A DNA stretch of 64,000 nucleotides from Lentimicrobiaceae bacterium (GCA_023227965.1 JALOCA010000002.1:65457-129456), one strand, 5' to 3'; counted from the stretch's first letter, positions 1 through 64,000 are shown. A program made the numbers and translations. The notes: generated from the sequence alone by a model not told the origin.

Positions 1-802
1 ATATTTCTTTAAATACTGATTTTTCAATTTTTTCGCAGGCACTTGCCGATAAAACGGGATGGGTAACAAATGCCCGCACACTTGAAGCTCCGTTTTCTTC
101 CATCAGTTTGGCTGCTTTGGTAAGGGTAGTAGCTGTATCTACAATATCATCCAGTAAAATAACGTCTTTTCCTTTTACATCGCCTATGAGTGCCATGTCG
201 TCAATCTGGTTGGGTTTAGTACGTTGTTTATAACAAATAACAAAAGGTACTTCCATAATCTTTGCATAAGCGGCTGCCCTGCGGGTACCCCCGGTATCGG
301 GAGAAGCAAACACAAGGTTTGGTATGTGCATTTGCCTTATGTAGGGAATAAAAATTGAGGAAGCAAACAGATGATCAACCGGAAGGTCGAAAAATCCCTG
401 AATTTGGTCGGCATGTAAATCAATGGTAATAATACGGTTTACTCCAGCAGCAGTAATCAGGTTTGCAACTAATTTGGCGGCAATAGATACACGGGGCTTG
501 TCCTTGCGGTCCTGGCGGGCAAAACCAAAATAAGGAATTACGGCAACAATATGTTTTGCCGATGCCCTTTTGGCAGCATCTACCATTAGCAGCAATTCAA
601 AAAGGTTATCTGAAGGCGGAAAAGTGGACTGAATGATGAAAATATCGTTTCCCCGGATGTTTTCCTCATAAGAGGGTTGAAATTCACCATCCGAAAAATC
701 GGTAAATTTTACATCACCTAATTTTTTTCCATAGCTTACTGCAATTTTTTCGGAAAGATAGCGGGTAGCCCTTCCTGAAAAAATGTTGACCATAGTTGCC
801 AT
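1..802 (-). CDS. prs: ribose-phosphate pyrophosphokinase (5' part; the 3' end lies beyond the left window edge)
   Basis: The reverse-complement translation from the ATG at 802 reads MATMVNIFSGRATRYLSEKIA...VIPYFGFARQDRKDKPRVSIAAKL...IDLHADQIQGFFDLPVDHL...ASPDTGGTRRA...LLDDIVDTATTL. These are the classic Prs motifs. The frame stays open to base 1. The gene is missing from the ORF track because it is truncated. Confidence 0.9.
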   Translation of the reverse strand, partial: MATMVNIFSGRATRYLSEKIAVSYGKKLGDVKFTDFSDGEFQPSYEENIRGNDIFIIQSTFPPSDNLFELLLMVDAAKRASAKHIVAVIPYFGFARQDRKDKPRVSIAAKLVANLITAAGVNRIITIDLHADQIQGFFDLPVDHLFASSIFIPYIRQMHIPNLVFASPDTGGTRRAAAYAKIMEVPFVICYKQRTKPNQIDDMALIGDVKGKDVILLDDIVDTATTLTKAAKLMEENGASSVRAFVTHPVLSASACEKIEKSVFKEI

Positions 803-952
803 TTTATACCAATTTTAATAATGCTTTATCCGTATTTTGAGGGCACAAAAGTAATAAATTTTAATTACCCTGCAAAAATAGCACGATATAATTCAATACA
901 TTAAATTAAAATATTTCCCCATTGCAAAAACTTGCAGTAACAAAAAAAACTG

Positions 953-960
953 TATATTTG
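953..960 (+). promoter_or_regulatory. candidate Bacteroidetes-type -7 promoter element (TAtaTTTG) for tRNA-Leu
   Basis: tatatttg matches TAnnTTTG 23 nt upstream of the tRNA 5' end. A TTG at 932-934 sits 18 nt further upstream and could serve as the -33 element. Confidence 0.4.
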
Positions 961-983
961 CTGCCCTTTTCGCTCTTTACCAT

Positions 984-1067
984 GCCCGGATGGCGGAATA
1001 GGTAGACGCGTTGGTCTCAAAAACCAATGAGGTAACACTCGTGCCGGTTCGATTCCGGCTCCGGGTA
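984..1067 (+). tRNA. tRNA-Leu (anticodon CAA)
   Basis: Hand-folded cloverleaf. The acceptor GCCCGGA pairs with TCCGGGT, giving a G1-U72 wobble. The D-arm TGGCGGAATAGGTAGACGCG is Leu-type. The anticodon stem TTGGT/ACCAA carries the loop CTCAAAA, so the anticodon is CAA. There is a long variable arm and a T-arm GCCGG-TTCGATT-CCGGC. The discriminator is A and CCA is not encoded. Confidence 0.9.
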
Positions 1068-1078
1068 CACATTGATAG

Positions 1079-1107
1079 AGCTTTCTTGTTTTCAGGAAAG
1101 CTTTTTT
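1079..1107 (+). terminator. rho-independent terminator after tRNA-Leu
   Basis: The stem AGCTTTC (1079-1085) pairs with GAAAGCT (1096-1102) around a 10-nt loop. The 3' arm runs into a T tract at 1102-1107. Confidence 0.65.
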
Positions 1108-1185
1108 AATTGGAATACATTTTTTAGTTGCGAAAACATTTGCCTACTTTTACCCGTTATTGTATCTTCTAAAAATTCATAATAT

Positions 1186-2760
1186 ATGGGAAATAAAAAA
1201 TTTTCAGTGTATTTGCCCATTCTACTTGCCCTTATGCTGGCTACCGGAATATTTATTGGCAATTCTCTTAACAAACAGAGAGATGCAGGAAGAAAAGACA
1301 AAATCACAAATGTATTACAATATATTTCAGAAGAATATGTAGATACGGTTAACAGCGAAAAGTTGGAAGCTTCCGCTATCGAAGGTATGCTTGAAAGCCT
1401 GGATCCACATTCGCAATACATTACTGCAGAAGATTTCAAAGAAGCTAACGACCCGTTGATGGGTAAATTTGAAGGGATAGGCATACAGTTCAGGATAGAA
1501 AAAGACACCATTTTCGTGGTGAATACTATACCCGGAGGACCGTCGGAAAAAGTGGGGATAATGGCTGGCGACCGTATCGTAAAAGTAGATGGCAAAAATG
1601 TAGCCGGAATGAAAATTACCGAACGTGAAGTGATGAAAAAGCTGAAAGGTCCCCGTGGAACCAAGGTGAAAGCAAGTATTTTACGTCGCGGAATTCACGG
1701 ACTCGCTGACTACACCATCCTGCGTGATGTAATTCCAACCTACAGCATTGACATTGCTTATATGCCCAAACCTGGTATTGGATACATCAAAATCAGCAAG
1801 TTTTCGGCTACTACCCACAAAGAATTCCTGGAAGCTGCCAGCAAATTAAAAGCCGAAGGAATGAAAAAGATGATACTCGATTTAAGAGGCAATTCGGGCG
1901 GTTTTCTGGATGCCGCCATCGGGCTTGCCGACGAATTTCTCCCCAATAAGAAATTGATTGTTTATACGGAAGGGTTACATCAGAAACGGGAAAAAGCCTT
2001 TGCCAGTGGTGAAGGAATTTTTGAAAATGAACCTTTGGTAGTTTTAATTGACGAAGGCTCGGCTTCTGCCAGCGAAATTCTTGCCGGAGCCATCCAGGAC
2101 AACGATCGGGGAACCATCGTCGGACGCCGTTCTTTTGGCAAAGGATTGGTACAGCGTCAGCTTGATTTACCCGATGGGTCTGCCGTTCGCCTTACCATTG
2201 CACGCTACCACACTCCGACAGGCAGATGTATTCAGAAACCTTATAAAAACGGCATTGAACAGTATTATAACGAAGCTTACCAGCGTTACCTTGATGGGGA
2301 AATGGAAAATGCCGACAGCATAAAATTTGAAGATTCTCTCAAATTTAAAACTCCCAAAGGACGTATCGTTTACGGCGGCGGCGGCATTATGCCCGATGTG
2401 TATATCCCCTTAGATAGAAACGAAAATTCTAAGTTTTACATAGGAGTGTTTAATAAGGGATTGGTTTACCAGTATGCCTTTGATTACACCGACAAAAACC
2501 GCAAGGCACTTGGACGTTTTAAAAACTGGCATGATTTTAATGAAAATTTCCAGGTAACTCCCTCTATGTGGAACGAATTTTTACAACTTGCTGCCAAAAA
2601 CAATATTAAAAAGGTTACCAGCGACAAACCTGGCTCCGACGAACGGATTAAGCAGCTCATAAAAGCTTTCATTAGCAGAAATATTCTGGACGACCAGGGA
2701 TTTTATCCCATTTATCTTAAAACGGATAAAACATTTTTGAAAGCAATTGAACTTTTGTAA
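1186..2760 (+). CDS. S41 family C-terminal processing peptidase (Ctp/Prc-like, PDZ-containing)
   Basis: 524 aa with an N-terminal TM or signal segment. A PDZ-like region is present (GIGIQF...GGPSEKVGIMAGDRIVKVDG). The S41 motifs LDLRGNSGGFL, GSASASEILAGA and GKGLVQ are all visible. Confidence 0.9.
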   Translation: MGNKKFSVYLPILLALMLATGIFIGNSLNKQRDAGRKDKITNVLQYISEEYVDTVNSEKLEASAIEGMLESLDPHSQYITAEDFKEANDPLMGKFEGIGIQFRIEKDTIFVVNTIPGGPSEKVGIMAGDRIVKVDGKNVAGMKITEREVMKKLKGPRGTKVKASILRRGIHGLADYTILRDVIPTYSIDIAYMPKPGIGYIKISKFSATTHKEFLEAASKLKAEGMKKMILDLRGNSGGFLDAAIGLADEFLPNKKLIVYTEGLHQKREKAFASGEGIFENEPLVVLIDEGSASASEILAGAIQDNDRGTIVGRRSFGKGLVQRQLDLPDGSAVRLTIARYHTPTGRCIQKPYKNGIEQYYNEAYQRYLDGEMENADSIKFEDSLKFKTPKGRIVYGGGGIMPDVYIPLDRNENSKFYIGVFNKGLVYQYAFDYTDKNRKALGRFKNWHDFNENFQVTPSMWNEFLQLAAKNNIKKVTSDKPGSDERIKQLIKAFISRNILDDQGFYPIYLKTDKTFLKAIELL

Positions 2761-2802
2761 TTTCTTCATGTTTTACAATAAACAACTTTAAATCTTATAA
2801 CT

Positions 2803-3381
2803 ATGCTTTTTGAATTACCTTCTCTTCCTTACGCCATGGATGCTTTGGAACCGTATATTTCCAAAAATACCATTGAGTTTCACTATGGTAAACATCATCA
2901 GGCTTATGTAACCAATCTTAACAAACTGGTTCCCGGTACCGAATTTGAAAACGCCACCCTCGAAGAAATTGTAAAACGTGCTACCGGTGGTATTTTTAAC
3001 AATGGCGCCCAGGTATGGAATCATACTTTTTACTGGAGTTGCTTAGCTCCCAATGCAGGAGGTGAACCTTCCGGTTTGCTTGCCGACAGGATTAATCGCG
3101 ATTTTGGCTCGTTTGCTACTTTTAAAGAAAAATTCAGTGCTGCCGCAGCCACCCTTTTTGGATCTGGCTGGGCATGGCTGGTTAAAAATGCCGATGGCAA
3201 ACTCGAAATTATCCAGGAAAGCAATGCCGGAAATCCTTTGCGAAACGGGTTTATTCCATTGTTAACCTGCGATGTATGGGAACATGCTTATTATCTGGAC
3301 AAACAGAACCGCCGTCCGGATTACATCAGCGATTTCTGGAATCTGATAAACTGGAATACCGTTGCCCAGCACCTAAAATAA
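2803..3381 (+). CDS. sodB: superoxide dismutase, Fe-type
   Basis: 192 aa. Motifs seen are [33 protein letters not shown] (Fe-type signature) and [10 protein letters not shown]. Confidence 0.9.
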
Positions 3382-3526
3382 CATTTTTTAATTAACCCCC
3401 AAAATGAATGAGTCATTGATAATGACTCTGATAAGGCATTTCGGACAAGTACTTGAACTTGAAAAATTCAGTGGTAAAAAAACTGATTATTTGTCAAAGG
3501 TACTTTATATTTTAAATATTATAATA

Positions 3527-4297
3527 CTAAAATAAATTCTTTTTTTGTTGATTATTTTTTGCAATAAAGAATAATAAAATACCCGAAATAAATAAAATAA
3601 TACTAATTATCTGGGATGGTGATAAGGATGAGTTTAAAATTGATCCCCGGTCGTCGCCTCTTAAATATTCCAATAAAAATCTGAAAATTCCATAAAATAT
3701 TAGATAAACTATTGTTCGGTAATTAAATGAAATATATTTAATTAATATAAAAAATAATAAAAAGAGGAATATGCTTTCATATAATTGTGTGGGATGAATT
3801 GGAAGAGCACCTTTATAAAAATCGTAAGGGAGGCTGTTTTTAGGAAATACAACACCGAATATTGAATTTGTAGGGCAACCGAAGCAGCACCCGCCCAAAA
3901 AGCATCCTATTCTGCCAAATGCATGGGCAACAACCAGTGATGGTATCGAAAAGTTAATAAAAAATAAAATATTTAATTTTAAAAAATAAGAAATAAGTAA
4001 AAAAACTAAAATACCTGTAACAAATCCGCCATAAAAAGTTATACCACTTTGCAGAAGATTATGTATGGTAAATGGCTTGTCGTGATGAAATAAAAATTCA
4101 AAAATATCGGCACCTATGAAACCTATAATAAAAGCGCAAATCAACGAAATGTAAAATTGGGACTCAGTTTTTTGCGATATTTTTTCTTTCTTCATCTGGC
4201 TGTCGAGAAATAAAAAGGCAGCAATCATACCTAAACCAAGACATATATTATATGAGCCTATTGAAACATTATCAAATAATTTTATTATTTTTAGCAT
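3527..4297 (-). CDS. lgt: prolipoprotein diacylglyceryl transferase
   Basis: 256 aa polytopic membrane protein carrying FGRIGCFLGGCCFG and HPTQLYES, both typical of Lgt. The gene is visibly poorer in G+C than its neighbours. Confidence 0.85.
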   Translation of the reverse strand: MLKIIKLFDNVSIGSYNICLGLGMIAAFLFLDSQMKKEKISQKTESQFYISLICAFIIGFIGADIFEFLFHHDKPFTIHNLLQSGITFYGGFVTGILVFLLISYFLKLNILFFINFSIPSLVVAHAFGRIGCFLGGCCFGCPTNSIFGVVFPKNSLPYDFYKGALPIHPTQLYESIFLFLLFFILIKYISFNYRTIVYLIFYGIFRFLLEYLRGDDRGSILNSSLSPSQIISIILFISGILLFFIAKNNQQKKNLF

Positions 4298-4366
4298 AGT
4301 GTATTATTAAAAAAAAGAGGTTAATAAAATATTTATCAACCCCTTTCAATTTAAAAAAATACCCGA

Positions 4367-4723
4367 TTAAGGTACGTCAACTTCTTCTTTTTTGGTAATA
4401 GCCATTATACCTCCGATAAGGAAGAGAATAAGCATTGCCAAGTTCCAGAACCATGCAGCAGGGCAAAGGAATATTGCTACTAAAGCTATTACAGCAGCAA
4501 TAATCATGGCTATCCCTGAAATTACGGGCTGTGATTTTGCAAGAATACCAAAAATTAAGCCGATTAAACCTGCTAAAATAACAGCAATCAAGCCGGGTGT
4601 ACCTATGCCAGCAGTAGCTACGGCGCAAACTGCAGAGCACACGATTGATGGAATACTTACAACAAAGCCAATAATTCCAAGAATTAATGGAGCCGTAGAG
4701 GTTCCTTTTACTTGTTTTCCCAT
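4367..4723 (-). CDS. small integral membrane protein, function unknown
   Basis: 118 aa with about four hydrophobic Gly/Ala/Ile-rich helices and a charged tail KKEEVDVP. No catalytic motif is visible. The 115-aa ORF on the opposite strand was judged to be a mirror artefact. Confidence 0.6.
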   Translation of the reverse strand: MGKQVKGTSTAPLILGIIGFVVSIPSIVCSAVCAVATAGIGTPGLIAVILAGLIGLIFGILAKSQPVISGIAMIIAAVIALVAIFLCPAAWFWNLAMLILFLIGGIMAITKKEEVDVP

Positions 4724-5313
4724 AAGTAATGAATTTTAAATTAATTAATCAGTTAATTTATTATTGTTAGTTAATATTAAATTAAAAATATTTTTTATTT
4801 TGATAGTTACCTCTTTAATATATTTAAATAACACTAAATTTGATAATTATAATACAAATAATTTGAAAAATTTGAATTTTATTAAAAAATTAAACAACAA
4901 ATAAGCATTTATAATAATAAAAAAATAGTATTATTATACAATCATTAAAAGTTTAATAAAATATCAACTATTAAAAATTACTTATACAAGCACAAATATA
5001 AAACCTTTTTTAATAATAAATTTCAAAATTTATCTTTTAAAACAAATTTTTTTTGTAACAACTAAAAACCAAGTGCATATTATCACATATAGTATTGTTA
5101 TATAATTAAATAAAAATTAAAAGTTTCATTACCATTTGTATTATTTATAAACATTCTACAAAGTCAAAAAATCAAAAGCACAGATAAACCGCTTATTACG
5201 AAATACTATGTTTTTATTCAAACAATTATTTTGCAGAGAAGATTAGCTATACATAAAAGAATAATAAGGTATATTAACCTGTGAAATTTTTAAATGAACC
5301 TAAATTAGAAAAA

Positions 5314-6330
5314 TTATTTCCCTGGTTTATAATGTGCCTCTGTTAAAATACGTTGCGAATCTTGATTTTTCATCAGTTGCATAGGGGTAACATCTGGATT
5401 GTTTTTCATGTATGCACGGACTATTTGCCATCCTATCCAGTTTCCGGTTTTTGCAGGCGATTCGGTAGAAAAATCAGCAGTAAAAGGTCCATCGGTTACA
5501 AACTTGCTGAAAGCCTGAAAATACGTTGAATACAGTAACTTATTTTCAATCATAAATATCCATATATTTTCCTCATTTTCGAAGCACCATTTCAGTTGCG
5601 AAGAAGTGTATCCTATTTTCACCTCGTCGCTGAGGGCAGGAAGGGTAAGATCGGCAAAATACAGTTTTTTCCCTTCACGTATCATTTCGTCGAGCAGGGT
5701 TTTGTTATCCATATCGGGTATTAAATCGGTGGAAGCAATCTCTTTCATACAATCAGGGAGAATAAATTCGCGACTCATCCGGTTTATTTTATACACAGGA
5801 ATACCTGTTTCGAGATAGGATTTGAATTTTTTACCCAGATACATATCCAATGCAATTATCAAGGTACTGTCAATGTATTTAACAGGGAATTCCACATCGG
5901 CATAATTAGACACATAGGTATAAACAGCAGGTTGTGGTTTGCCGAGAAAATAATGCCTGTAATACCGGAAAGCTTCGGTAAAAGCCAATTCAATACCGGA
6001 AAGATCGGGGTACAATACCTGACAGTACCGGCTTACCTGTATCACCTCGGGATCGGTGATAAAGTCGTGCATTTGCATTAAATTTAAGGTGTCATCCAAA
6101 TCGCCCCCCAAGAAAAACGGAAACTTCGGGGCAAGGGTTTTCAATTGTTCCTGCAAATTACCGGGGTCAACGGTAAAAAGGGCAGAATCAAAACGGAAGA
6201 TGTAAACGGGGATATTTTTAACATCCGAAACATCAACCTTCCCTTTTGTGGAACTTTTGCATCCTGCAATAAAGGCAAAACACAACCCTGCTGCCAGTAA
6301 TAACAGCGGCAGTGTTTTTATTGTTTTCAT
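5314..6330 (-). CDS. gldB: GldB-like gliding-motility lipoprotein (GldB/DUF2268-like)
   Basis: 338 aa with a lipoprotein signal and lipobox (LLLLAAGLCFAFIAG|C). The N-terminal region (IFRFDSALF...LAPKFPFFLG) resembles my recollection of Flavobacterium GldB. This is recognition by memory only. Confidence 0.55.
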   Translation of the reverse strand: MKTIKTLPLLLLAAGLCFAFIAGCKSSTKGKVDVSDVKNIPVYIFRFDSALFTVDPGNLQEQLKTLAPKFPFFLGGDLDDTLNLMQMHDFITDPEVIQVSRYCQVLYPDLSGIELAFTEAFRYYRHYFLGKPQPAVYTYVSNYADVEFPVKYIDSTLIIALDMYLGKKFKSYLETGIPVYKINRMSREFILPDCMKEIASTDLIPDMDNKTLLDEMIREGKKLYFADLTLPALSDEVKIGYTSSQLKWCFENEENIWIFMIENKLLYSTYFQAFSKFVTDGPFTADFSTESPAKTGNWIGWQIVRAYMKNNPDVTPMQLMKNQDSQRILTEAHYKPGK

Positions 6331-6345
6331 AAAGAGACAACTGTT

Positions 6346-6930
6346 TTAGTAAATTTTCCAGCCGAGGCTTACCAAAAAGATATTGTTTTTAAAATCCTGA
6401 TCAGAAGGTTTGTATATATCTTTAACACCCCATTCATAACGAACGTCGAGAGTAAACATCAAAACATCTATGCCTGCACCTGCCTGTATTGCCCAGCTTG
6501 CATCTTCCAAATCATTTTTTGGAAATTTTACACCTGTTTTGGTGTCAATATTCTTATCGTACACAAACGAAGCTACAGGTCCTGCCATCACCCGTAAGTT
6601 GGCAAGCTTGGCATCTGCCAGTTTATAACCAATAAGCAATGGAATATCAACGGTATTCATCGTAATACTGTAATGGGTATCCCCTCCGTCGGCTTTTAAT
6701 TCGCCACCTTTTTTTGTAAAATATATTTCGGGCTGGATGTACATTTTTTTGGCACTTAAGCGACCAAATACTCCAAACTGGTAACCGAGAACAGCATCTT
6801 TTGTTTCATCAACATCACTGTTCAATTTTGAAGATGTAAAACCTGCTTTTATCCCAAAAGATAAAGGATTTTGCGAAAAACCCCATGTTGCTGCAAGCAA
6901 CACTATTGTTAACAAAAAGTATTTTTTCAT
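6346..6930 (-). CDS. outer-membrane beta-barrel protein (PorT/porin-family-like)
   Basis: I take the start at MKKYFLLTIVLLAATWGFSQ, a signal peptide at the internal ATG 6930, rather than the track start at 7020. The sequence shows an alternating beta-strand pattern and ends in an aromatic residue (GWKIY). Confidence 0.65.
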   Translation of the reverse strand: MKKYFLLTIVLLAATWGFSQNPLSFGIKAGFTSSKLNSDVDETKDAVLGYQFGVFGRLSAKKMYIQPEIYFTKKGGELKADGGDTHYSITMNTVDIPLLIGYKLADAKLANLRVMAGPVASFVYDKNIDTKTGVKFPKNDLEDASWAIQAGAGIDVLMFTLDVRYEWGVKDIYKPSDQDFKNNIFLVSLGWKIY

Positions 6931-7107
6931 GGGTATAATTTTATAATAAAGGAAGCCTATTTTAAGTCTTCCTGTTTGTTTCACCTGCAAAGATAATGGA
7001 TTTACACAAATTACTGACAAAACCTATAGGAATAATATTTTAATAAAAAAATCAGGTTGCATAAAAAATTTGTACTTTTATTACGTGAAACTTTAAAATC
7101 ATATACT

Positions 7108-8214
7108 ATGAAAAACAATTATTTTTTAAGAATGCTTTTCCCTGTTTTGTTTCTTGTAATGTTTGGAGCTTCTCCGGTGTTGAAAGCGCAGGAAGAATTT
7201 GCTGATTTTATCAATCAAAGCAAAGAAGATGTGAATACTATTGTGAAAGCATATGGTGGTCCTATGCTGAAAGCCATAGGTAATAACTATAACAATGGAT
7301 GGTACAGTACTGCCGACCCCCTGAACCTCGGACGTTTTGATATCCGTTTTGTGGGAACTGCTTCCTTCTGCCCTAAAAGCGATCAAAGTTTTAATTTTAA
7401 CGATTTAAATCTTCGTTATTTACAAACTGCTCCTGGTTCTCCCGAAAAAGTTCCTACTGTTTTTGGGAAAAAGAATCAGCAGGCAAAAATTCAGGTATTG
7501 GCAAGTGTACCAGGATATGCAGATAGTTTAAAAGTTACGCGTACCCAGGTGATACCAACGGCGGGAATCAATTTTATGCCGGGGATAGTTCCGCAAATCA
7601 ATGTAGGGTTAATAAAAAATACGGAACTTATGCTGCGTTTTCTCCCTGAAATAAAAGTGCCGGTTACGGGCGACCAATCGTTGTACACCAGCTCGTGGGG
7701 ACTGGGAATCAAGCACGACATCAAACAATGGATTCCCTATTTTAAAAAGCTGCCTATCAGTATGTCGGTTTATGCTGCCTATGCAAACACAGGTTTATAC
7801 GCCAAGGGTCCTTTTCTTACCCCAGAAGACCTTCCGGGTGGCTACAACAATCCCGAGCCGAAGGATTATGATGCTCAGAAAATAAATTTTAATACTACTT
7901 CCTGGAATGCCGGAATTATTGTTTCCAAAAAAGTTTCCGTTCTTACTGTGTTTGGAGGAATAAACTTTTCTTCATCCTCAAGCAGTCTCGACATGTCAGG
8001 GTACTATCCTTACGTAAAACCTTTAGAAAATGATGAATATGAAATAGCCCATATCGAAAAACCTGTTGATATAAAAACCAATACTTCGCAATTGGGTATC
8101 AATGCTGGTTTCCGTTTGAAATTAGCCATCGTAAGTCTTACTATCCAGGGCACTTATGCCCCGGGTGGGTACAGTTCGGCTACGGCTGCCCTTGGGTTTG
8201 GCTGGTTTAACTAA
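7108..8214 (+). CDS. secreted or outer-membrane protein of unknown function
   Basis: I take the start at MKNNYFLRMLFPVLFLVMFGASPVLKAQ, a signal peptide at ATG 7108. The protein is beta-rich and ends GFGWFN. I recognise no family. Confidence 0.55.
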   Translation: MKNNYFLRMLFPVLFLVMFGASPVLKAQEEFADFINQSKEDVNTIVKAYGGPMLKAIGNNYNNGWYSTADPLNLGRFDIRFVGTASFCPKSDQSFNFNDLNLRYLQTAPGSPEKVPTVFGKKNQQAKIQVLASVPGYADSLKVTRTQVIPTAGINFMPGIVPQINVGLIKNTELMLRFLPEIKVPVTGDQSLYTSSWGLGIKHDIKQWIPYFKKLPISMSVYAAYANTGLYAKGPFLTPEDLPGGYNNPEPKDYDAQKINFNTTSWNAGIIVSKKVSVLTVFGGINFSSSSSSLDMSGYYPYVKPLENDEYEIAHIEKPVDIKTNTSQLGINAGFRLKLAIVSLTIQGTYAPGGYSSATAALGFGWFN

Positions 8215-8287
8215 GAGACCGATGCCTTTCAGACGATGATAAGGGTATGGTTATTCCTTTATTTATACAACTTCTGGAACTTTATTT

Positions 8288-8295
8288 TATTTTTG
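8288..8295 (+). promoter_or_regulatory. candidate -7 promoter element (TAttTTTG)
   Basis: tatttttg lies 25 nt upstream of ATG 8321. Confidence 0.35.
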
Positions 8296-8320
8296 CTTCC
8301 TTACTTCTAAAATTTTTCAC

Positions 8321-9115
8321 ATGAAACAAATGTATTTAACCCCAGTAAACAAGGATAAAGATTGTTGCAAGCGAGCTACCTCACACCTTATTAATATAAA
8401 CTTACTACGGAAACAACGTAATTACGTTTTGTTTATTCTTATTTTTCTGATGGTGAGTATACATGCCGGGGCGCAAAAGACCAATTATAACCTTGGTTTT
8501 CGTATTGCGCCCAACCTGGGATGGCTGAAACCTGATGCCGAAGATTTTGTGTCAAAGGGTTCACATCTGGGGTTTTCATGGGGCTTCGTCAGCGAATTTG
8601 AACTTACCGAAAACTATTTGCTTGTTACAGGATTTAACGTATTGCAAAACAGGGGAGAATTGAAATACCGTGAGCAAATGGCTATACCTCCCGATTCAAT
8701 TTTGCTTGAAGGCTGGAATCACCGGAAATATTCACTTAAATATTTACAGATTCCTCTTACATTGAAACTTCGCACCAACGAACTTGGATATTTCCGGTAT
8801 TATGGTCAGATTGGACTGGGTACCGGATTTTTAATCTCTGCCAAAACCGATGAAGATTTTTATTCGGGAACGCAAACCAAAGGCAGTGAGAATAAAAATA
8901 TTTATGACGATATTTCAAAAATACGGCTATCACTTCTTCTTGAAGCAGGGGTAGAATATAAAATTGAAGGTTTCAGTACATTGGTTTTTGGTATCCGTTT
9001 CGACAATGGCTTCACCAACGTGCTGTCCTTTGACAATTACTACTTGAATGATGTTGATCCCTTTGCCATTGGCAACACAGTGGAACTCACCCTTGGCATC
9101 CTCATCAACCCATAA
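8321..9115 (+). CDS. outer-membrane beta-barrel protein (PorT/porin-family-like)
   Basis: 264 aa. A hydrophobic signal-like segment FILIFLMVSIHAGAQ follows a basic N-terminus. The rest shows an alternating beta pattern similar to the 6346-6930 product. Confidence 0.6.
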   Translation: MKQMYLTPVNKDKDCCKRATSHLININLLRKQRNYVLFILIFLMVSIHAGAQKTNYNLGFRIAPNLGWLKPDAEDFVSKGSHLGFSWGFVSEFELTENYLLVTGFNVLQNRGELKYREQMAIPPDSILLEGWNHRKYSLKYLQIPLTLKLRTNELGYFRYYGQIGLGTGFLISAKTDEDFYSGTQTKGSENKNIYDDISKIRLSLLLEAGVEYKIEGFSTLVFGIRFDNGFTNVLSFDNYYLNDVDPFAIGNTVELTLGILINP

Positions 9116-9124
9116 TTTTTACAG

Positions 9125-10759
9125 ATGAAAATTGCTCTTGCCCAGCTCAATTACCATGTTGGTAACTTTGCTGCCAATGTTTTAAAAATAAAAAATACTA
9201 TTCGCAAGGCAAAAGAATGCCAGGCAGATATTGTTGTTTTTGCTGAATTATCCGTTTGTGGGTATCCCCCCCGTGATTTTCTTGAATTTTCCGATTTCAT
9301 CGAGCAATGCCACAACGGCATTGACGAAATTGCTTGCGAATGTACAGGCATCGCAGCCATAATAGGTGCGCCCGGTATCAATCCCAACGAAAAAGGGAAA
9401 CCTCTTTTCAATTCGGCATATTTTCTTGCAGAAGGTAAAGTTTGGGCAATACGGCATAAATCGTTGCTTCCTAATTATGATGTATTCGACGAATACCGCT
9501 ATTTTGAACCTAACCGTAATTTTGAGGTTATCAATTACCATGATCAAAAAATTGCACTTACAATTTGCGAAGACCTATGGAATATTGATAATGACCCTCT
9601 TTACACAGTAACACCTATGGATGTACTTTCCGACCAGCGTCCTACGATGATGATTAATATTGCTGCATCTCCTTTTCATTACAACCAGGATGCCGTCCGG
9701 AAATCGGTACTCACACGCAATGCCCAAAAATATGGTCTGCCGTTAGTGTATGTAAACCACGTGGGTGCACAAACTGAGCTGATTTTCGACGGGGGCTCAC
9801 TGGTGGTGGATAAAAACGGAAACATCAGCAGCGAACTCAGCTATTTTGAAGAAGATTTCAAGATAATTGATATTGATGAAAAAACTGCTGATACGGGTTA
9901 TTCCGGCACAAAGGCAGATAAAATACAATGGATACACGATGCGCTTGTTTTGGGTATTCATGATTATTTCGGGAAAATGGGTTTTCAGAAAGCTATACTG
10001 GGTTTGTCTGGAGGTATTGATTCGGCAGTTACCCTTGCTTTGGCTTCGCAGGCTCTGGGAAATAAGAATTGCCTCGCAGTGTTGCTCCCGTCCCGTTTTT
10101 CGAGCAACCATTCGGTGAACGACGCACGTTTATTAGCCGAAAATCTCAATGTCTCTTACCACATTATCAGCATTGAAGAAGCTTATAAAAGCCTTGAAAA
10201 CACTTTACAACCCTACTTTGCCGGTTTGCCTTTCGGATTGGCAGAGGAAAATGTACAGGCACGCATACGCGCCGTAATTCTGATGGCACTTTCGAATAAA
10301 TTTGGATATATTCTTTTGAATACCTCTAATAAAAGCGAAGCTGCTGTGGGTTATGGCACTCTGTATGGCGACATGTGCGGCGGCTTGTCGGTTTTGGGCG
10401 ATGTATACAAAACTGATGTGTTTGCCCTTGCACGTTACCTGAACCGCAACGGCGAAATCATTCCAGAAAACACTATTATAAAACCTCCTTCGGCTGAATT
10501 ACGTCCTGGGCAAAAAGATTCGGATTCACTACCCGAATATTCCATACTCGACCGAATTCTCTTCCAATATATTGAAGAAAGAAAAAGCCCGCGTGAACTC
10601 ATTGACGCAGGCTTTGACGAAACTATTGTACGAAAAGTGCTTCGAATGGTAAATACCAACGAATGGAAACGTTACCAAACACCTCCAATACTCCGCACTT
10701 CACCAAAGGCATTTGGCATGGGCAGAAGGATGCCTATTGTGGGAAAATATCTTTTTTAG
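9125..10759 (+). CDS. nadE: glutamine-dependent NAD+ synthetase
   Basis: 544 aa. The N-terminal CN-hydrolase domain shows MKIALAQLN and VVFAELSVCGY. The C-terminal NAD synthase domain carries the PP-loop LGLSGGIDSAV. Confidence 0.92.
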   Translation: MKIALAQLNYHVGNFAANVLKIKNTIRKAKECQADIVVFAELSVCGYPPRDFLEFSDFIEQCHNGIDEIACECTGIAAIIGAPGINPNEKGKPLFNSAYFLAEGKVWAIRHKSLLPNYDVFDEYRYFEPNRNFEVINYHDQKIALTICEDLWNIDNDPLYTVTPMDVLSDQRPTMMINIAASPFHYNQDAVRKSVLTRNAQKYGLPLVYVNHVGAQTELIFDGGSLVVDKNGNISSELSYFEEDFKIIDIDEKTADTGYSGTKADKIQWIHDALVLGIHDYFGKMGFQKAILGLSGGIDSAVTLALASQALGNKNCLAVLLPSRFSSNHSVNDARLLAENLNVSYHIISIEEAYKSLENTLQPYFAGLPFGLAEENVQARIRAVILMALSNKFGYILLNTSNKSEAAVGYGTLYGDMCGGLSVLGDVYKTDVFALARYLNRNGEIIPENTIIKPPSAELRPGQKDSDSLPEYSILDRILFQYIEERKSPRELIDAGFDETIVRKVLRMVNTNEWKRYQTPPILRTSPKAFGMGRRMPIVGKYLF

Positions 10760-10995
10760 ATAGAATCCACAGCCACTATTTCGGGAATGGCTTTCTTAAC
10801 GGCTTCTTCCACCCCGTTCTTCAGAGTCATCTGGCTGTAAGGGCACGAACCACATGCCCCCTGAAGTTCGACTTTAACGACGTTTTCGCTTGTTAATTCA
10901 ATAAAACGGATATCGCCTCCGTCAGCCTGAAGGTAAGGACGGATTTGGTCAATAACATTTTTAACTTTAGCAGTTAATTCGGGATTTGTATTCAT
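10756..10995 (-). CDS. NifU-like (Nfu C-terminal domain) Fe-S cluster protein
   Basis: 79 aa with IRPYLQADGGDI and the GACGSCP CxxC motif. It converges on nadE with a 4-nt overlap. Confidence 0.85.
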   Translation of the reverse strand: MNTNPELTAKVKNVIDQIRPYLQADGGDIRFIELTSENVVKVELQGACGSCPYSQMTLKNGVEEAVKKAIPEIVAVDSI

Positions 10996-11027
10996 TTTTT
11001 TGAAAAATTATCGTGTAAAAATTTAAT

Positions 11028-12128
11028 TTATTGTTGCAGGATAACAGGTTTTGTTGCAGGAAGGCTGACATTGCGGATTGCTACATATCGGGCTACATTT
11101 TGAGCAAGAGTATGGAAAGCTATGCCGGTGGCAGAACTTTCATCCAGGGCAATAGGGTTTCCATTGTCGCCCGACTCGCAGATGCTTTCAACGAGCGGGA
11201 TTTGACCAAGCAGGGGCACGCCGGTTTCTTCGGCAAGACGTTTACCTCCTTCTTTTCCAAAAATGTAATATTTATTTGTTGGCAGTTCGGCAGGTGTAAA
11301 ATACGACATGTTTTCGATAAGACCCAAAACAGGCACATTTACATTTTCCTGTGTGAACATGCTCAATGCCTTGCGTGCATCAGCCAGGGCAACTTCCTGC
11401 GGAGTGCTCACAATGCAAACCCCCGTAACGGGAACCTGCTGCACCAAAGTAAGATGGATGTCACCAGTTCCGGGAGGCATGTCAACCACCAGGTAATCCA
11501 GTTCGCCCCATTCCGAATCGTGAAACAACTGGCTGAGTGCATTGGAAGCCATAGGCCCTCTCCAGAGCAATGCTTTGGCAGGGTCAACAAAAAAACCAAT
11601 GGAAAGCAATTTTATTCCATATTTCTGTAACGGGATCATTATCTGTTTTCCATTTTCTTCAACAACTGAAGGATGCCCGTTCATCAAATCGAACATCAAC
11701 GGAACCGAAGGACCATAAATGTCAGCATCTAACAAACCGGTTTTTGCCCCGGTTTTTGATAATGCTACTGCAAGGTTTGCTGCTACTGTTGATTTGCCTA
11801 CTCCACCTTTTCCTGAAGCCACGGCAATGATATTTTTAACATTTCGAAGCATACTTTCGGTTGTGCTACGGCGGGTGGTTACCCGCGAGGTCATTTCTAT
11901 TTCCACATTGGCATTGGTATCAATAAGGTTATGAATAGCATTGATACAATTCTGTTTTATCAACGACTTCATAGGGCAGGCGGGTGTGGTAAGAACCACG
12001 CTGAAGCTGATTTTATTTTCTTCGGTTTTGATGTTTTCAATCATCCCAAGACTCACCAAATCCTTTTTGAGGTCGGGATCGTGAACTGTTTGTAAAGCAT
12101 TTAAAATCTGATTCTCTGTATATTGCAT
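11028..12128 (-). CDS. mrp: Mrp/NBP35 (ApbC) family Fe-S cluster carrier ATPase
   Basis: I take the start at MQYTENQILNAL (ATG 12128). An N-terminal DUF59-like domain is followed by the deviant Walker A ASGKGGVGKST and by CxxC-region motifs. Confidence 0.9.
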   Translation of the reverse strand: MQYTENQILNALQTVHDPDLKKDLVSLGMIENIKTEENKISFSVVLTTPACPMKSLIKQNCINAIHNLIDTNANVEIEMTSRVTTRRSTTESMLRNVKNIIAVASGKGGVGKSTVAANLAVALSKTGAKTGLLDADIYGPSVPLMFDLMNGHPSVVEENGKQIMIPLQKYGIKLLSIGFFVDPAKALLWRGPMASNALSQLFHDSEWGELDYLVVDMPPGTGDIHLTLVQQVPVTGVCIVSTPQEVALADARKALSMFTQENVNVPVLGLIENMSYFTPAELPTNKYYIFGKEGGKRLAEETGVPLLGQIPLVESICESGDNGNPIALDESSATGIAFHTLAQNVARYVAIRNVSLPATKPVILQQ

Positions 12129-12462
12129 TATTATTTCCTGATTATTTAGACTGCGTAAAAATAGATAAAATACCATAACGGTTGCAAACCGGCTAAAATT
12201 AATATTCCGGGTAAAAAAGTGTGGTAAAATTATAAACTCACGAGGGTAAAAAAGGTTTTTGCAACGGTATCATTAAATAAGTCCTAAATCTAAGTTACAT
12301 TTTTTATAATTTGTTTAAAACAATCATTAACCTGAACTTAGGTTATTACGCAAAGTTTACAATTTCGCACCTCTGGCCTGCACTCACGAGGATAAAATAT
12401 GAACTTTTAAGAATCAGAGTCTATCAAACCTGTTATGCTTTCTTGGAGAAAAATGAGAGGGG

Positions 12463-13146
12463 TCAGTTAAACCGGTATCCTATGCCAGATTCGGTAATAA
12501 TATGCTCGGGTTTAGCCGGGTTGTCTTCTATTTTTTTGCGTAGTTGTGCCACAAAAACCCGCAAGTATTGCGTTTGTCCGGTATAGCCATGTCCCCAGAT
12601 TTCCTTTAATATATAATGATGGGTGAGTACTTTGCTCGGATTTTTTGCCAGTAGTACTAACAGCGAAAATTCGGTAGAAGTAAGTTTGATAATTTCGTCC
12701 TCTTTATGAACAATATGGTTTACCAAATCTATTTGCAGAGTGGAATAAACGAGAACGGTATCGGTATTCTCGTTTTGCTGAACCTGCCTGAAAGCCGAGC
12801 GTATGCGTGCAAGCAGCTCGCCACTGCGAAAAGGCTTGGTAAGATAATCGTTGGCCCCGTTGTCCAGTGCCTGCACTATATCGTCTTCCAAATTTCGTAC
12901 TGATAGGATAATGATGGGATGGGAATACCACTCCCTCAACTTTTTCAGCACACTTTGACCATCCTCATCCGGAAGACCCAAATCAAGCAAAATAAGGGAC
13001 GGATTTAAAGTAGCTGCCGCCACTATGCCCTCTTTGCCGGTGCTTGCCTCTGCCACCTTGTAACCATTGGCATTAAGGGTTATTTCGAGCAGGCGTCTTA
13101 TTTGCACTTCGTCATCCACTATCAGTATGAGGTTGCTGTTTGTCAT
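12463..13146 (-). CDS. kdpE: OmpR-family response regulator KdpE
   Basis: 227 aa with a receiver domain (LIVDDE...LLDLGLPD) and a winged-helix output domain (GIGYRF). It lies directly downstream of kdpD. Confidence 0.85.
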   Translation of the reverse strand: MTNSNLILIVDDEVQIRRLLEITLNANGYKVAEASTGKEGIVAAATLNPSLILLDLGLPDEDGQSVLKKLREWYSHPIIILSVRNLEDDIVQALDNGANDYLTKPFRSGELLARIRSAFRQVQQNENTDTVLVYSTLQIDLVNHIVHKEDEIIKLTSTEFSLLVLLAKNPSKVLTHHYILKEIWGHGYTGQTQYLRVFVAQLRKKIEDNPAKPEHIITESGIGYRFN

Positions 13147-13152
13147 GGTTTT

Positions 13153-15828
13153 TTATGGCATTAATGTAAAGTCTGGAGTTTCAGAAGGAATACGTACGGT
13201 AATGATTGAGCCACCATTTTGCCTGTTTCTTATGTTAACGGTACCATTATGTGCTTCGGTAAAGCCTTTTACTATGGAAAGTCCTAATCCGGTCCCGCCG
13301 GTTTGTGTTCCCGCCACACGGTAAAACTTATCAAAGACATGTGGGATAGCTTCTTTGGGAAAACCAGGCCCGCGATCCATCACCTGCATGATAAAATTGG
13401 GCTTATCGTAATACATTTTTATCCGGAGTGTAGTTTCAGGCGGAGCATATTGCGTGGCATTGAACACCAGGTTGTATAAGATTTGTTCCACCAATCCGAA
13501 ATCAATAAATACCAGCGGGATATCGTCGGGTATTACCACTTCGAGTGAGAAATGTTGCAGTTCGTTGCGGAGGTTTTCGGTAACTTTGTTAACCAAATCG
13601 TGCACATCGTTCCAGTCCTTGCGTGGGGTTATCCTTCCCGATTCCAGCCTCGACATGTTGAGCAGATTTTCTATCAGCCTGTTCAGTCTTTCGGAAGCAG
13701 TAAATATTTCGTTGCAAAGACGGGAATAGCTGTTTTTATCATAATCAACAGAAAGCAAAGCGTCCGAAGCGCCCATGATGGTGGCAACCGGAATGCGCAA
13801 CTCATGCGAAATAGAATTGAAAAGAGTTTTGTACAGCTTGTCCGATTCGTCTAGGATGGAAGCCTTGCGGGCAAGTTCATCCAGAAACTCACGTTCCAGC
13901 GCATTGGAAAGCTGCGCTTTGAATGTCTCCCAAAAAATTTCTTCTTCTCCGCTTAAAGCCTTGGAATGCTCTACGGCAACTACCCCCACCCGCAAGCGAC
14001 TTCCATTGAGCGGATAAAAAGTATAATTGGTAGAAGGAAGGGTGTCGGTATATTTTCCGGCACTTTTGGCGTGTATAAAACTCCAGGATGCAATGCTCAT
14101 CTCCGACTCTGACAAGTGGATCGGGCTTTCGTGGGCAATGCGATGTTGCAGTTCGTTGTTGCTGCTCTGCAGGATAAATGCAGCTTCCACCTTAAAATAT
14201 TTTTTGATGTTTTTCAGGGCGGCATTTACCACCCCGTTTAATCCTGATGCGTAGGAGAGTTCTTTTGTGAGCTGGTAGAGCGCACTGGTTCGTTCTTCCC
14301 TTACGCGCGTCATCCGTTCCTGTTTGCGGACTTTGGCCGTTAAAATACCGTTGAGCAATGCAATAATAAAATACATGCCCAGCATCAGCATATCTTCAGG
14401 TCTTTCTACATGAAGGGTGAGTGAAGGCGGAATGAAAAAATAATCCCACAATAAGGCGCTTAACGTAGCTGCCAGCAAAATAGGGCCTATTCCCAAAAAC
14501 ATGGCAAGAATGGATACGGTAAAAAGCAAGGTGTATGCTACCACCTGGTATCCGAAAAATTGTTTCATGGGATAAAATACCAAAGCGGTAACAATAGTTA
14601 TGAAACCCGCCAGGAAATATTGCGAAAAACCTGATGCAAAGGATGGAAAAGTTATATATCGCAAGTATTGATTATCGGCGGGGCCATCGGCTCCCATTAC
14701 ATATACATCAATATTTCCACTATGGCGTACAAGGCGATTGATAAAATTTCCAAGTCTTAACAATGAAAAAAGGTTTCGATGTTTTGGTTTTCCAATGATA
14801 ATGTGGGTGATGTTTTCGCGCTGGGCTATGTTTAAGATGGCTTTTACAATGTCGTCGCCGGAAGTGGAAACATACCTTGCTCCCAGCATTTTTGCAAGGC
14901 GAACATTTTTATTCAACTGTTCTTGCCTGGCCGGCGAAAGTTTGTTGGGCGATTCCACATAAAGTGTCATCAGCGTAGCTCCCATGGTGTAGGAGAGACT
15001 TTTGGCCCACCGGATAAGTCTGGCAGATTGTTTGCTTGGTCCAATTACAGCCATCAGGTGTAAGCCTGATTTCCATGGCCCGGGAATACGTTTTTGCTGC
15101 ATGTATTCCCGTAGCTGTTTGTCAACCCTGTCGGCTACCATGCGTAATGCCATTTCGCGCAAAGCAGTAATATTTCCTTTGCGGAAAAAATTATTGATGG
15201 CTTCCGCCGAACGTTCAGGAGTGTAAATTTTCCCTTCCGAAAAGCGCTGAAGCAATTCTGCCGGAGTAATGTCCACCAGCTCTATCTCATCGGCTTGTTC
15301 AAAGATTTCGTCGGGCAGGGTTTCCCGAACCGATATTCCGGTGATTTGTGCTACCGTATCCGACTTGCTTTCGATGTGCTGAACATTTACGGTAGTATAA
15401 ACATCTATTCCGCTGTCAAGAATATCCATTACGTCCTGGTAGCGTTTCAGGTGGCGGCTGCCGGGAGCGTTGGTATGGGCAAGTTCGTCCATCAGCACAA
15501 TCTGCGGGTTGCGATCAAGGATAGCTTCCGCATCCGGCTCATGAAATGTCTTTTCTTTATAAACTATTTCGGCACGTGGGATTTGTTCCAGCCCTTCCAG
15601 TAATTCTTCGGTTTCCTGACGATGATGGGTTTCCACATAGCCAATCACGATGTCCACTCCTTTCGACTTATCAATCTGTGCTGCACGAAGCATGGAAAAA
15701 GTCTTTCCTACCCCGGCACACATCCCGAAAAAGATTTTCAGTTTTCCCCGTTTACTTTTTTCTTCTTCTAATTTTAAAGAAGCTAATAGTTCACCAGGGC
15801 TGGGCTTATGTTCTTCGTAGTGATTCAT
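13153..15828 (-). CDS. kdpD: sensor histidine kinase KdpD (full-length: KdpD-N, Usp-like, TM and HK domains)
   Basis: 891 aa. The N-terminal part has the P-loop FFGMCAGVGKT, followed by four TM helices. The H-box is SHELRIPV and the kinase motifs are N-box NLVFNATQYA and G-box GTGLGLSIV. Confidence 0.9.
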   Translation of the reverse strand: MNHYEEHKPSPGELLASLKLEEEKSKRGKLKIFFGMCAGVGKTFSMLRAAQIDKSKGVDIVIGYVETHHRQETEELLEGLEQIPRAEIVYKEKTFHEPDAEAILDRNPQIVLMDELAHTNAPGSRHLKRYQDVMDILDSGIDVYTTVNVQHIESKSDTVAQITGISVRETLPDEIFEQADEIELVDITPAELLQRFSEGKIYTPERSAEAINNFFRKGNITALREMALRMVADRVDKQLREYMQQKRIPGPWKSGLHLMAVIGPSKQSARLIRWAKSLSYTMGATLMTLYVESPNKLSPARQEQLNKNVRLAKMLGARYVSTSGDDIVKAILNIAQRENITHIIIGKPKHRNLFSLLRLGNFINRLVRHSGNIDVYVMGADGPADNQYLRYITFPSFASGFSQYFLAGFITIVTALVFYPMKQFFGYQVVAYTLLFTVSILAMFLGIGPILLAATLSALLWDYFFIPPSLTLHVERPEDMLMLGMYFIIALLNGILTAKVRKQERMTRVREERTSALYQLTKELSYASGLNGVVNAALKNIKKYFKVEAAFILQSSNNELQHRIAHESPIHLSESEMSIASWSFIHAKSAGKYTDTLPSTNYTFYPLNGSRLRVGVVAVEHSKALSGEEEIFWETFKAQLSNALEREFLDELARKASILDESDKLYKTLFNSISHELRIPVATIMGASDALLSVDYDKNSYSRLCNEIFTASERLNRLIENLLNMSRLESGRITPRKDWNDVHDLVNKVTENLRNELQHFSLEVVIPDDIPLVFIDFGLVEQILYNLVFNATQYAPPETTLRIKMYYDKPNFIMQVMDRGPGFPKEAIPHVFDKFYRVAGTQTGGTGLGLSIVKGFTEAHNGTVNIRNRQNGGSIITVRIPSETPDFTLMP

Positions 15829-16406
15829 GGCGTTTTATCAAGAGCTAAATTAAGCATAAAAACATTTACACGGGCTTCTCCAAGAAGAGAAAACTGCGGC
15901 AATTCTGTTTTTTTAAGAATAAGCTCTTCTAATTGCCTCTTTTGCTGCTTGCTGAAACTTCTTGCAGCAGCAATTCTATCCATTTGGAGCAAAGCTGCCC
16001 GCGGAGAAATATGCGGATCTAAACCGCTTGCCGATGCAAAAACCATTTCGGCGGGAACGACGGTGTTAGTCCGAAGGTTGTTTCCGAAGACAAAAGCCTT
16101 ACGTCTTTTTTCTGCAAGATTTTTAAGCTTTTCACTGGTAGGACCTAAGTTGGAACCTCCCGAAGGCAGGGTGTTGTAATCCGTTGCCGAAGGTCGCGGC
16201 CAGAAATAGATGCTGCTATCGGTCTTTTGTCCGATGAGTTCCGAACCGAGGAGCCTTCCATCCTTTTTTACCAGGCTTCCGTTTGCCTGATGGGGAAAAA
16301 TGAGCTGTGCCAATCCGGTTATCATCAAAGGATAAAGAATGCCGGTAAGAATTGTAAAAGCCAGCAGCATTTTAACTGCAATCATTCCTTGTGATTTCAT
16401 TTTCAA
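15825..16406 (-). CDS. kdpC: K+-transporting ATPase subunit C
   Basis: 193 aa with a single N-terminal TM, then [23 protein letters not shown] and [11 protein letters not shown], both typical of KdpC. Confidence 0.9.
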
Positions 16407-18499
16407 ATAATGTTAAAATAAACGAGCAACAGGTCAATCATCTTTATTCCGATAAAAGGCACTACTAAACCTCCGGCGCCATAAATCAGTAGGTTACGGG
16501 TAAGAATAGCATTGGCAGACAAGGGACGGTATTTAATCCCTTTCAGAGCCAAAGGAATCAATAGTATGATAATAATAGCATTAAAAATAACCGCACTCAG
16601 GATAGCACTTGCCGGAGAAGTAAGCCTCATCACGTTGAGGGCGGATAAAGGACCCGGCAGATTGCCTGTTGCGTAAAGCGAAACTGCAACTGCGGGTATG
16701 ATGGCAAAATATTTAGCCACATCATTGGCAATACTAAAGGTAGTCAGGGCGCCACGTGTCATCAGCAACTGTTTCCCGGTTTCCACCACTTCAATAAGTT
16801 TGGTCGGATTACTGTCCAGGTCCACCATGTTGCCGGCTTCGCGGGCAGCCTGGGTTCCGGTGTTCATGGCAAGCCCGACGTCTGCCTGGGCAAGTGCCGG
16901 AGCGTCGTTGGTTCCGTCGCCTATCATTCCTACTAAGTGTCCGTTAGCTTGTTCCTGGCGAATGCGGTACAATTTATCTTCCGGTTTTGCTTCTGCAAGA
17001 AAGTCGTCCACCCCGGCTTCAGCAGCAATAGCAGCGGCGGTCAGCGGGTTATCGCCGGTAATCATTACCGTTCGGATACCCATAGCCCTTAATTGGGCAA
17101 ACCGCTGTTTAATACCACCTTTTACAATATCCTTCAGATGAATAACTCCCAGCACACGGTTGTTTTCGGCAACTACCAAAGGTGTTGCTCCCTGCTTTGC
17201 CAGCGAGGCAACTATTTCCTCCACTTTCTTTGGGAAAAAACCATTGTTGTCTTCGATGAATTTTTTCACCGTATCGGTTGCTCCTTTCCGTATGCTCCGG
17301 ATGGAGCCATCTGGCTGCCGTATGTCCACTCCGCTCATCCGCGACTGGGCGGTAAAAGGAATAAATGTGGTTTCGGATGGATGAATTTCTTTTCCGCGAA
17401 GGTTAAATTTTTCCTTGGCAAGCACCACAATGGAACGTCCTTCGGGAGTTTCATCGGCAAGGGAAGATAGTTGTGCAGCATTTGCCATTTGTTCCGGGCT
17501 TATTCCTTCGGCAGGAATAAAATCCGTTGCCATTCTGTTTCCTAAGGTTATGGTACCTGTTTTATCTAAAAGGAGAACGTCAACATCCCCGGCAGCTTCG
17601 ATGGCTTTGCCACTGGTGGCAATCACGTTTTTTTGCAACAAACGGTCCATGCCGCTGATGCCGATGGCACTAAGCAGCCCTCCGATGGTAGTGGGAATCA
17701 AACATACCAATAAGGCAATCAGTACAGATAACGAGAGATTATGTTGCATAGGCTGTTCGGATGCCGCAAGGTCGTAGCCGAAAAAGGCAGGTAAAGTAAC
17801 TACTGCCAGCAGAAAAATGATGGTCAGCCCCGACAAAAGGATGGTTAAAGCTATTTCGTTAGGTGTTTTTTGCCGTTTGGCACCTTCTACCAGGGCTATC
17901 ATCCGGTCGAGGAATGTATTGCCCTGTTCGGATGTAACTTCTATTATTATCCTATCGCTTATCACTTTGGTGCCACCGGTTACTGCACTACGGTCGCCGC
18001 CGCTTTCGCGAATTACCGGAGCCGATTCGCCGGTGATAGCCGATTCGTCCACGCTGGCAATGCCTTCTATTACTTCTCCATCGGCTGGAATAATATCCCC
18101 GGTTTCGCATACTACCCGGTCTCCCCGTTTAACTTCTGTCGCACCAATTATCTCTTCTCTTCCGTTAATCAACTTACGGGCTTTGGTTTGTGTGCGGCTT
18201 CTCCGGAGGCTGTCTGCCTGTGCTTTTCCTCTTCCTTCGGCTATGGCTTCAGAAAAATTGGCAAACAGTACCGTAAACCACAGCCAAATGGTAATCTGAA
18301 AATCGAAGGAGGAAAAAGTACCTGAAAAAATATCCATCACCACTAAAAGACTGGTTATGGATGCGCCGATGGCTACAATAAAAATGACAGGATTTTTCAC
18401 TAATGTCGCCGGATTCATCTTTTTTAAAGCATCAAGCAGTGCTTTCTCAAATATCTTACGTGTAAATAAACGCGTTTTTTTATATTCTTTCGGTGTCAT
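16403..18499 (-). CDS. kdpB: K+-transporting P-type ATPase subunit B
   Basis: 698 aa with the DKTGTIT phosphorylation site, [10 protein letters not shown] and [16 protein letters not shown]. Confidence 0.95.
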
Positions 18500-18510
18500 A
18501 ATATCATCAT

Positions 18511-20196
18511 TTAAAAGGTAATACCACTATTCATCAGTAAATGCTCCATTACCGGTCCCAGCGAAAGTGCCGGGAAAAAGGTTAATCCGCCTACAATCAG
18601 TATCACGCCTATTAGTAGCATAACAAACAGCCAGTTATCGGTACGAAAAGTGCCGGCGGAAAGTGGAGTGATTTTTTTACGTGCCATATTTCCTGCAATG
18701 GCAAGCACCGGAATGATGATTCCAAATCGCCCGATAATCATTCCTATGGCTATGGTAAGATTGTAAAAGACAGTATTGGTGTTTAAACCGGCAAATGCAC
18801 TTCCGTTGTTTCCTGCTGCAGAACTGTAAGCATATAATATTTCAGAAAAACCATGAGGTCCGGTATTGTTTAGTCCAGCCAACCCGGGTGCAAACCTGCA
18901 CGCCCATGCCGTAAATACAAGTACTACAAAATTAGGAGCCAATACTGCTATCATTGCCATCCTTACTTCGTAAGCTTCAATTTTTTTACCGAGATATTCT
19001 GGGGTTCTTCCCACCATCAGTCCTGCAATAAATACCGTAAGTATGATAAAAACAGCCATTCCGTACAAGCCTGCACCAACACCACCAAACACCACTTCCC
19101 CGATCATCATATTAAAAATAGCTACCATTCCGGCCAGGGGTGAAAAACTGTCGTGCATGGCATTTACCGAACCGTTGGAGGCATCGGTGGTAACTACCGA
19201 CCATAACACACTGTTGGTAACCCCAAGCCGGGTTTCTTTTCCTTCCATACATCCGGCAACGTGCAATGCTGCATTATAATGATATTCTGAATAAAAGGAG
19301 GTAATCAGCCCGGCAGAAAAAAGGATGAACATTACCAGGAACAATGTCCACCCATGCCGTAAGGAACCACTAAGTTTTCCGTAGGTGATGGTTAAAGCCG
19401 ATGGGATAAGAAGGATGGCAAGCATTTCGAGGAAATTACTTAAAGGTGTCGGATTTTCAAACGGATGGGCACTGTTTGTGTTGAAAAAACCTCCTCCGTT
19501 GGTTCCCAACTGTTTGATGGCAATCTGGGAAGCTGCTGGACCTAAGGGAATGGATTGCTTTGCTCCCTGTAAAGTTTCGGCAGTTTGGTAAGATGAAAAA
19601 GTTTGCACCACGCCTTGTCCTACCAGCACTATAGCCAGAAGCAGGGATAAAGGTAAAAGGACATACACCACCGAGCGGGTAAGATCTGTCCAGAAATTGC
19701 CAAGAGTTTCGGTAGATTTACGGGTAAGCCCCCTCAGCAATGCCAGCAGAACGGCAATACCGGTGGCCGCACTTACAAAGTTTTGTACCGTTAATCCAAG
19801 CATTTGCACCAGATAGCCCAGGGTAATTTCTCCACCATATGACTGCCAGTTGGTATTGGTCATGAAACTTACGGCGGTATTCAGAGCAAGATGCCACGAA
19901 ACATCCGGCAAGTGTTGCGGATTGCCTGGAAGTTGATTTTGAAATAGCTGTAGCAGAAATACCACAAGAAATCCGAAGAAGTTGAAAAGTACAAGTCCCC
20001 ATGTATAGGTTTTCCAGTTCATCTCCTGGTTTTCGTTTGCCCCTGTAAACCGGTAGATTCCTTTTTCAAGCCATCCAAATACTGGTTTCAGAATGTGTTT
20101 CTCATTCATAAAAACTTTAGCCATAAACAATCCGAGCAAGGGAGCTAAAGCGAGCAATCCGATTATGTAAATCGCTATCTGGACTAAATCGTTCAT
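18511..20196 (-). CDS. kdpA: K+-transporting ATPase subunit A
   Basis: 561 aa polytopic protein with selectivity-filter-like motifs [14 protein letters not shown] and [12 protein letters not shown]. Confidence 0.95.
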
Positions 20197-20201
20197 ATTT
20201 T

Positions 20202-20312
20202 TTATAGTTTAAATTTTGTATGAAAAAATTTCTCAATAAACAAAGTCAGCCAATAGCTGATGAAAAAAACAGCAATTAATCCGCCAAAAAATTCGACAAG
20301 TGTAAATACCAT
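20202..20312 (-). CDS. candidate 36-aa single-TM micro-protein between kdpF and kdpA
   Basis: The internal ATG (20312) of track ORF 20202..20444 gives MVFTLVEFFGGLIAVFFISYWLTLFIEKFFHTKFKL. It starts 5 nt after the kdpF stop and ends 6 nt before the kdpA ATG. I have no homology evidence for it. Confidence 0.3.
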   Translation of the reverse strand: MVFTLVEFFGGLIAVFFISYWLTLFIEKFFHTKFKL

Positions 20313-20316
20313 TTGT

Positions 20317-20415
20317 TTAAAATTTATCGGGTTTAAACAAAGTGTAAACAAGGTAAATAAGAAGTAATAAGGCAATAATAGCCCCACATAGGTAAGCAAA
20401 CGTATTACCCGACAT
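20317..20415 (-). CDS. kdpF: K+-transporting ATPase subunit F (32 aa; an alternative upstream ATG at 20481 would give 54 aa)
   Basis: Not in the ORF track, being under 60 aa and in a different frame from 20202..20444. The hand translation is MSGNTFAYLCGAIIALLLLIYLVYTLFKPDKF*. The tail LLLLIYLVYTLFKPDKF matches the KdpF pattern (...YLvYALl.PE.F). Confidence 0.65.
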   Translation of the reverse strand: MSGNTFAYLCGAIIALLLLIYLVYTLFKPDKF

Positions 20416-20502
20416 AATGGATAAAAGCAACATCCGGAGAACACCGGGTTTTAACAATGTTGATAAAATAATTGCATTCATATCGTCATAAATTCAACGA
20501 TA

Positions 20503-20510
20503 CAAAATTA
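20503..20510 (-). promoter_or_regulatory. candidate -7 promoter element (TAatTTTG) for the kdp operon
   Basis: The reverse complement of caaaatta is taattttg. It sits 21 nt upstream of the first in-frame ATG (20481) of the kdpF reading frame. Confidence 0.3.
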
Positions 20511-20710
20511 TAATCCAAGGTATTAAGAAAATATTAAAAAAGCATTTGCGGGTATAAAGATTTTATAAAATACGGCATTTCCCCTAAAACTGGAAATAAG
20601 AAGTAAAAAACTGTTATGTATTCGATACAGAACTGTCAAGGGAAAATAATACGGAAAGAAACAAGAAGAATGTACTGTTTTTCAACAACTATACTTTTCA
20701 GGCATTGATT

Positions 20711-21220
20711 TCAACGATTTAGGGCTGCAAGAATTTCCTTTTCATATTTAGCTACATATGCCGAAGACGGTCTTTCGCCGCAATGCCGGCAGGCAATATC
20801 GTAAGCGGAGTTGATGGTTCCGCATTTGCTGCAGGTATATTTCGCCAGAACTTCCTTATTCCAGATTTCAATGCCTCTGGAAAGCAAACATGCAGTATCA
20901 GAATATAAATCCATACGATGCGGGCGTTCCTGTTTGAATTTTTCGAGTGTTTCGCATGGGTATTCGTCACATTGTCCGCAATAATCAATATTTTTTTCTG
21001 CAATACATTTCAGGAAGCTGCACTGCTGGCAATGTCCTGCCCGTTTTTCGCTGCGACAGCCATTGCATTTCATTACCTCGACCGGAACATTCATTCTTGA
21101 ACTGATAAATTCCAGCCGTTTCATATCTTCCCGGGTGCCTATGTATATTGAACAAACCTGGCAATGTAAACCGCAGGCGGAAGAAATTTTTATTAACTGA
21201 GCGTTAGTTTTTGTTTCCAT
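20711..21220 (-). CDS. cysteine-rich DUF3795-like protein with a C-terminal zinc ribbon
   Basis: 169 aa with many CxxC pairs: CGLHCQVCSIY, CNGC, CQQCSFLKC, CGQCDEYPC and CSKCGT...CRHCG. The pattern fits my recollection of DUF3795. Confidence 0.65.
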   Translation of the reverse strand: METKTNAQLIKISSACGLHCQVCSIYIGTREDMKRLEFISSRMNVPVEVMKCNGCRSEKRAGHCQQCSFLKCIAEKNIDYCGQCDEYPCETLEKFKQERPHRMDLYSDTACLLSRGIEIWNKEVLAKYTCSKCGTINSAYDIACRHCGERPSSAYVAKYEKEILAALNR

Positions 21221-21317
21221 TTTTTAAATTTTTGGCAAAAATAAGAGGATATAAAAATTATGAATCATTAAATTGGGTGAATGACTGATTCCTTAAATTG
21301 AATGCAGGATTAAATCA

Positions 21318-21325
21318 TACCTTTG
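21318..21325 (+). promoter_or_regulatory. candidate -7 promoter element (TAccTTTG)
   Basis: tacctttg lies 24 nt upstream of ATG 21350. The ORF-track start at 21323 is simply the TTG inside this motif. Confidence 0.4.
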
Positions 21326-21349
21326 CATACTTTTTCCATAAACAGGATA

Positions 21350-22600
21350 ATGACAGTAGATTCCACAAAACACGATGCCTATGCAGCACTGAGGATACCC
21401 GAATTCAGGTTGTTTCTTTCGGGAAGATTCCTGCTTACTTTTGTCATCCAGATGCAAAGTGTAATCATCGGCTGGCAGGTATATGAAGTTACAAAGGATG
21501 TTCTTGCATTGGGATTCATAGGTTTGGCTGAGGCAATTCCGTTTCTTTCAGTTGCCTTGTTTGCCGGATGGGCTGCCGACAGGTTCAACAGGAAAAAAAT
21601 AATCATGATTTCCACTTTTACGTACTTGCTGGGAGCCGTTTGCCTGCTTTTGCTAAGTTATCGGTTTGCCAGCCTGTATGCACAATTTGGAGTCATACCC
21701 ATTTACACTATTATTTTTGTTACCGGGATAGGAAGGGCGTTTTTTTATCCTGCCCAAGCAGCACTTATGGCACAATTAGTTCCCCGGAGTTTATACCCCA
21801 ATTCATCAACATGGAACAGTACCATTTGGCATATTGCAGCGGTAAGCGGTCCGGCTGCCGGAGGACTGGTTTATGGTTTTGCAGGAATACACACGGCTTA
21901 TTTTTGTGTCGTCGGCGGTGTAATCCTTTCGCTGATAATGTTTTTTTACGTTAAAAATAAGCCACTTCCACCGATTGTAAAAGGAGAAACCCTGATACAG
22001 GGGCTTGGTGCTGGCATCAGGTTTGTCTTCAGCAACCAGATAATATTGGGAGCCATTTCTCTTGATATGTTTGCCGTTCTTTTTGGGGGTGCTGTTGCAC
22101 TATTACCTGTTTTTGCATCCGACATTCTGCACACAGGACCGCAAGGATTAGGCTTTCTACGGGCTGCACCGGCTTTGGGTGCCATTGGTATGGCTTTGTT
22201 TCTTGCTTACCATCCTCCCCTGAAATCGGCGGGGCGAAACCTCTTGCTGTCAGTGGCAGCATTTGGCATCTGCATCATTGGTTTTGCGCTTTCCCGTAAT
22301 TTTTATCTTTCCCTGGCATTGCTTGCTGTTGGCGGGGTATTCGACAATGTAAGTGTGATAATCAGGCATACCATACTTCAACTTTACATCCCCGACAATA
22401 TGCGTGGAAGGGTGATGGCTGTAAACAGCATTTTTGTCGGTTCTTCCAACGAAATCGGTACCTTCGAATCGGGATTGGCTGCGCGGCTGCTGGGACTTAT
22501 TCCCTCGGTAATCTTTGGCGGAAGTATGACGCTGGCTGTTGTGGGCATAACTGCCAGAATTGCTCCCAATCTTCGCAAACTGAGTATTGTAAAACAATAA
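21350..22600 (+). CDS. MFS transporter (EntS/MFS_3-like exporter)
   Basis: About 416 aa from MTVDSTKHD, with 12 predicted TM helices and a motif-A-like GWAADRFNRKK after TM2. Confidence 0.85.
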   Translation: MTVDSTKHDAYAALRIPEFRLFLSGRFLLTFVIQMQSVIIGWQVYEVTKDVLALGFIGLAEAIPFLSVALFAGWAADRFNRKKIIMISTFTYLLGAVCLLLLSYRFASLYAQFGVIPIYTIIFVTGIGRAFFYPAQAALMAQLVPRSLYPNSSTWNSTIWHIAAVSGPAAGGLVYGFAGIHTAYFCVVGGVILSLIMFFYVKNKPLPPIVKGETLIQGLGAGIRFVFSNQIILGAISLDMFAVLFGGAVALLPVFASDILHTGPQGLGFLRAAPALGAIGMALFLAYHPPLKSAGRNLLLSVAAFGICIIGFALSRNFYLSLALLAVGGVFDNVSVIIRHTILQLYIPDNMRGRVMAVNSIFVGSSNEIGTFESGLAARLLGLIPSVIFGGSMTLAVVGITARIAPNLRKLSIVKQ

Positions 22601-22602
22601 CC

Positions 22603-23280
22603 ATGGTAGAAGTTTTTGCTGTACAAACCCTCAACGAAGATGCTTACCAACAGGTAAAACCCGTTTTTATGCGGCTGCTTCCTTTGAATTCACAGGAAAG
22701 GACGGAAAGTTATACTCATCCTGCATCGCAACAACGGACTTTGCTTGGAGAGGTACTGACACGCAAAATAATTTCACAAAAAACAGGCATTGCTCCTGAC
22801 AAATTCTTATTTTCACTTAGCAAACATGGCAAGCCTTATCTGAATGATTTCCCGCAACTGCATTTTAACATTTCCCATTCGCACGAATGGGTGGTTGTTG
22901 CTGTTGCTTCTGCTCCCGTTGGAATTGACGTGGAAAGAATCAGAAAACCCCGCCTTGATGTAGCCTTGCGTTTTTTCAGCGAGGAAGAAAAAAACGTTTT
23001 GCTAAAACTACCCGATGAAGAACAGACGCAATATTTTTACCGGCTTTGGACCATTAAGGAAAGTTACCTTAAGTTAACGGGTGAAGGCTTAACAGCATCA
23101 CTCAACACATTTACCGTAAAGCAACAGAATGAAAATTTTGCCATTTTCAAAGAGGAAGTAAAACAAAATATACACGTAAAAATATATCCCGGTATTCCCG
23201 GTTTCTGCCTCGCAGTTTCGTCAGAAGAAAATAGTTTTGCCGAACTTGTTAATACGGATATTTCTTTCCTGGCAGGCTGA
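22603..23280 (+). CDS. Sfp-type 4'-phosphopantetheinyl transferase
   Basis: 225 aa carrying FNISHS, GIDVERI and WTIKESYLKLTGEGL, the PPTase signature motifs. The ATG lies 2 nt after the MFS stop. Confidence 0.85.
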   Translation: MVEVFAVQTLNEDAYQQVKPVFMRLLPLNSQERTESYTHPASQQRTLLGEVLTRKIISQKTGIAPDKFLFSLSKHGKPYLNDFPQLHFNISHSHEWVVVAVASAPVGIDVERIRKPRLDVALRFFSEEEKNVLLKLPDEEQTQYFYRLWTIKESYLKLTGEGLTASLNTFTVKQQNENFAIFKEEVKQNIHVKIYPGIPGFCLAVSSEENSFAELVNTDISFLAG

Positions 23281-23298
23281 AAACTCAGTCAACCGGTT

Positions 23299-23991
23299 TT
23301 AACCGGGAACAAAAACAATGCTCCCCGTATCGGTTAACGGACCATCGTAAAGTTCAATTATTTGTAATTCGCAGGAATTTATCATTTTCTTCACTTTTTC
23401 ACCTTCGCGGTAATATTGAAGGCTTCCGCAGATAAAAACCGTATCCTGAAAAATGCCACAGCATCCTCCGAAAAAACCATTTGCAAATCCTTCAAGTACT
23501 ATACCTTCGGGATTAACATACAAAATCTGGGCTTGCTGGTTAAGCAGTTTTCTTTCAATACCCCGGTCGGAAGTGATGAACCGTTTTCCGGGTAGGGCTA
23601 ACAAATTGCAACGGGCGTAGCCCTGATTAACGTTTACCCAAAACCGGTTTCCCACATTTTCCTTTATAACTACATCGGTTACATGAATATTATGAATCAG
23701 AAAATCATCTGTTACCACGGCATTGTACCGGGCGCTTCCGGGGTAATTGCTCTCAACCATTTTTTTACCACTTCGGAAGCTTATGCTGTTTTTCTCAAAA
23801 AAATTAAAATATTCCTGAGGAAGGTTTGGTGCCGTAAAAAGGCATGAATCAAAATTGCAGAAAAAAATGTCAGGATGTCCCGAGATGGCTGGGTAAGCAA
23901 TGTTACTCGTTTGTAATTCAATCAAATTGCCAAACTTTGAAAGATTTTGCTTTGCCGACGAAGGCATTTTTTTGTCAATTATAATCCACAT
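23299..23991 (-). CDS. conserved-looking hypothetical protein (no motif recognised)
   Basis: 230 aa, soluble-looking, with features ISGHPDIFFC and GFFGGCCGIF. Its start overlaps the stop of the upstream radical SAM gene by 17 nt. Confidence 0.55.
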   Translation of the reverse strand: MWIIIDKKMPSSAKQNLSKFGNLIELQTSNIAYPAISGHPDIFFCNFDSCLFTAPNLPQEYFNFFEKNSISFRSGKKMVESNYPGSARYNAVVTDDFLIHNIHVTDVVIKENVGNRFWVNVNQGYARCNLLALPGKRFITSDRGIERKLLNQQAQILYVNPEGIVLEGFANGFFGGCCGIFQDTVFICGSLQYYREGEKVKKMINSCELQIIELYDGPLTDTGSIVFVPG

Positions 23992-25003
23992 AGTAATTTC
24001 TGTTTTTCAATGCAGGGTCGGCTGTAAATCTAACTTTGCGATAGAATTGCAAAAGTCGTTTCCGGTTTGCTGCTCCATAACCTATTGCAAAATTTAATTC
24101 GGTTGGAGAAACAGAAACTTGTATTTCATTTTTATCCGAATGAATGCAGAGAGGTGCAAGCAAGTCGTTCCATATTTTGGTAAGCACCAATTCCCTGAAA
24201 GAAACATGAAAAGGTCCGGCAATGAGTTGGCTTCGGGTAAGCAATCCTTCTGAGGGATGCAATCCTATGCGCAGGATTCTGACATTTTTTTCTTCAAAAA
24301 CAGGAATAAGAAGTTTAACACGCTGCACGGCTTCCGGAAGAGAAAGTGGCTGGTATTTACCTTCGTAATACATTTTTGCAAGAGGTGTTTTCCTGATAAC
24401 CAAAACCGGGTAAATACGCGTGTTAGCAGCACCAAGCGCAACTATTTCCCGGGCAGTAGCCACTGATTTTTCTGGCGTGTCACCAGGTAAGCCAACCATC
24501 ATCTGCAATCCTAACTCTATTCCCTCATCAAGTATTGCCTGCGATGCTTTTTCTATATCCTCAACGGTATGCCCCCTGCCCGAAAGGCGTAATACTTCGT
24601 CGTCGAACGACTGCGCTCCCAACTCAACTACTTTGACTTTATATTTTTTAAGTAACGCAAGAATTTCTTTATTGATGTAATCGGGTCGTGTTGAAACCCT
24701 AAGGTGCTGCACCCTTCCGTCTTCAACAAAGCGGAAAGCTGCTTTCAGGTAATCTTCCATTAGGCTGAAAGGAAGCCCTGTAAAACTTCCGCCGTAAAAT
24801 GCAATTTCCACCCGCGAATTTTCAGCAGGAATACCCTGTAGATAAGCCGTAACTTTTTTGATGACATCTTCCGGCTTCGGTATGCTAATACTCCCGGTAA
24901 TTTTTTGCTGGTTACAAAAAATACACTGGTGAGGACAAGCCAACTGGGGAATAAAATTAGGAATAATGTAGTATGGCAGGGCATTGTTGGAAAGCATAAA
25001 CAA
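23975..25003 (-). CDS. radical SAM protein (Elp3/HemN-like core, no acetyltransferase domain)
   Basis: 342 aa. The CxxxCxxC motif near the N-terminus reads LACPHQCIFCNQQKITG. VEIAFYGGSFT and a TIM-barrel-like remainder follow. Confidence 0.85.
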   Translation of the reverse strand: MFMLSNNALPYYIIPNFIPQLACPHQCIFCNQQKITGSISIPKPEDVIKKVTAYLQGIPAENSRVEIAFYGGSFTGLPFSLMEDYLKAAFRFVEDGRVQHLRVSTRPDYINKEILALLKKYKVKVVELGAQSFDDEVLRLSGRGHTVEDIEKASQAILDEGIELGLQMMVGLPGDTPEKSVATAREIVALGAANTRIYPVLVIRKTPLAKMYYEGKYQPLSLPEAVQRVKLLIPVFEEKNVRILRIGLHPSEGLLTRSQLIAGPFHVSFRELVLTKIWNDLLAPLCIHSDKNEIQVSVSPTELNFAIGYGAANRKRLLQFYRKVRFTADPALKNRNYYVDYN

Positions 25004-25143
25004 ACATAAGCAAAATATTAACAGAAAAGCACAGAACTAATCATAGGAAAGCATTGTTACATCCAACGGATAATTTCCGGGGTTTCAATTTTACCTGCAA
25101 CTTCATATTTACCTGCTTTCGGTCATTTTAAATAAAATCCGTT

Positions 25144-25151
25144 TACCTTTG
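25144..25151 (+). promoter_or_regulatory. candidate -7 promoter element (TAccTTTG)
   Basis: tacctttg lies 15 nt upstream of ATG 25167. The track start at 25149 is the TTG inside the motif. Confidence 0.4.
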
Positions 25152-25166
25152 CATAAAAATACCCGT

Positions 25167-26351
25167 ATGCAATCTGACAAAATTAGGCAACTTTCACGGG
25201 AGCACCTTTCAGAAATTACTGTCATCCGGCGGCATCTGCATGCCCATCCCGAACTGTCGGGCAAAGAATATGAAACTTCGGAAGTTATTGCCACCCAACT
25301 TACCCGCATGAGAATTCCTTTTCGCAAAAACATAGCCGGAACTGGTTTGCTTGGAGTTATTGAAGGGAAAAACCCCGGAAAAACCGTTGCCTTGCGTGCC
25401 GATATGGATGCACTTCCCATAACTGAAAAAAACGAAGTTACTTATGCTTCATGTAACGAAGGAGTTATGCATGCTTGCGGACACGATGCTCACATGGCTT
25501 CTTTGCTCGGAGCTGCCATGATTTTGCAACAACTCAGAGACAGTTTCGATGGGAAAATCCTTCTTATTTTTCAGCCTTCCGAAGAAAAATACCCCGGTGG
25601 AGCCATTCAGATGCTTCAGGAAGGAATTTTTGAAAATGAAAAACCCGATTCAATAATCGCTCAGCATGTTCTTCCTACTCTCGAAACGGGTTTTGTTGGA
25701 ATGAAAGCAGGAAAATATATGGCGTCAACCGACGAAATTTATATCACGGTTATCGGTAAGGGTGGACATGCTGCAACCCCCGAACTACTTGTTGACCCGG
25801 TGCTCATTTCAGCACATATCCTTGTAGCTTTGCAAAGTATCGTTAGCCGGAACGCCCCACCCCACATCCCTACGGTACTTTCTTTTGGAAAAATAGTGGC
25901 AAACGGACGCACAAACGTCATCCCCGACAAGGCGGAAATGGAGGGCACTTTACGTACTTTCAATGAAGAATGGAGGAAAAAGGCACATAAAAATATTACC
26001 CGTATTGCCACCTCTATTGCCGAAAGCATGGGTGGCGAAGCAGAAGTTTTTGTTGACAAAGGCTATCCTTTCCTTGTAAATGACGAAAGGCTAACCCAAC
26101 GCGCCATGAAATATGCTGCACAATATTTAGGTAAAGAAAAAGTTAAAGAATTAGACATCCGGATGACCGCAGAGGATTTTGCCTATTTTTCGCAGCAAGC
26201 ACCTTCACTGATGTATCGCCTCGGAATTGCCAATGCCAGTAAAGAAATAACATCAAATCTGCATACCAACACTTTCGATATTGACGAATCGAGCCTCGAA
26301 ACCGGAATGGGGTTGCTCGCTTGGTTCGCCATTTGTGAACTTGCTGTGTAA
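25167..26351 (+). CDS. M20D family amidohydrolase (N-acyl-amino-acid or hippurate hydrolase-like)
   Basis: About 394 aa with RRHLHAHPELSGKEYETS, ALRADMDALP and MHACGHDAH as metal ligands. Confidence 0.88.
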   Translation: MQSDKIRQLSREHLSEITVIRRHLHAHPELSGKEYETSEVIATQLTRMRIPFRKNIAGTGLLGVIEGKNPGKTVALRADMDALPITEKNEVTYASCNEGVMHACGHDAHMASLLGAAMILQQLRDSFDGKILLIFQPSEEKYPGGAIQMLQEGIFENEKPDSIIAQHVLPTLETGFVGMKAGKYMASTDEIYITVIGKGGHAATPELLVDPVLISAHILVALQSIVSRNAPPHIPTVLSFGKIVANGRTNVIPDKAEMEGTLRTFNEEWRKKAHKNITRIATSIAESMGGEAEVFVDKGYPFLVNDERLTQRAMKYAAQYLGKEKVKELDIRMTAEDFAYFSQQAPSLMYRLGIANASKEITSNLHTNTFDIDESSLETGMGLLAWFAICELAV

Positions 26352-26684
26352 ATAAGCAACACCTAAATTCAAGATTGTCCATAGAGAATTCATTATTGAT
26401 CTCCTGATAGAGAGAATTCACAGAAATAAAAAATCCTTTCTACGGATATTAAAACCCTGACGGATTTTAGATATGCCTTCCGGCATTTTTGGCAAACAGT
26501 TAAGCAAACCAGACGATTATGCCCGCACTTTTGCCCCTCTAACCTTTAAGCAGAAAAAATATTAAATAAAAATCAATTGCAAATAGCCCAATAGCTTATT
26601 GACTAACTAACACAATCTTTTAACCCCCAAATCCTATTTTCTAATCCTTTAAAATATTTTCTCAATAATCCATTTCAAAAACTG

Positions 26685-26692
26685 TAGCTTTG
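26685..26692 (+). promoter_or_regulatory. candidate -7 promoter element (TAgcTTTG), implying a leaderless or near-leaderless mRNA
   Basis: tagctttg ends 4 nt before ATG 26697. Confidence 0.3.
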
Positions 26693-26696
26693 CGTT

Positions 26697-27725
26697 ATGA
26701 TTTTAGTTACCGGAGCCACGGGATTGCTGGGTTCGTACCTGATAAGCGCATTACTGAAGCGTGGAGAAAAAGTACGGGCGCTCAGGCGTAGCAGTACCGA
26801 TATGCGTATGTTGCAAAAAGTTTTATCATACCAGAGTGAAAACCCTGAAGCATTATTTTCTGCAATTGAATGGTTGGAAGGTGATGTATGTGATGTGTAT
26901 TCCCTCGAAGAAGCCATGAAGGGAATATCGCAGGTATATCATTGTGCAGGTATAGTATCGTTTGAACCACGTTTCAGGGAAATGATGATGAATACCAACG
27001 TAAGAGGAACGGCGAACGTGGTAAATGCCGCATTGCATTGTGGTATCGACAAACTATGCCATGTAAGCTCCGTTGCTGCACTTAGCCGAACTGAGGCAGA
27101 CGAAGTCATTGACGAAAATTCCACATGGAAACCTTCCGGGCACAATTCTGTTTATGCCGTCAGCAAATACAATGGCGAACGCGAAGTATGGCGGGGAATG
27201 GAAGAAGGACTTAATGCTGTAATTGTTAATCCCTCGATAATAATCGGCTATGCGGGAAACAACAGCGGAAGTTCTCAGTTGTTTTCCACTATTGATGCCT
27301 GCTCCTGGTTTTACAGCAACGGGGTTAACGGTTTTATTGATGTACGCGATGTGGCAAGCTGTATGATTACATTAACCAACAGCGATATCAGCGGGAAACG
27401 TTTTGTGCTTTCGGCTGAAAATCTGAGCTACCGTCAACTGTTTATTTTTATTGCCGCACAACTGGAGAAAAAGCTCCCTTTTATCCGGGCAGGCAATGGT
27501 TTGCTCAGCCTTGTATGGAGAATAGAAAAATTACGTTCCTTGTTGTTGCGAAGCCAACCCATGATTACCATGGAAACAGTCAACACTCAAAAAAACAGGT
27601 ATTTTTATAACAACAATGCAATAAAGCAAGCAACGGGTATTAATTTTATACCAATAGAAGAAAGCATATCCTATTTTTGCAGTAAATATTCAGCCGACAA
27701 ACCATGGTTTCATTGCAGGGAATAA
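26697..27725 (+). CDS. NAD-dependent epimerase/dehydratase family (extended SDR) protein
   Basis: 342 aa with the Rossmann motif MILVTGATGLLGSYL and the YAVSK catalytic YxxxK. Confidence 0.85.
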   Translation: MILVTGATGLLGSYLISALLKRGEKVRALRRSSTDMRMLQKVLSYQSENPEALFSAIEWLEGDVCDVYSLEEAMKGISQVYHCAGIVSFEPRFREMMMNTNVRGTANVVNAALHCGIDKLCHVSSVAALSRTEADEVIDENSTWKPSGHNSVYAVSKYNGEREVWRGMEEGLNAVIVNPSIIIGYAGNNSGSSQLFSTIDACSWFYSNGVNGFIDVRDVASCMITLTNSDISGKRFVLSAENLSYRQLFIFIAAQLEKKLPFIRAGNGLLSLVWRIEKLRSLLLRSQPMITMETVNTQKNRYFYNNNAIKQATGINFIPIEESISYFCSKYSADKPWFHCRE

Positions 27726-28324
27726 AAAACATCATTTTCGATTTTGGCGGAGTCATCCTTAATCTTGATTTTAAAGCCGGTGAAACTGCTTTTGCCAGAC
27801 TTGGGGTAACAGATTTTGCAGAATTGTATTCGCAAATTAACCAGGTGCATATTTTTGATGACCTCGAAAAGGGCATCATCAGTCCAACAGAATTTAACAG
27901 GCGGATACATGTGCTAATCAACAAGGATATAAGCGATGAAGACCTTAATATTGCCTGGAATTCCATGCTGGGAGAAATGCCGCCCCAAAGAATCCGGACG
28001 CTGTTGCGATTGAAAAATATCTACCGCACATTTTTGCTTAGCAATTCCAATGCTATCCATTATGCCGTATTTGTAAAGGAGTTGCAGGAAAAATACGGCT
28101 TTGCTTCTTTCGACGAATTGTTTGAAAGGGTGTACTTTTCGTTTCGTGAAAGGATGAAAAAACCCGATCCGGAAATTTACAATTATGTATTACACACCAG
28201 CAACCTGATTCCGGAAGAAACTTTGTTTATAGAGGATACTGAAAAGAATCTGGTGCCTGCACGCCAGTTGGGCATACACACGTACTTGTTGCAGCCTGGT
28301 GAAGATATTTCCACATTGTTTTAA
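27704..28324 (+). CDS. HAD-superfamily hydrolase (subfamily IA)
   Basis: 206 aa with motif I IIFDFGGVI, motif II LLSNSN, and a C-terminal acidic motif in FIEDTEKN. It overlaps the preceding gene by 22 nt. Confidence 0.85.
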   Translation: MVSLQGIKNIIFDFGGVILNLDFKAGETAFARLGVTDFAELYSQINQVHIFDDLEKGIISPTEFNRRIHVLINKDISDEDLNIAWNSMLGEMPPQRIRTLLRLKNIYRTFLLSNSNAIHYAVFVKELQEKYGFASFDELFERVYFSFRERMKKPDPEIYNYVLHTSNLIPEETLFIEDTEKNLVPARQLGIHTYLLQPGEDISTLF

Positions 28325-29671
28325 TCACAATTCGTTATTCTGTATCATACGATAAATGGTGGTTTTACCAATCCCCAACTTACTAGCAACCAATCGTACT
28401 TTGTTGTCATATTTTTGTAGAAAGTGATTGATAATTTTTTTGTTATACTCTTCCAGTGTAGTTTCCTGCAAAAGAAAATCGCTCATGGTTGTGGCAGAAG
28501 TAAAAGAAATATCATTTTCGTCAATAGTTTCGGTGTTGGTCATTACGGCTGCCAGTTCAACAATTGCTTTCAGTTCGCGGACATTTCCCAGATAGGGATA
28601 TTTTTTTAACTTTTCAAATGCATTCGAACTTATGGTAAGCTTTGGCATTTTATTTTTTTTGCAAAATTCATCCGCAAAATATTTTGCCAATAGAATCAAA
28701 TCGTTTCCGCGTTCACGAAGCGGAGGAAGTTCAATGGGCAAACCCAGCAAACGATAATACAGGTCTTCCCTGAAATTACCTTTTCTCACTTCGTCTACCA
28801 GGTTTTTGTTAGTAGCTACCACTAATCTTACATCCAAATTAATAGTTAGGTTGCTGCCGATGCGTGTAATTTCTTCTTCCTGAAGGGCTCTCAGGAGTTT
28901 CGACTGCATATTGAGGTCCATATCGGCAATTTCATCGAGAAAAAGAGTACCCTTGTTTGCTTCCTCAAATTTACCAATGCGACGGGAAATTGCCCCGGTA
29001 AAAGCGCCTTTTTCGTATCCAAACATTTCGCTTTCTATCAATTCTTTGGGGATAGCCGTAACATTTACGGCAATAAAAGGCATTTTACGCCGTGGGGAGT
29101 TAAAATGGATGGCTTTGGCAACGAGTTCTTTTCCTGTACCGGTTTCCCCCGAAATAGATACGGTAATATTGGTCTTTACTGCTTTTTCTATAAGAGTAAA
29201 AATTTTATGAATTTGCGGACTTTCTCCTTTTATCAGGTTCTGATATTCGTATTTTTTCCCAATTTCCTCCTCCAGTACGGATATTTTCTGACGCAGACGC
29301 TGATTTTCACGAATGTTTTTAACAATATTCCACAAACGGTCTTTGGTATCCTGATCTTTGATTACATAATCGTATGCCCCTTTTTTTAATAGTTCTATCG
29401 CCGTGGAAATGTCCTGCTGCCCCGAAACAATGATTACCGGTAAATCAGGATTGAATTCCCTGATGCGGTTAAGAGCTTCTAATCCATTCATCCCAGGCAT
29501 ATTATAGTCGAGAGTTACTACCGAAGGATTTTTATATAAGTTGGCTAACAGGCTTTTCCCGTCGCTAAAAACTTCCACTTCATAATCAGGATTAAGAGCA
29601 AGGTAATGGGCAAGAATTTTGGCAAAAACAAAGTCATCTTCTACGATAAATATTTTAAAATTACCTTCCAT
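28325..29671 (-). CDS. sigma-54-dependent response regulator (NtrC family)
   Basis: 448 aa. The receiver domain shows IFIVEDD...TLDYNMPGMNG. The AAA+ domain shows GETGTGKE, ESEMFGYEKGAFTGA and LFLDEI. A C-terminal Fis-type HTH is present (LGIGKTTIYR). Confidence 0.9.
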   Translation of the reverse strand: MEGNFKIFIVEDDFVFAKILAHYLALNPDYEVEVFSDGKSLLANLYKNPSVVTLDYNMPGMNGLEALNRIREFNPDLPVIIVSGQQDISTAIELLKKGAYDYVIKDQDTKDRLWNIVKNIRENQRLRQKISVLEEEIGKKYEYQNLIKGESPQIHKIFTLIEKAVKTNITVSISGETGTGKELVAKAIHFNSPRRKMPFIAVNVTAIPKELIESEMFGYEKGAFTGAISRRIGKFEEANKGTLFLDEIADMDLNMQSKLLRALQEEEITRIGSNLTINLDVRLVVATNKNLVDEVRKGNFREDLYYRLLGLPIELPPLRERGNDLILLAKYFADEFCKKNKMPKLTISSNAFEKLKKYPYLGNVRELKAIVELAAVMTNTETIDENDISFTSATTMSDFLLQETTLEEYNKKIINHFLQKYDNKVRLVASKLGIGKTTIYRMIQNNEL

Positions 29672-29910
29672 ACGCTTAAAAATTTAAACAGGCTAATGTA
29701 TAAAAATAATTTTAATTATGGGGATTATTCCCGTTATGAAAGAAAAATACAGACAATTCATTAAAAATTTAGTTTAAAAATTGTTGTTTAGAGAAGTATT
29801 TTAAGTATGTGGCGATAGATGAAGTTTGGGAAGATGTCTTTGGCGAAATATGTAAAAAATATTTAAAAACGGAATGTTAAATAATAAGTAAAATGATAAT
29901 GTTGTTTTTT

Positions 29911-29918
29911 TACTTTTG
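29911..29918 (+). promoter_or_regulatory. candidate -7 promoter element (TActTTTG)
   Basis: tacttttg lies 24 nt upstream of ATG 29943. The track start at 29916 is the TTG inside the motif. Confidence 0.4.
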
Positions 29919-29942
29919 TACACACTTAATCGAAAAGCATTT

Positions 29943-30716
29943 ATGGTAGACACCTCCAGGTTTGTAAGGGCAAAGAAACATTTGGGACAGCATTTTCTGA
30001 AGGATGACAACATTGCCCGAAAGATAGTAGGAAATTTGTCGCCCGGAACAAAAAATGTGCTGGAAATCGGAGCCGGAACTGGCAAACTCACCCAGTATCT
30101 GCTACAGCAACCTTTTGAAAATTTCTATATCATAGAAATAGATACAGAATCAGTGGATTATTTGCTGGTACATTATCCAGAATTAGCTCCCTGGATTATT
30201 TCAGGCGATTTTTTAAAAGTGGATATTACAAGAATATTGGAAGGAAATTTTTCTTTAATCGGGAACTTCCCATATAATATTTCGAGCCAGATTTTTTTTA
30301 AAGTGCTCGAAAACCGTAACCTTGTTACCGAAGTGGTAGGCATGGTGCAGAAAGAAGTTGCTGAGCGCATTGCTGCGCCGCCAGGCAGCAAAACCTACGG
30401 GATTTTGAGCGTGTTGCTTCAGGCTTTCTATACTATTGAATATCTGTTTACTGTTAACGAAAATGTGTTTTCTCCACCACCCAGGGTGAAATCTGCTGTT
30501 GTCAGGCTCAAACGCAATACTGTGCAGCAACTGGATTGTGATGAAATTTTTTTCTTCAAGGTAGTGAAGACTGCCTTCAATCAAAGACGGAAAACCTTGC
30601 GTAATGCCCTGAAAGGAATTGCTACCAAACCTGAAGTACTGCAATCACCCGTTTTTGAACTTCGGGCAGAACAACTTTCTGTGGCGGATTTTGTGAATAT
30701 TTGCCGGATGCTGTAA
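29943..30716 (+). CDS. rsmA: 16S rRNA (adenine1518/1519-N6)-dimethyltransferase
   Basis: From MVDTSRFVRAKKHLGQHFL, then VLEIGAGTGKLT and GNFPYNISS, the KsgA/RsmA signatures. Confidence 0.9.
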   Translation: MVDTSRFVRAKKHLGQHFLKDDNIARKIVGNLSPGTKNVLEIGAGTGKLTQYLLQQPFENFYIIEIDTESVDYLLVHYPELAPWIISGDFLKVDITRILEGNFSLIGNFPYNISSQIFFKVLENRNLVTEVVGMVQKEVAERIAAPPGSKTYGILSVLLQAFYTIEYLFTVNENVFSPPPRVKSAVVRLKRNTVQQLDCDEIFFFKVVKTAFNQRRKTLRNALKGIATKPEVLQSPVFELRAEQLSVADFVNICRML

Positions 30717-30771
30717 AAAAGAGATAAAGGGCAGGGAAATAATATTTTTTTTAATCCAAACCCATTCTTTC

Positions 30772-30779
30772 TATCTTTG
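30772..30779 (+). promoter_or_regulatory. candidate -7 promoter element (TAtcTTTG)
   Basis: tatctttg lies 26 nt upstream of ATG 30806. Confidence 0.35.
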
Positions 30780-30805
30780 TTTCTCTGAAATAAAAACTAT
30801 CGGAT

Positions 30806-31699
30806 ATGCCTTTTTTACAAAAAGAAAAACTGTTTTCACGCAAATGGTTTAAAGCTTACGGATTAATTGCTTTTGGCGCCCTGTCGGTAGCTGCCGGCTA
30901 TGTGTTGTTCATTACACCCTACAAAATTGTTCCTGGTGGAGTTTATGGAATATCCATTGTGTTGCATTATATCATAGGTACTCCCGTAGGGCTTGTTGCA
31001 TTGGCATTTAACATTCCACTTACCATACTTGCCGTAAAAATTTTGGGTCCGCGTTTTGGTCCGAAAACCGTTACGGGCTTTGTGCTGACTTCGGTTTTTG
31101 TAGATTCAATTGCATTGTACACCGATAACAAACCTCTGGTAGAAAACGACCCGCTTTTGTCGTGTATTTTCGGGGGATTGCTTATAGGACTGGGAGTAGG
31201 TTTTATTTTCAAGGCAAAAGCCACCAGCGGCGGCTCGGATGTTATTTCGATGATATTGAACAAATATACAAAGGTTCCTGTTGGTCAGCTTATAATGATA
31301 GTTGATTCCGTTATCGTTCTTCTCAGTTTTGTTGCTTTCGGCGACTGGAAAATTCCCCTGTATTCATGGATTGTAATTTTTATAATTGGGAAAGTTGTGG
31401 ATGTGGTGTTGCAGGGCTTAAGTTACGACAAGACTGTTTTCATCATCTCTGACAAACATGAAGAAATCAGGAATCGCCTTATCAACGATGTGCATCGCGG
31501 AGGAACATACATCTCCGGTTCTGGCATGTACAACGGTGCCGAAAAGAAGATAATTTTTACAGTGGTAAGCCGCAGAGAACTCTCGATGCTCGAAGAATTC
31601 ATCCACCAGATTGATCCGAATGCATTTCTTACTGTACTTGAAGCCAATGAAATTCTGGGGAAAGGGTTCAAATCTCTTGAGGAAAAATTGGCAGACTAA
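30806..31699 (+). CDS. YitT family membrane protein (with DUF2179 C-terminal domain)
   Basis: 297 aa with five TM helices containing PGGVYG and TSGGSD, followed by a soluble C-terminal domain. Confidence 0.85.
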   Translation: MPFLQKEKLFSRKWFKAYGLIAFGALSVAAGYVLFITPYKIVPGGVYGISIVLHYIIGTPVGLVALAFNIPLTILAVKILGPRFGPKTVTGFVLTSVFVDSIALYTDNKPLVENDPLLSCIFGGLLIGLGVGFIFKAKATSGGSDVISMILNKYTKVPVGQLIMIVDSVIVLLSFVAFGDWKIPLYSWIVIFIIGKVVDVVLQGLSYDKTVFIISDKHEEIRNRLINDVHRGGTYISGSGMYNGAEKKIIFTVVSRRELSMLEEFIHQIDPNAFLTVLEANEILGKGFKSLEEKLAD

Positions 31700-31753
31700 A
31701 GATTTTGTCGTTTTTCACTAAAATGAATTCTTACTTTCAATAGCTTATTTCCC

Positions 31754-31761
31754 TATTTTTG
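31754..31761 (+). promoter_or_regulatory. candidate -7 promoter element (TAttTTTG)
   Basis: tatttttg lies 21 nt upstream of ATG 31783. The track start at 31759 is the TTG inside the motif. Confidence 0.4.
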
Positions 31762-31782
31762 CAGGCAGGAGAAATTCCAGGA

Positions 31783-34149
31783 ATGAGAAAAACGAAGATA
31801 TTTGCTTTACTTTTTTTGTTGTTTTTATCTGAATTTCTTTGTGCGCAATCGTTAACCCAAACCATCCGGGGAAGGATAGTGGATAAAATTACCAAGCAAC
31901 CACTTCCGTTTGCCAACGTGGTTCTTCCGGTTGGTGAAAATTTTATAGGTGTTGCCACAGATATTAATGGTTATTACCGCCTTGAAAAAGTACCTGTCGG
32001 CAGGCAGGAAATAAAAGTGTCCTACATCGGTTACAGGTTAATAAACATCCAGGTAACGGTAATTTCTGCCCGCGAACTCATCCTCGATATCGAGCTGGAA
32101 GAAGCTATTGTAACTGCCGGTGAAGTTACCATTACCGGAAATTCAAATAAGGAGCGACCTATTAATGAAATATTAAAAGTAAGTTCCCGACTTTTTACCG
32201 TAGAAGAAACGCAGAAGTTTGCCGGCACACGCGGCGACCCTGCCCGCATGAGTATGAACTACGCCGGAGTTTCTGGTGCCAACGACCAACGAAACGATAT
32301 CATCATCCGGGGAAATTCTCCTACAGGCATTCTCTGGCGGATAGACGAAGTGGATGTTCCCAATCCCAACCATTTTGCTGCCTTGGGAGCTACTGGCGGA
32401 CCGGTAAGTATCCTCAACAACAATATGCTTGCTAATTCCGATTTTATTACCGGAGCCTTTCCGGCAGAGTATGGCAATGCTCTTTCCGGAGTTTTCGACC
32501 TTAAAATGCGCTCCGGTAACAACGAGAAACGGGAATATACCGGGCAAACCAGCTTCAATGGGCTGGAACTCGGAACGGAAGGTCCCTTCAGCCGCAAAAA
32601 CGGAAGCTCGTATATTGCCCATTATCGCTTTTCCTCGCTCCAGCTTGCCGATGAATTGCTTCATGCCAACCTGGGCACTTCCGGCATACCAAAATATCAG
32701 GATTTTACCTGTAAACTGAATTTCCCGGGCAAAAAAGGAAATTTATCAGTATTCGGAATCTGGGGACACAGCAGTATTGACATGCATGGAAGTCGTGATG
32801 AACATTCAAGCCTTTATTCCATCGCAGGACAGGATTTGTCCAATACTTCCGATATGCTGACAGGTGCTGCTACTTACACTCATACCCTAAATACTTCTTC
32901 TTTTTTAAAAATTATTATTTCCGGAAGTCATCAGAAAGGGGCTACGCATACCGACACACTCGATAACAACAATACGCTTCACAAGTATTATAATGAAAAG
33001 TTCATAAACAATATATTGAATGTAACCGCTTCTTTTACCAAAAAATTCTCTCCCCGCATTTCATCAAAAACCGGTTTCAGCATCGATTGGATGGCATTCG
33101 ACCTTTTTTCGGAATATTATCCTGTGAAAGAAAACCGCATTGACAAAGAAAGTGATTTTTCGCAGGGGATAACACTTCTGAAAGCTTATACACAATGGAA
33201 CCTGAAGATTAACGAACGTTTGTCGCTGACACCCGGCTTGCACTATCTTCGTTTCGGAATAAATAATTCCGAATCTTTAGAACCGCGGGTTTCTCTTTCG
33301 TGGGTAGTTTCCGGCGTGCAAACCCTGAATGCAGGTTACGGATTGCATAGCCGTCAATTACCTTTGTATGCCTATTATTATGATACAAAGCTGAGTAACA
33401 ATGAGGTTATTAAGACCAACAAAAACCTCGATTTTATTCGTACCCATCATTTTATTGTTGGCAGCGACAGGAGCCTCAACGAAAACCTCCGTTTGAAAAC
33501 AGAGGCTTATTATCAATATCTTTATAATGTTCCTGTAGAAAAACGTAGCTCCTCTTACAGCCTGGAAAACATTGGTGCAGAATGGCAGTTTGATTTACGC
33601 GACAGCCTTAAGAATACCGGTACCGGCAAAAATTACGGAATTGAGCTTACATTGGAAAGGTTTTTCAATAGAAGCTATTATTACCTGCTTTCCTTTTCGT
33701 TATTCGAATCAAAATATGAAGGCAGCGACGGAGTAGAACACAACACTGCTTACAACGGAAACTATGTTGCCAATGCTTTGCTGGGCGGAGAAATCAAGTT
33801 AAAAGAAGCCAAACATTATTCTACATTGTTGCTGGATACCAAAATTACTATAGCCGGCGGGAGACGTTACACCCCCATTGACATAGAAGCTTCCAGACAA
33901 AAGAACTCCACGGTTTATCTGGAGCAGGAAGCTTACAGCAGGCAGTTTCCGGTCTTTTTTAAAGCAGATTTCAGGCTGGGCATCCGCTTTGGCGGGAAAC
34001 GCATTTCGCAGGAAATACAAATTAATATCGAAAACATCACCGATTACAAAAACGGTATCTTCCGTTACTACAACTGCAAAACGGATAAAGTGGAAACCAT
34101 TCATCAGTATGGCATCTATCCGCTATTATTCAGTAGAATATATTTTTAA
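31783..34149 (+). CDS. TonB-dependent receptor with N-terminal carboxypeptidase-regulatory-like domain
   Basis: The signal peptide is MRKTKIFALLFLLFLSEFLCAQ. A CarbopepD_reg-like region (IRGRIVDKITKQPLPFANV...YYRL) and a plug region (RGDPARM...IIIRGNSPTG) follow. The large barrel ends in ...SRIYF. No susD-like gene is adjacent. Confidence 0.88.
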   Translation: MRKTKIFALLFLLFLSEFLCAQSLTQTIRGRIVDKITKQPLPFANVVLPVGENFIGVATDINGYYRLEKVPVGRQEIKVSYIGYRLINIQVTVISARELILDIELEEAIVTAGEVTITGNSNKERPINEILKVSSRLFTVEETQKFAGTRGDPARMSMNYAGVSGANDQRNDIIIRGNSPTGILWRIDEVDVPNPNHFAALGATGGPVSILNNNMLANSDFITGAFPAEYGNALSGVFDLKMRSGNNEKREYTGQTSFNGLELGTEGPFSRKNGSSYIAHYRFSSLQLADELLHANLGTSGIPKYQDFTCKLNFPGKKGNLSVFGIWGHSSIDMHGSRDEHSSLYSIAGQDLSNTSDMLTGAATYTHTLNTSSFLKIIISGSHQKGATHTDTLDNNNTLHKYYNEKFINNILNVTASFTKKFSPRISSKTGFSIDWMAFDLFSEYYPVKENRIDKESDFSQGITLLKAYTQWNLKINERLSLTPGLHYLRFGINNSESLEPRVSLSWVVSGVQTLNAGYGLHSRQLPLYAYYYDTKLSNNEVIKTNKNLDFIRTHHFIVGSDRSLNENLRLKTEAYYQYLYNVPVEKRSSSYSLENIGAEWQFDLRDSLKNTGTGKNYGIELTLERFFNRSYYYLLSFSLFESKYEGSDGVEHNTAYNGNYVANALLGGEIKLKEAKHYSTLLLDTKITIAGGRRYTPIDIEASRQKNSTVYLEQEAYSRQFPVFFKADFRLGIRFGGKRISQEIQINIENITDYKNGIFRYYNCKTDKVETIHQYGIYPLLFSRIYF

Positions 34150-34222
34150 CTGATTTTTAGCGTCTGAGGATTGCGACACCCAAAATACTTTAGACATTCT
34201 AAATTCATGGCACTAAGTATTT

Positions 34223-35689
34223 TTATTCCAGGTTCCACACAACGCCTTCTTTGGTGTCTTTAATGCTGATTCCGGCTTTTGTCAACTGGTTGCGGATAAG
34301 GTCGGAAGTGGCAAAATCCTTGTTGGAACGGGCGTTTTGCCGTATGGAAAGGATCAGTTGCATAAGGTTATCCACCAATTCTGTTTGTTCTCCGGCAGCT
34401 TCGGGTTGCAGACCAAGAATTTCTATGGCAAATACTTCAAAAATTTCTTTCAGAAAAGCAATATCTTCAGCCGAAAGCTGGAGTTTTTTATCATAAGCTG
34501 AGTTAACAATACGAACGGCTTCAAACAGGTTTGCTATGAGAATAGGACTGTTCAAATCGTCGTTCATTGCTTCGTAGCATTGTTCTTTCAGTTTGCTGAT
34601 GTCTTCAGTAGAACTTGAAGCCGGAATAATTTTAGGCAACAGGCTGATGGCGGCAAACAAACGTTTCAACCCTTTTTCAGCAGCTTGCAGGGCTTCGTTG
34701 GAAAAGTCGAGCTGGCTGCGGTAATGTGCCTGGAGAATAAAGAAACGTATGGTCGCGGCACTGTAAGCCTGCGTAAGTGAAGCATGGTTTCCACTAAAAA
34801 ATTCCGACAAGGTGATGAAGTTGCCAAGGGATTTGCCCATCTTTTGCCCGTTGATTGTAATCATGTTGTTGTGCATCCAGTAGCGGACAGGTTCCTTGCC
34901 GTTGGCAATTACCGATTGTGCAATCTCCGACTCGTGGTGTGGAAACATCAAGTCCATGCCGCCGCCGTGAATGTCGAACTGTTCGCCGAGATATTTGGTT
35001 CCCATGGCGGAGCATTCGAGATGCCAGCCCGGAAATCCATCGCTCCAGGGTGAATGCCAACGCATGATATGTTCAGATTGTGCTTTTTTCCAAAGAGCAA
35101 AATCAAAAGCATTGTGTTTTTCTTCCTGCCCTTCCAACTCACGGGTATTCGAAATCAAATCTTCCAGCACCCGCCCCGACAATTTGCCGTAATGATATTT
35201 CTGATTGTATTTTTCTACATCAAAGTAAACAGAGCCATTAGATTCATAAGCATATCCTGCGTCGAGTATCTTTCGAATAATTTCCATCTGCTCCATGATA
35301 TGCCCCGAGGCACGAGGTTCTATACTTGGATTTTTCACGTTGAGCAAACGCATGGCATCGTGGTAGCGGTCGGTAAAATATTGTACCACTTCCATTGGTT
35401 CCAACTTCTCCAGACGGGCTTTTTTGGCAATTTTATCTTCCCCTTCGTCGGCATCATTTTCAAGATGGCCAACATCAGTAATATTTCTTACATAGCGAAC
35501 TTTATAACCGAGATGCTGTAAATATCGGAATAAAAGATCGAAGATGATGGCGGGACGTGCATGCCCCAGATGGGGATCGCCGTAAACTGTAGGTCCGCAC
35601 ACATAAATTCCTGCAAAAGGAGGGTTCAATGGTTCGAAAGGCTCTTTTTTCCTTGAGAGTGTATTGTACAGGTATAGCGAATTTTGCAT
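34223..35689 (-). CDS. cysS: cysteine--tRNA ligase
   Basis: I take the start at [18 protein letters not shown] (ATG 35689). The track start at 35719 is a TTG. The HIGH motif is in [16 protein letters not shown], and the KMSKS motif reads KMGKS. Confidence 0.93.
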
Positions 35690-35790
35690 TGCGGAAATTT
35701 TCATTGATTGGACGGACAAAGGTATTAATTTTCACGACAGGTAACGTACTGTTAAGGAGTAAGGATAAATTTTGTCAGTGAAATTCAATT

Positions 35791-35798
35791 TACTTTTG
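35791..35798 (+). promoter_or_regulatory. candidate -7 promoter element (TActTTTG) at the head of the 35.8-47.0 kb operon
   Basis: tacttttg ends 8 nt before ATG 35807. It lies in the intergenic region divergent from cysS. Confidence 0.4.
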
Positions 35799-35806
35799 GC
35801 AGTTAC

Positions 35807-37087
35807 ATGATTATCGCGTATGTTTGGTTGATTAAAAATGATAAAATTTATTCCGGGAATTTGCAGGGTAACCTTTTGAAAATAAAAGACAGAGAGCTGT
35901 TCAGGCAGCAATGTTTACAAAAAAACTGTTGTATCGTAATCCCCACCTATAACAATGGCGGCACCCTTGAAAAAGTGGTACGGGAAGTGCTGTTGTTTAC
36001 TTCAGGAATAATAGTGGTAAACGACGGTTCTACCGATTCTACTTCTGCAATTCTGGAAAAATTCAAAGAAATAGAGGTAATTACCCATGCAAAAAATCTG
36101 GGTAAAGGCAGCGCTTTGCGAAGCGGTTTTGCTTATGCCATTAGGTTGGGATACGAACATGCCATAACTATAGATTCCGATGGACAGCATTTTCCGGAAG
36201 ACCTTCCGGTTTTTCTGGAAAAATTAGATGAAGAGCCAGGGTCGTTGATTGTAGGTTCACGTAACATGCAACAAGAAGGTATTCCGTCGAAAAGTAGTTT
36301 TGGGCACAGGTTTTCCAATTTTTGGTTCTGGGTAGAAACAGGCATTCGCTTGCCTGATACCCAATCGGGTTACCGATTGTACCCCTTGCATCTTCTGAAA
36401 AATATGCGTTGGTTTACCCGTAAATTTGAATTTGAAATTGAAATTTTAGTCAGGGCGGCATGGAAAGGCATCCCGGTAACCTCAGTACCCGTAAAAGTAA
36501 TTTATGAACCCAAGGAAACCCGGATATCACATTTTCGTCCTTTCAGGGATTTTACAAGGGTGAGTATCCTTAACACTATCTTAGTTTTCATTTCATTGCT
36601 CTGCATTTACCCTTTTCATTTTTTTAAAAGTTTCAATAAGAAAAACATACAGAACTTTTTTCAAAACCAATTATTTAATGCCAACGAACCCAAAAGAGTC
36701 AAAGTTTTTTCGGTAATGCTGGGAGTTTTTATGGGCGTGGCTCCGGTGTGGGGATATCAAATGGCATTGGCACTGTTATTGGCTTATCTACTTAAACTGA
36801 ATAAAGTTATTACATTTATCGCTTCCAATATCAGTATCCCACCTTTTATTCCGGTAATTTTGTGGCTGAGTTATGTTGTGGGAGGATGGATTATGCCCGG
36901 AAAAGGAAGTTCGCTGCAGTTTAATGCAGATTTATCGTTTAATATATTGAAAAATAATTTAATACAATATTTAACGGGTAGCATTATTTTAGGAATTGCT
37001 TTGGCATTGGTTTTCGGAAGTATCACATATATCTCTATTTTGTTGCATCGTAAGTATAAAGAAGGAAATATGGATAATAATACTTAA
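35807..37087 (+). CDS. family 2 glycosyltransferase fused to a DUF2062-type membrane domain
   Basis: 426 aa. The GT-A core shows CIVIPTYNNGGTLEKVV, VVNDGSTDST and the DxD-like ITIDSDGQH. The C-terminal third has three or four TM helices, as I recall for DUF2062. Confidence 0.85.
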   Translation: MIIAYVWLIKNDKIYSGNLQGNLLKIKDRELFRQQCLQKNCCIVIPTYNNGGTLEKVVREVLLFTSGIIVVNDGSTDSTSAILEKFKEIEVITHAKNLGKGSALRSGFAYAIRLGYEHAITIDSDGQHFPEDLPVFLEKLDEEPGSLIVGSRNMQQEGIPSKSSFGHRFSNFWFWVETGIRLPDTQSGYRLYPLHLLKNMRWFTRKFEFEIEILVRAAWKGIPVTSVPVKVIYEPKETRISHFRPFRDFTRVSILNTILVFISLLCIYPFHFFKSFNKKNIQNFFQNQLFNANEPKRVKVFSVMLGVFMGVAPVWGYQMALALLLAYLLKLNKVITFIASNISIPPFIPVILWLSYVVGGWIMPGKGSSLQFNADLSFNILKNNLIQYLTGSIILGIALALVFGSITYISILLHRKYKEGNMDNNT

Positions 37088-37088
37088 A

Positions 37089-40000
37089 ATGGGGAAAATA
37101 TTTAACATATTATATACTATATTTAGTAAACATCGTTGGATATTTGGTATTTCAGTTGCCCTACTTTTTATTGCAGGGGCATATTTTGCCTTGAGGATAC
37201 GAGTGGTGGAGGATGTTACACAATTTATCCCCGAGGATAAAAAAATTGAAAAGCTGAATTATGTTTTTCAGCATCTTAAATCTACTGACAAGCTGATAGT
37301 TTCGGTGTATGATAATGATAGTGTGCATTCGTCGCCCGAAAAACTGATAGCTTATGCCGATAGCCTAACCACTTTTCTCGAAAAAAATTATTCTGGTTAT
37401 ATACGCGGGATACGTTACAAGGTTTCGGATTCGGAAATGTACTCAATTTATGATCTGTTTTATAGTAACTTTCCTGTATTTCTCGAGGAAAGCGATTACC
37501 TACGGTTAGATAGTCTAACAGAAAGCAAACAAATTCGTGAACATTTGCACAAAGACCTTCAAGCCCTGATGATGCCTGGAAGTTTTACCATGAAAAAATT
37601 CATTCTTGGCGACCCTGCAGGATTTATGCCACTTGTGCTTAATAAATTAAAGCGGCTAAAGGTTGACGATAACTATATAACTTACAACGGTTGTATTTTT
37701 TCGTCCGACATGAAAAACCTCATGCTTTTTATTGTGCCTTTTTATCCGGTAAACGAAACTTCAAACAATGCGAGGCTGCTTAAAGCAATTGACAGGCAAA
37801 CGAATAAACTTTCGGAAGGTTCTTCAGTCAGGGCAAGATATTTTGGAGCCGTTGCCGTTGCGGTAGGAAATGCCAACCAGCTTAAAAAAGATTCAATACT
37901 TACTTTAAGCCTGGCAGGTTTAGTTATAGTTGTGTTTATCAGTATCTTTTTCAGGAAAAGGTTTGCCTGGCTGGTCATATTTTTACCGGTAGTTTTCGGA
38001 GGAGTTTTTGCAATGGCAATACTTGGCTTTATCAAGCCTGATCTTTCAGCCCTGGCACTTGCAGCCGGTTCAGTAGTTTTTGGCATAGCCCTGAATTATT
38101 CCATGCACATTTACAGCCATTTTCAGCATACCCGCTCGGTACGAACGGTAATAAGCGATCTTTCAACTCCGCTAACTATCGGAAGTTTTACTACTATAGC
38201 CGCTTTTTTGTGTCTTCTTTTAACAAAATCGGAAGCATTACGCGATTTTGGAGTGTTTTCAGCACTTACACTTATTGGTACTATCTTGTTCTCACTGATA
38301 GTGATGCCCCATCTACTTCCATTGCAAAAAACACATCCCATTCCAAGTAAAACAGCCCGGTGGGTCGAAAAAATTGCCGGATACCAGTTACCAAAGCATA
38401 AATTATTTGTATTATTTCTTTTAATTGCTTCGATTGTATTATTAATTTTTTCGCAAAAAACCGGCTTTGAAAGCGATATGGCAAAAATGAACTACATGAG
38501 CCATAAACTTTTAGATGCCGAAAAAAAGATTAATGCCATAAACAATTCCACATCGGGCAGCTTATATCTGGTTTCAACTGGTAAAACGTTGAATGAAGCT
38601 CTTTTAAATAATGAACTTGTTTACAACGGGTTGAATAATTTAAAACAAAAAGGCGCCATCAGCCGATTTACTCACGTAGGTTCATTTCTTACAGACGATT
38701 CGATTCAAAAACAGCGAATCTCGCGCTGGAATGCTTACTGGACTCCCGAAAAAAAGAGAAAATTTACTCAGAACCTGAAAATTTTAGCACATGAAACAGG
38801 CTTTTCGTCAACGGCTTTCAGCGAAAGTTTGCAGTTAATAAATAAAACTTACACAGTATTAGGTTCAAACGATATTAACCGGATTAATGGTACTTTACTT
38901 AATGAATGGGTAACCAAAACGCCAACAATGAGTATGGTGCTTACACAGGTGGTTGTTAATCCTAACCACAAAAAAGAGGTAAAAGAGGCTTTTATAAACC
39001 ATGAAGACGTAACTGTACTCGATAAATCCGTTTATTCTAACCTGTTCATCACTCTCATCAGTGACGACTTCAACATGATATTGTGGGTTTCATCTCTTCT
39101 CGTTTTTGCGACCCTACTTTTTTCATACGGTAGAATCGAACTGGCTTTTATTACATTTATTCCCATGCTGTTGAGTTGGGTTTGGATAACCGGGTTTATG
39201 GGAATATTTGGCTTGGGTTTCAATATAATAAATATTATTATCTGCACATTTATTTTTGGTTTGGGCGACGATTACAGTATTTTTGTGATGGATGGACTTC
39301 AACAGGAATACAAATACGGAAAAAAACTTCTTTCGTCGTATAAAACTGCCATTTTTTTGTCAGCGTTCACCACCATCACCGGAGTAGGTGTGCTGATTTT
39401 TGCAAAACATCCGGCTTTACAATCAATTGCCCTTGTTTCTATCATCGGAATGATTTCGGTAGTTTTTATTTCATACACTATTGAACCCTTGATGTTCAAA
39501 TTTTTAGTTAATGCAGGTAAGCATCGCAGAAGTGAGCCTTCGGCATGGTTCCTTATTTTTTATGCACCCATTTTTTATGGATTTTATGTAGCAAGTTGTT
39601 TTGCCACCATTATTTTTTGGTTTCTTATTCTGCAATGGCTTCCTATTGGAGAAAAAAGGAAGAAACATATATTCCATTTCATGATGATGTACCTTTCGAG
39701 GGCTACAATTTTTGTGATGTTCCTTGTTCGCAAAAGGATCATTAATTTCGACAAAGAAATTTTTGCCAAACCCTCGGTAATAATTTTTAATCATCAAAGT
39801 ATCATTGACATACCGCTTACAATGATGTTTTCGCCCAAGGTAATAATTCTTACTACCGACTGGGTGTGGAAACATCCGCTGGTTGGAAAAATTGCAAGAG
39901 CAGCCGATTTTTATCCTGTTTCGCAGGGAATTGATAACCTGATAGACCATTTGCGCAAAAAAGTACACGAAGGATATTCTTTACTCATGTTTCCAGAAGG

Positions 40001-40940
40001 GCATCGTTCCCCCGATTTACATATCAAGCGTTTTCATAAAGGGGCTTTCTATATTGCCGAGCAACTTGGTTTGGATATTGTACCTGCAGTTATGCATGGT
40101 ACCGGTGAGTATGTTTCAAAAGGAGAATTTTTGGGGAAAGTCAGTACCATAACTGTTAAATTTCTGGATAGAATTACCCCTGACGACCCGCACTTCGGAA
40201 CTTCACTTGCCGAAAAAGCCAAAAATATAGGATTGTATTTCAAAGATGAACACGAAAAGCTACTCGATACGTTTTACAGGCTGCCTGTTTATCAGAAGAA
40301 AAGAGTCATAAAAAACTACATTTACAAAGGTCCTGTTCTTGAGTGGTATGTTCGTGTAAAACTAAAACTCGAAAACAATTATAGTTTGTACCATCAGTTG
40401 CTGCCCCGCGAAGGAGTTATAATTGATGCCGGCTGTGGATATGGATATATTTCCATTATGCTTGCTTTACTTTCGCCTAAGAGAACAATAACGGGGGTAG
40501 ATTTTGATGAAGAAAAAATTGAGGTTGCACGGCATTGCCTTACCGGGAAAAACAAAGTAACTTTTAAATGTGCCGATGTTTCAGATTATTCTTTTCCGAG
40601 AGCCAATGGAATAATACTTAGTGATGTGGTACATTATCTTAACGAAGGTGAACAGGAAAAACTATTTAATAATTGCATAGCCAGCCTTCAGCCCGGAGGG
40701 GTGCTTTTGATTCGCGAAGCAGACAGTAAAATGCAGAAACACCATAAGGTTACCCTTTTTACTGAATTTTTTTCCAATCTTTCGGGATTTAACCATAGTA
40801 AACATCACCAGTTGTATTTTACTTCGGCTGCAAAAATTCAGCAATTGGCGAAAAAAAATGCAATGGATTTTAAAATATATGAAAAATCAAAATTTACATC
40901 TAACTTATTAATTGTACTTACAAAACCAGAAAATAGCTAA
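37089..40940 (+). CDS. triple-fusion protein: MMPL/RND-type transporter + PlsC-type (lysophospholipid) acyltransferase + class I SAM methyltransferase
   Basis: I take the start at MGKIFNILY (ATG 37089, 1 nt after the upstream stop). Two bundles of six TM helices, each preceded by a large loop, carry GIALNYSMHIY and GLGDDYSIFVMDG. The acyltransferase motifs are FNHQSIIDIP (HX4D) and MFPEGHRS. The methyltransferase motif I is VIIDAGCGYGYISIMLA, with LLIRE downstream. Confidence 0.85.
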   Translation: MGKIFNILYTIFSKHRWIFGISVALLFIAGAYFALRIRVVEDVTQFIPEDKKIEKLNYVFQHLKSTDKLIVSVYDNDSVHSSPEKLIAYADSLTTFLEKNYSGYIRGIRYKVSDSEMYSIYDLFYSNFPVFLEESDYLRLDSLTESKQIREHLHKDLQALMMPGSFTMKKFILGDPAGFMPLVLNKLKRLKVDDNYITYNGCIFSSDMKNLMLFIVPFYPVNETSNNARLLKAIDRQTNKLSEGSSVRARYFGAVAVAVGNANQLKKDSILTLSLAGLVIVVFISIFFRKRFAWLVIFLPVVFGGVFAMAILGFIKPDLSALALAAGSVVFGIALNYSMHIYSHFQHTRSVRTVISDLSTPLTIGSFTTIAAFLCLLLTKSEALRDFGVFSALTLIGTILFSLIVMPHLLPLQKTHPIPSKTARWVEKIAGYQLPKHKLFVLFLLIASIVLLIFSQKTGFESDMAKMNYMSHKLLDAEKKINAINNSTSGSLYLVSTGKTLNEALLNNELVYNGLNNLKQKGAISRFTHVGSFLTDDSIQKQRISRWNAYWTPEKKRKFTQNLKILAHETGFSSTAFSESLQLINKTYTVLGSNDINRINGTLLNEWVTKTPTMSMVLTQVVVNPNHKKEVKEAFINHEDVTVLDKSVYSNLFITLISDDFNMILWVSSLLVFATLLFSYGRIELAFITFIPMLLSWVWITGFMGIFGLGFNIINIIICTFIFGLGDDYSIFVMDGLQQEYKYGKKLLSSYKTAIFLSAFTTITGVGVLIFAKHPALQSIALVSIIGMISVVFISYTIEPLMFKFLVNAGKHRRSEPSAWFLIFYAPIFYGFYVASCFATIIFWFLILQWLPIGEKRKKHIFHFMMMYLSRATIFVMFLVRKRIINFDKEIFAKPSVIIFNHQSIIDIPLTMMFSPKVIILTTDWVWKHPLVGKIARAADFYPVSQGIDNLIDHLRKKVHEGYSLLMFPEGHRSPDLHIKRFHKGAFYIAEQLGLDIVPAVMHGTGEYVSKGEFLGKVSTITVKFLDRITPDDPHFGTSLAEKAKNIGLYFKDEHEKLLDTFYRLPVYQKKRVIKNYIYKGPVLEWYVRVKLKLENNYSLYHQLLPREGVIIDAGCGYGYISIMLALLSPKRTITGVDFDEEKIEVARHCLTGKNKVTFKCADVSDYSFPRANGIILSDVVHYLNEGEQEKLFNNCIASLQPGGVLLIREADSKMQKHHKVTLFTEFFSNLSGFNHSKHHQLYFTSAAKIQQLAKKNAMDFKIYEKSKFTSNLLIVLTKPENS

Positions 40941-42438
40941 TGCAAAGATACGACGTAGTGATAGTAGGCAGCGGGCTTGGAGGCTTACTTTGCGCATATA
41001 TCCTTGGTAAAGAAGGAATGAATGTTTGTGTTTTAGAAAAAAATAAACAATTTGGAGGCTGCTTGCAAACATTTACCCGAGACGGTTGTGTGTTCGATAC
41101 TGGTGTACATTATATCGGAAGTCTCGAACCAGGGCAAATACTTCACCGGTATTTTTCATACTTCGGATTGATGGATAAACTCAATATCAGAAAACTTGAT
41201 GAAGATGGTTTCGACCATGTGTGTTTTGGCAACGATGGTAGCGAATATCCTTTAGCCATGGGCTATCATCATTTTATTGAAACCCTCCACCGGTATTTCC
41301 CTGACGAAAAGAAAGCATTAAGAACTTATGTAAGCAGACTAAAACATCTTGCCCGTTCATTTCCCCTGAATAACCTGAGAGAAGGGAAAAGCCTACTTTC
41401 GGAAGCTGATTTTTTTAAAGATAACACTCGTAATTTTTTACAATCTATTACACAAAATACCCGATTGCAGAATATTCTTGCTGGCACGGGCTTCCTTTAC
41501 GGTGGTGTAGGCGAAAAATCACCATTGTATGTGCATGCACTGATAAACAATTCTTTTATCGAAAGTTCGTGGAGAACCGTGGATGGAAGTTCGCAAATGG
41601 CGCGACTGCTTATCGGAGGAATTACCAGCATGGGAGGAACCGTGCGAAATTCTGCCGAAGTAGTAAAATTAGTTAGCAATAACGAAGGCATAACCCAAGC
41701 AGTATTATCAGATGGAGAACAAATAGCCGCTTCGAATTTTATCTCGAACATTCATCCTTCGGTAACCCTTAAAATGCTGAATACTAAATTTATCAGGAAG
41801 GCATATAGTGAACGCATTGATTCACTCGAAAATACTGCTTCGGCTTTTATTATTTATGTCTGCCTAAAAAAGGACACGTTCCCCAAACTTGGTTACAACG
41901 TATATTATTACAACCACGAAAACGTGTGGGATGCCGTTGCCTACAACCCCACGTTATGGCCCGAAAGTTATGTACTGCTACTCCCGAAAATTCAATAGAC
42001 GATAAATATGCATCTTCAGCCATAATAATGTCTTATATGCAATATTCTGAAGTAAAACAATGGGAAAGCACCACGGTAGGCAACAGGGGCGAAAGTTACC
42101 TTGAGTTCAAAAAAAATAAAGCAGAATTACTGCTCGACCTTGTTGAAAAAAAATTTCCTGGTTTCAAAAGATGCATCAGCAGTTATACAACATCTTCACC
42201 TCTGACTATCCGCGATTACACCGGTTCGAAGGAAGGCTCTATGTTTGGAATTTTACGAAACTGCAACGACCCATTTCGAAACATGATATTTGCCAAAACA
42301 AAAGTTCCTAACCTATATTTCACTGGGCAGAATATTGTTTTGCACGGTATTCTGGGGGTTACAATAGGTGCTGTAGCTACCTGTGGCGAAATGGTAGGGA
42401 TTAACCATCTGATAAGCAAAATAAATAATGAGGGATGA
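40940..42438 (+). pseudogene. NAD(P)/FAD-dependent oxidoreductase (phytoene-desaturase/CrtI-like), split into two overlapping frames
   Basis: ORF 40940..41998 starts with the dinucleotide fold YDVVIVGSGLGGLLCAYILGKEGMNVCVLEKNKQFGG. ORF 41926..42438 lies in the -1 frame relative to it. That second ORF carries the expected C-terminal part (TSSPLTIRDYTGSKEGSMFGI...YFTGQN...HGILGV). Together they make about 500 aa. This is either a true frameshift or a sequence error near 41960-41985. Confidence 0.7.
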
Positions 42439-44129
42439 TGAAACGCAAATTGAAAAAAATATTTTTCTATACACTGATAGTTTTTACTTCAATGATATTA
42501 ATAATTTTTATTTGTGAAAAATGGGTTTGGCGGCTCTCTCCTCCCGAAGTGAAGGATTTTTCTGCCCTGCAAAGGGAAAGAACAACTGTTTCCCCTGATT
42601 TTTATGTACTTGGAAATAGTTGGCTCAGAAAGAATTCCGTAGGATTATGGGAAATGTATGTCGAAGGCGATCCCTTTACTATGGGTGTAATAAACGGGAA
42701 ACTAACGAAGGAACTTATCAATTATCAGGAAAATGTTTTTGTTAACCAGATACAAACTCTTATTCCTTCAAAATTTTATCAGAAATTTCTCAATGTATTT
42801 GTCAGTTTTTTTAACCGTAAACTCGATTCCCATATCCCCAAAGAATATCTGACTGAAATTTACGGGATTTCCTTCTCGGCTTCACATGCGTACGACCGTT
42901 ATGGAAGTCCCTACCATCGCATATTAAATTACCATGCCGCACACGACATGGGACATGCCCTGCAGAATCTACACATGGTTGGCTGCACTTCCTTTTCGGT
43001 ATGGAACGATAAATCGGAAAACGGCAACCTGTTAATTGGAAGAAATTTCGATTTCTACTTCGGCGACGATTTTTCCAAAAATAAAATCATAGGTTTCTAC
43101 AACCCTTCAAAGGGTTACAAATTTATGACGGTAGCATGGGGCGGTATGGCAGGAGCCGTATCAGGAATGAACGATCAGGGACTTACCGTTACCATGAATG
43201 CTGCCAATTCGGATGTCCCCTTAGGAGCAAAAACGCCTATAACATTGGTTACCCGTGAAATATTACAATATGCTGCCAATATCGAACAAGCTTATGCCAT
43301 CGCCTGTAAACGGGAAACCTTTGTTTCGGAATCGTTGATGATAGGCTCGGCTGCCGATAACAAAACGGTCATTATTGAGAAAGATCCGAAGCAAACAGGT
43401 TTGTTCGAAACAAACACCAATTATATTGTTTGCACTAACCATTTCCAGGACAAAATTACCGGTAGCAGTCCAAAAAATCGCAAATTTATGCGGCAAAGTT
43501 CTACAGTATACCGTTACAGACGTGTGGAAGAACTATTGCAACGAAAAAGCCGCCTTTCTGTTACCGATTTTGCAACCCTGCTTCGTAACAGGAACGGCAT
43601 GCACGACAAACCAATAGGAATGGGAAACGAAAAAGCAATTAATCAACTGATTGCTCACCATTCAATCATTTTTGAACCGGCAAAACTTAGGGTTTGGGTT
43701 TCCTCCAATCCCTGGCAGTTAGGAAAATACATCTGCTACGACCTGAGTAAAATTTTCACTGAACGCAGGGGAATGAAACAAAACAGGGAAGTTTGTGAAA
43801 AATCTTTTAATATCCCTGAAGACCCATTTTTGCAATCGGAAGACTATAAAAATTTTGTATTTTACAAGAAAACATTGACTGATATTACAAATTATATATA
43901 TTTTGGTACCGGAAAAGAGCCGATAACTTTGGACTTGCAAAAGTTTGAAAAATCGAATCCGTACTATTTTCAAACGTATGCAACCCTTGCCGATTATTAT
44001 TTCAAAAAGAAGATGTATACCTCTGCCTACAGGTACTGTACCCTTGCATTGGTTTGTGAAATTCCTGCCATTAGCGAACGAACGAAAATCAAAAATACTG
44101 CCCTTGCTTGTTTAAAGAAATTCAGGTAA
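42435..44129 (+). CDS. membrane-anchored C45 family (acyl-CoA:6-APA acyltransferase-like, Ntn) acyltransferase/hydrolase
   Basis: 564 aa with an N-terminal TM (FFYTLIVFTSMILIIFIC). The candidate autoprocessing and nucleophile site is HMVGCTSFSVW (Gly-Cys), followed by LIGRNFDF and GMNDQGLTVTMNA. The C-terminal region looks helical. Its ATG overlaps the previous stop (ATGA). Confidence 0.75.
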   Translation: MMKRKLKKIFFYTLIVFTSMILIIFICEKWVWRLSPPEVKDFSALQRERTTVSPDFYVLGNSWLRKNSVGLWEMYVEGDPFTMGVINGKLTKELINYQENVFVNQIQTLIPSKFYQKFLNVFVSFFNRKLDSHIPKEYLTEIYGISFSASHAYDRYGSPYHRILNYHAAHDMGHALQNLHMVGCTSFSVWNDKSENGNLLIGRNFDFYFGDDFSKNKIIGFYNPSKGYKFMTVAWGGMAGAVSGMNDQGLTVTMNAANSDVPLGAKTPITLVTREILQYAANIEQAYAIACKRETFVSESLMIGSAADNKTVIIEKDPKQTGLFETNTNYIVCTNHFQDKITGSSPKNRKFMRQSSTVYRYRRVEELLQRKSRLSVTDFATLLRNRNGMHDKPIGMGNEKAINQLIAHHSIIFEPAKLRVWVSSNPWQLGKYICYDLSKIFTERRGMKQNREVCEKSFNIPEDPFLQSEDYKNFVFYKKTLTDITNYIYFGTGKEPITLDLQKFEKSNPYYFQTYATLADYYFKKKMYTSAYRYCTLALVCEIPAISERTKIKNTALACLKKFR

Positions 44130-44164
44130 TACGCATCAGAAAACCGGAAAAGAAAATTAAGACT

Positions 44165-45436
44165 ATGAAAATAAAACTGATTTATCCCAAGTGGACAAAA
44201 CTGGAAGGACAAACCCATTTTAACCTGCCTCCGCACGGTCCCGTGGTTTTTGCTGCTACGCTTCCTGATTATGTAGAGATAGAATTTACCGATGAAAATG
44301 TTGAGCCCCTTACAATCACCGACGACTGCGACCTGGTGGCAATCTCCATGATGCTTACCACCCAGATAAAACGGGGTTGGGAAATTGCCGAAACCTATCA
44401 TAGCTTAGGCAAAAAAGTGATTTTCGGAGGTATTTCTACCATGCTGCACGCAGAAGAAACCCTGCAACATGCCGATTCTGTTTTTCTTGGCGAAAGCGAA
44501 GGTAGAATGGAACAGGTACTCGACGATTTCAGAAAAAATCGCCTGCAAAAAGTGTATAACTTCATGAACAACCGCCCTGACATAGCCCTTGTAGGACCTG
44601 CCCGCCGCGACATTCTTAAAAGCGAACTTTATTACCATAAAGGAGTGCAAATGGTAGATTTGTTCCACGCTTCGCGGGGATGTCGTTTCAGTTGCTACCC
44701 GTGTGCCGTTACCTATCTCGGCGGAAGAGAATTTCGCCCGAGACCTCTGGACAAAGTGATAGAGGAGCTTGAAACCATACAAAACAACCGGCTTTTTATA
44801 GTAGATAACTCACTGGCACAGGATACTCAATGGGAAAAAGACCTTTTCAGAGAGATGATCCCCCTGAAAAAGAAATGGTGCAGCCATACTATAGAAGATA
44901 AACCCGAAGTGCTTAATCTTGCTGCACAGGCAGGCGCCTGGTATGTGTACCAGGCAGTGTTCGACACCTCCGACTATATCAAAGACCGTATTAAAATGTA
45001 CCACGACTATGGCATAGGCGTAGAGGGTACTATTTTATTAGGACTCGACAACCAGACGGAAGACGACATTCTACGCCTTATTGACTTCCTGCTCGAAATT
45101 GACCTCGATCTTGCCGAATTTACCGTGATGACTCCTTTTCCCCATACCAAAGCCTGGGATGATATGATTCGTGAAAAACGGATTTTTAATTTCGACTGGA
45201 ACGACTATAATGCCGGCAAAGTGGTATTTCAGCCCAAACACATGAGCCCTGAACGGCTGCAGGAACTTTTTTACCTTGCCTGGGATACCTTTTACAAAGA
45301 TGAATCACAAGCCCAGAAAATGTTCAAACTCTTCCGGAAAGTGATAGAAAAAGAAATCGAAGACGGAACCTATCGCTCACGCCGCCAGGATTTGGCAGAT
45401 ATCAGTTTCGGGAAAAAAGTTACCAGGGGAAGTTAA
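44165..45436 (+). CDS. B12-binding-domain radical SAM protein
   Basis: I take the start at MKIKLIYPKW (ATG 44165). The N-terminal Rossmann-like domain (DLVAISMMLTTQ...KVIFGGIS) is typical of class B radical SAM enzymes. The cluster motif is ASRGCRFSCYPC (CxxxCxxC). Confidence 0.85.
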   Translation: MKIKLIYPKWTKLEGQTHFNLPPHGPVVFAATLPDYVEIEFTDENVEPLTITDDCDLVAISMMLTTQIKRGWEIAETYHSLGKKVIFGGISTMLHAEETLQHADSVFLGESEGRMEQVLDDFRKNRLQKVYNFMNNRPDIALVGPARRDILKSELYYHKGVQMVDLFHASRGCRFSCYPCAVTYLGGREFRPRPLDKVIEELETIQNNRLFIVDNSLAQDTQWEKDLFREMIPLKKKWCSHTIEDKPEVLNLAAQAGAWYVYQAVFDTSDYIKDRIKMYHDYGIGVEGTILLGLDNQTEDDILRLIDFLLEIDLDLAEFTVMTPFPHTKAWDDMIREKRIFNFDWNDYNAGKVVFQPKHMSPERLQELFYLAWDTFYKDESQAQKMFKLFRKVIEKEIEDGTYRSRRQDLADISFGKKVTRGS

Positions 45437-45470
45437 TCATTAACGTTTAATCAGCATTTTATCATTTTGC

Positions 45471-45848
45471 ATGAAAGAAAAAAATAATTTAACCGATAGT
45501 ATTTATCGTTTCAAAGGCGAATGGGACATGGACTCGCAATGCGGTTTAAAAATTCACAGGGCAAAAAACGGCATGACCATAGTTATAGCCACCGACTTGT
45601 ACAACGAAAATCCGGGTACTTCCGTTACCCGTTGGAATGCCCCCTTAGCTACAGCCATTGCCGCCGAATACCAGATCCCCCACAATAAACTGTATTTTAT
45701 TGAGCATACTCCCGACCGTGGCTCGAAGCTTACTTTTTACACTGAAACTTTTTACCATGTTTCTTTCCTTTCCGACGGCGAAAAACTTGTAGATCCCAAC
45801 TGGGAAAAGCTTACCCGTGAAGAAGTGGAAACAATGTTGTCTTCCTGA
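45471..45848 (+). CDS. hypothetical protein (125 aa, no motif recognised)
   Basis: Clean ORF in operon context, 34 nt after the radical SAM gene and 8 nt before the O-methyltransferase. It looks soluble and has a single Cys. Confidence 0.55.
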   Translation: MKEKNNLTDSIYRFKGEWDMDSQCGLKIHRAKNGMTIVIATDLYNENPGTSVTRWNAPLATAIAAEYQIPHNKLYFIEHTPDRGSKLTFYTETFYHVSFLSDGEKLVDPNWEKLTREEVETMLSS

Positions 45849-45856
45849 AAAAACAC

Positions 45857-46966
45857 ATGAAAACTTTTACCCAGTTTCTGCCCCCTGCATGGACAATGCA
45901 GGTATTACAATGGTTTCGCAATGGTTTATACAAGTTGCGGATGCACATGGTTCCCGGAGGAATTGCCCTATTTGAAATCGTTCACGATTTTTGGTATGCC
46001 AGGGCGTTGGGCGTTGCCGCCGAATTGGACATTGCAGGCTTACTGAAAGAAAAACCCCTGCACATTGACCAACTGGCTGCGCTTACGCAAACCCATTCGC
46101 CTTCGCTGTACCGCCTTATGCGCACGCTGGCAAGCCGGGGCGTTTTCCGCGAAACTGAGAAAAATGTTTTTCACCTTACCTTTCTTGCCAGGGCATTGCT
46201 CGACAAGGAAGATGGCATGAAGTACCTGATACAAAGCCATACCAGTGTTACACAATTGCAAAATTTCGGCGAACTGCTCCATTGCGTACGTACAGGCGAA
46301 AATGCTTATGTAAAAAGATTCAATACCCATGCTTTCGATTTCATGACTGCCAATCCTGCCGAGGCGGCGGTTTTTAATAAAGGCATGAGCAATGCTTCGC
46401 GGTTGTTTGCCAAAGCCCTACTTTCGGCTTACAGTTTCAGAAATTTTAAAAAGATAGTGGACATCGGAGGCGGAAACGGAGTATTGCTTTCTTCCATACT
46501 TTCACGATACCCCTCGGCAACAGGCATACTTTTTGACCTGCCACACGTTATCGAAAACGTTGACACTTCGCTACACGATGGGGATACAATATCTTTGCGT
46601 TTGCAATTGTCGGTGGGAGATTTTTTTGAAAATGTACCCTCCGGTGCCGATTTGTACATTTTGAAAAATGTGCTTCACGACTGGGACGACAGCCATTGCA
46701 TTTTACTATTGAGTAAAATCTGTTCGGTTATCGAAAATGGGAGTCGCCTGCTGGTTATCGAAAGCATTATTCCGGAAGGAAATACTCCTTCGTTTGGGAA
46801 AATGATGGATTTGCTGATGCTTACAGGTACGCAGGGCGGCAGGGAACGTACGCTTGCCGAATACAAAAAGTTATTTGCCGAAGCTCAACTGCACTGCCGA
46901 CGTGTGGTGCATACCGTAGCTCCTTTTTCGGTAATGGAAGCAATAAAAAAGGAAATGCCAGGGTAA
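45857..46966 (+). CDS. family 2 (small-molecule) O-methyltransferase with N-terminal dimerisation/winged-helix domain
   Basis: 369 aa. The N-terminal region (ARALGVAAELDIAGLL...LMRTLASRGVF) is followed by SAM motif I (IVDIGGGNGVLL) and by ILKNVLHDWDD. Confidence 0.85.
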   Translation: MKTFTQFLPPAWTMQVLQWFRNGLYKLRMHMVPGGIALFEIVHDFWYARALGVAAELDIAGLLKEKPLHIDQLAALTQTHSPSLYRLMRTLASRGVFRETEKNVFHLTFLARALLDKEDGMKYLIQSHTSVTQLQNFGELLHCVRTGENAYVKRFNTHAFDFMTANPAEAAVFNKGMSNASRLFAKALLSAYSFRNFKKIVDIGGGNGVLLSSILSRYPSATGILFDLPHVIENVDTSLHDGDTISLRLQLSVGDFFENVPSGADLYILKNVLHDWDDSHCILLLSKICSVIENGSRLLVIESIIPEGNTPSFGKMMDLLMLTGTQGGRERTLAEYKKLFAEAQLHCRRVVHTVAPFSVMEAIKKEMPG

Positions 46967-47150
46967 GTATTATTGTATTGGTTTCCGTTAATAAACGCTC
47001 TTTAATCATAATGATACCAAAGGCATCTGTGGTTTCAGATACCTGTATGGCGGTGCCAAGGTCGTTGCAAGGCAAAAGTTTATACAAAGTATTGTCATAG
47101 TGTTGTTTATAACGATAAATTTGTTATATTTGCAGTACTTTGAGGGATGG

Positions 47151-47855
47151 CTATGCTAATTCCAGTGCTATTTTCATCATCCCGGTGAAAGCCGTTTGAC
47201 GTTCCTGGGCGCTGGTGCGTTCACCGGTAAAAAGATTATCACTTACGGTGAGCAAGGCAAGTGCCTGTACACCAAAGCGTGCAGCGAGGGTATACAAGGC
47301 GGCGGCTTCCATTTCCACTGCCAGAACACCATGTTTTCTCCATAAAAAATATGGGTCGTTAATGTGTTCATCAAAATAAAAGAAATCCGATGAAAGGATA
47401 TTACCCACATGATAAGGCAAATCCAATTCTTCGGAAAGGGCTTTGGCTTTCTGTAACAAATTAAAATCAGCAATAGCTGCAAAATCCATACCACCAAACC
47501 GCAATTTGTTAACATTGGAATCGGTGCAGGCTCCCATTGCTATTACGAGTTCCTTTACCTTAATATGTTCCTGCAAACTACCACAGGTACCTATCCTGAT
47601 TAGTTTTTTTACCTGGTAATCGTTAATGAGTTCGTTTACATAAATAGAAATGGAAGGAATACCCATACCGGTTCCCTGTACCGATATAGTTTTGTTGTTG
47701 TACTCGCCCGTATAACCGAGCATTCCCCTTACATTATTGTAACAACGTGGATTTTCTAAAAAATTTTCGGCTATAAATTTTGCACGTAGCGGATCGCCGG
47801 GAAGGAGAACGGTTTTGGCTATTTCGCCGACAGGGGCTTCGATATGTATGCTCAT
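47151..47855 (-). CDS. deoD: purine-nucleoside phosphorylase (hexameric DeoD type)
   Basis: 234 aa with [42 protein letters not shown] and VEMEAAALY. Confidence 0.92.
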
Positions 47856-47857
47856 GA

Positions 47858-49168
47858 TTATTGTTTTATTATATGCATTTTACGTTCAAGTATCTGCTTC
47901 CGCCCGGGACCCGTGGAAATCATTTCAAAATGAATACCCGTTTCTTTTTCAAGAAATGCGATGTAATCTTTTGCAGCCCCAGGTAATTGGTTAAAAGTTT
48001 CTGCTTTTTGCAGGTTTTCCATCCAGCCCTGCATTTCGGTATAAACGGGATGCAGAAGTTGACCAAGTATATCAGAAGGTAGATAATGTATTTTTTCAGT
48101 TTTCGATTCGTAATGGGTACAAATATTTATCTTATCGAAGGTATCAAGGACATCGGCTTTGGTAAGGATAAGATCAGTAACACCGTTAAGCATTATTGCA
48201 TAGCGCAGTGCAGGCAGGTCAAGCCATCCGCACCTGCGTGGGCGACCAGTGGTAGAGCCGAATTCCTTACCGAGGTTCCGCAATTTTTCTCCGGTTTCAT
48301 CTTCCAGTTCGGTGGGGAAAGGTCCACTTCCAACACGGGTGCAGTAGGCTTTTACGATTCCGTAAACCCGGCTTATCTTGTGGGGAGCAACACCCAGCCC
48401 GGTACAAGCTCCGGCTGTAATTGTATTACTGGATGTTACAAAGGGATAAGAACCAAAGTCCACGTCGAGTAATGTTCCCTGAGCACCTTCGGCAAGCACT
48501 TTTTTCCCTTTGGCTATTTCGGCATTGATAAAAATTTCGCCTTCCACAAAATGGAAGAACTTCAACTTTTCGAGCGAGGCTAACCATTTTTCTTCATACT
48601 CAGCAAACGACATTCCATTAAGTTGAAAATCTGTATATGAAAAATGATAGAGTTGGGAAACCAACGATAAATGGTAATTTTTCAGTTCGTTATATTTTTC
48701 CCGGAAGTCGGTTCTGAAAATTTCACAAATTCTCAATCCGGAACGTGCGGTCTTGTCGGTATAAGTCGGTCCAATTCCTTTCAAAGTAGAACCAATTTTT
48801 GCACTTCCCTTTAGTGATTCGCTGGCAACATCAAGCAGACGATGTGTGGGCAAAATCAAATGAGCACGATTGGATATCAGCAGATTTTTCTTGGGGTCGG
48901 CTTTTTTTTGTTGTAAATCTTCAATTTCCTTAACAAGGAGGAAAGGGTCAATAATCACTCCGTTGCCAATCAGGTTCACTATTTCCGGGTGAAATATTCC
49001 TGACGGAATTGTATGTAAAATTTGTTTCTCTCCCTCTATTTCAATGGTATGCCCTGCATTAGGTCCTCCCTGAAAACGAGCGACAATGTCATATCGGGGG
49101 CTGATGACATCCACAATTTTTCCTTTGCCTTCGTCTCCCCATTGTAATCCTAACAGTACATCTATCAT
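47858..49168 (-). CDS. purA: adenylosuccinate synthase
   Basis: 436 aa with [27 protein letters not shown] and [10 protein letters not shown]. Confidence 0.95.
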
Positions 49169-49173
49169 TTTGG

Positions 49174-49647
49174 TTATTTCTTTTCGGTCAAAATCTCTTC
49201 TTTTTTTTCATTACATGTTCCGTAAAAAGTGAGAGAGTGATGTGTTATATTCATATTGAACATTTTACTTACCGACTCCTGGATTTCCTGAATACGGGGA
49301 TCGCAAAATTCGAGTAATTTACCAGTGTCGAGGCATAAAATATGATCATGTTGGCTGAATTTATAGGAACGTTCAAATTGGGAGCCACTATGCCCAAACT
49401 GGTGTTTGATAACTAATTTACAATTGAGTAGCAGTTCGATGGTATTGTATAGTGTTGCCCTGCTAACCATATATTTGCTGTTTTTCATCCGGATGTACAG
49501 GGTTTCTATGTCGAAATGTCCATCGGTTGAATAAATTTCTTTGAGTATGGTAAAACGTTCGGGGGTTTTGCGATGTCCATGTTGAGTAAGGTATTCTGTA
49601 AAAAGTTTTTTTACAGCTTCAAAAGTCATTTTATCGGTCGGTTTCAT
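49174..49647 (-). CDS. fur: Fur family transcriptional regulator
   Basis: 157 aa with a winged-helix N-terminal domain (RKTPERFTILKEIY...VSRATLYNTIELL). The metal-site region reads HDHILCLDTGKLLEF. It sits immediately upstream of purA-deoD. Confidence 0.8.
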   Translation of the reverse strand: MKPTDKMTFEAVKKLFTEYLTQHGHRKTPERFTILKEIYSTDGHFDIETLYIRMKNSKYMVSRATLYNTIELLLNCKLVIKHQFGHSGSQFERSYKFSQHDHILCLDTGKLLEFCDPRIQEIQESVSKMFNMNITHHSLTFYGTCNEKKEEILTEKK

Positions 49648-49722
49648 CCTTTGAAAATTTGGATAAAAGTAAAAATAATTTTGTTTATTTGGTATAAATA
49701 AAAATAATTTGTCCTTTTATAT

Positions 49723-51978
49723 TCAATTTATTCTGCTTACCCGTGATACCCCTTTTATTTTTTTCAATTGTGCGATTAAAATGTTAAGATTCTCAGCATT
49801 ATGTATAAATAGCATAATTTCTCCTTCGGTTACGCCTTCGTTGCTACTAAAGTGAAGCGAACGAATATTCAGATTGTGTTGTTCGGCAATAACCCTCGTT
49901 ATATCAAGCACAAAACCAATTTTATCTATTCCGGTAATTCGCACTCCGGTAAGAAATGAAATTTCGCCTTCCTGCCTCCATTTGGCTTTTACAATCCTGT
50001 TTCCAAACCTCGACATCAACTCACGGGCAATTTTACAGTTGGTACGATGGATATCAATGGTTTCATTATCACTAACCAAACCCACTACATCGTCGCCTGG
50101 AATGGGATTACAGCAATCGGAAATACAATAAATCACTTTGTCGAAATCGGCAATCAGAACCTGGGTGTCATTTTTCCCTTTAAGTTTATTTTGCATGCTC
50201 TCAGAAAGGTTTCTCGGCTTATCTTCATTTTTTTGCTTGGAAAAAGGCATCCGTATGTATTTCAGCCAGCTATTACTTTTGTCGGATTCGTGGCAGCTGT
50301 TTTTCAATTCCTTGATACCTACTTCGCCAAGAGCAACCTTGTAATACAAATCGGTAAGAGAAGATAATTTATTAAATTCCTGAAATCGTATAACATTACT
50401 TTTAATAAATTCTATATTCAACTGGTTAAAAATTTCCTCCAGTATTTTTTTTCCTTCGGTTGCACGTTGTTTCCTTTCTTCGCGGAGGGCTTCCCTGATT
50501 TTAGCTTTTGCCCTTGCCGTAATTACAAAATCAAGCCATTCTTCTTTGGGTTTTTCTTTTTTTGATGAAATGATTTCTACTTTGTCTCCGCTTGTTAGCT
50601 GGTGTTTAAGGGTTACCAGCTTGTTATTTACCTTAGCAGCAATGCAGGTACTTCCCAGGTTAGTATGGATGCTGTAAGCAAAATCAAGGGTTGTGGCATT
50701 GATAGGGAGTATCTTGGGGTCTCCCTTCGGAGTAAATACGGTAATTTCCTCGGGATACAAATTAAGTCTGACGGTTTCTACAAAATCAAGGGCATTTTCG
50801 TCGGCATTCTGTACAATTTCGCTGATACGTTCAAGCCATTGGTCCAAACCGCTGGGAGTATTACTTCTTTCTTTGTATTTCCAGTGGGCGGCATAGCCTT
50901 TTTCGGCAATTTCGTGCATCCTGCGGGTACGTATCTGTACCTCCACCCATTGTCCGTTATCGCTAACGACAGTAGTATGCAATGCTTCATAACCGTTAGC
51001 TTTGGGAATTGAAATCCAATCACGAAAGCGGTTGGGCAATGGATTATAAAACCGGGTAACTATGTTATACACTTTCAGACACTCATCCTTTTCAACGAAC
51101 TTATCGTTGAGGTCATCATCAGTTGATAATTCGATAATTATACGAATGGCAAAAACATCGTACATTTCTTCAAATGCCACTTCTTTTTTTTGCATCTTTT
51201 TCCAGATGGAAAAAACAGATTTATCATGAAAAATTATCTCAAATGCGCTGTTTCGTTTTTGAAGTTCTTTAACAATAGGGCTGATGAAGTGCGCAATAAA
51301 AGCTTTCCGTTCTGGTTCGGTTTCTTTTAGCTTTTTATAGATTGCGTTATAACTTTCTTGCTGTGTAAACCTGAAGGCGAGATCTTCCAACTCACTTTTT
51401 ATGGCATATAAACCTAAGCGGTGTGCAAGCGGAACATACAAAAAAGTAGTTTCTGACGCAATTTTTAGCTGTTTTTCATGTGCCATAAACTCGAGGGTTC
51501 GCATGTTGTGCAGCCTGTCGCCTAATTTTATCAGCATAACTCTTACATCAATAGAAAGGGTTAACAAAATTTTACGGTGGTTCTCATCCTGTATTGTCCC
51601 AGTAGAAGAATCGGAAATTTTTTTGATTTTTGTGAGTCCATCCGTAATTTGTGCGACTTTTTCCCCGAATGCATCGCGAATATCTTCGAGTGGATAACCT
51701 GCATCTTCCACTACATCATGCAGCAAAGCACAAATAATGGAAGTTTCGCCCAATCCTATTTCTCCTGCGCATATTCTTGCAACTTCGAGAGGATGATAAA
51801 TATAAGGCTCTCCACTTTTGCGTCGCATATCTTTATGTGCTCGCAATGCCAGTTTAAACGCCTTTTGTACCATAGAAGTATCGCGAAACTCCTTTGTATG
51901 CATACGCCAGGTATTTAGCAACTTGCGATACCTGCGAATGATTTCTCGTTTTTCCTGTTCCGGGTCTATCTGGTACAT
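49723..51978 (-). CDS. bifunctional RelA/SpoT family (p)ppGpp synthetase/hydrolase
   Basis: 751 aa. The HD hydrolase domain shows YIYHPLEVA and LLHDVVEDA. The synthetase domain shows ANGYEALHTTV and EVQIRT. TGS and C-terminal ACT-like regions are also present. Confidence 0.93.
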   Translation of the reverse strand: MYQIDPEQEKREIIRRYRKLLNTWRMHTKEFRDTSMVQKAFKLALRAHKDMRRKSGEPYIYHPLEVARICAGEIGLGETSIICALLHDVVEDAGYPLEDIRDAFGEKVAQITDGLTKIKKISDSSTGTIQDENHRKILLTLSIDVRVMLIKLGDRLHNMRTLEFMAHEKQLKIASETTFLYVPLAHRLGLYAIKSELEDLAFRFTQQESYNAIYKKLKETEPERKAFIAHFISPIVKELQKRNSAFEIIFHDKSVFSIWKKMQKKEVAFEEMYDVFAIRIIIELSTDDDLNDKFVEKDECLKVYNIVTRFYNPLPNRFRDWISIPKANGYEALHTTVVSDNGQWVEVQIRTRRMHEIAEKGYAAHWKYKERSNTPSGLDQWLERISEIVQNADENALDFVETVRLNLYPEEITVFTPKGDPKILPINATTLDFAYSIHTNLGSTCIAAKVNNKLVTLKHQLTSGDKVEIISSKKEKPKEEWLDFVITARAKAKIREALREERKQRATEGKKILEEIFNQLNIEFIKSNVIRFQEFNKLSSLTDLYYKVALGEVGIKELKNSCHESDKSNSWLKYIRMPFSKQKNEDKPRNLSESMQNKLKGKNDTQVLIADFDKVIYCISDCCNPIPGDDVVGLVSDNETIDIHRTNCKIARELMSRFGNRIVKAKWRQEGEISFLTGVRITGIDKIGFVLDITRVIAEQHNLNIRSLHFSSNEGVTEGEIMLFIHNAENLNILIAQLKKIKGVSRVSRIN

Positions 51979-52319
51979 AAAGGGTATTAAAAATGCGATT
52001 ATGCGCTTACAAAATTAATAAAATGCGAATTGTATTTTACTTTAAGGCTTTTCATCTTTCAATAAATTTGCGATGTTAACTGCATACTAAAAATAATCCG
52101 TAGTAAAAATCTTCGGATATTTTATATTTTTTATTATCTCCATTGCAACCTAGACTGGAACTTATGGGATTTTCTTATCTTTGTGGCAGGATTTTTGTAA
52201 ATATTTATCAAAACCAATACCATCTATACTATGAAACGAGCATGTTCGTTAAACACAAATACGGATGAAGATCTCACATGCGAGTTCCATCCGATTTTAA
52301 ATTTAAAAATTATTTACGG

Positions 52320-52898
52320 ATGAAAAAGTTAATTGTAAGCGTACTTTTTGTTGTATGCACCGTTTTTTCCTTTGCCCAAAAATTTGCCTATGTTGACACG
52401 GAATATATACTCAAAAACATTCCGGAGTACAATGATGCCCAAGCCCAGTTGGACGAACTGTCTATACAATGGCAGAAGGAAATAGAAACCCGTTTTGCGG
52501 AAATAGATAAGATGTATAAAGACTTTCAGAATGAAGCTGTATTGCTTCCCGCCGACGCAAAAAAGAAGAAAGAAGATGCAATAGTCAGCAAAGAAAAAGA
52601 GGCTAAAGATTTGCAAAAAAAGAGATTCGGAAAGGATAGTGACCTTACGAAAAAGCGCCAGGAATTGGTAAAACCCATTCAGGAAAAAATTTACAACGCC
52701 ATTGAAGAGTATGCCAACGAAAGTGGCTATGCCGTAATTTTCGATAAATCGGGCAGCCTTACCATGCTATATTCGAATGGGAAATATGATGTAAGTGACC
52801 AGATTCTCGACAAATTGGGATACACGTATTCTAAAAGGACAGATGAAAGCCCGAAAAAAGAAAGCAGTAAAGGCGGGAATACTGAGGTAAAAAAATAA
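52320..52898 (+). CDS. OmpH/Skp family periplasmic chaperone
   Basis: I take the start at MKKLIVSVLFVVCTVFSFAQ, a signal peptide at ATG 52320. The rest is KFAYVDTEYIL, a coiled-coil Lys/Glu-rich middle and a basic tail. Confidence 0.85.
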   Translation: MKKLIVSVLFVVCTVFSFAQKFAYVDTEYILKNIPEYNDAQAQLDELSIQWQKEIETRFAEIDKMYKDFQNEAVLLPADAKKKKEDAIVSKEKEAKDLQKKRFGKDSDLTKKRQELVKPIQEKIYNAIEEYANESGYAVIFDKSGSLTMLYSNGKYDVSDQILDKLGYTYSKRTDESPKKESSKGGNTEVKK

Positions 52899-52904
52899 AA
52901 TTCC

Positions 52905-52912
52905 TATCTTTG
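52905..52912 (+). promoter_or_regulatory. candidate -7 promoter element (TAtcTTTG)
   Basis: tatctttg lies 34 nt upstream of ATG 52947. Confidence 0.3.
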
Positions 52913-52946
52913 CCGTTCCAAATTTATTAATAAACACTTTTAACCC

Positions 52947-53495
52947 ATGAAAAATACTATTAAAGCTTGTCTGCTGATAGGAATTTGTATGCTTACAATT
53001 TCGGTTTCTGCCCAAACCAATTCAAAGTTGGGACATCTTGATTTTGCAAAACTCTATAGCTTAATTCCAGGTCAGGATTCTATTCAGAAAATTTATTCTG
53101 ATTATCAAAAAACAATTAAAGATCAGTTTGATGCTATGCAGGCTGAACTCGAAAGCAAATACAACGACTACCAAGCAAACAATGCTACATGGTCGGCTAT
53201 TATCAAACAAAATAAAGAAAAAGAAATAGCAGATTTACAAGATCGCATGCAGGCTTTCCAGCAAAATGCCCAGCAGGATTTGCAAAACAAAGAATCTGAA
53301 CTAACCGCACCTTTAATTGAAAAAGCTAAAAAAGCTGTTAGGGATGTCGCCAAAGAAAATGGCTTTACTTATGTTTTTAACAGTGGAGACAACGGCGTAA
53401 CGATACTTTATACTTCCGACAACAGTGAAGATCTGATGCCTCTCGTTAAAAAGAAACTCGGAATAAAAGAAGAAAAGAAAGAAGTAAAAAAATAA
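52947..53495 (+). CDS. OmpH/Skp family periplasmic chaperone (second tandem copy)
   Basis: 182 aa with a signal peptide ending ISVSAQ, then KLGHLDFAKLY and a coiled-coil Gln/Lys-rich core. Confidence 0.85.
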   Translation: MKNTIKACLLIGICMLTISVSAQTNSKLGHLDFAKLYSLIPGQDSIQKIYSDYQKTIKDQFDAMQAELESKYNDYQANNATWSAIIKQNKEKEIADLQDRMQAFQQNAQQDLQNKESELTAPLIEKAKKAVRDVAKENGFTYVFNSGDNGVTILYTSDNSEDLMPLVKKKLGIKEEKKEVKK

Positions 53496-53518
53496 TACCA
53501 TTTGTATATAGTTACAAC

Positions 53519-53549
53519 AAAAGCTCCCGTATGCACAGGAGCTTTTTTT
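53519..53549 (+). terminator. rho-independent terminator after the skp pair
   Basis: AAAAGCTCC (53519-53527) pairs with GGAGCTTTT (53538-53546) around a 10-nt loop. The T run extends to 53549. Confidence 0.7.
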
Positions 53550-53629
53550 ATAGGCTACACTTTTAGTATCAAAAACTTTATTATTCACTTTTCGTAATGT
53601 GCTTTTTGCTGCTTAGAATAAAAAAAATT

Positions 53630-55456
53630 ATGTATAAATTATTGTTTTTAGTTGGTCTGTTGATGTGTACTTGTACTGTTTTTCCACAGGGACAATCCTA
53701 TACCAACGAACAATTAGCCTTACAATACATGATGAACCGTGAATTCGACAAAGCAGTGGAAATTTATGAGGATTTGTATAATAAAAATCCTACCCAGTAT
53801 TATTTTTCCAATTATACCTTTTGCCTGATAGAACTGCAGAATTATGAAAAAGCGGAAAAAATAATTAAGAAACATATTCGATCCCACCCCAAAGAACCCA
53901 AATTTTTGGTAGATTTAGGCTACGTATACAGCAAAGAAGGTGAGCAACGCAAGTCTGAAAATGCATATAATGAAGCTATTGAAAAAATGAAGCCCGACAG
54001 GCAGCAAATCACAGAATTGGCTAATGCCTTTTTGGTAAAACGGGAAAATGAAAGAGCCATCGAAACCATAAAAAAAGGAAGAAACCTGCTTCCCGATAAA
54101 TATCCCTTCAGCATAGAACTTGCCGACATTTACGAAAGGCAGGAGGACTGGTCGAATTATTATAACGAACTGCTTGACCTGATTATATTTGATTATCAGT
54201 ATTTGCAAAATGTGCAAAATAAATTGCAGGATAACCTTACCAATGACCCCGAAAACAAAAAAAATGAAGCTTTCCGGAATATTTTGTTGAAACGGATACA
54301 AAAATTCCCGGAACAACAATTTTATGCGGAACTGATGATTTGGTATTCTATTCAACAAAAAGATTTTGCCTCTGCCTTGTTACAAGCAAAAGCTTTAGAC
54401 CGCCGGAATGGTGAAAACGGACAGCGCATCATGGAAATTGGCGACTTGGCAACCACCAATAAAAAATACGAACTTGCAGAAGATGCTTATAGTTACATTG
54501 TTACAAAAAAAGGGGAAGAAAGTCCCTATTATGTAAACAGTAGAATTGCTTTGCTCGAAACTCGTATGAACAGGCTGATTCCGGATTTTCCATTGAACAA
54601 AGAAAAAATGCTGGCACTGGAAAATGAAATGTACAGTACACTGAGTACTTTGGGGAAGAATCGCAATACCATTCCCCTGATGCGCGCCCTTGCCCGTTTG
54701 GAAGCCTTTTATCTTTCAAAAAACAATACTGCCATAGCACTATTGAATGAAGCCATCAATATCGAAAATATAAGTACCATAATTCAAGCCGAATGCAAAC
54801 TTGACTTGGCAGATATCATGCTTTTTTCGGGTGAACAATGGGAAGCCACCCTTTTGTATTCACAGGTTGAAAAATCCTTACCCAACGACCCGCTTGCACA
54901 CGAAGCCAAATTCAGGAATGCCCGTCTTTTTTATTTTATCGGGGAATTTAGTTGGGCGAAAGCACAATTAGACGTTTTAAAAGCAGCTACAAGCAAGTTG
55001 ATTGCCAACGATGCTATGCAATTATCGCTTTTGATTGCTGATAACACCAATCCCGATAGCACCTCTACCGAACTTGCCATGTACAGCCGCGCTGATTTTC
55101 TTCTTTACCAAAATAAAAAAGAAATGGCTTTGCAAACCCTCGATTCGCTACTTACAAGTTTTTCTTCACACCCTATAATCAGTCAGGTTATTTTTAAAGA
55201 ATCAGAAATCAGAATTTTACAAGGTCGTTATCTGGATGCCGATACGTTATTGGGTCAGATTTTGGTTACCTATCCTTACAGCATTCTTGCTGATGATGCG
55301 CTAATGAAACGTGCTGAATTGTATGAAAATCAATTCCAAAACCCAACGAAAGCCATGTACTTTTACCAGAAATTGATGACCAATTACCCCGGAAGCCTTT
55401 TTGTAGAAGAAGCCCGCAAACGGTTCAGGGCTTTAAGGGGCGATCTGGTAAATTGA
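53630..55456 (+). CDS. secreted tetratricopeptide-repeat (TPR) protein
   Basis: I take the start at MYKLLFLVGLLMCTCTVFPQ (ATG 53630). The protein is about 608 aa of repeated helical Ala/Tyr/Leu-patterned units (for example FDKAVEIYEDLYNKNP and YELAEDAYSYIV). Confidence 0.75.
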   Translation: MYKLLFLVGLLMCTCTVFPQGQSYTNEQLALQYMMNREFDKAVEIYEDLYNKNPTQYYFSNYTFCLIELQNYEKAEKIIKKHIRSHPKEPKFLVDLGYVYSKEGEQRKSENAYNEAIEKMKPDRQQITELANAFLVKRENERAIETIKKGRNLLPDKYPFSIELADIYERQEDWSNYYNELLDLIIFDYQYLQNVQNKLQDNLTNDPENKKNEAFRNILLKRIQKFPEQQFYAELMIWYSIQQKDFASALLQAKALDRRNGENGQRIMEIGDLATTNKKYELAEDAYSYIVTKKGEESPYYVNSRIALLETRMNRLIPDFPLNKEKMLALENEMYSTLSTLGKNRNTIPLMRALARLEAFYLSKNNTAIALLNEAINIENISTIIQAECKLDLADIMLFSGEQWEATLLYSQVEKSLPNDPLAHEAKFRNARLFYFIGEFSWAKAQLDVLKAATSKLIANDAMQLSLLIADNTNPDSTSTELAMYSRADFLLYQNKKEMALQTLDSLLTSFSSHPIISQVIFKESEIRILQGRYLDADTLLGQILVTYPYSILADDALMKRAELYENQFQNPTKAMYFYQKLMTNYPGSLFVEEARKRFRALRGDLVN

Positions 55457-55850
55457 TGCAAATAATATCTGCATAGGGCTATTCTGGTTATCCTTTAAAT
55501 AGTTGTTTCTTTGAACAGTGAATGATATTAGATATTAACATAACAAGACCGTTGCAAAATGCTACGAGAGTTAGTTTTCTAACTTTGTGTTGATAATTTT
55601 TGTTTTTCGTGATAAAACAGCTTTTTTTACTATTTTCGCTTCATTATATCTCAATAATATTACTGTAAATGAGGGGAAAAACTCTTATTTTTTAGCATTG
55701 GGAGATATATAGAAACACCCGCCAATCCAACCACGGATATTACGGACATGGCTGCCTGTGCCGAAATAGTACACAAACACAATACACTAATGATTAACGT
55801 TTTTTTTATCAGGTTGCGTAAAAAATTAAATTGAACTATTTGTTAATGAA

Positions 55851-55877
55851 GAAGGATACCATTTAAAGGTATCCTTC
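55851..55877 (-). terminator. perfect 10-bp hairpin, likely bidirectional terminator just 3' of the usp gene
   Basis: GAAGGATACC-ATTTAAA-GGTATCCTTC sits 19 nt beyond the stop at 55896-55898. On the plus strand TTTG follows it. On the minus strand it is followed by ATTAACAAATAG, which is only weakly U-rich. Confidence 0.55.
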
Positions 55878-55895
55878 TTTGAAAATTTCCCAACT

Positions 55896-57023
55896 TTAAA
55901 ACGGAAAAACCAATAGTGGCAAACGGGTATGGTACAACATCCGCTTTGTCATACTGGGATTAAGTAACCTTTGGATGATGTTCCGTTTGTGGGTGGTCAT
56001 GGCTAACAGTCCGATATTATTATTGCGGATATAGGTTTCCAGGCTGTTAAAAACATTGTCGCCCACTATCATTTCGCATTCCACTTGCATTCCACCAAAT
56101 TTATCTTGTAAAAATTGCTGCATTTCATTAAATTTGGCTTTATCCCAGGGCTTTTTTATGCCGAGACTTACATGTACACAATGTACTTTGGCATTAAACG
56201 GCTCAATGAATTGCAATAGTTCACTCAATGCAAGAAAGTCAGTATCATCAAAATCGGTAGCGTACAATACATTTAAATTTTTATTGACGCCTTCAAACTG
56301 ATAATCGTGGGGGATGGCGAGCACAGGGATAGAAGATTTTTCAATGAGTTCGGCAGTAGTACCTCCCACAACAGATTTTTTGTCTCCCTTCCCGCGCATT
56401 CCCATTATAATGATATCAGGTTTATATTTTTGCGAATACATCATAATGGCTTCGGCAGGGATACCTTCCGCTATAGATTTGCTGATTTCCGGCATGTATT
56501 CCGATTTGGTTTTTACTTGGTTTACAACAATCCGTTTGTATTTTTCCAAAGCTTTTTGCATTTCTTTTCCGGTATCGGTTACCAAGGAGTAGGTATCGGC
56601 AAGCATGGGAAAAGTATGATCTTCATAGGGCGATGCAGCAAAACTGGGCTGAAGATAAGTGTGTAACAAACGGATTTTGGCTTGCAAAACCCTTGCAAGA
56701 CCAATAGCAAAACGAAAACCAACAGTGGATTGCTCTGAAAAATCAACAGGAACCAGAATTTTTTTAATCTTTCCTTCTTTTTTGGCAAGCAATTTCAGGT
56801 CTTCACCATATTCCTGCTTTACATCTTCAATAATTTTCATAGCATGTTCCACGTCGGCTTCACGAATCATGATTTGTACCCCTGCCGAAACATCGGGCTG
56901 AATCATATTTTCATTCAGCGTGAAGCATTCAATATTCTCGGATTCAAATCGCGCCTGCAGTATAAGTGCTCTTGAATACGAATAAGTTGCAATGTGTAAT
57001 ATCCGGTTTTTCATGGCTAACAT
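55896..57023 (-). CDS. DUF2007-like N-terminal domain fused to tandem universal stress protein (UspA) domains
   Basis: 375 aa (an alternative ATG lies at 57014). The first ~70 aa (ARFESENIECF...IMIREADVEHAMKII) resemble the small DUF2007 fold. Two Usp domains follow (KILVPVDFS...IIIMGMRGKG...GGTTAELI and VLYATDFD...LLAMTTH). Confidence 0.75.
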   Translation of the reverse strand: MLAMKNRILHIATYSYSRALILQARFESENIECFTLNENMIQPDVSAGVQIMIREADVEHAMKIIEDVKQEYGEDLKLLAKKEGKIKKILVPVDFSEQSTVGFRFAIGLARVLQAKIRLLHTYLQPSFAASPYEDHTFPMLADTYSLVTDTGKEMQKALEKYKRIVVNQVKTKSEYMPEISKSIAEGIPAEAIMMYSQKYKPDIIIMGMRGKGDKKSVVGGTTAELIEKSSIPVLAIPHDYQFEGVNKNLNVLYATDFDDTDFLALSELLQFIEPFNAKVHCVHVSLGIKKPWDKAKFNEMQQFLQDKFGGMQVECEMIVGDNVFNSLETYIRNNNIGLLAMTTHKRNIIQRLLNPSMTKRMLYHTRLPLLVFPF

Positions 57024-57131
57024 TTTTTCTCAAATATAATAAAAAAATTATAATGCTTCCTGTTTTTTTACAAATTTTAAAAAAGATGCAAGTGCTATAA
57101 AATCAATGGTGTATTGAACACCTAGTATTTG

Positions 57132-57139
57132 TACCTTTG
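57132..57139 (+). promoter_or_regulatory. candidate -7 promoter element (TAccTTTG)
   Basis: tacctttg lies 18 nt upstream of ATG 57158. Confidence 0.4.
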
Positions 57140-57157
57140 CTGCCCTATTTATAAAAA

Positions 57158-58768
57158 ATGAAAAGAGAAGAATCGTCCTTCGGGAGAAGGAAACCTGATG
57201 AAAAGCATTCTGATGAAAAATCAGTATCTGGCAAAAGACCCCGGATAACAACTTACGGAGTGAAAAAATCTGAACCCTCTTACAAGGAAAAATCAAGAGA
57301 TAAACACGAACGTCCCTACAAAGAAAGAAAATCCGGGAAGGAAGACGGTGCAAAACCTTACGAACGTAAACCTTATGGCGAAAGAAGTCCTCGTCGCGAA
57401 AGTAATGACAAACCTTACGAACGTAAACCCTACGGAGAAAGACGTCCACGTCGTGAAAGTGAAGACAAACCCTACGAGCGTAAACCCTATGGCGAAAGAA
57501 GTCCTCGTCGTGAAAGTGAAGACAAACCTTACGAACGTAAACCCTATAGCGAAAGACGTCCTCGTCGTGAAAGTGAAGGCAAACCCTACGAACGTAAACC
57601 CTATGGCGAAAGACGTCCACGTCGTGAAAGTGAAGGCAAACCTTACGAACGTAAACCCTATGGCGAAAGACGTCCACGTCGTGAAAGTGAAGACAAACCT
57701 TACGAACGTAAACCCTACGGTGAAAGACGTCCTCGTCGCGAAAGTGAAGACAAACCTTACGAACGTAAACCTTATGGCGAAAGAAGTCCTCGTCGCGAAA
57801 GTGAAGACAAACCCTACGAGCGTAAACCCTATGGCGAAAGACGTCCTCGTCGCGAAAGTGATGACAAATCCTACGAACGCAAAAAACCGGAAGAAGAAAG
57901 CGACAGCAAGCCCTTTATAATCACAAGAAGTTGGGATGCAGGCGACGAAAAACCCCGCCGAAAAACAAAAGAATTCAAAGAACGCCCTAAAACCAGGTTC
58001 GATACAAAAAACAAATCTGATGAAGACGCTGATATGCACAGCAAAAAAGATGAAGACGGCTTAATCCGACTCAACAAATACCTTTCCAATGCAGGAGTGT
58101 GTTCACGCCGCGAAGCCGACGAATTGATTCAGGCAGGAGCCGTTTCCGTAAATGGAGTCATCATCACGGAACTGGGGCATAAAATTTCGCCCGACGACAA
58201 AGTGCAATATGGAGGTGAAACTCTTCATCGCGAAAAGTACCAATATGTCTTGCTTAATAAGCCCAAAGGATACATTACTACCCTCGACGACCCCGATGAA
58301 AGAAAAACCGTGATGCTTCTGGTTCAGGATGCCTGTAAAGAGCGCATTTATCCTGTTGGCAGACTCGACAGGAACACTACTGGGCTATTGCTGTTCACCA
58401 ATGATGGCGAACTGACGAAAAAGCTGACCCATCCACGTTACAATATCCGGAAAATTTATCATGCTACCCTTGATAAATCCCTTACACATAACGATTTTTT
58501 ACAACTTACCGAAGGTGTCGAACTCGAAGACGGTTTCATAAAAATAGACGAACTGGCTTATGTAGGTGAAGGGAAAAAAGAATTGGGGTTGGAAATTCAT
58601 TCCGGGCAAAACAGAGTTGTCCGTCGTTTATTCGAACATTTGGGATACGATGTTGTTAAGTTAGATCGGGTTTCTTTTGCCGGACTTACCAAAAAAGACC
58701 TGCCCCGTGGAAAATGTCGCCATCTTACCCAACAGGAAATAAATTTTCTGAAAATGATGAAAGCGTAA
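57158..58768 (+). CDS. rluB: RluB/RsuA-family pseudouridine synthase with a ~290-aa repetitive charged N-terminal extension
   Basis: The C-terminal 245 aa hold an S4 domain (IRLNKYLSNAGVCSRREADELI) and the catalytic motif YPVGRLDRNTTGLLLFTNDGEL. The N-terminal part is K/R/E/P/Y-rich low-complexity sequence that includes nine tandem 19-aa repeats. Confidence 0.88.
   Translation: MKREESSFGRRKPDEKHSDEKSVSGKRPRITTYGVKKSEPSYKEKSRDKHERPYKERKSGKEDGAKPYERKPYGERSPRRESNDKPYERKPYGERRPRRESEDKPYERKPYGERSPRRESEDKPYERKPYSERRPRRESEGKPYERKPYGERRPRRESEGKPYERKPYGERRPRRESEDKPYERKPYGERRPRRESEDKPYERKPYGERSPRRESEDKPYERKPYGERRPRRESDDKSYERKKPEEESDSKPFIITRSWDAGDEKPRRKTKEFKERPKTRFDTKNKSDEDADMHSKKDEDGLIRLNKYLSNAGVCSRREADELIQAGAVSVNGVIITELGHKISPDDKVQYGGETLHREKYQYVLLNKPKGYITTLDDPDERKTVMLLVQDACKERIYPVGRLDRNTTGLLLFTNDGELTKKLTHPRYNIRKIYHATLDKSLTHNDFLQLTEGVELEDGFIKIDELAYVGEGKKELGLEIHSGQNRVVRRLFEHLGYDVVKLDRVSFAGLTKKDLPRGKCRHLTQQEINFLKMMKA
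57353..57865 (+). repeat. 9 x 57-bp in-frame tandem repeat encoding KPYERKPYGER(R/S)PRRES(E/N/D)(D/G)
   Basis: Aligned by hand, with unit starts at 57353, 57410, 57467, 57524, 57581, 57638, 57695, 57752 and 57809. A degenerate tenth unit follows (KSYERKKPEEE). Confidence 0.95.
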
Positions 58769-58815
58769 TCAAATTTTTACAATTTTCGCACCCCAAAATT
58801 AACAAACCGAACATT

Positions 58816-61800
58816 ATGTACATGAAAAAGTTCATTATCATCTGTTTTATTTTCACTGGCATAATCACAATATCTGCCTTTGCACAACAATACCCCACCC
58901 GCGAGCAAATTAAAAAACACCCTTTAAAATATAAGGTGGATTACCGGATAGACAATATGGCCTACTGGAAAAGAATGGCTAACTTAGGACTGGTAACTAC
59001 TGCTCCTATTCAAAAAGTACCCAAGGCTATATTTACAGGAAATAATATCAATTCTAAGAGTGTATTAACTACTAATTCACTGGACGTTTGTATTACTTCA
59101 GAAAATTCCACACAAAGTGAAAATTCTGTCTTTATAAGTCCTTTGAATCCAGATAATGCGCTCAACTCCAATAATTCAACCCCTTTACCCGCAGGAAGCG
59201 TTTACGGTGCTGACCATTTTATTACCAATGATGAAGGCAATACTTGGGATGGCTCCATTTACGGTGCCGGCGGCGGCGATCAGGGCGACCCGACAACTGC
59301 CATCGGAAACAATGGACATATGTTTGTTGGATTCATTCACAGCAACAACGGTCAGGGCGTTTCTCATTCTACTGATGGGGGAACCACCTGGACTTCGGTA
59401 GTTGTTGCACCGGGTCCTCCGGGTTGGAACAGCCTTCTCGACAAAAACCATTTATGGATTGACAATTCTACAACAAGTGTTTACGATGGTAATCTTTACG
59501 ATGCCTGGACAAACTTTGGCGGTTCAAATAATAACCAGATTGAAATTTCCCGTTCAACCGACGATGGACTCACCTGGTCAGCCCCGCAAAGCATAAGCAA
59601 TGCAGTTAGTGCAGGAAGCCATAACCAGGGTGTGAATATCAGCACCGGTCCTGACGGACAGGTATATGTTTGCTGGGTTGTGTATGATGCAGGTGTGATG
59701 GATGAAAAAGCCATTGGATTTACCAGATCAACCGACGGTGGGGTTACTTATCAGCCGGCAATCAGAGCCATAAACAATCTGAAAGGAATCCGTACAGGCG
59801 GAACGTCAAAAAATATGCGCGTAAACTCCTTCCCATCCATGACTGTTGACATCAGTAACAGCGGACATCGTGGTACCATTTACATTGTTTGGGCTAACAA
59901 AGGAGTTCCCGGAATAAACACCGGCAGCGACATAGATGTTTACCTTATTAAATCCACTGATGGCGGAACCACCTGGTCGAATCCCAAAAAGATTAATACT
60001 GATGCTCCCGGTGCTGGCAAACAACATTACTTCCCATGGATTACCTGCGACCCAATTACCGGCACCCTCAGCGTGATTTTTTACGACGACCGTAATGTAA
60101 CCAGTTCCCAATGCGAAGTATGGTGTGCCAATTCTTACGACGGCGGAGAAACCTGGGCAGATTTTAAAGTCAGTGATATCGCTTTTACTCCAACTCCGAT
60201 TCCCGGCCTTGCCAGCTCTTATTTTGGCGATTACCTCGCCATAAGTGCAAGAAATGGGCAGGTTTATCCGGTTTGGACTGATAACCGTTCGGGTCATGCT
60301 CTTACTTATGCCTCACCCTATGTAACAGGAATGGCTCCGGTTGCAACAGTTTTCCCGATTCCGGTTGATTCTTCCAAACAAGTTCTTCCTTTTACAAAAC
60401 TGCATTGGCAGGATACCAGTAACGTAAGCCCGGCTACCCTTTTCAAAATTTACCTCGGAACTGATAATCCTCCTACCAATATCGTAAGCGGAGGCATGGT
60501 AATGGATACGGTATTCATTCCTTCTCATTCTTTACCCGAAAATTCTACCATCTATTGGAGAGTAGATGCTTACAATGGTTTTGGAAATACTTCCGGAAAC
60601 GTTTGGAGTTTTACTACTTTGCCTCCTGTTGAAGAAGATTTTGAAAGCGGAGATTTTACCAGATACCAATGGAATTTTAACGAACAGCCCTGGACTGTTA
60701 CTAACCTTGCAAAACGCAATGGGGGTTACTCTGCCAAATCAGGCATCGTAAATGTTGGCGATACCTCTGCCATGCACCTGCAACTGGAACTTGCTGTTAC
60801 CGATACCCTGCATTTCTGGGTAAAAACAACCACCATGGAAACAGTGAACCACCTTGAATTTGCTGTGGACGGGCAGGTGATGGAAACATGGAGCGGAACT
60901 CTCGACTGGACACAGGCAGCAATACCGGTTACTGCTGGTTTACACAACTATGAATGGCGTTATGTGAAAACAGCCCAGGATACCACTATCATTGATGCTG
61001 TTTGGGTTGATTATATTGATTTCCCCATGTTAAGCCCAATTACTGCCGTAGCCGGTAACGACGACGACATTTGTGTGGGTCAAACTTATCAGCTCAACGG
61101 GAGTTCAGTAAATTACTCTACTGTTCAATGGACTACCTCCGGAAACGGTACTTTCAATAATTCCGGCATACTAAATCCTGTATATACCCCTGGCAGCATT
61201 GACATTACACAGGGATTTGCAAAGCTTGTTTTAACGGTAACCTGTGGTTGTGGTGATGTTCTGAGCGATACGCTTATCCTTAGTATTCACGCTATTCCTT
61301 CGGCCTTTACCATACAAGGTGGCGGCGGATACTGCGAAGGCGGCAGCGGCGTAAGCATCAGCCTTAACGGCTCACAAACCAATATAGATTATGAATTATT
61401 ACTGAACAATACTCCTACCGGTTACATTCTTCCGGGAACCGGTTCATCGTTGCTTTTTGAAAATGTTACTGTTCCCGGCACTTACAAAATAAAAGCAGCA
61501 AATGCTTATGGCTGCGAACGGGCTATGACCGGGCAGGTAAGCGTTCTGTTGTATCCTCTTCCTGTGGTACAGTTGGGTAGCGATACTATCATTTGTGTTA
61601 ATCATGTTATTGAACTCGACGCTACCATACCCAACGCACAAAACTATCTGTGGCAACCCTTTGGGCAAACCACTCCAACCATCATGGTGGATTCTACCGG
61701 CGTAGGTGCAGGTGTACAGACTTACTCGGTGTTAGTAACCGACAACAATGGCTGTCAGACTACCGACGACATTACCATTACTTTCGATCCCTGTACCGGA

Positions 61801-62067
61801 ATTACTGGCTATGTGAAAGGGCTTAAAGTGGATATATCGCCTAACCCGGCAAGCGAAAATGTTTATCTGACCCTTATTACCGATAAGAACTGTCAGTTTG
61901 GTGTAAAAATCACCAATGCTGCCAACCAGGAGTTTTACCATCAGCGGATGACAGTTAATGGAAAGATGATCAAGACCATTGATATAAGTTCTTTGGCAAG
62001 AGGCATTTATTTCGTTCATATCGAAGGAAACAAAACAAAACTTATCCGTAAACTGATAGTTCAGTAA
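58816..62067 (+). CDS. large secreted BNR/Asp-box beta-propeller protein with a T9SS C-terminal sorting domain
   Basis: I take the start at MYMKKFIIICFIFTGIITISAFAQ (ATG 58816 or 58822). Five Asp-boxes are visible: STDGGTTW, STDDGLTW, STDGGVTY, STDGGTTW and SYDGGETW. Ig/FN3-like modules follow. The last ~80 aa (ISPNPASENVYLTL...GIYFVHIEGNKTKLIRKLIVQ) look like a type A T9SS CTD. Confidence 0.85.
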   Translation: MYMKKFIIICFIFTGIITISAFAQQYPTREQIKKHPLKYKVDYRIDNMAYWKRMANLGLVTTAPIQKVPKAIFTGNNINSKSVLTTNSLDVCITSENSTQSENSVFISPLNPDNALNSNNSTPLPAGSVYGADHFITNDEGNTWDGSIYGAGGGDQGDPTTAIGNNGHMFVGFIHSNNGQGVSHSTDGGTTWTSVVVAPGPPGWNSLLDKNHLWIDNSTTSVYDGNLYDAWTNFGGSNNNQIEISRSTDDGLTWSAPQSISNAVSAGSHNQGVNISTGPDGQVYVCWVVYDAGVMDEKAIGFTRSTDGGVTYQPAIRAINNLKGIRTGGTSKNMRVNSFPSMTVDISNSGHRGTIYIVWANKGVPGINTGSDIDVYLIKSTDGGTTWSNPKKINTDAPGAGKQHYFPWITCDPITGTLSVIFYDDRNVTSSQCEVWCANSYDGGETWADFKVSDIAFTPTPIPGLASSYFGDYLAISARNGQVYPVWTDNRSGHALTYASPYVTGMAPVATVFPIPVDSSKQVLPFTKLHWQDTSNVSPATLFKIYLGTDNPPTNIVSGGMVMDTVFIPSHSLPENSTIYWRVDAYNGFGNTSGNVWSFTTLPPVEEDFESGDFTRYQWNFNEQPWTVTNLAKRNGGYSAKSGIVNVGDTSAMHLQLELAVTDTLHFWVKTTTMETVNHLEFAVDGQVMETWSGTLDWTQAAIPVTAGLHNYEWRYVKTAQDTTIIDAVWVDYIDFPMLSPITAVAGNDDDICVGQTYQLNGSSVNYSTVQWTTSGNGTFNNSGILNPVYTPGSIDITQGFAKLVLTVTCGCGDVLSDTLILSIHAIPSAFTIQGGGGYCEGGSGVSISLNGSQTNIDYELLLNNTPTGYILPGTGSSLLFENVTVPGTYKIKAANAYGCERAMTGQVSVLLYPLPVVQLGSDTIICVNHVIELDATIPNAQNYLWQPFGQTTPTIMVDSTGVGAGVQTYSVLVTDNNGCQTTDDITITFDPCTGITGYVKGLKVDISPNPASENVYLTLITDKNCQFGVKITNAANQEFYHQRMTVNGKMIKTIDISSLARGIYFVHIEGNKTKLIRKLIVQ

Positions 62068-62137
62068 GATAATAACCTGAATTCGGCGTAAGGTTGCAAA
62101 CCATTCTATGATTTCGCTATCGCTCAGCAGTCAATGG

Positions 62138-63292
62138 CTAAATAAAAGAAAGTGCTAATGCACGGGTTTCCCGGTCGGTTTGTACATAATCGTCAAATGA
62201 AGGGTGCAGGACAAAAGAAGCTTTCGCCATACATTTTTCGATGATTTCCGGAATTTGCAGAAAACCTGTTTTGTCATTAAGAAATGCAGCAACCGCTATT
62301 TCGTTGGCGGCATTTAATATACAAGGCATATTCCCTCCCTGTTCCAGCGCAGCATAGGCAAACATAAGGCAACGGAAGGTAGTGATATCGGGTTTTTCAA
62401 AGGTGAGTTGAGGAAAATCCGTAAACAAGAAACGTGGAAAACTGGTCGCCAAACGGTGGGGGTATGATAGGGCATATTGTATCGGCAGCCGCATATCGGG
62501 CAGTCCCATCTGGGCTTTCAGCGAGCCGTCGGCAAACTGCACCAGCGAATGGATGATGGACTGTGGATGAATAATCACTTCTATCTGCGAAGCTGCCATC
62601 CCGAAAAGCCAGTGTGCTTCTATCACTTCCAGCCCTTTGTTCATCAATGTGGCAGAATCAATGGTAACCTTGCAACCCATATTCCAGTTGGGATGTTTCA
62701 GCGCCATTTCCTTGGTAACTTTCGCAAGATAATCATTGTTTTTCCCCCTGAACGGACCACCCGAAGCCGTCAGGATAATTTTTTCCACCGGATTGTGAAA
62801 TTCACCTGCAAGGCATTGAAATATTGCTGAATGTTCCGAATCAATAGGGTAAATATTTACGCCTTTTTCTCTTGCAAAGCGGGTAACCAGTTCGCCGGCT
62901 ACCACCAGGGCTTCTTTGTTGGCAAGGGCTATGGGCTTCCCGGCATTAATGGCATGCATAGTAGGCTGCAAGCCGGAAAAGCCTACCAATGCTGTCAGTA
63001 CGATGTCAATAGAATCACTTTCGGTGATTTGTGTTAAGGATGCCTCGCCTGAAAATACTTTGATGTCATGCGGTTGTAAAGCATCGGAAACTTCGCGATA
63101 GTGCTTTTCGTTGACTATCACCACGGCATTGGGTTTAAATTCCAACGCCTGTTTAATCAGCAAATCGGTATTAGTATTGGCAGTAAGCACTTCCGCCTCA
63201 AAAACCTCCGGATGGTTTCGGATTACTTCCAGTGCCTGGGTTCCGATGGAGCCTGTAGAGCCTAAAACGGCAATTCTTTTTTTTGCTACCAA
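62138..63292 (-). CDS. dxr: 1-deoxy-D-xylulose-5-phosphate reductoisomerase
   Basis: 384 aa with IAVLGSTGSIGTQAL, LANKEALV, IDSEHSAIFQCL and HPNWNMG. Confidence 0.95.
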   Translation of the reverse strand: MVAKKRIAVLGSTGSIGTQALEVIRNHPEVFEAEVLTANTNTDLLIKQALEFKPNAVVIVNEKHYREVSDALQPHDIKVFSGEASLTQITESDSIDIVLTALVGFSGLQPTMHAINAGKPIALANKEALVVAGELVTRFAREKGVNIYPIDSEHSAIFQCLAGEFHNPVEKIILTASGGPFRGKNNDYLAKVTKEMALKHPNWNMGCKVTIDSATLMNKGLEVIEAHWLFGMAASQIEVIIHPQSIIHSLVQFADGSLKAQMGLPDMRLPIQYALSYPHRLATSFPRFLFTDFPQLTFEKPDITTFRCLMFAYAALEQGGNMPCILNAANEIAVAAFLNDKTGFLQIPEIIEKCMAKASFVLHPSFDDYVQTDRETRALALSFI

Positions 63293-64000
63293 CTGATGTA
63301 GTCTTTAGGGTTTACCGGACTTCCATTGTACCAAAGTTCAAAGTGCATGTGGGGTCCTGAAGATACTTCTCCGGTTTCGCCTACAATGGCTACAGGTTCT
63401 CCGGCATGTACATAATCGCCTTGTTGTTTGAGCAAAACGGAACAATGTTTATAGAAAGTGATGATGTTGCCTGTGTGCTGAATAGCCAACACCCATCCGT
63501 GTTCTAATGTCCAGTTAGCAAGAACAACGGTTCCGCTAAGTGCGGCTTTAATGGCTTCATTTTTTTGTGCAGCCACATCTATACCAAAATGGCGGTTCTG
63601 GCTATTGAAATTACTTATAATCATGCCTTTTAAAGGGCAATAGAAATTAACACTTCCTATATAGGAATTACTTACTCCTAACCCCTCTGAAGAAGTTTCG
63701 TTGCTGCTGAGCAGTGCGTATTTATTCTGGTTTTCCACCTCCACTCTGAGTAGCGAATCATCCGGGCTGCGCCTGTCGCTGATTTCGGAATAGGAAGTTG
63801 CCTTGGCAGTATCTTTGGTAAGGGAATAATCCGGGTGCAGGTCGTTGCCTGTGATGATATTTTTCAGGTTGGAGATGTATTTGTCCTTTTGTTGTAAAAC
63901 CTGTTCTATGGAATCGGTTTTCAAGCCAAGTTCGTACACATTCTTCTGCAATCCCACGCTGGAATAACCAGGTATGTACTCGCGCAACGGGGTGAAGGCA
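63286..64000 (-). CDS. M23 family metallopeptidase (N-terminus probably beyond the right window edge)
   Basis: The C-terminal LytM domain shows HFGIDVAA, HTGNIITFYKHCS and GPHMHFELW. The track start at 63987 is a TTG, and the frame stays open to base 64000. It overlaps the dxr start by 7 nt. Confidence 0.85.
   Translation of the reverse strand, partial: AFTPLREYIPGYSSVGLQKNVYELGLKTDSIEQVLQQKDKYISNLKNIITGNDLHPDYSLTKDTAKATSYSEISDRRSPDDSLLRVEVENQNKYALLSSNETSSEGLGVSNSYIGSVNFYCPLKGMIISNFNSQNRHFGIDVAAQKNEAIKAALSGTVVLANWTLEHGWVLAIQHTGNIITFYKHCSVLLKQQGDYVHAGEPVAIVGETGEVSSGPHMHFELWYNGSPVNPKDYISW

Follow-up and report, generated by a model that had tools for sequence, protein, structure and literature searches.

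Our analyses suggest that the seven-gene operon at positions 35807 to 46966 of the window, by which we mean the whole 64,000-nucleotide stretch of DNA that was analysed, probably encodes the attachment, export, and head-group-tailoring half of a split pathway for a flexirubin/aryl-polyene-type pigment lipid, in a variant form that belongs to the Bacteroidales. The bearers of this variant are Bacteroidales that have not been cultured, and most of them come from anoxic habitats. Clusters of the aryl-polyene and flexirubin kind are counted among the most widespread biosynthetic gene cluster families of bacteria, and their lipids shield cells from oxidative stress; to our knowledge, the producers that have been studied are aerobic or facultative only. 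The features under discussion are the following:

Gene A, 35807–37087, + strand: GT2 glycosyltransferase with a DUF2062 membrane domain
Gene B, 37089–40940, + strand: 1283-aa fusion of an MMPL/RND exporter, a PlsC-type lysophospholipid acyltransferase, and a class I SAM methyltransferase
Gene C, 40940–42438, + strand: CrtI/CrtD-like FAD oxidoreductase, frameshifted at 41979/80 in the window
Gene D, 42435–44129, + strand: C45 Ntn-type autoproteolytic acyltransferase/hydrolase with an N-terminal hydrophobic anchor
Gene E, 44165–45436, + strand: radical-SAM enzyme with an N-terminal B12-binding-type domain
Gene F, 45471–45848, + strand: 125-aa protein without a Pfam or NCBIfam family
Gene G, 45857–46966, + strand: PF00891 methyltransferase with a dimerisation domain (PF08100), of the phenol/aromatic small-molecule type
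Promoter-like motif TACTTTTG, 35791–35798, + strand: Bacteroidota −7-like, 5′ of gene A
Outer-membrane protein of 796 aa, 31759–34149, + strand: CarboxypepD_reg domain and a weak Plug match (Pfam)

ORF calling placed all seven genes on the + strand, tightly packed and co-directional as originally predicted, with a 1-nt gap between A and B, a 1-nt overlap of B and C, an ATGA overlap of C and D, and gaps of 35, 34, and 8 nt before E, F, and G, respectively. The flanks were also recovered, a divergent cysS on the left and a convergent, deoD-like PNP_UDP_1 gene on the right, and Pfam and NCBIfam scans found every domain that had been named. The run is one conserved operon, and three lineages keep its seven genes in the same order and with tight spacing. 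The TAnnTTTG motif that was thought to head it is present at 35791 as TACTTTTG, but it is a weak operon-heading signal, as it is frequent in the window (98 matches vs 81 ± 8 expected). Its end lies only 8 nt from the ATG of gene A, and we regard TACTTTTG as a weak candidate for the promoter; scans for sigma-70 promoters and for terminators in this DNA gave background levels.

The closest functional parallels come from the ape cluster (apeA–apeR) of E. coli CFT073 and Xenorhabdus doucetiae, whose products are the APE lipids (APELs), and in which roles of ApeD, ApeJ, ApeM, and ApeB have been described (bioRxiv 10.1101/2020.12.19.423268; PMC8253772). BLASTP and Pfam comparisons with these four proteins from CFT073 bore out the proposal that the operon carries ape/flexirubin accessory functions. 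Gene A, whose gene call on locus L001 is identical to the ORF in the window, matches GT2 (1.5e-23) and DUF2062 (1.9e-17) in Pfam, and its 34% identity to residues 8–232 of ApeJ (E = 5.6e-39) shows, at the level of sequence, homology to the GT2 half of that protein; the LpxL-like C-terminal half of ApeJ is missing, and DUF2062 is found in its place. Gene B matches MMPL (5.7e-13) and the HAE3 family (3.3e-32), its residues 894–997 align with ApeD (27% identity, 5e-11) and its residues 262–530 with ApeM (23%, 1e-7), and its translation contains an HX4D motif (HQSIID); it thus joins ApeM-like and ApeD-like parts to an extra methyltransferase domain. Gene G matches PF00891 (5.2e-50) as well as PF08100, and its best solved relatives are 6c5b, AlpH, CalO6, and MmcR. 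ApeB is the enzyme that methylates the aryl head group in the E. coli ape cluster. In a direct comparison, gene G resembles it only weakly (25% identity over 114 aa, 1.4e-5), but both proteins combine PF00891 with a dimerisation domain, and gene G, which has the ApeB domain set, is thus the putative ApeB counterpart. The operon therefore has the GT2 enzyme, the lysophospholipid acyltransferase, the MMPL/RND exporter, and the PF00891 methyltransferase in common with the ape cluster, whereas its protein B unites the exporter, the acyltransferase, and a second methyltransferase in a single chain. ApeC/O/R, ApeE/F, ApeI/P, ApeQ, ApeH, ApeK, ApeL/N, ApeG, and ApeA have no counterpart at the locus, and conversely the CrtI-like C, the C45 protein D, the radical-SAM enzyme E, and the 125-aa protein F have none in the ape cluster.

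For C and D, the parallels lie in the flexirubin clusters, which have been characterized in Chitinophaga pinensis and Flavobacterium johnsoniae as flx genes that include the TAL FlxA and the ligase FlxY (PMC3992019). Flexirubin clusters of Chitinophaga contain a colinear A-B-C-D block with the order and orientation seen in the operon (42–50% amino acid identity to Chitinophaga niabensis). Upstream of the block in Chitinophaga lie a PF13723 gene of the ketosynthase type, a polysaccharide deacetylase, LolA, and an ApeI-like dehydratase, and downstream of it a PPTase and an AMP-ligase. Of 80 genome loci, most keep A-B-C-D colinear. Where the aerobic flexirubin clusters have the PPTase and FlxY after D and lack E-F, the operon has E-F-G, and it lacks TAL, FlxY, KS, LolA, the polysaccharide deacetylase, and KASIII nearby. 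The best solved relative of gene C is the gamma-carotene desaturase 4rep. Gene D scores 227.7 bits against the NCBIfam model C45_proenzyme NF040521 (cut-off 85), and all of 20 homologues keep C183 and T184 of its Gly-Cys-Thr site, with G182 nearly invariant. A PDB sequence search with the gene D protein gave no match; relatives occur in at least 551 Bacteroidota species, and the recorded gene D begins one codon after the first Met, the exact first-Met version giving no match in the look-up.

No other gene of the operon is as conserved as gene E, which has more than 6,300 homologues at E ≤ 1e-20 and occurs on at least 449 metagenome contigs, and E and F retain 73–88% amino acid identity across hundreds of such contigs. 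Its Pfam matches both lie just under the gathering thresholds (B12-binding 31.3 vs 32.1, Radical_SAM 28.5 vs 29.5), and it stays below the cut-off of every curated NCBIfam model, but the CxxxCxxC motif (C173/C177/C180) is invariant across homologues. This motif and the N-terminal Rossmann-like B12-type domain are common to gene E and the solved B12-domain radical-SAM enzymes AprD4, MgmA, TsrM, and CysS, from which gene E is set apart by its small 125-aa partner. The best match of the predicted fold is AprD4 (TM 0.75), followed by MgmA and TsrM, at an identity of only 14–17% to any solved enzyme; MgmA and TsrM are methylases and AprD4 is a dehydratase that does not methylate, so that the fold is compatible with either class. 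The gene F protein belongs to a wider family of 1637 representatives, and despite a confident AlphaFold model (pLDDT 90.6), the fold search against the PDB returned nothing above TM 0.35. Among 80 E-centred metagenome loci, F directly follows E in 63 of 74, and the gene preceding E is D in 25 cases, C in 18, a sulfotransferase in 9, and a TAL in 3. Among the genes that accompany E-F in related loci are a KS with 56% identity to ApeR, a KR with 47% identity to ApeQ, and ACPs with 40–46% identity to ApeE/ApeF; the pair can also be preceded by an aromatic amino-acid lyase (tyrosine ammonia-lyase) or followed by a ligase that passes the NCBIfam FlxY equivalog model (670 bits vs cut-off 520). In conclusion, E-F is a fixed module of a large flexirubin/APE-type cluster family. 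The B12-radical-SAM and O-methyltransferase genes that had been described as a tail are present, but they are no foreign add-on, as gene G is ApeB-like and E-F belongs to the cluster family. Our literature searches, genome-mining lists aside, turned up no paper that ties radical-SAM enzymes, C45 enzymes, or DUF2062 to clusters of the aryl-polyene or flexirubin type.

The claim that the 64-kb window lacks the synthase core held throughout our searches, which covered KS, CLF, ACP, KR, DH, and LolA by Pfam scans of the seven operon genes and all other ORFs of at least 100 aa, by tblastn with about 40 reference proteins (E ≤ 1e-3), and by precomputed Pfam annotation for 10 kb past each end. No KS, ACP, KR, DH, LolA, TAL, or ligase gene was found in the window and 10 kb on each side (about 84 kb). 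Specifically, no window ORF matched PF00109, PF02801, or PF13723, and tblastn with the KS that is close to ApeR and with the PF13723 gene of Chitinophaga gave no match in the window or within 10 kb of it; the window contained no PP-binding ORF, and three cluster ACPs found nothing there by tblastn; ApeQ-like KR and ApeI-like dehydratase queries gave no tblastn match, the only SDR-type protein in the window (26697–27725) being of the Epimerase/NAD_binding_4 type. Likewise, the window contained no PF03548 or DUF3261 protein, no tblastn match to two LolA-like proteins, and no KASIII-type (ACP_syn_III) protein, and TAL (FlxA) and the FlxY ligase were absent up to 10 kb beyond either end.

This absence raises the question of whether a core is needed at all. 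The seven genes, or only B, C, E, and F, could form a self-contained envelope-lipid system that acts on ordinary acyl chains or an imported aromatic acid with no dedicated synthase, in which the CrtI-like and radical-SAM enzymes would alter the lipid-bound chain and export would fall to the MMPL domain. The bare seven-gene form indeed recurs in the same order in three lineages (52–88% amino acid identity), two of which have different flanking genes and no core genes in the range covered, and in the L002 group no chain-building gene lies within 10 kb of the operon; another group of loci carries only B-C-E-F with a BD-FAE hydrolase and FlxY, between the housekeeping genes dxr and obg. Moreover, D and KS never share an E-centred locus (0/31 D-type loci vs 16/49 others). 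We had to reject this exclusion as a sign of a synthase-free pathway, because it is largely an effect of reach: A-D fill the 10 kb upstream of E, and D is combined with core genes both in Chitinophaga and in locus L092 (ApeI-like, A B C C′ D E F G, omp). Three further observations speak against self-containment, namely the aromatic, ApeB-like type of methyltransferase G, the TAL, FlxY, KS, or ACP genes that adjoin E-F in many loci, and the existence of split clusters within one chromosome. In the complete Bacteroidales chromosome CP070687.1, A, C, D, and G lie at 2.90–2.92 Mb, and a sulfotransferase, E, F, FlxY, KASIII, two ECH genes, and a thioesterase at 2.75–2.77 Mb, so that the two groups are about 130 kb apart. 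We thus consider a self-contained system possible but unlikely.

The original prediction of a stand-alone tailoring and export system can accordingly be kept in part. Most relatives are linked to biosynthetic genes but those in three lineages are not, which contradicts the view that such gene sets are always embedded in a canonical cluster, and since the operon recurs free-standing in other genomes, it is no one-off rearrangement scrap. Of the two substrates that had been proposed, one made elsewhere in the genome is favoured by the context of E-F, the phenol-type methyltransferase, and the split in CP070687.1, and an ordinary membrane lipid is disfavoured. The bare seven-gene lineages and the B-C-E-F group mean that a core-independent function is possible, and a bolder idea, which we rate as rather improbable, is that the kernel B-C-E-F, common to all reduced forms, makes a new class of envelope lipids in anaerobic Bacteroidales with no synthase involved. 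If so, C and E-F would act directly on the phospholipid and reshape either an ordinary acyl chain or a simple aryl acid there, by desaturation and radical methylation, cyclisation, or deoxygenation, with a logic loosely like that proposed for ladderanes, and the aryl-polyene clusters would merely have recruited this kernel.

The operon could also be a decaying remnant, left non-functional here after loss of the synthase, and besides the absence of core genes nearby, the state of gene C would be in line with this. The predicted domain and span of the CrtI-like FAD oxidoreductase (40940–42438) were correct, but it had been overlooked that the reading frame is broken: the span of 1499 nt is no multiple of three, and the gene is split in the window into ORFs 40940–41998 and 41926–42438. 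However, the window differs from the otherwise identical ENA contig ERZ27247363 k141_184336 by a single gap in 21,692 nt, the loss of one T at 41979/80, and gene C is intact in that contig, with a frame (YVLLTPENS) that agrees with relatives; an intact 499-aa product is encoded on locus L001. A look-up of the truncated 352-aa CrtI-like product in public records gave no match, and the frameshift is therefore without a traceable public record. Furthermore, L002, L087–L091, and L176 have the full set of seven genes in intact form, joined by overlaps or short spacers, and between lineages the gene E protein is 84–88% identical where the other proteins are 52–70% identical, which indicates strong purifying selection. 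Decay is thus a very unlikely explanation. That E-F-G is an unrelated unit, for example for cofactor or quinone modification, which merely lies behind A-D, is hardly credible: E-F do occur without A-D within 10 kb (L104, L109, L111) and aerobic flexirubin clusters have A-D without E-F, but E immediately follows D or C in 43 of 66 E-centred loci, E-F accompany TAL, KS, KR, and ACP genes of the same pathway family where A-D are missing, and G occurs with D in 17 of 31 D-bearing E-centred loci as compared with 4 of 49 without D.

In the split pathway that we favour, genes elsewhere—TAL, a FlxY-type ligase, ACP, and either KS/KR/DH or KASIII/ECH—would supply the aryl-acyl or aryl-polyenoyl group as a thioester. 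Together, the glycosyltransferase A and the PlsC domain of B would generate a glyco-phospholipid anchor, onto which the C45 acyltransferase D may place the aryl-acyl group, thereby replacing the missing LpxL-like half of ApeJ. The CrtI-like flavoenzyme C would tune unsaturation, G would methylate the aromatic head, and E together with F may carry out a radical modification, either a C-methylation or an AprD4-like dehydration. Finally, the MMPL domain of B would handle export of the lipid in the direction of the outer membrane, possibly aided by the outer-membrane protein encoded at 31759–34149. Points that do not fit the split-pathway reading easily are the lack of a core in about 84 kb, the bare seven-gene lineages and the B-C-E-F group, the frameshift in gene C, and the fact that the non-methylating AprD4 is the best structural match of E.

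Our results show that a large clade of uncultured Bacteroidales from digesters, guts, and anoxic lake water has its own form of these clusters, centred on a hitherto undescribed radical-SAM enzyme with a small partner protein, and that attachment and export genes are separable from synthase genes. This affects genome mining, as rule-based tools that require a KS/ACP core will miss or mis-split such loci. It is also of interest for enzymology, as a very strongly conserved radical-SAM enzyme would act in a lipid-pigment pathway, and it bears on the use of such pigments by anaerobes.

The outer-membrane protein was also considered as a possible B12 receptor; an Rfam scan of the window found no riboswitch, the cobalamin type included, and the sole curated match of the protein was to an S-layer family, far below the cut-off. 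In L084/L039, a gene with 38% identity to it over 777 aa separates the 125-aa gene from that for the methyltransferase, and in L092 the methyltransferase gene is immediately followed by one with 58% identity to it. As cysS stands between the protein and the operon, its membership can only be inferred, but a protein of this family is encoded directly after F in 18 E-centred loci, and it is probably a displaced member of the operon.

What the operon at 35807-46966 (+ strand) encodes is clearly that part of an aryl-polyene (ape)/flexirubin-type system which handles attachment, export and tailoring. Our literature search turned up no published description of this Bacteroidales variant with its radical-SAM enzyme. 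The original prediction had already proposed attachment, export and tailoring of this kind, and this part of the interpretation stands, whereas the radical-SAM gene and its downstream neighbor, listed there as part of a tail, turned out to belong to such clusters. An ORF check confirmed seven co-directional, densely packed genes with the expected junctions (gaps of 1, 35, 34 and 8 nt, a 1-nt overlap and an ATGA overlap). The gene starts agree with the gene calls on the public contig matching the window, and the proposed domain content was recovered with Pfam and NCBIfam for each product:

Genes of the operon in their order, with Pfam/NCBIfam assignments
A: GT2 and DUF2062
B: 1283 aa, MMPL, PlsC and class I methyltransferase
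C: 40940-42438, CrtI/CrtD-like FAD enzyme
D: C45 proenzyme, 227.7 bits against a cut-off of 85
E: B12-binding-type domain and radical-SAM domain, both slightly below gathering
F: 125 aa, no Pfam or NCBIfam family matched
G: PF00891 methyltransferase with dimerisation domain

The flanks are also as described, with a divergent cysS on the left and a convergent PNP_UDP_1 gene on the right. The TAnnTTTG motif at 35791 is present, but its special status is weak, as the window contains 98 occurrences versus 81 expected. The initial observation was correct apart from an overlooked frameshift: because 40940-42438 comprises 1499 nt, C is split in the window into two ORFs of 352 and 170 aa. In comparison with ENA contig ERZ27247363 k141_184336, which is otherwise the same over 21.7 kb, the window is short of one T at 41979/80 (CTGCTTACT to CTGCTACT), due to either a mutation or an assembly error. 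The unbroken frame agrees with the homologues, and a look-up of the truncated product found no entry in public records.

The relationship of A, B and G to known systems is evident from a direct comparison with the ape cluster proteins of E. coli CFT073. A resembles the GT2 half of ApeJ (34% identity, 5.6e-39) but lacks the LpxL-like C-terminal half of that protein, B resembles ApeD (5e-11) and ApeM (1e-7), and G is weakly similar to ApeB (1.4e-5), which likewise has the PF00891 plus dimerisation architecture. Genetic and structural studies in Xenorhabdus assigned lysophospholipid acylation to ApeD, the addition of GalNAc and the aryl-polyene to ApeJ, lipid export to ApeM, and methylation of the aryl head to ApeB (bioRxiv 10.1101/2020.12.19.423268; PMC8253772). 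The C45 protein D has thousands of Bacteroidota homologues, a relative being encoded in at least 551 species when one genome per species was scanned, and A-B-C-D are colinear in most of 80 fetched genome loci. In Chitinophaga, Puia and others, A-D are preceded by genes for a ketosynthase-type protein, a polysaccharide deacetylase, LolA and an ApeI-like dehydratase, and followed by a PPTase and an AMP-ligase. This is the layout of the flexirubin cluster published for C. pinensis, in which deacetylase, acyltransferase, LolA, glycosyltransferase and exporter were merely assigned to export 'by yet unknown mechanisms' (PMC3992019). In a Rikenellaceae MAG (L085, 1871-6981), a gene of its own encodes the PlsC acyltransferase (444 aa), leaving the exporter fused to the methyltransferase alone; the three-domain fusion of B is therefore not universal.

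The predicted lack of a synthase core in the 64-kb window held, and it extends 10 kb beyond either end. The operon genes and the window's other ORFs of at least 100 aa were scanned with Pfam, and about 40 reference proteins from related clusters were searched by tblastn in the window plus both flanks (~84 kb). Neither approach detected any of the queried core, initiation or accessory proteins, namely KS, chain-length-factor-like KS, KR, ACPs, TAL, ApeI-like DH, LolA, polysaccharide deacetylase, thioesterase, FlxY-type ligase, BtrH-like protein, sulfotransferase, KASIII and ECH. As KS, ACP, KR, DH and LolA genes are all missing, the locus is not a complete ape/flexirubin cluster. The sole related gene beyond the operon encodes an outer-membrane protein (31759-34149). 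A locus with an ApeI-like gene immediately upstream of A (L092) carries a relative of it (58% identity) immediately after G, and in many larger clusters a gene of this family separates F from G; the window gene has therefore probably been displaced from its cluster. An Sfp/HetI-type phosphopantetheinyl transferase (22603-23280), which follows an MFS_3 transporter (pair 21323-23280) 12.5 kb upstream of the operon, is a hint that the genome encodes a carrier-protein-dependent pathway.

The operon was also proposed to be free-standing, and A-G indeed recur in identical order in three places: between cysS and deoD in the window, in a group of loci sharing arginine decarboxylase and M20 peptidase flanks (the L002 group, including one 3.75-Mb and one 2.25-Mb contig), and on an 11.8-kb contig (L176), the closest relative. 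Since the flanks in the L002 group are 72-100% identical, we count three lineages rather than many. The recurrence of bare and reduced forms would agree with a self-contained system working on ordinary lipids, which we regard as possible but rather unlikely. A decaying remnant is very unlikely, given that the copies are intact, tightly packed and strongly conserved. Clusters whose parts lie apart do exist. The complete Bacteroidales chromosome CP070687.1 (2.94 Mb) has A, C, D, G and a u157 gene at 2.902-2.924 Mb, and a sulfotransferase, E, F, FlxY, KASIII, two ECH genes and a thioesterase at 2.753-2.774 Mb, and thus a cluster split by about 130 kb (L173, 2752957-2774225; L066). Directly beside the sulfotransferase-E-F piece are what look like sulfate-activation genes, encoding an APS kinase, a GTP_EFTU-domain protein and a member of the PAPS_reduct family (PF01507), and this suggests a sulfated product in this lineage. 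Three further loci (L104, L109, L111) contain TAL, KR, KS and ACP together with E-F, and A-D are not found within 10 kb.

No other protein of the operon comes near E in conservation: its identity between lineages is 84-88%, versus 52-70% for the others, and of at least 449 metagenome stretches the best 80 show 73-85%. Databases hold more than 6,300 homologues at an E-value of 1e-20 or below, all generically named and nearly always from uncultured Bacteroidales. We clustered and annotated all ORFs of 80 E-centred loci (L089-L168). F follows E in 63 of 74 cases, and E itself is preceded by D in 25 loci, by C in 18, by a sulfotransferase in 9 and by an aromatic amino-acid lyase in 3. The idea that the operon joins two unrelated units is contradicted by these adjacency statistics and is hardly credible.

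Recurrent architectures
A B C D E F G
rSAM< A B C D E F omp G ABC2 u140 BtrH-like ACP sulfotransferase ligase
KS EamA LolA ApeI A B C E F BD-FAE ligase
LpxL< ACP< KS< KR< TAL< u140 BtrH-like ACP sulfotransferase E F
KS TAL E F
A B C D E F TE ECH ECH KASIII rSAM
B C E F BD-FAE ligase, with housekeeping genes on either side

The KS linked to E-F shares 56% identity with ApeR, the KR 47% with ApeQ, and the ACPs 40-46% with ApeE/F, and the ligase meets the NCBIfam FlxY equivalog (670 bits, cut-off 520). Judged by this gene content, E-F is therefore not a foreign tail but a standing module of flexirubin/APE-type clusters in an uncultured Bacteroidales clade. In our genome set, the aerobic genera Chitinophaga, Mucilaginibacter and Terrimonas possess A-D and lack E-F; loci with E-F trace to Bacteroidales, Rikenellaceae and samples that include Lac Pavin and a lake hypolimnion. 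Going by the sample names, this distribution fits an oxygen-sensitive enzyme. In one locus (L096), several genes occur in two or three ORFs (A A B B B ... G G), which looks like low-accuracy assembly rather than biology.

The homologies, synteny and conservation of A-G are established, and we infer the mechanism as follows. An aryl-acyl or aryl-polyenoyl thioester would be produced elsewhere and then joined to a glyco-phospholipid anchor assembled by A and the PlsC domain of B. The best candidate for the acyl transfer, done in E. coli by the LpxL-like half of ApeJ, would be the Ntn-type acyltransferase D, whose Cys nucleophile is invariant. No E-centred locus contains D along with a stand-alone LpxL-like acyltransferase gene (0/31 vs. 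7/49), though this is weak evidence, as the loci are interrelated. The C45 gene and a BD-FAE hydrolase gene are mutually exclusive as well (0/31 vs. 18/49). C would tune unsaturation (nearest solved relative: a carotene desaturase), and G, which among solved structures is closest to phenol/aromatic methyltransferases, may methylate the head group as ApeB does. E carries the radical-SAM cluster motif, and its predicted fold is closest to AprD4 (TM 0.75), followed by the methylases MgmA and TsrM, and is compatible with either a methylation or an AprD4-like dehydration. Its frequent position between TAL and FlxY suggests that it may act early on the aromatic starter. The fold of F is confidently predicted, and a fold search found no related solved structure; its family, for which Pfam has no model, comprises about 1,600 representatives, and distant members (P0180, P0210, P0242) are fused to DUF6166.

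Further genes of the window
2803-3381: Fe/Mn superoxide dismutase
5314-6330 and 58714-62067: GldB and a large Por_Secre_tail protein (type IX secretion signal)
12463-20196, - strand: complete kdpABC potassium pump with KdpD sensor kinase and response regulator
23299-25003, - strand: pair of a DUF6873 protein and a radical-SAM protein with Radical_SAM_C domain
26697-28324: Epimerase/NAD_binding_4 ('male sterility'-type) reductase, then HAD hydrolase

The reductase could be a fatty acyl reductase-like lipid enzyme. Taken together, GldB, the Por_Secre_tail protein and the superoxide dismutase identify the genome as that of a member of the Bacteroidota with type IX secretion and a degree of oxygen tolerance.
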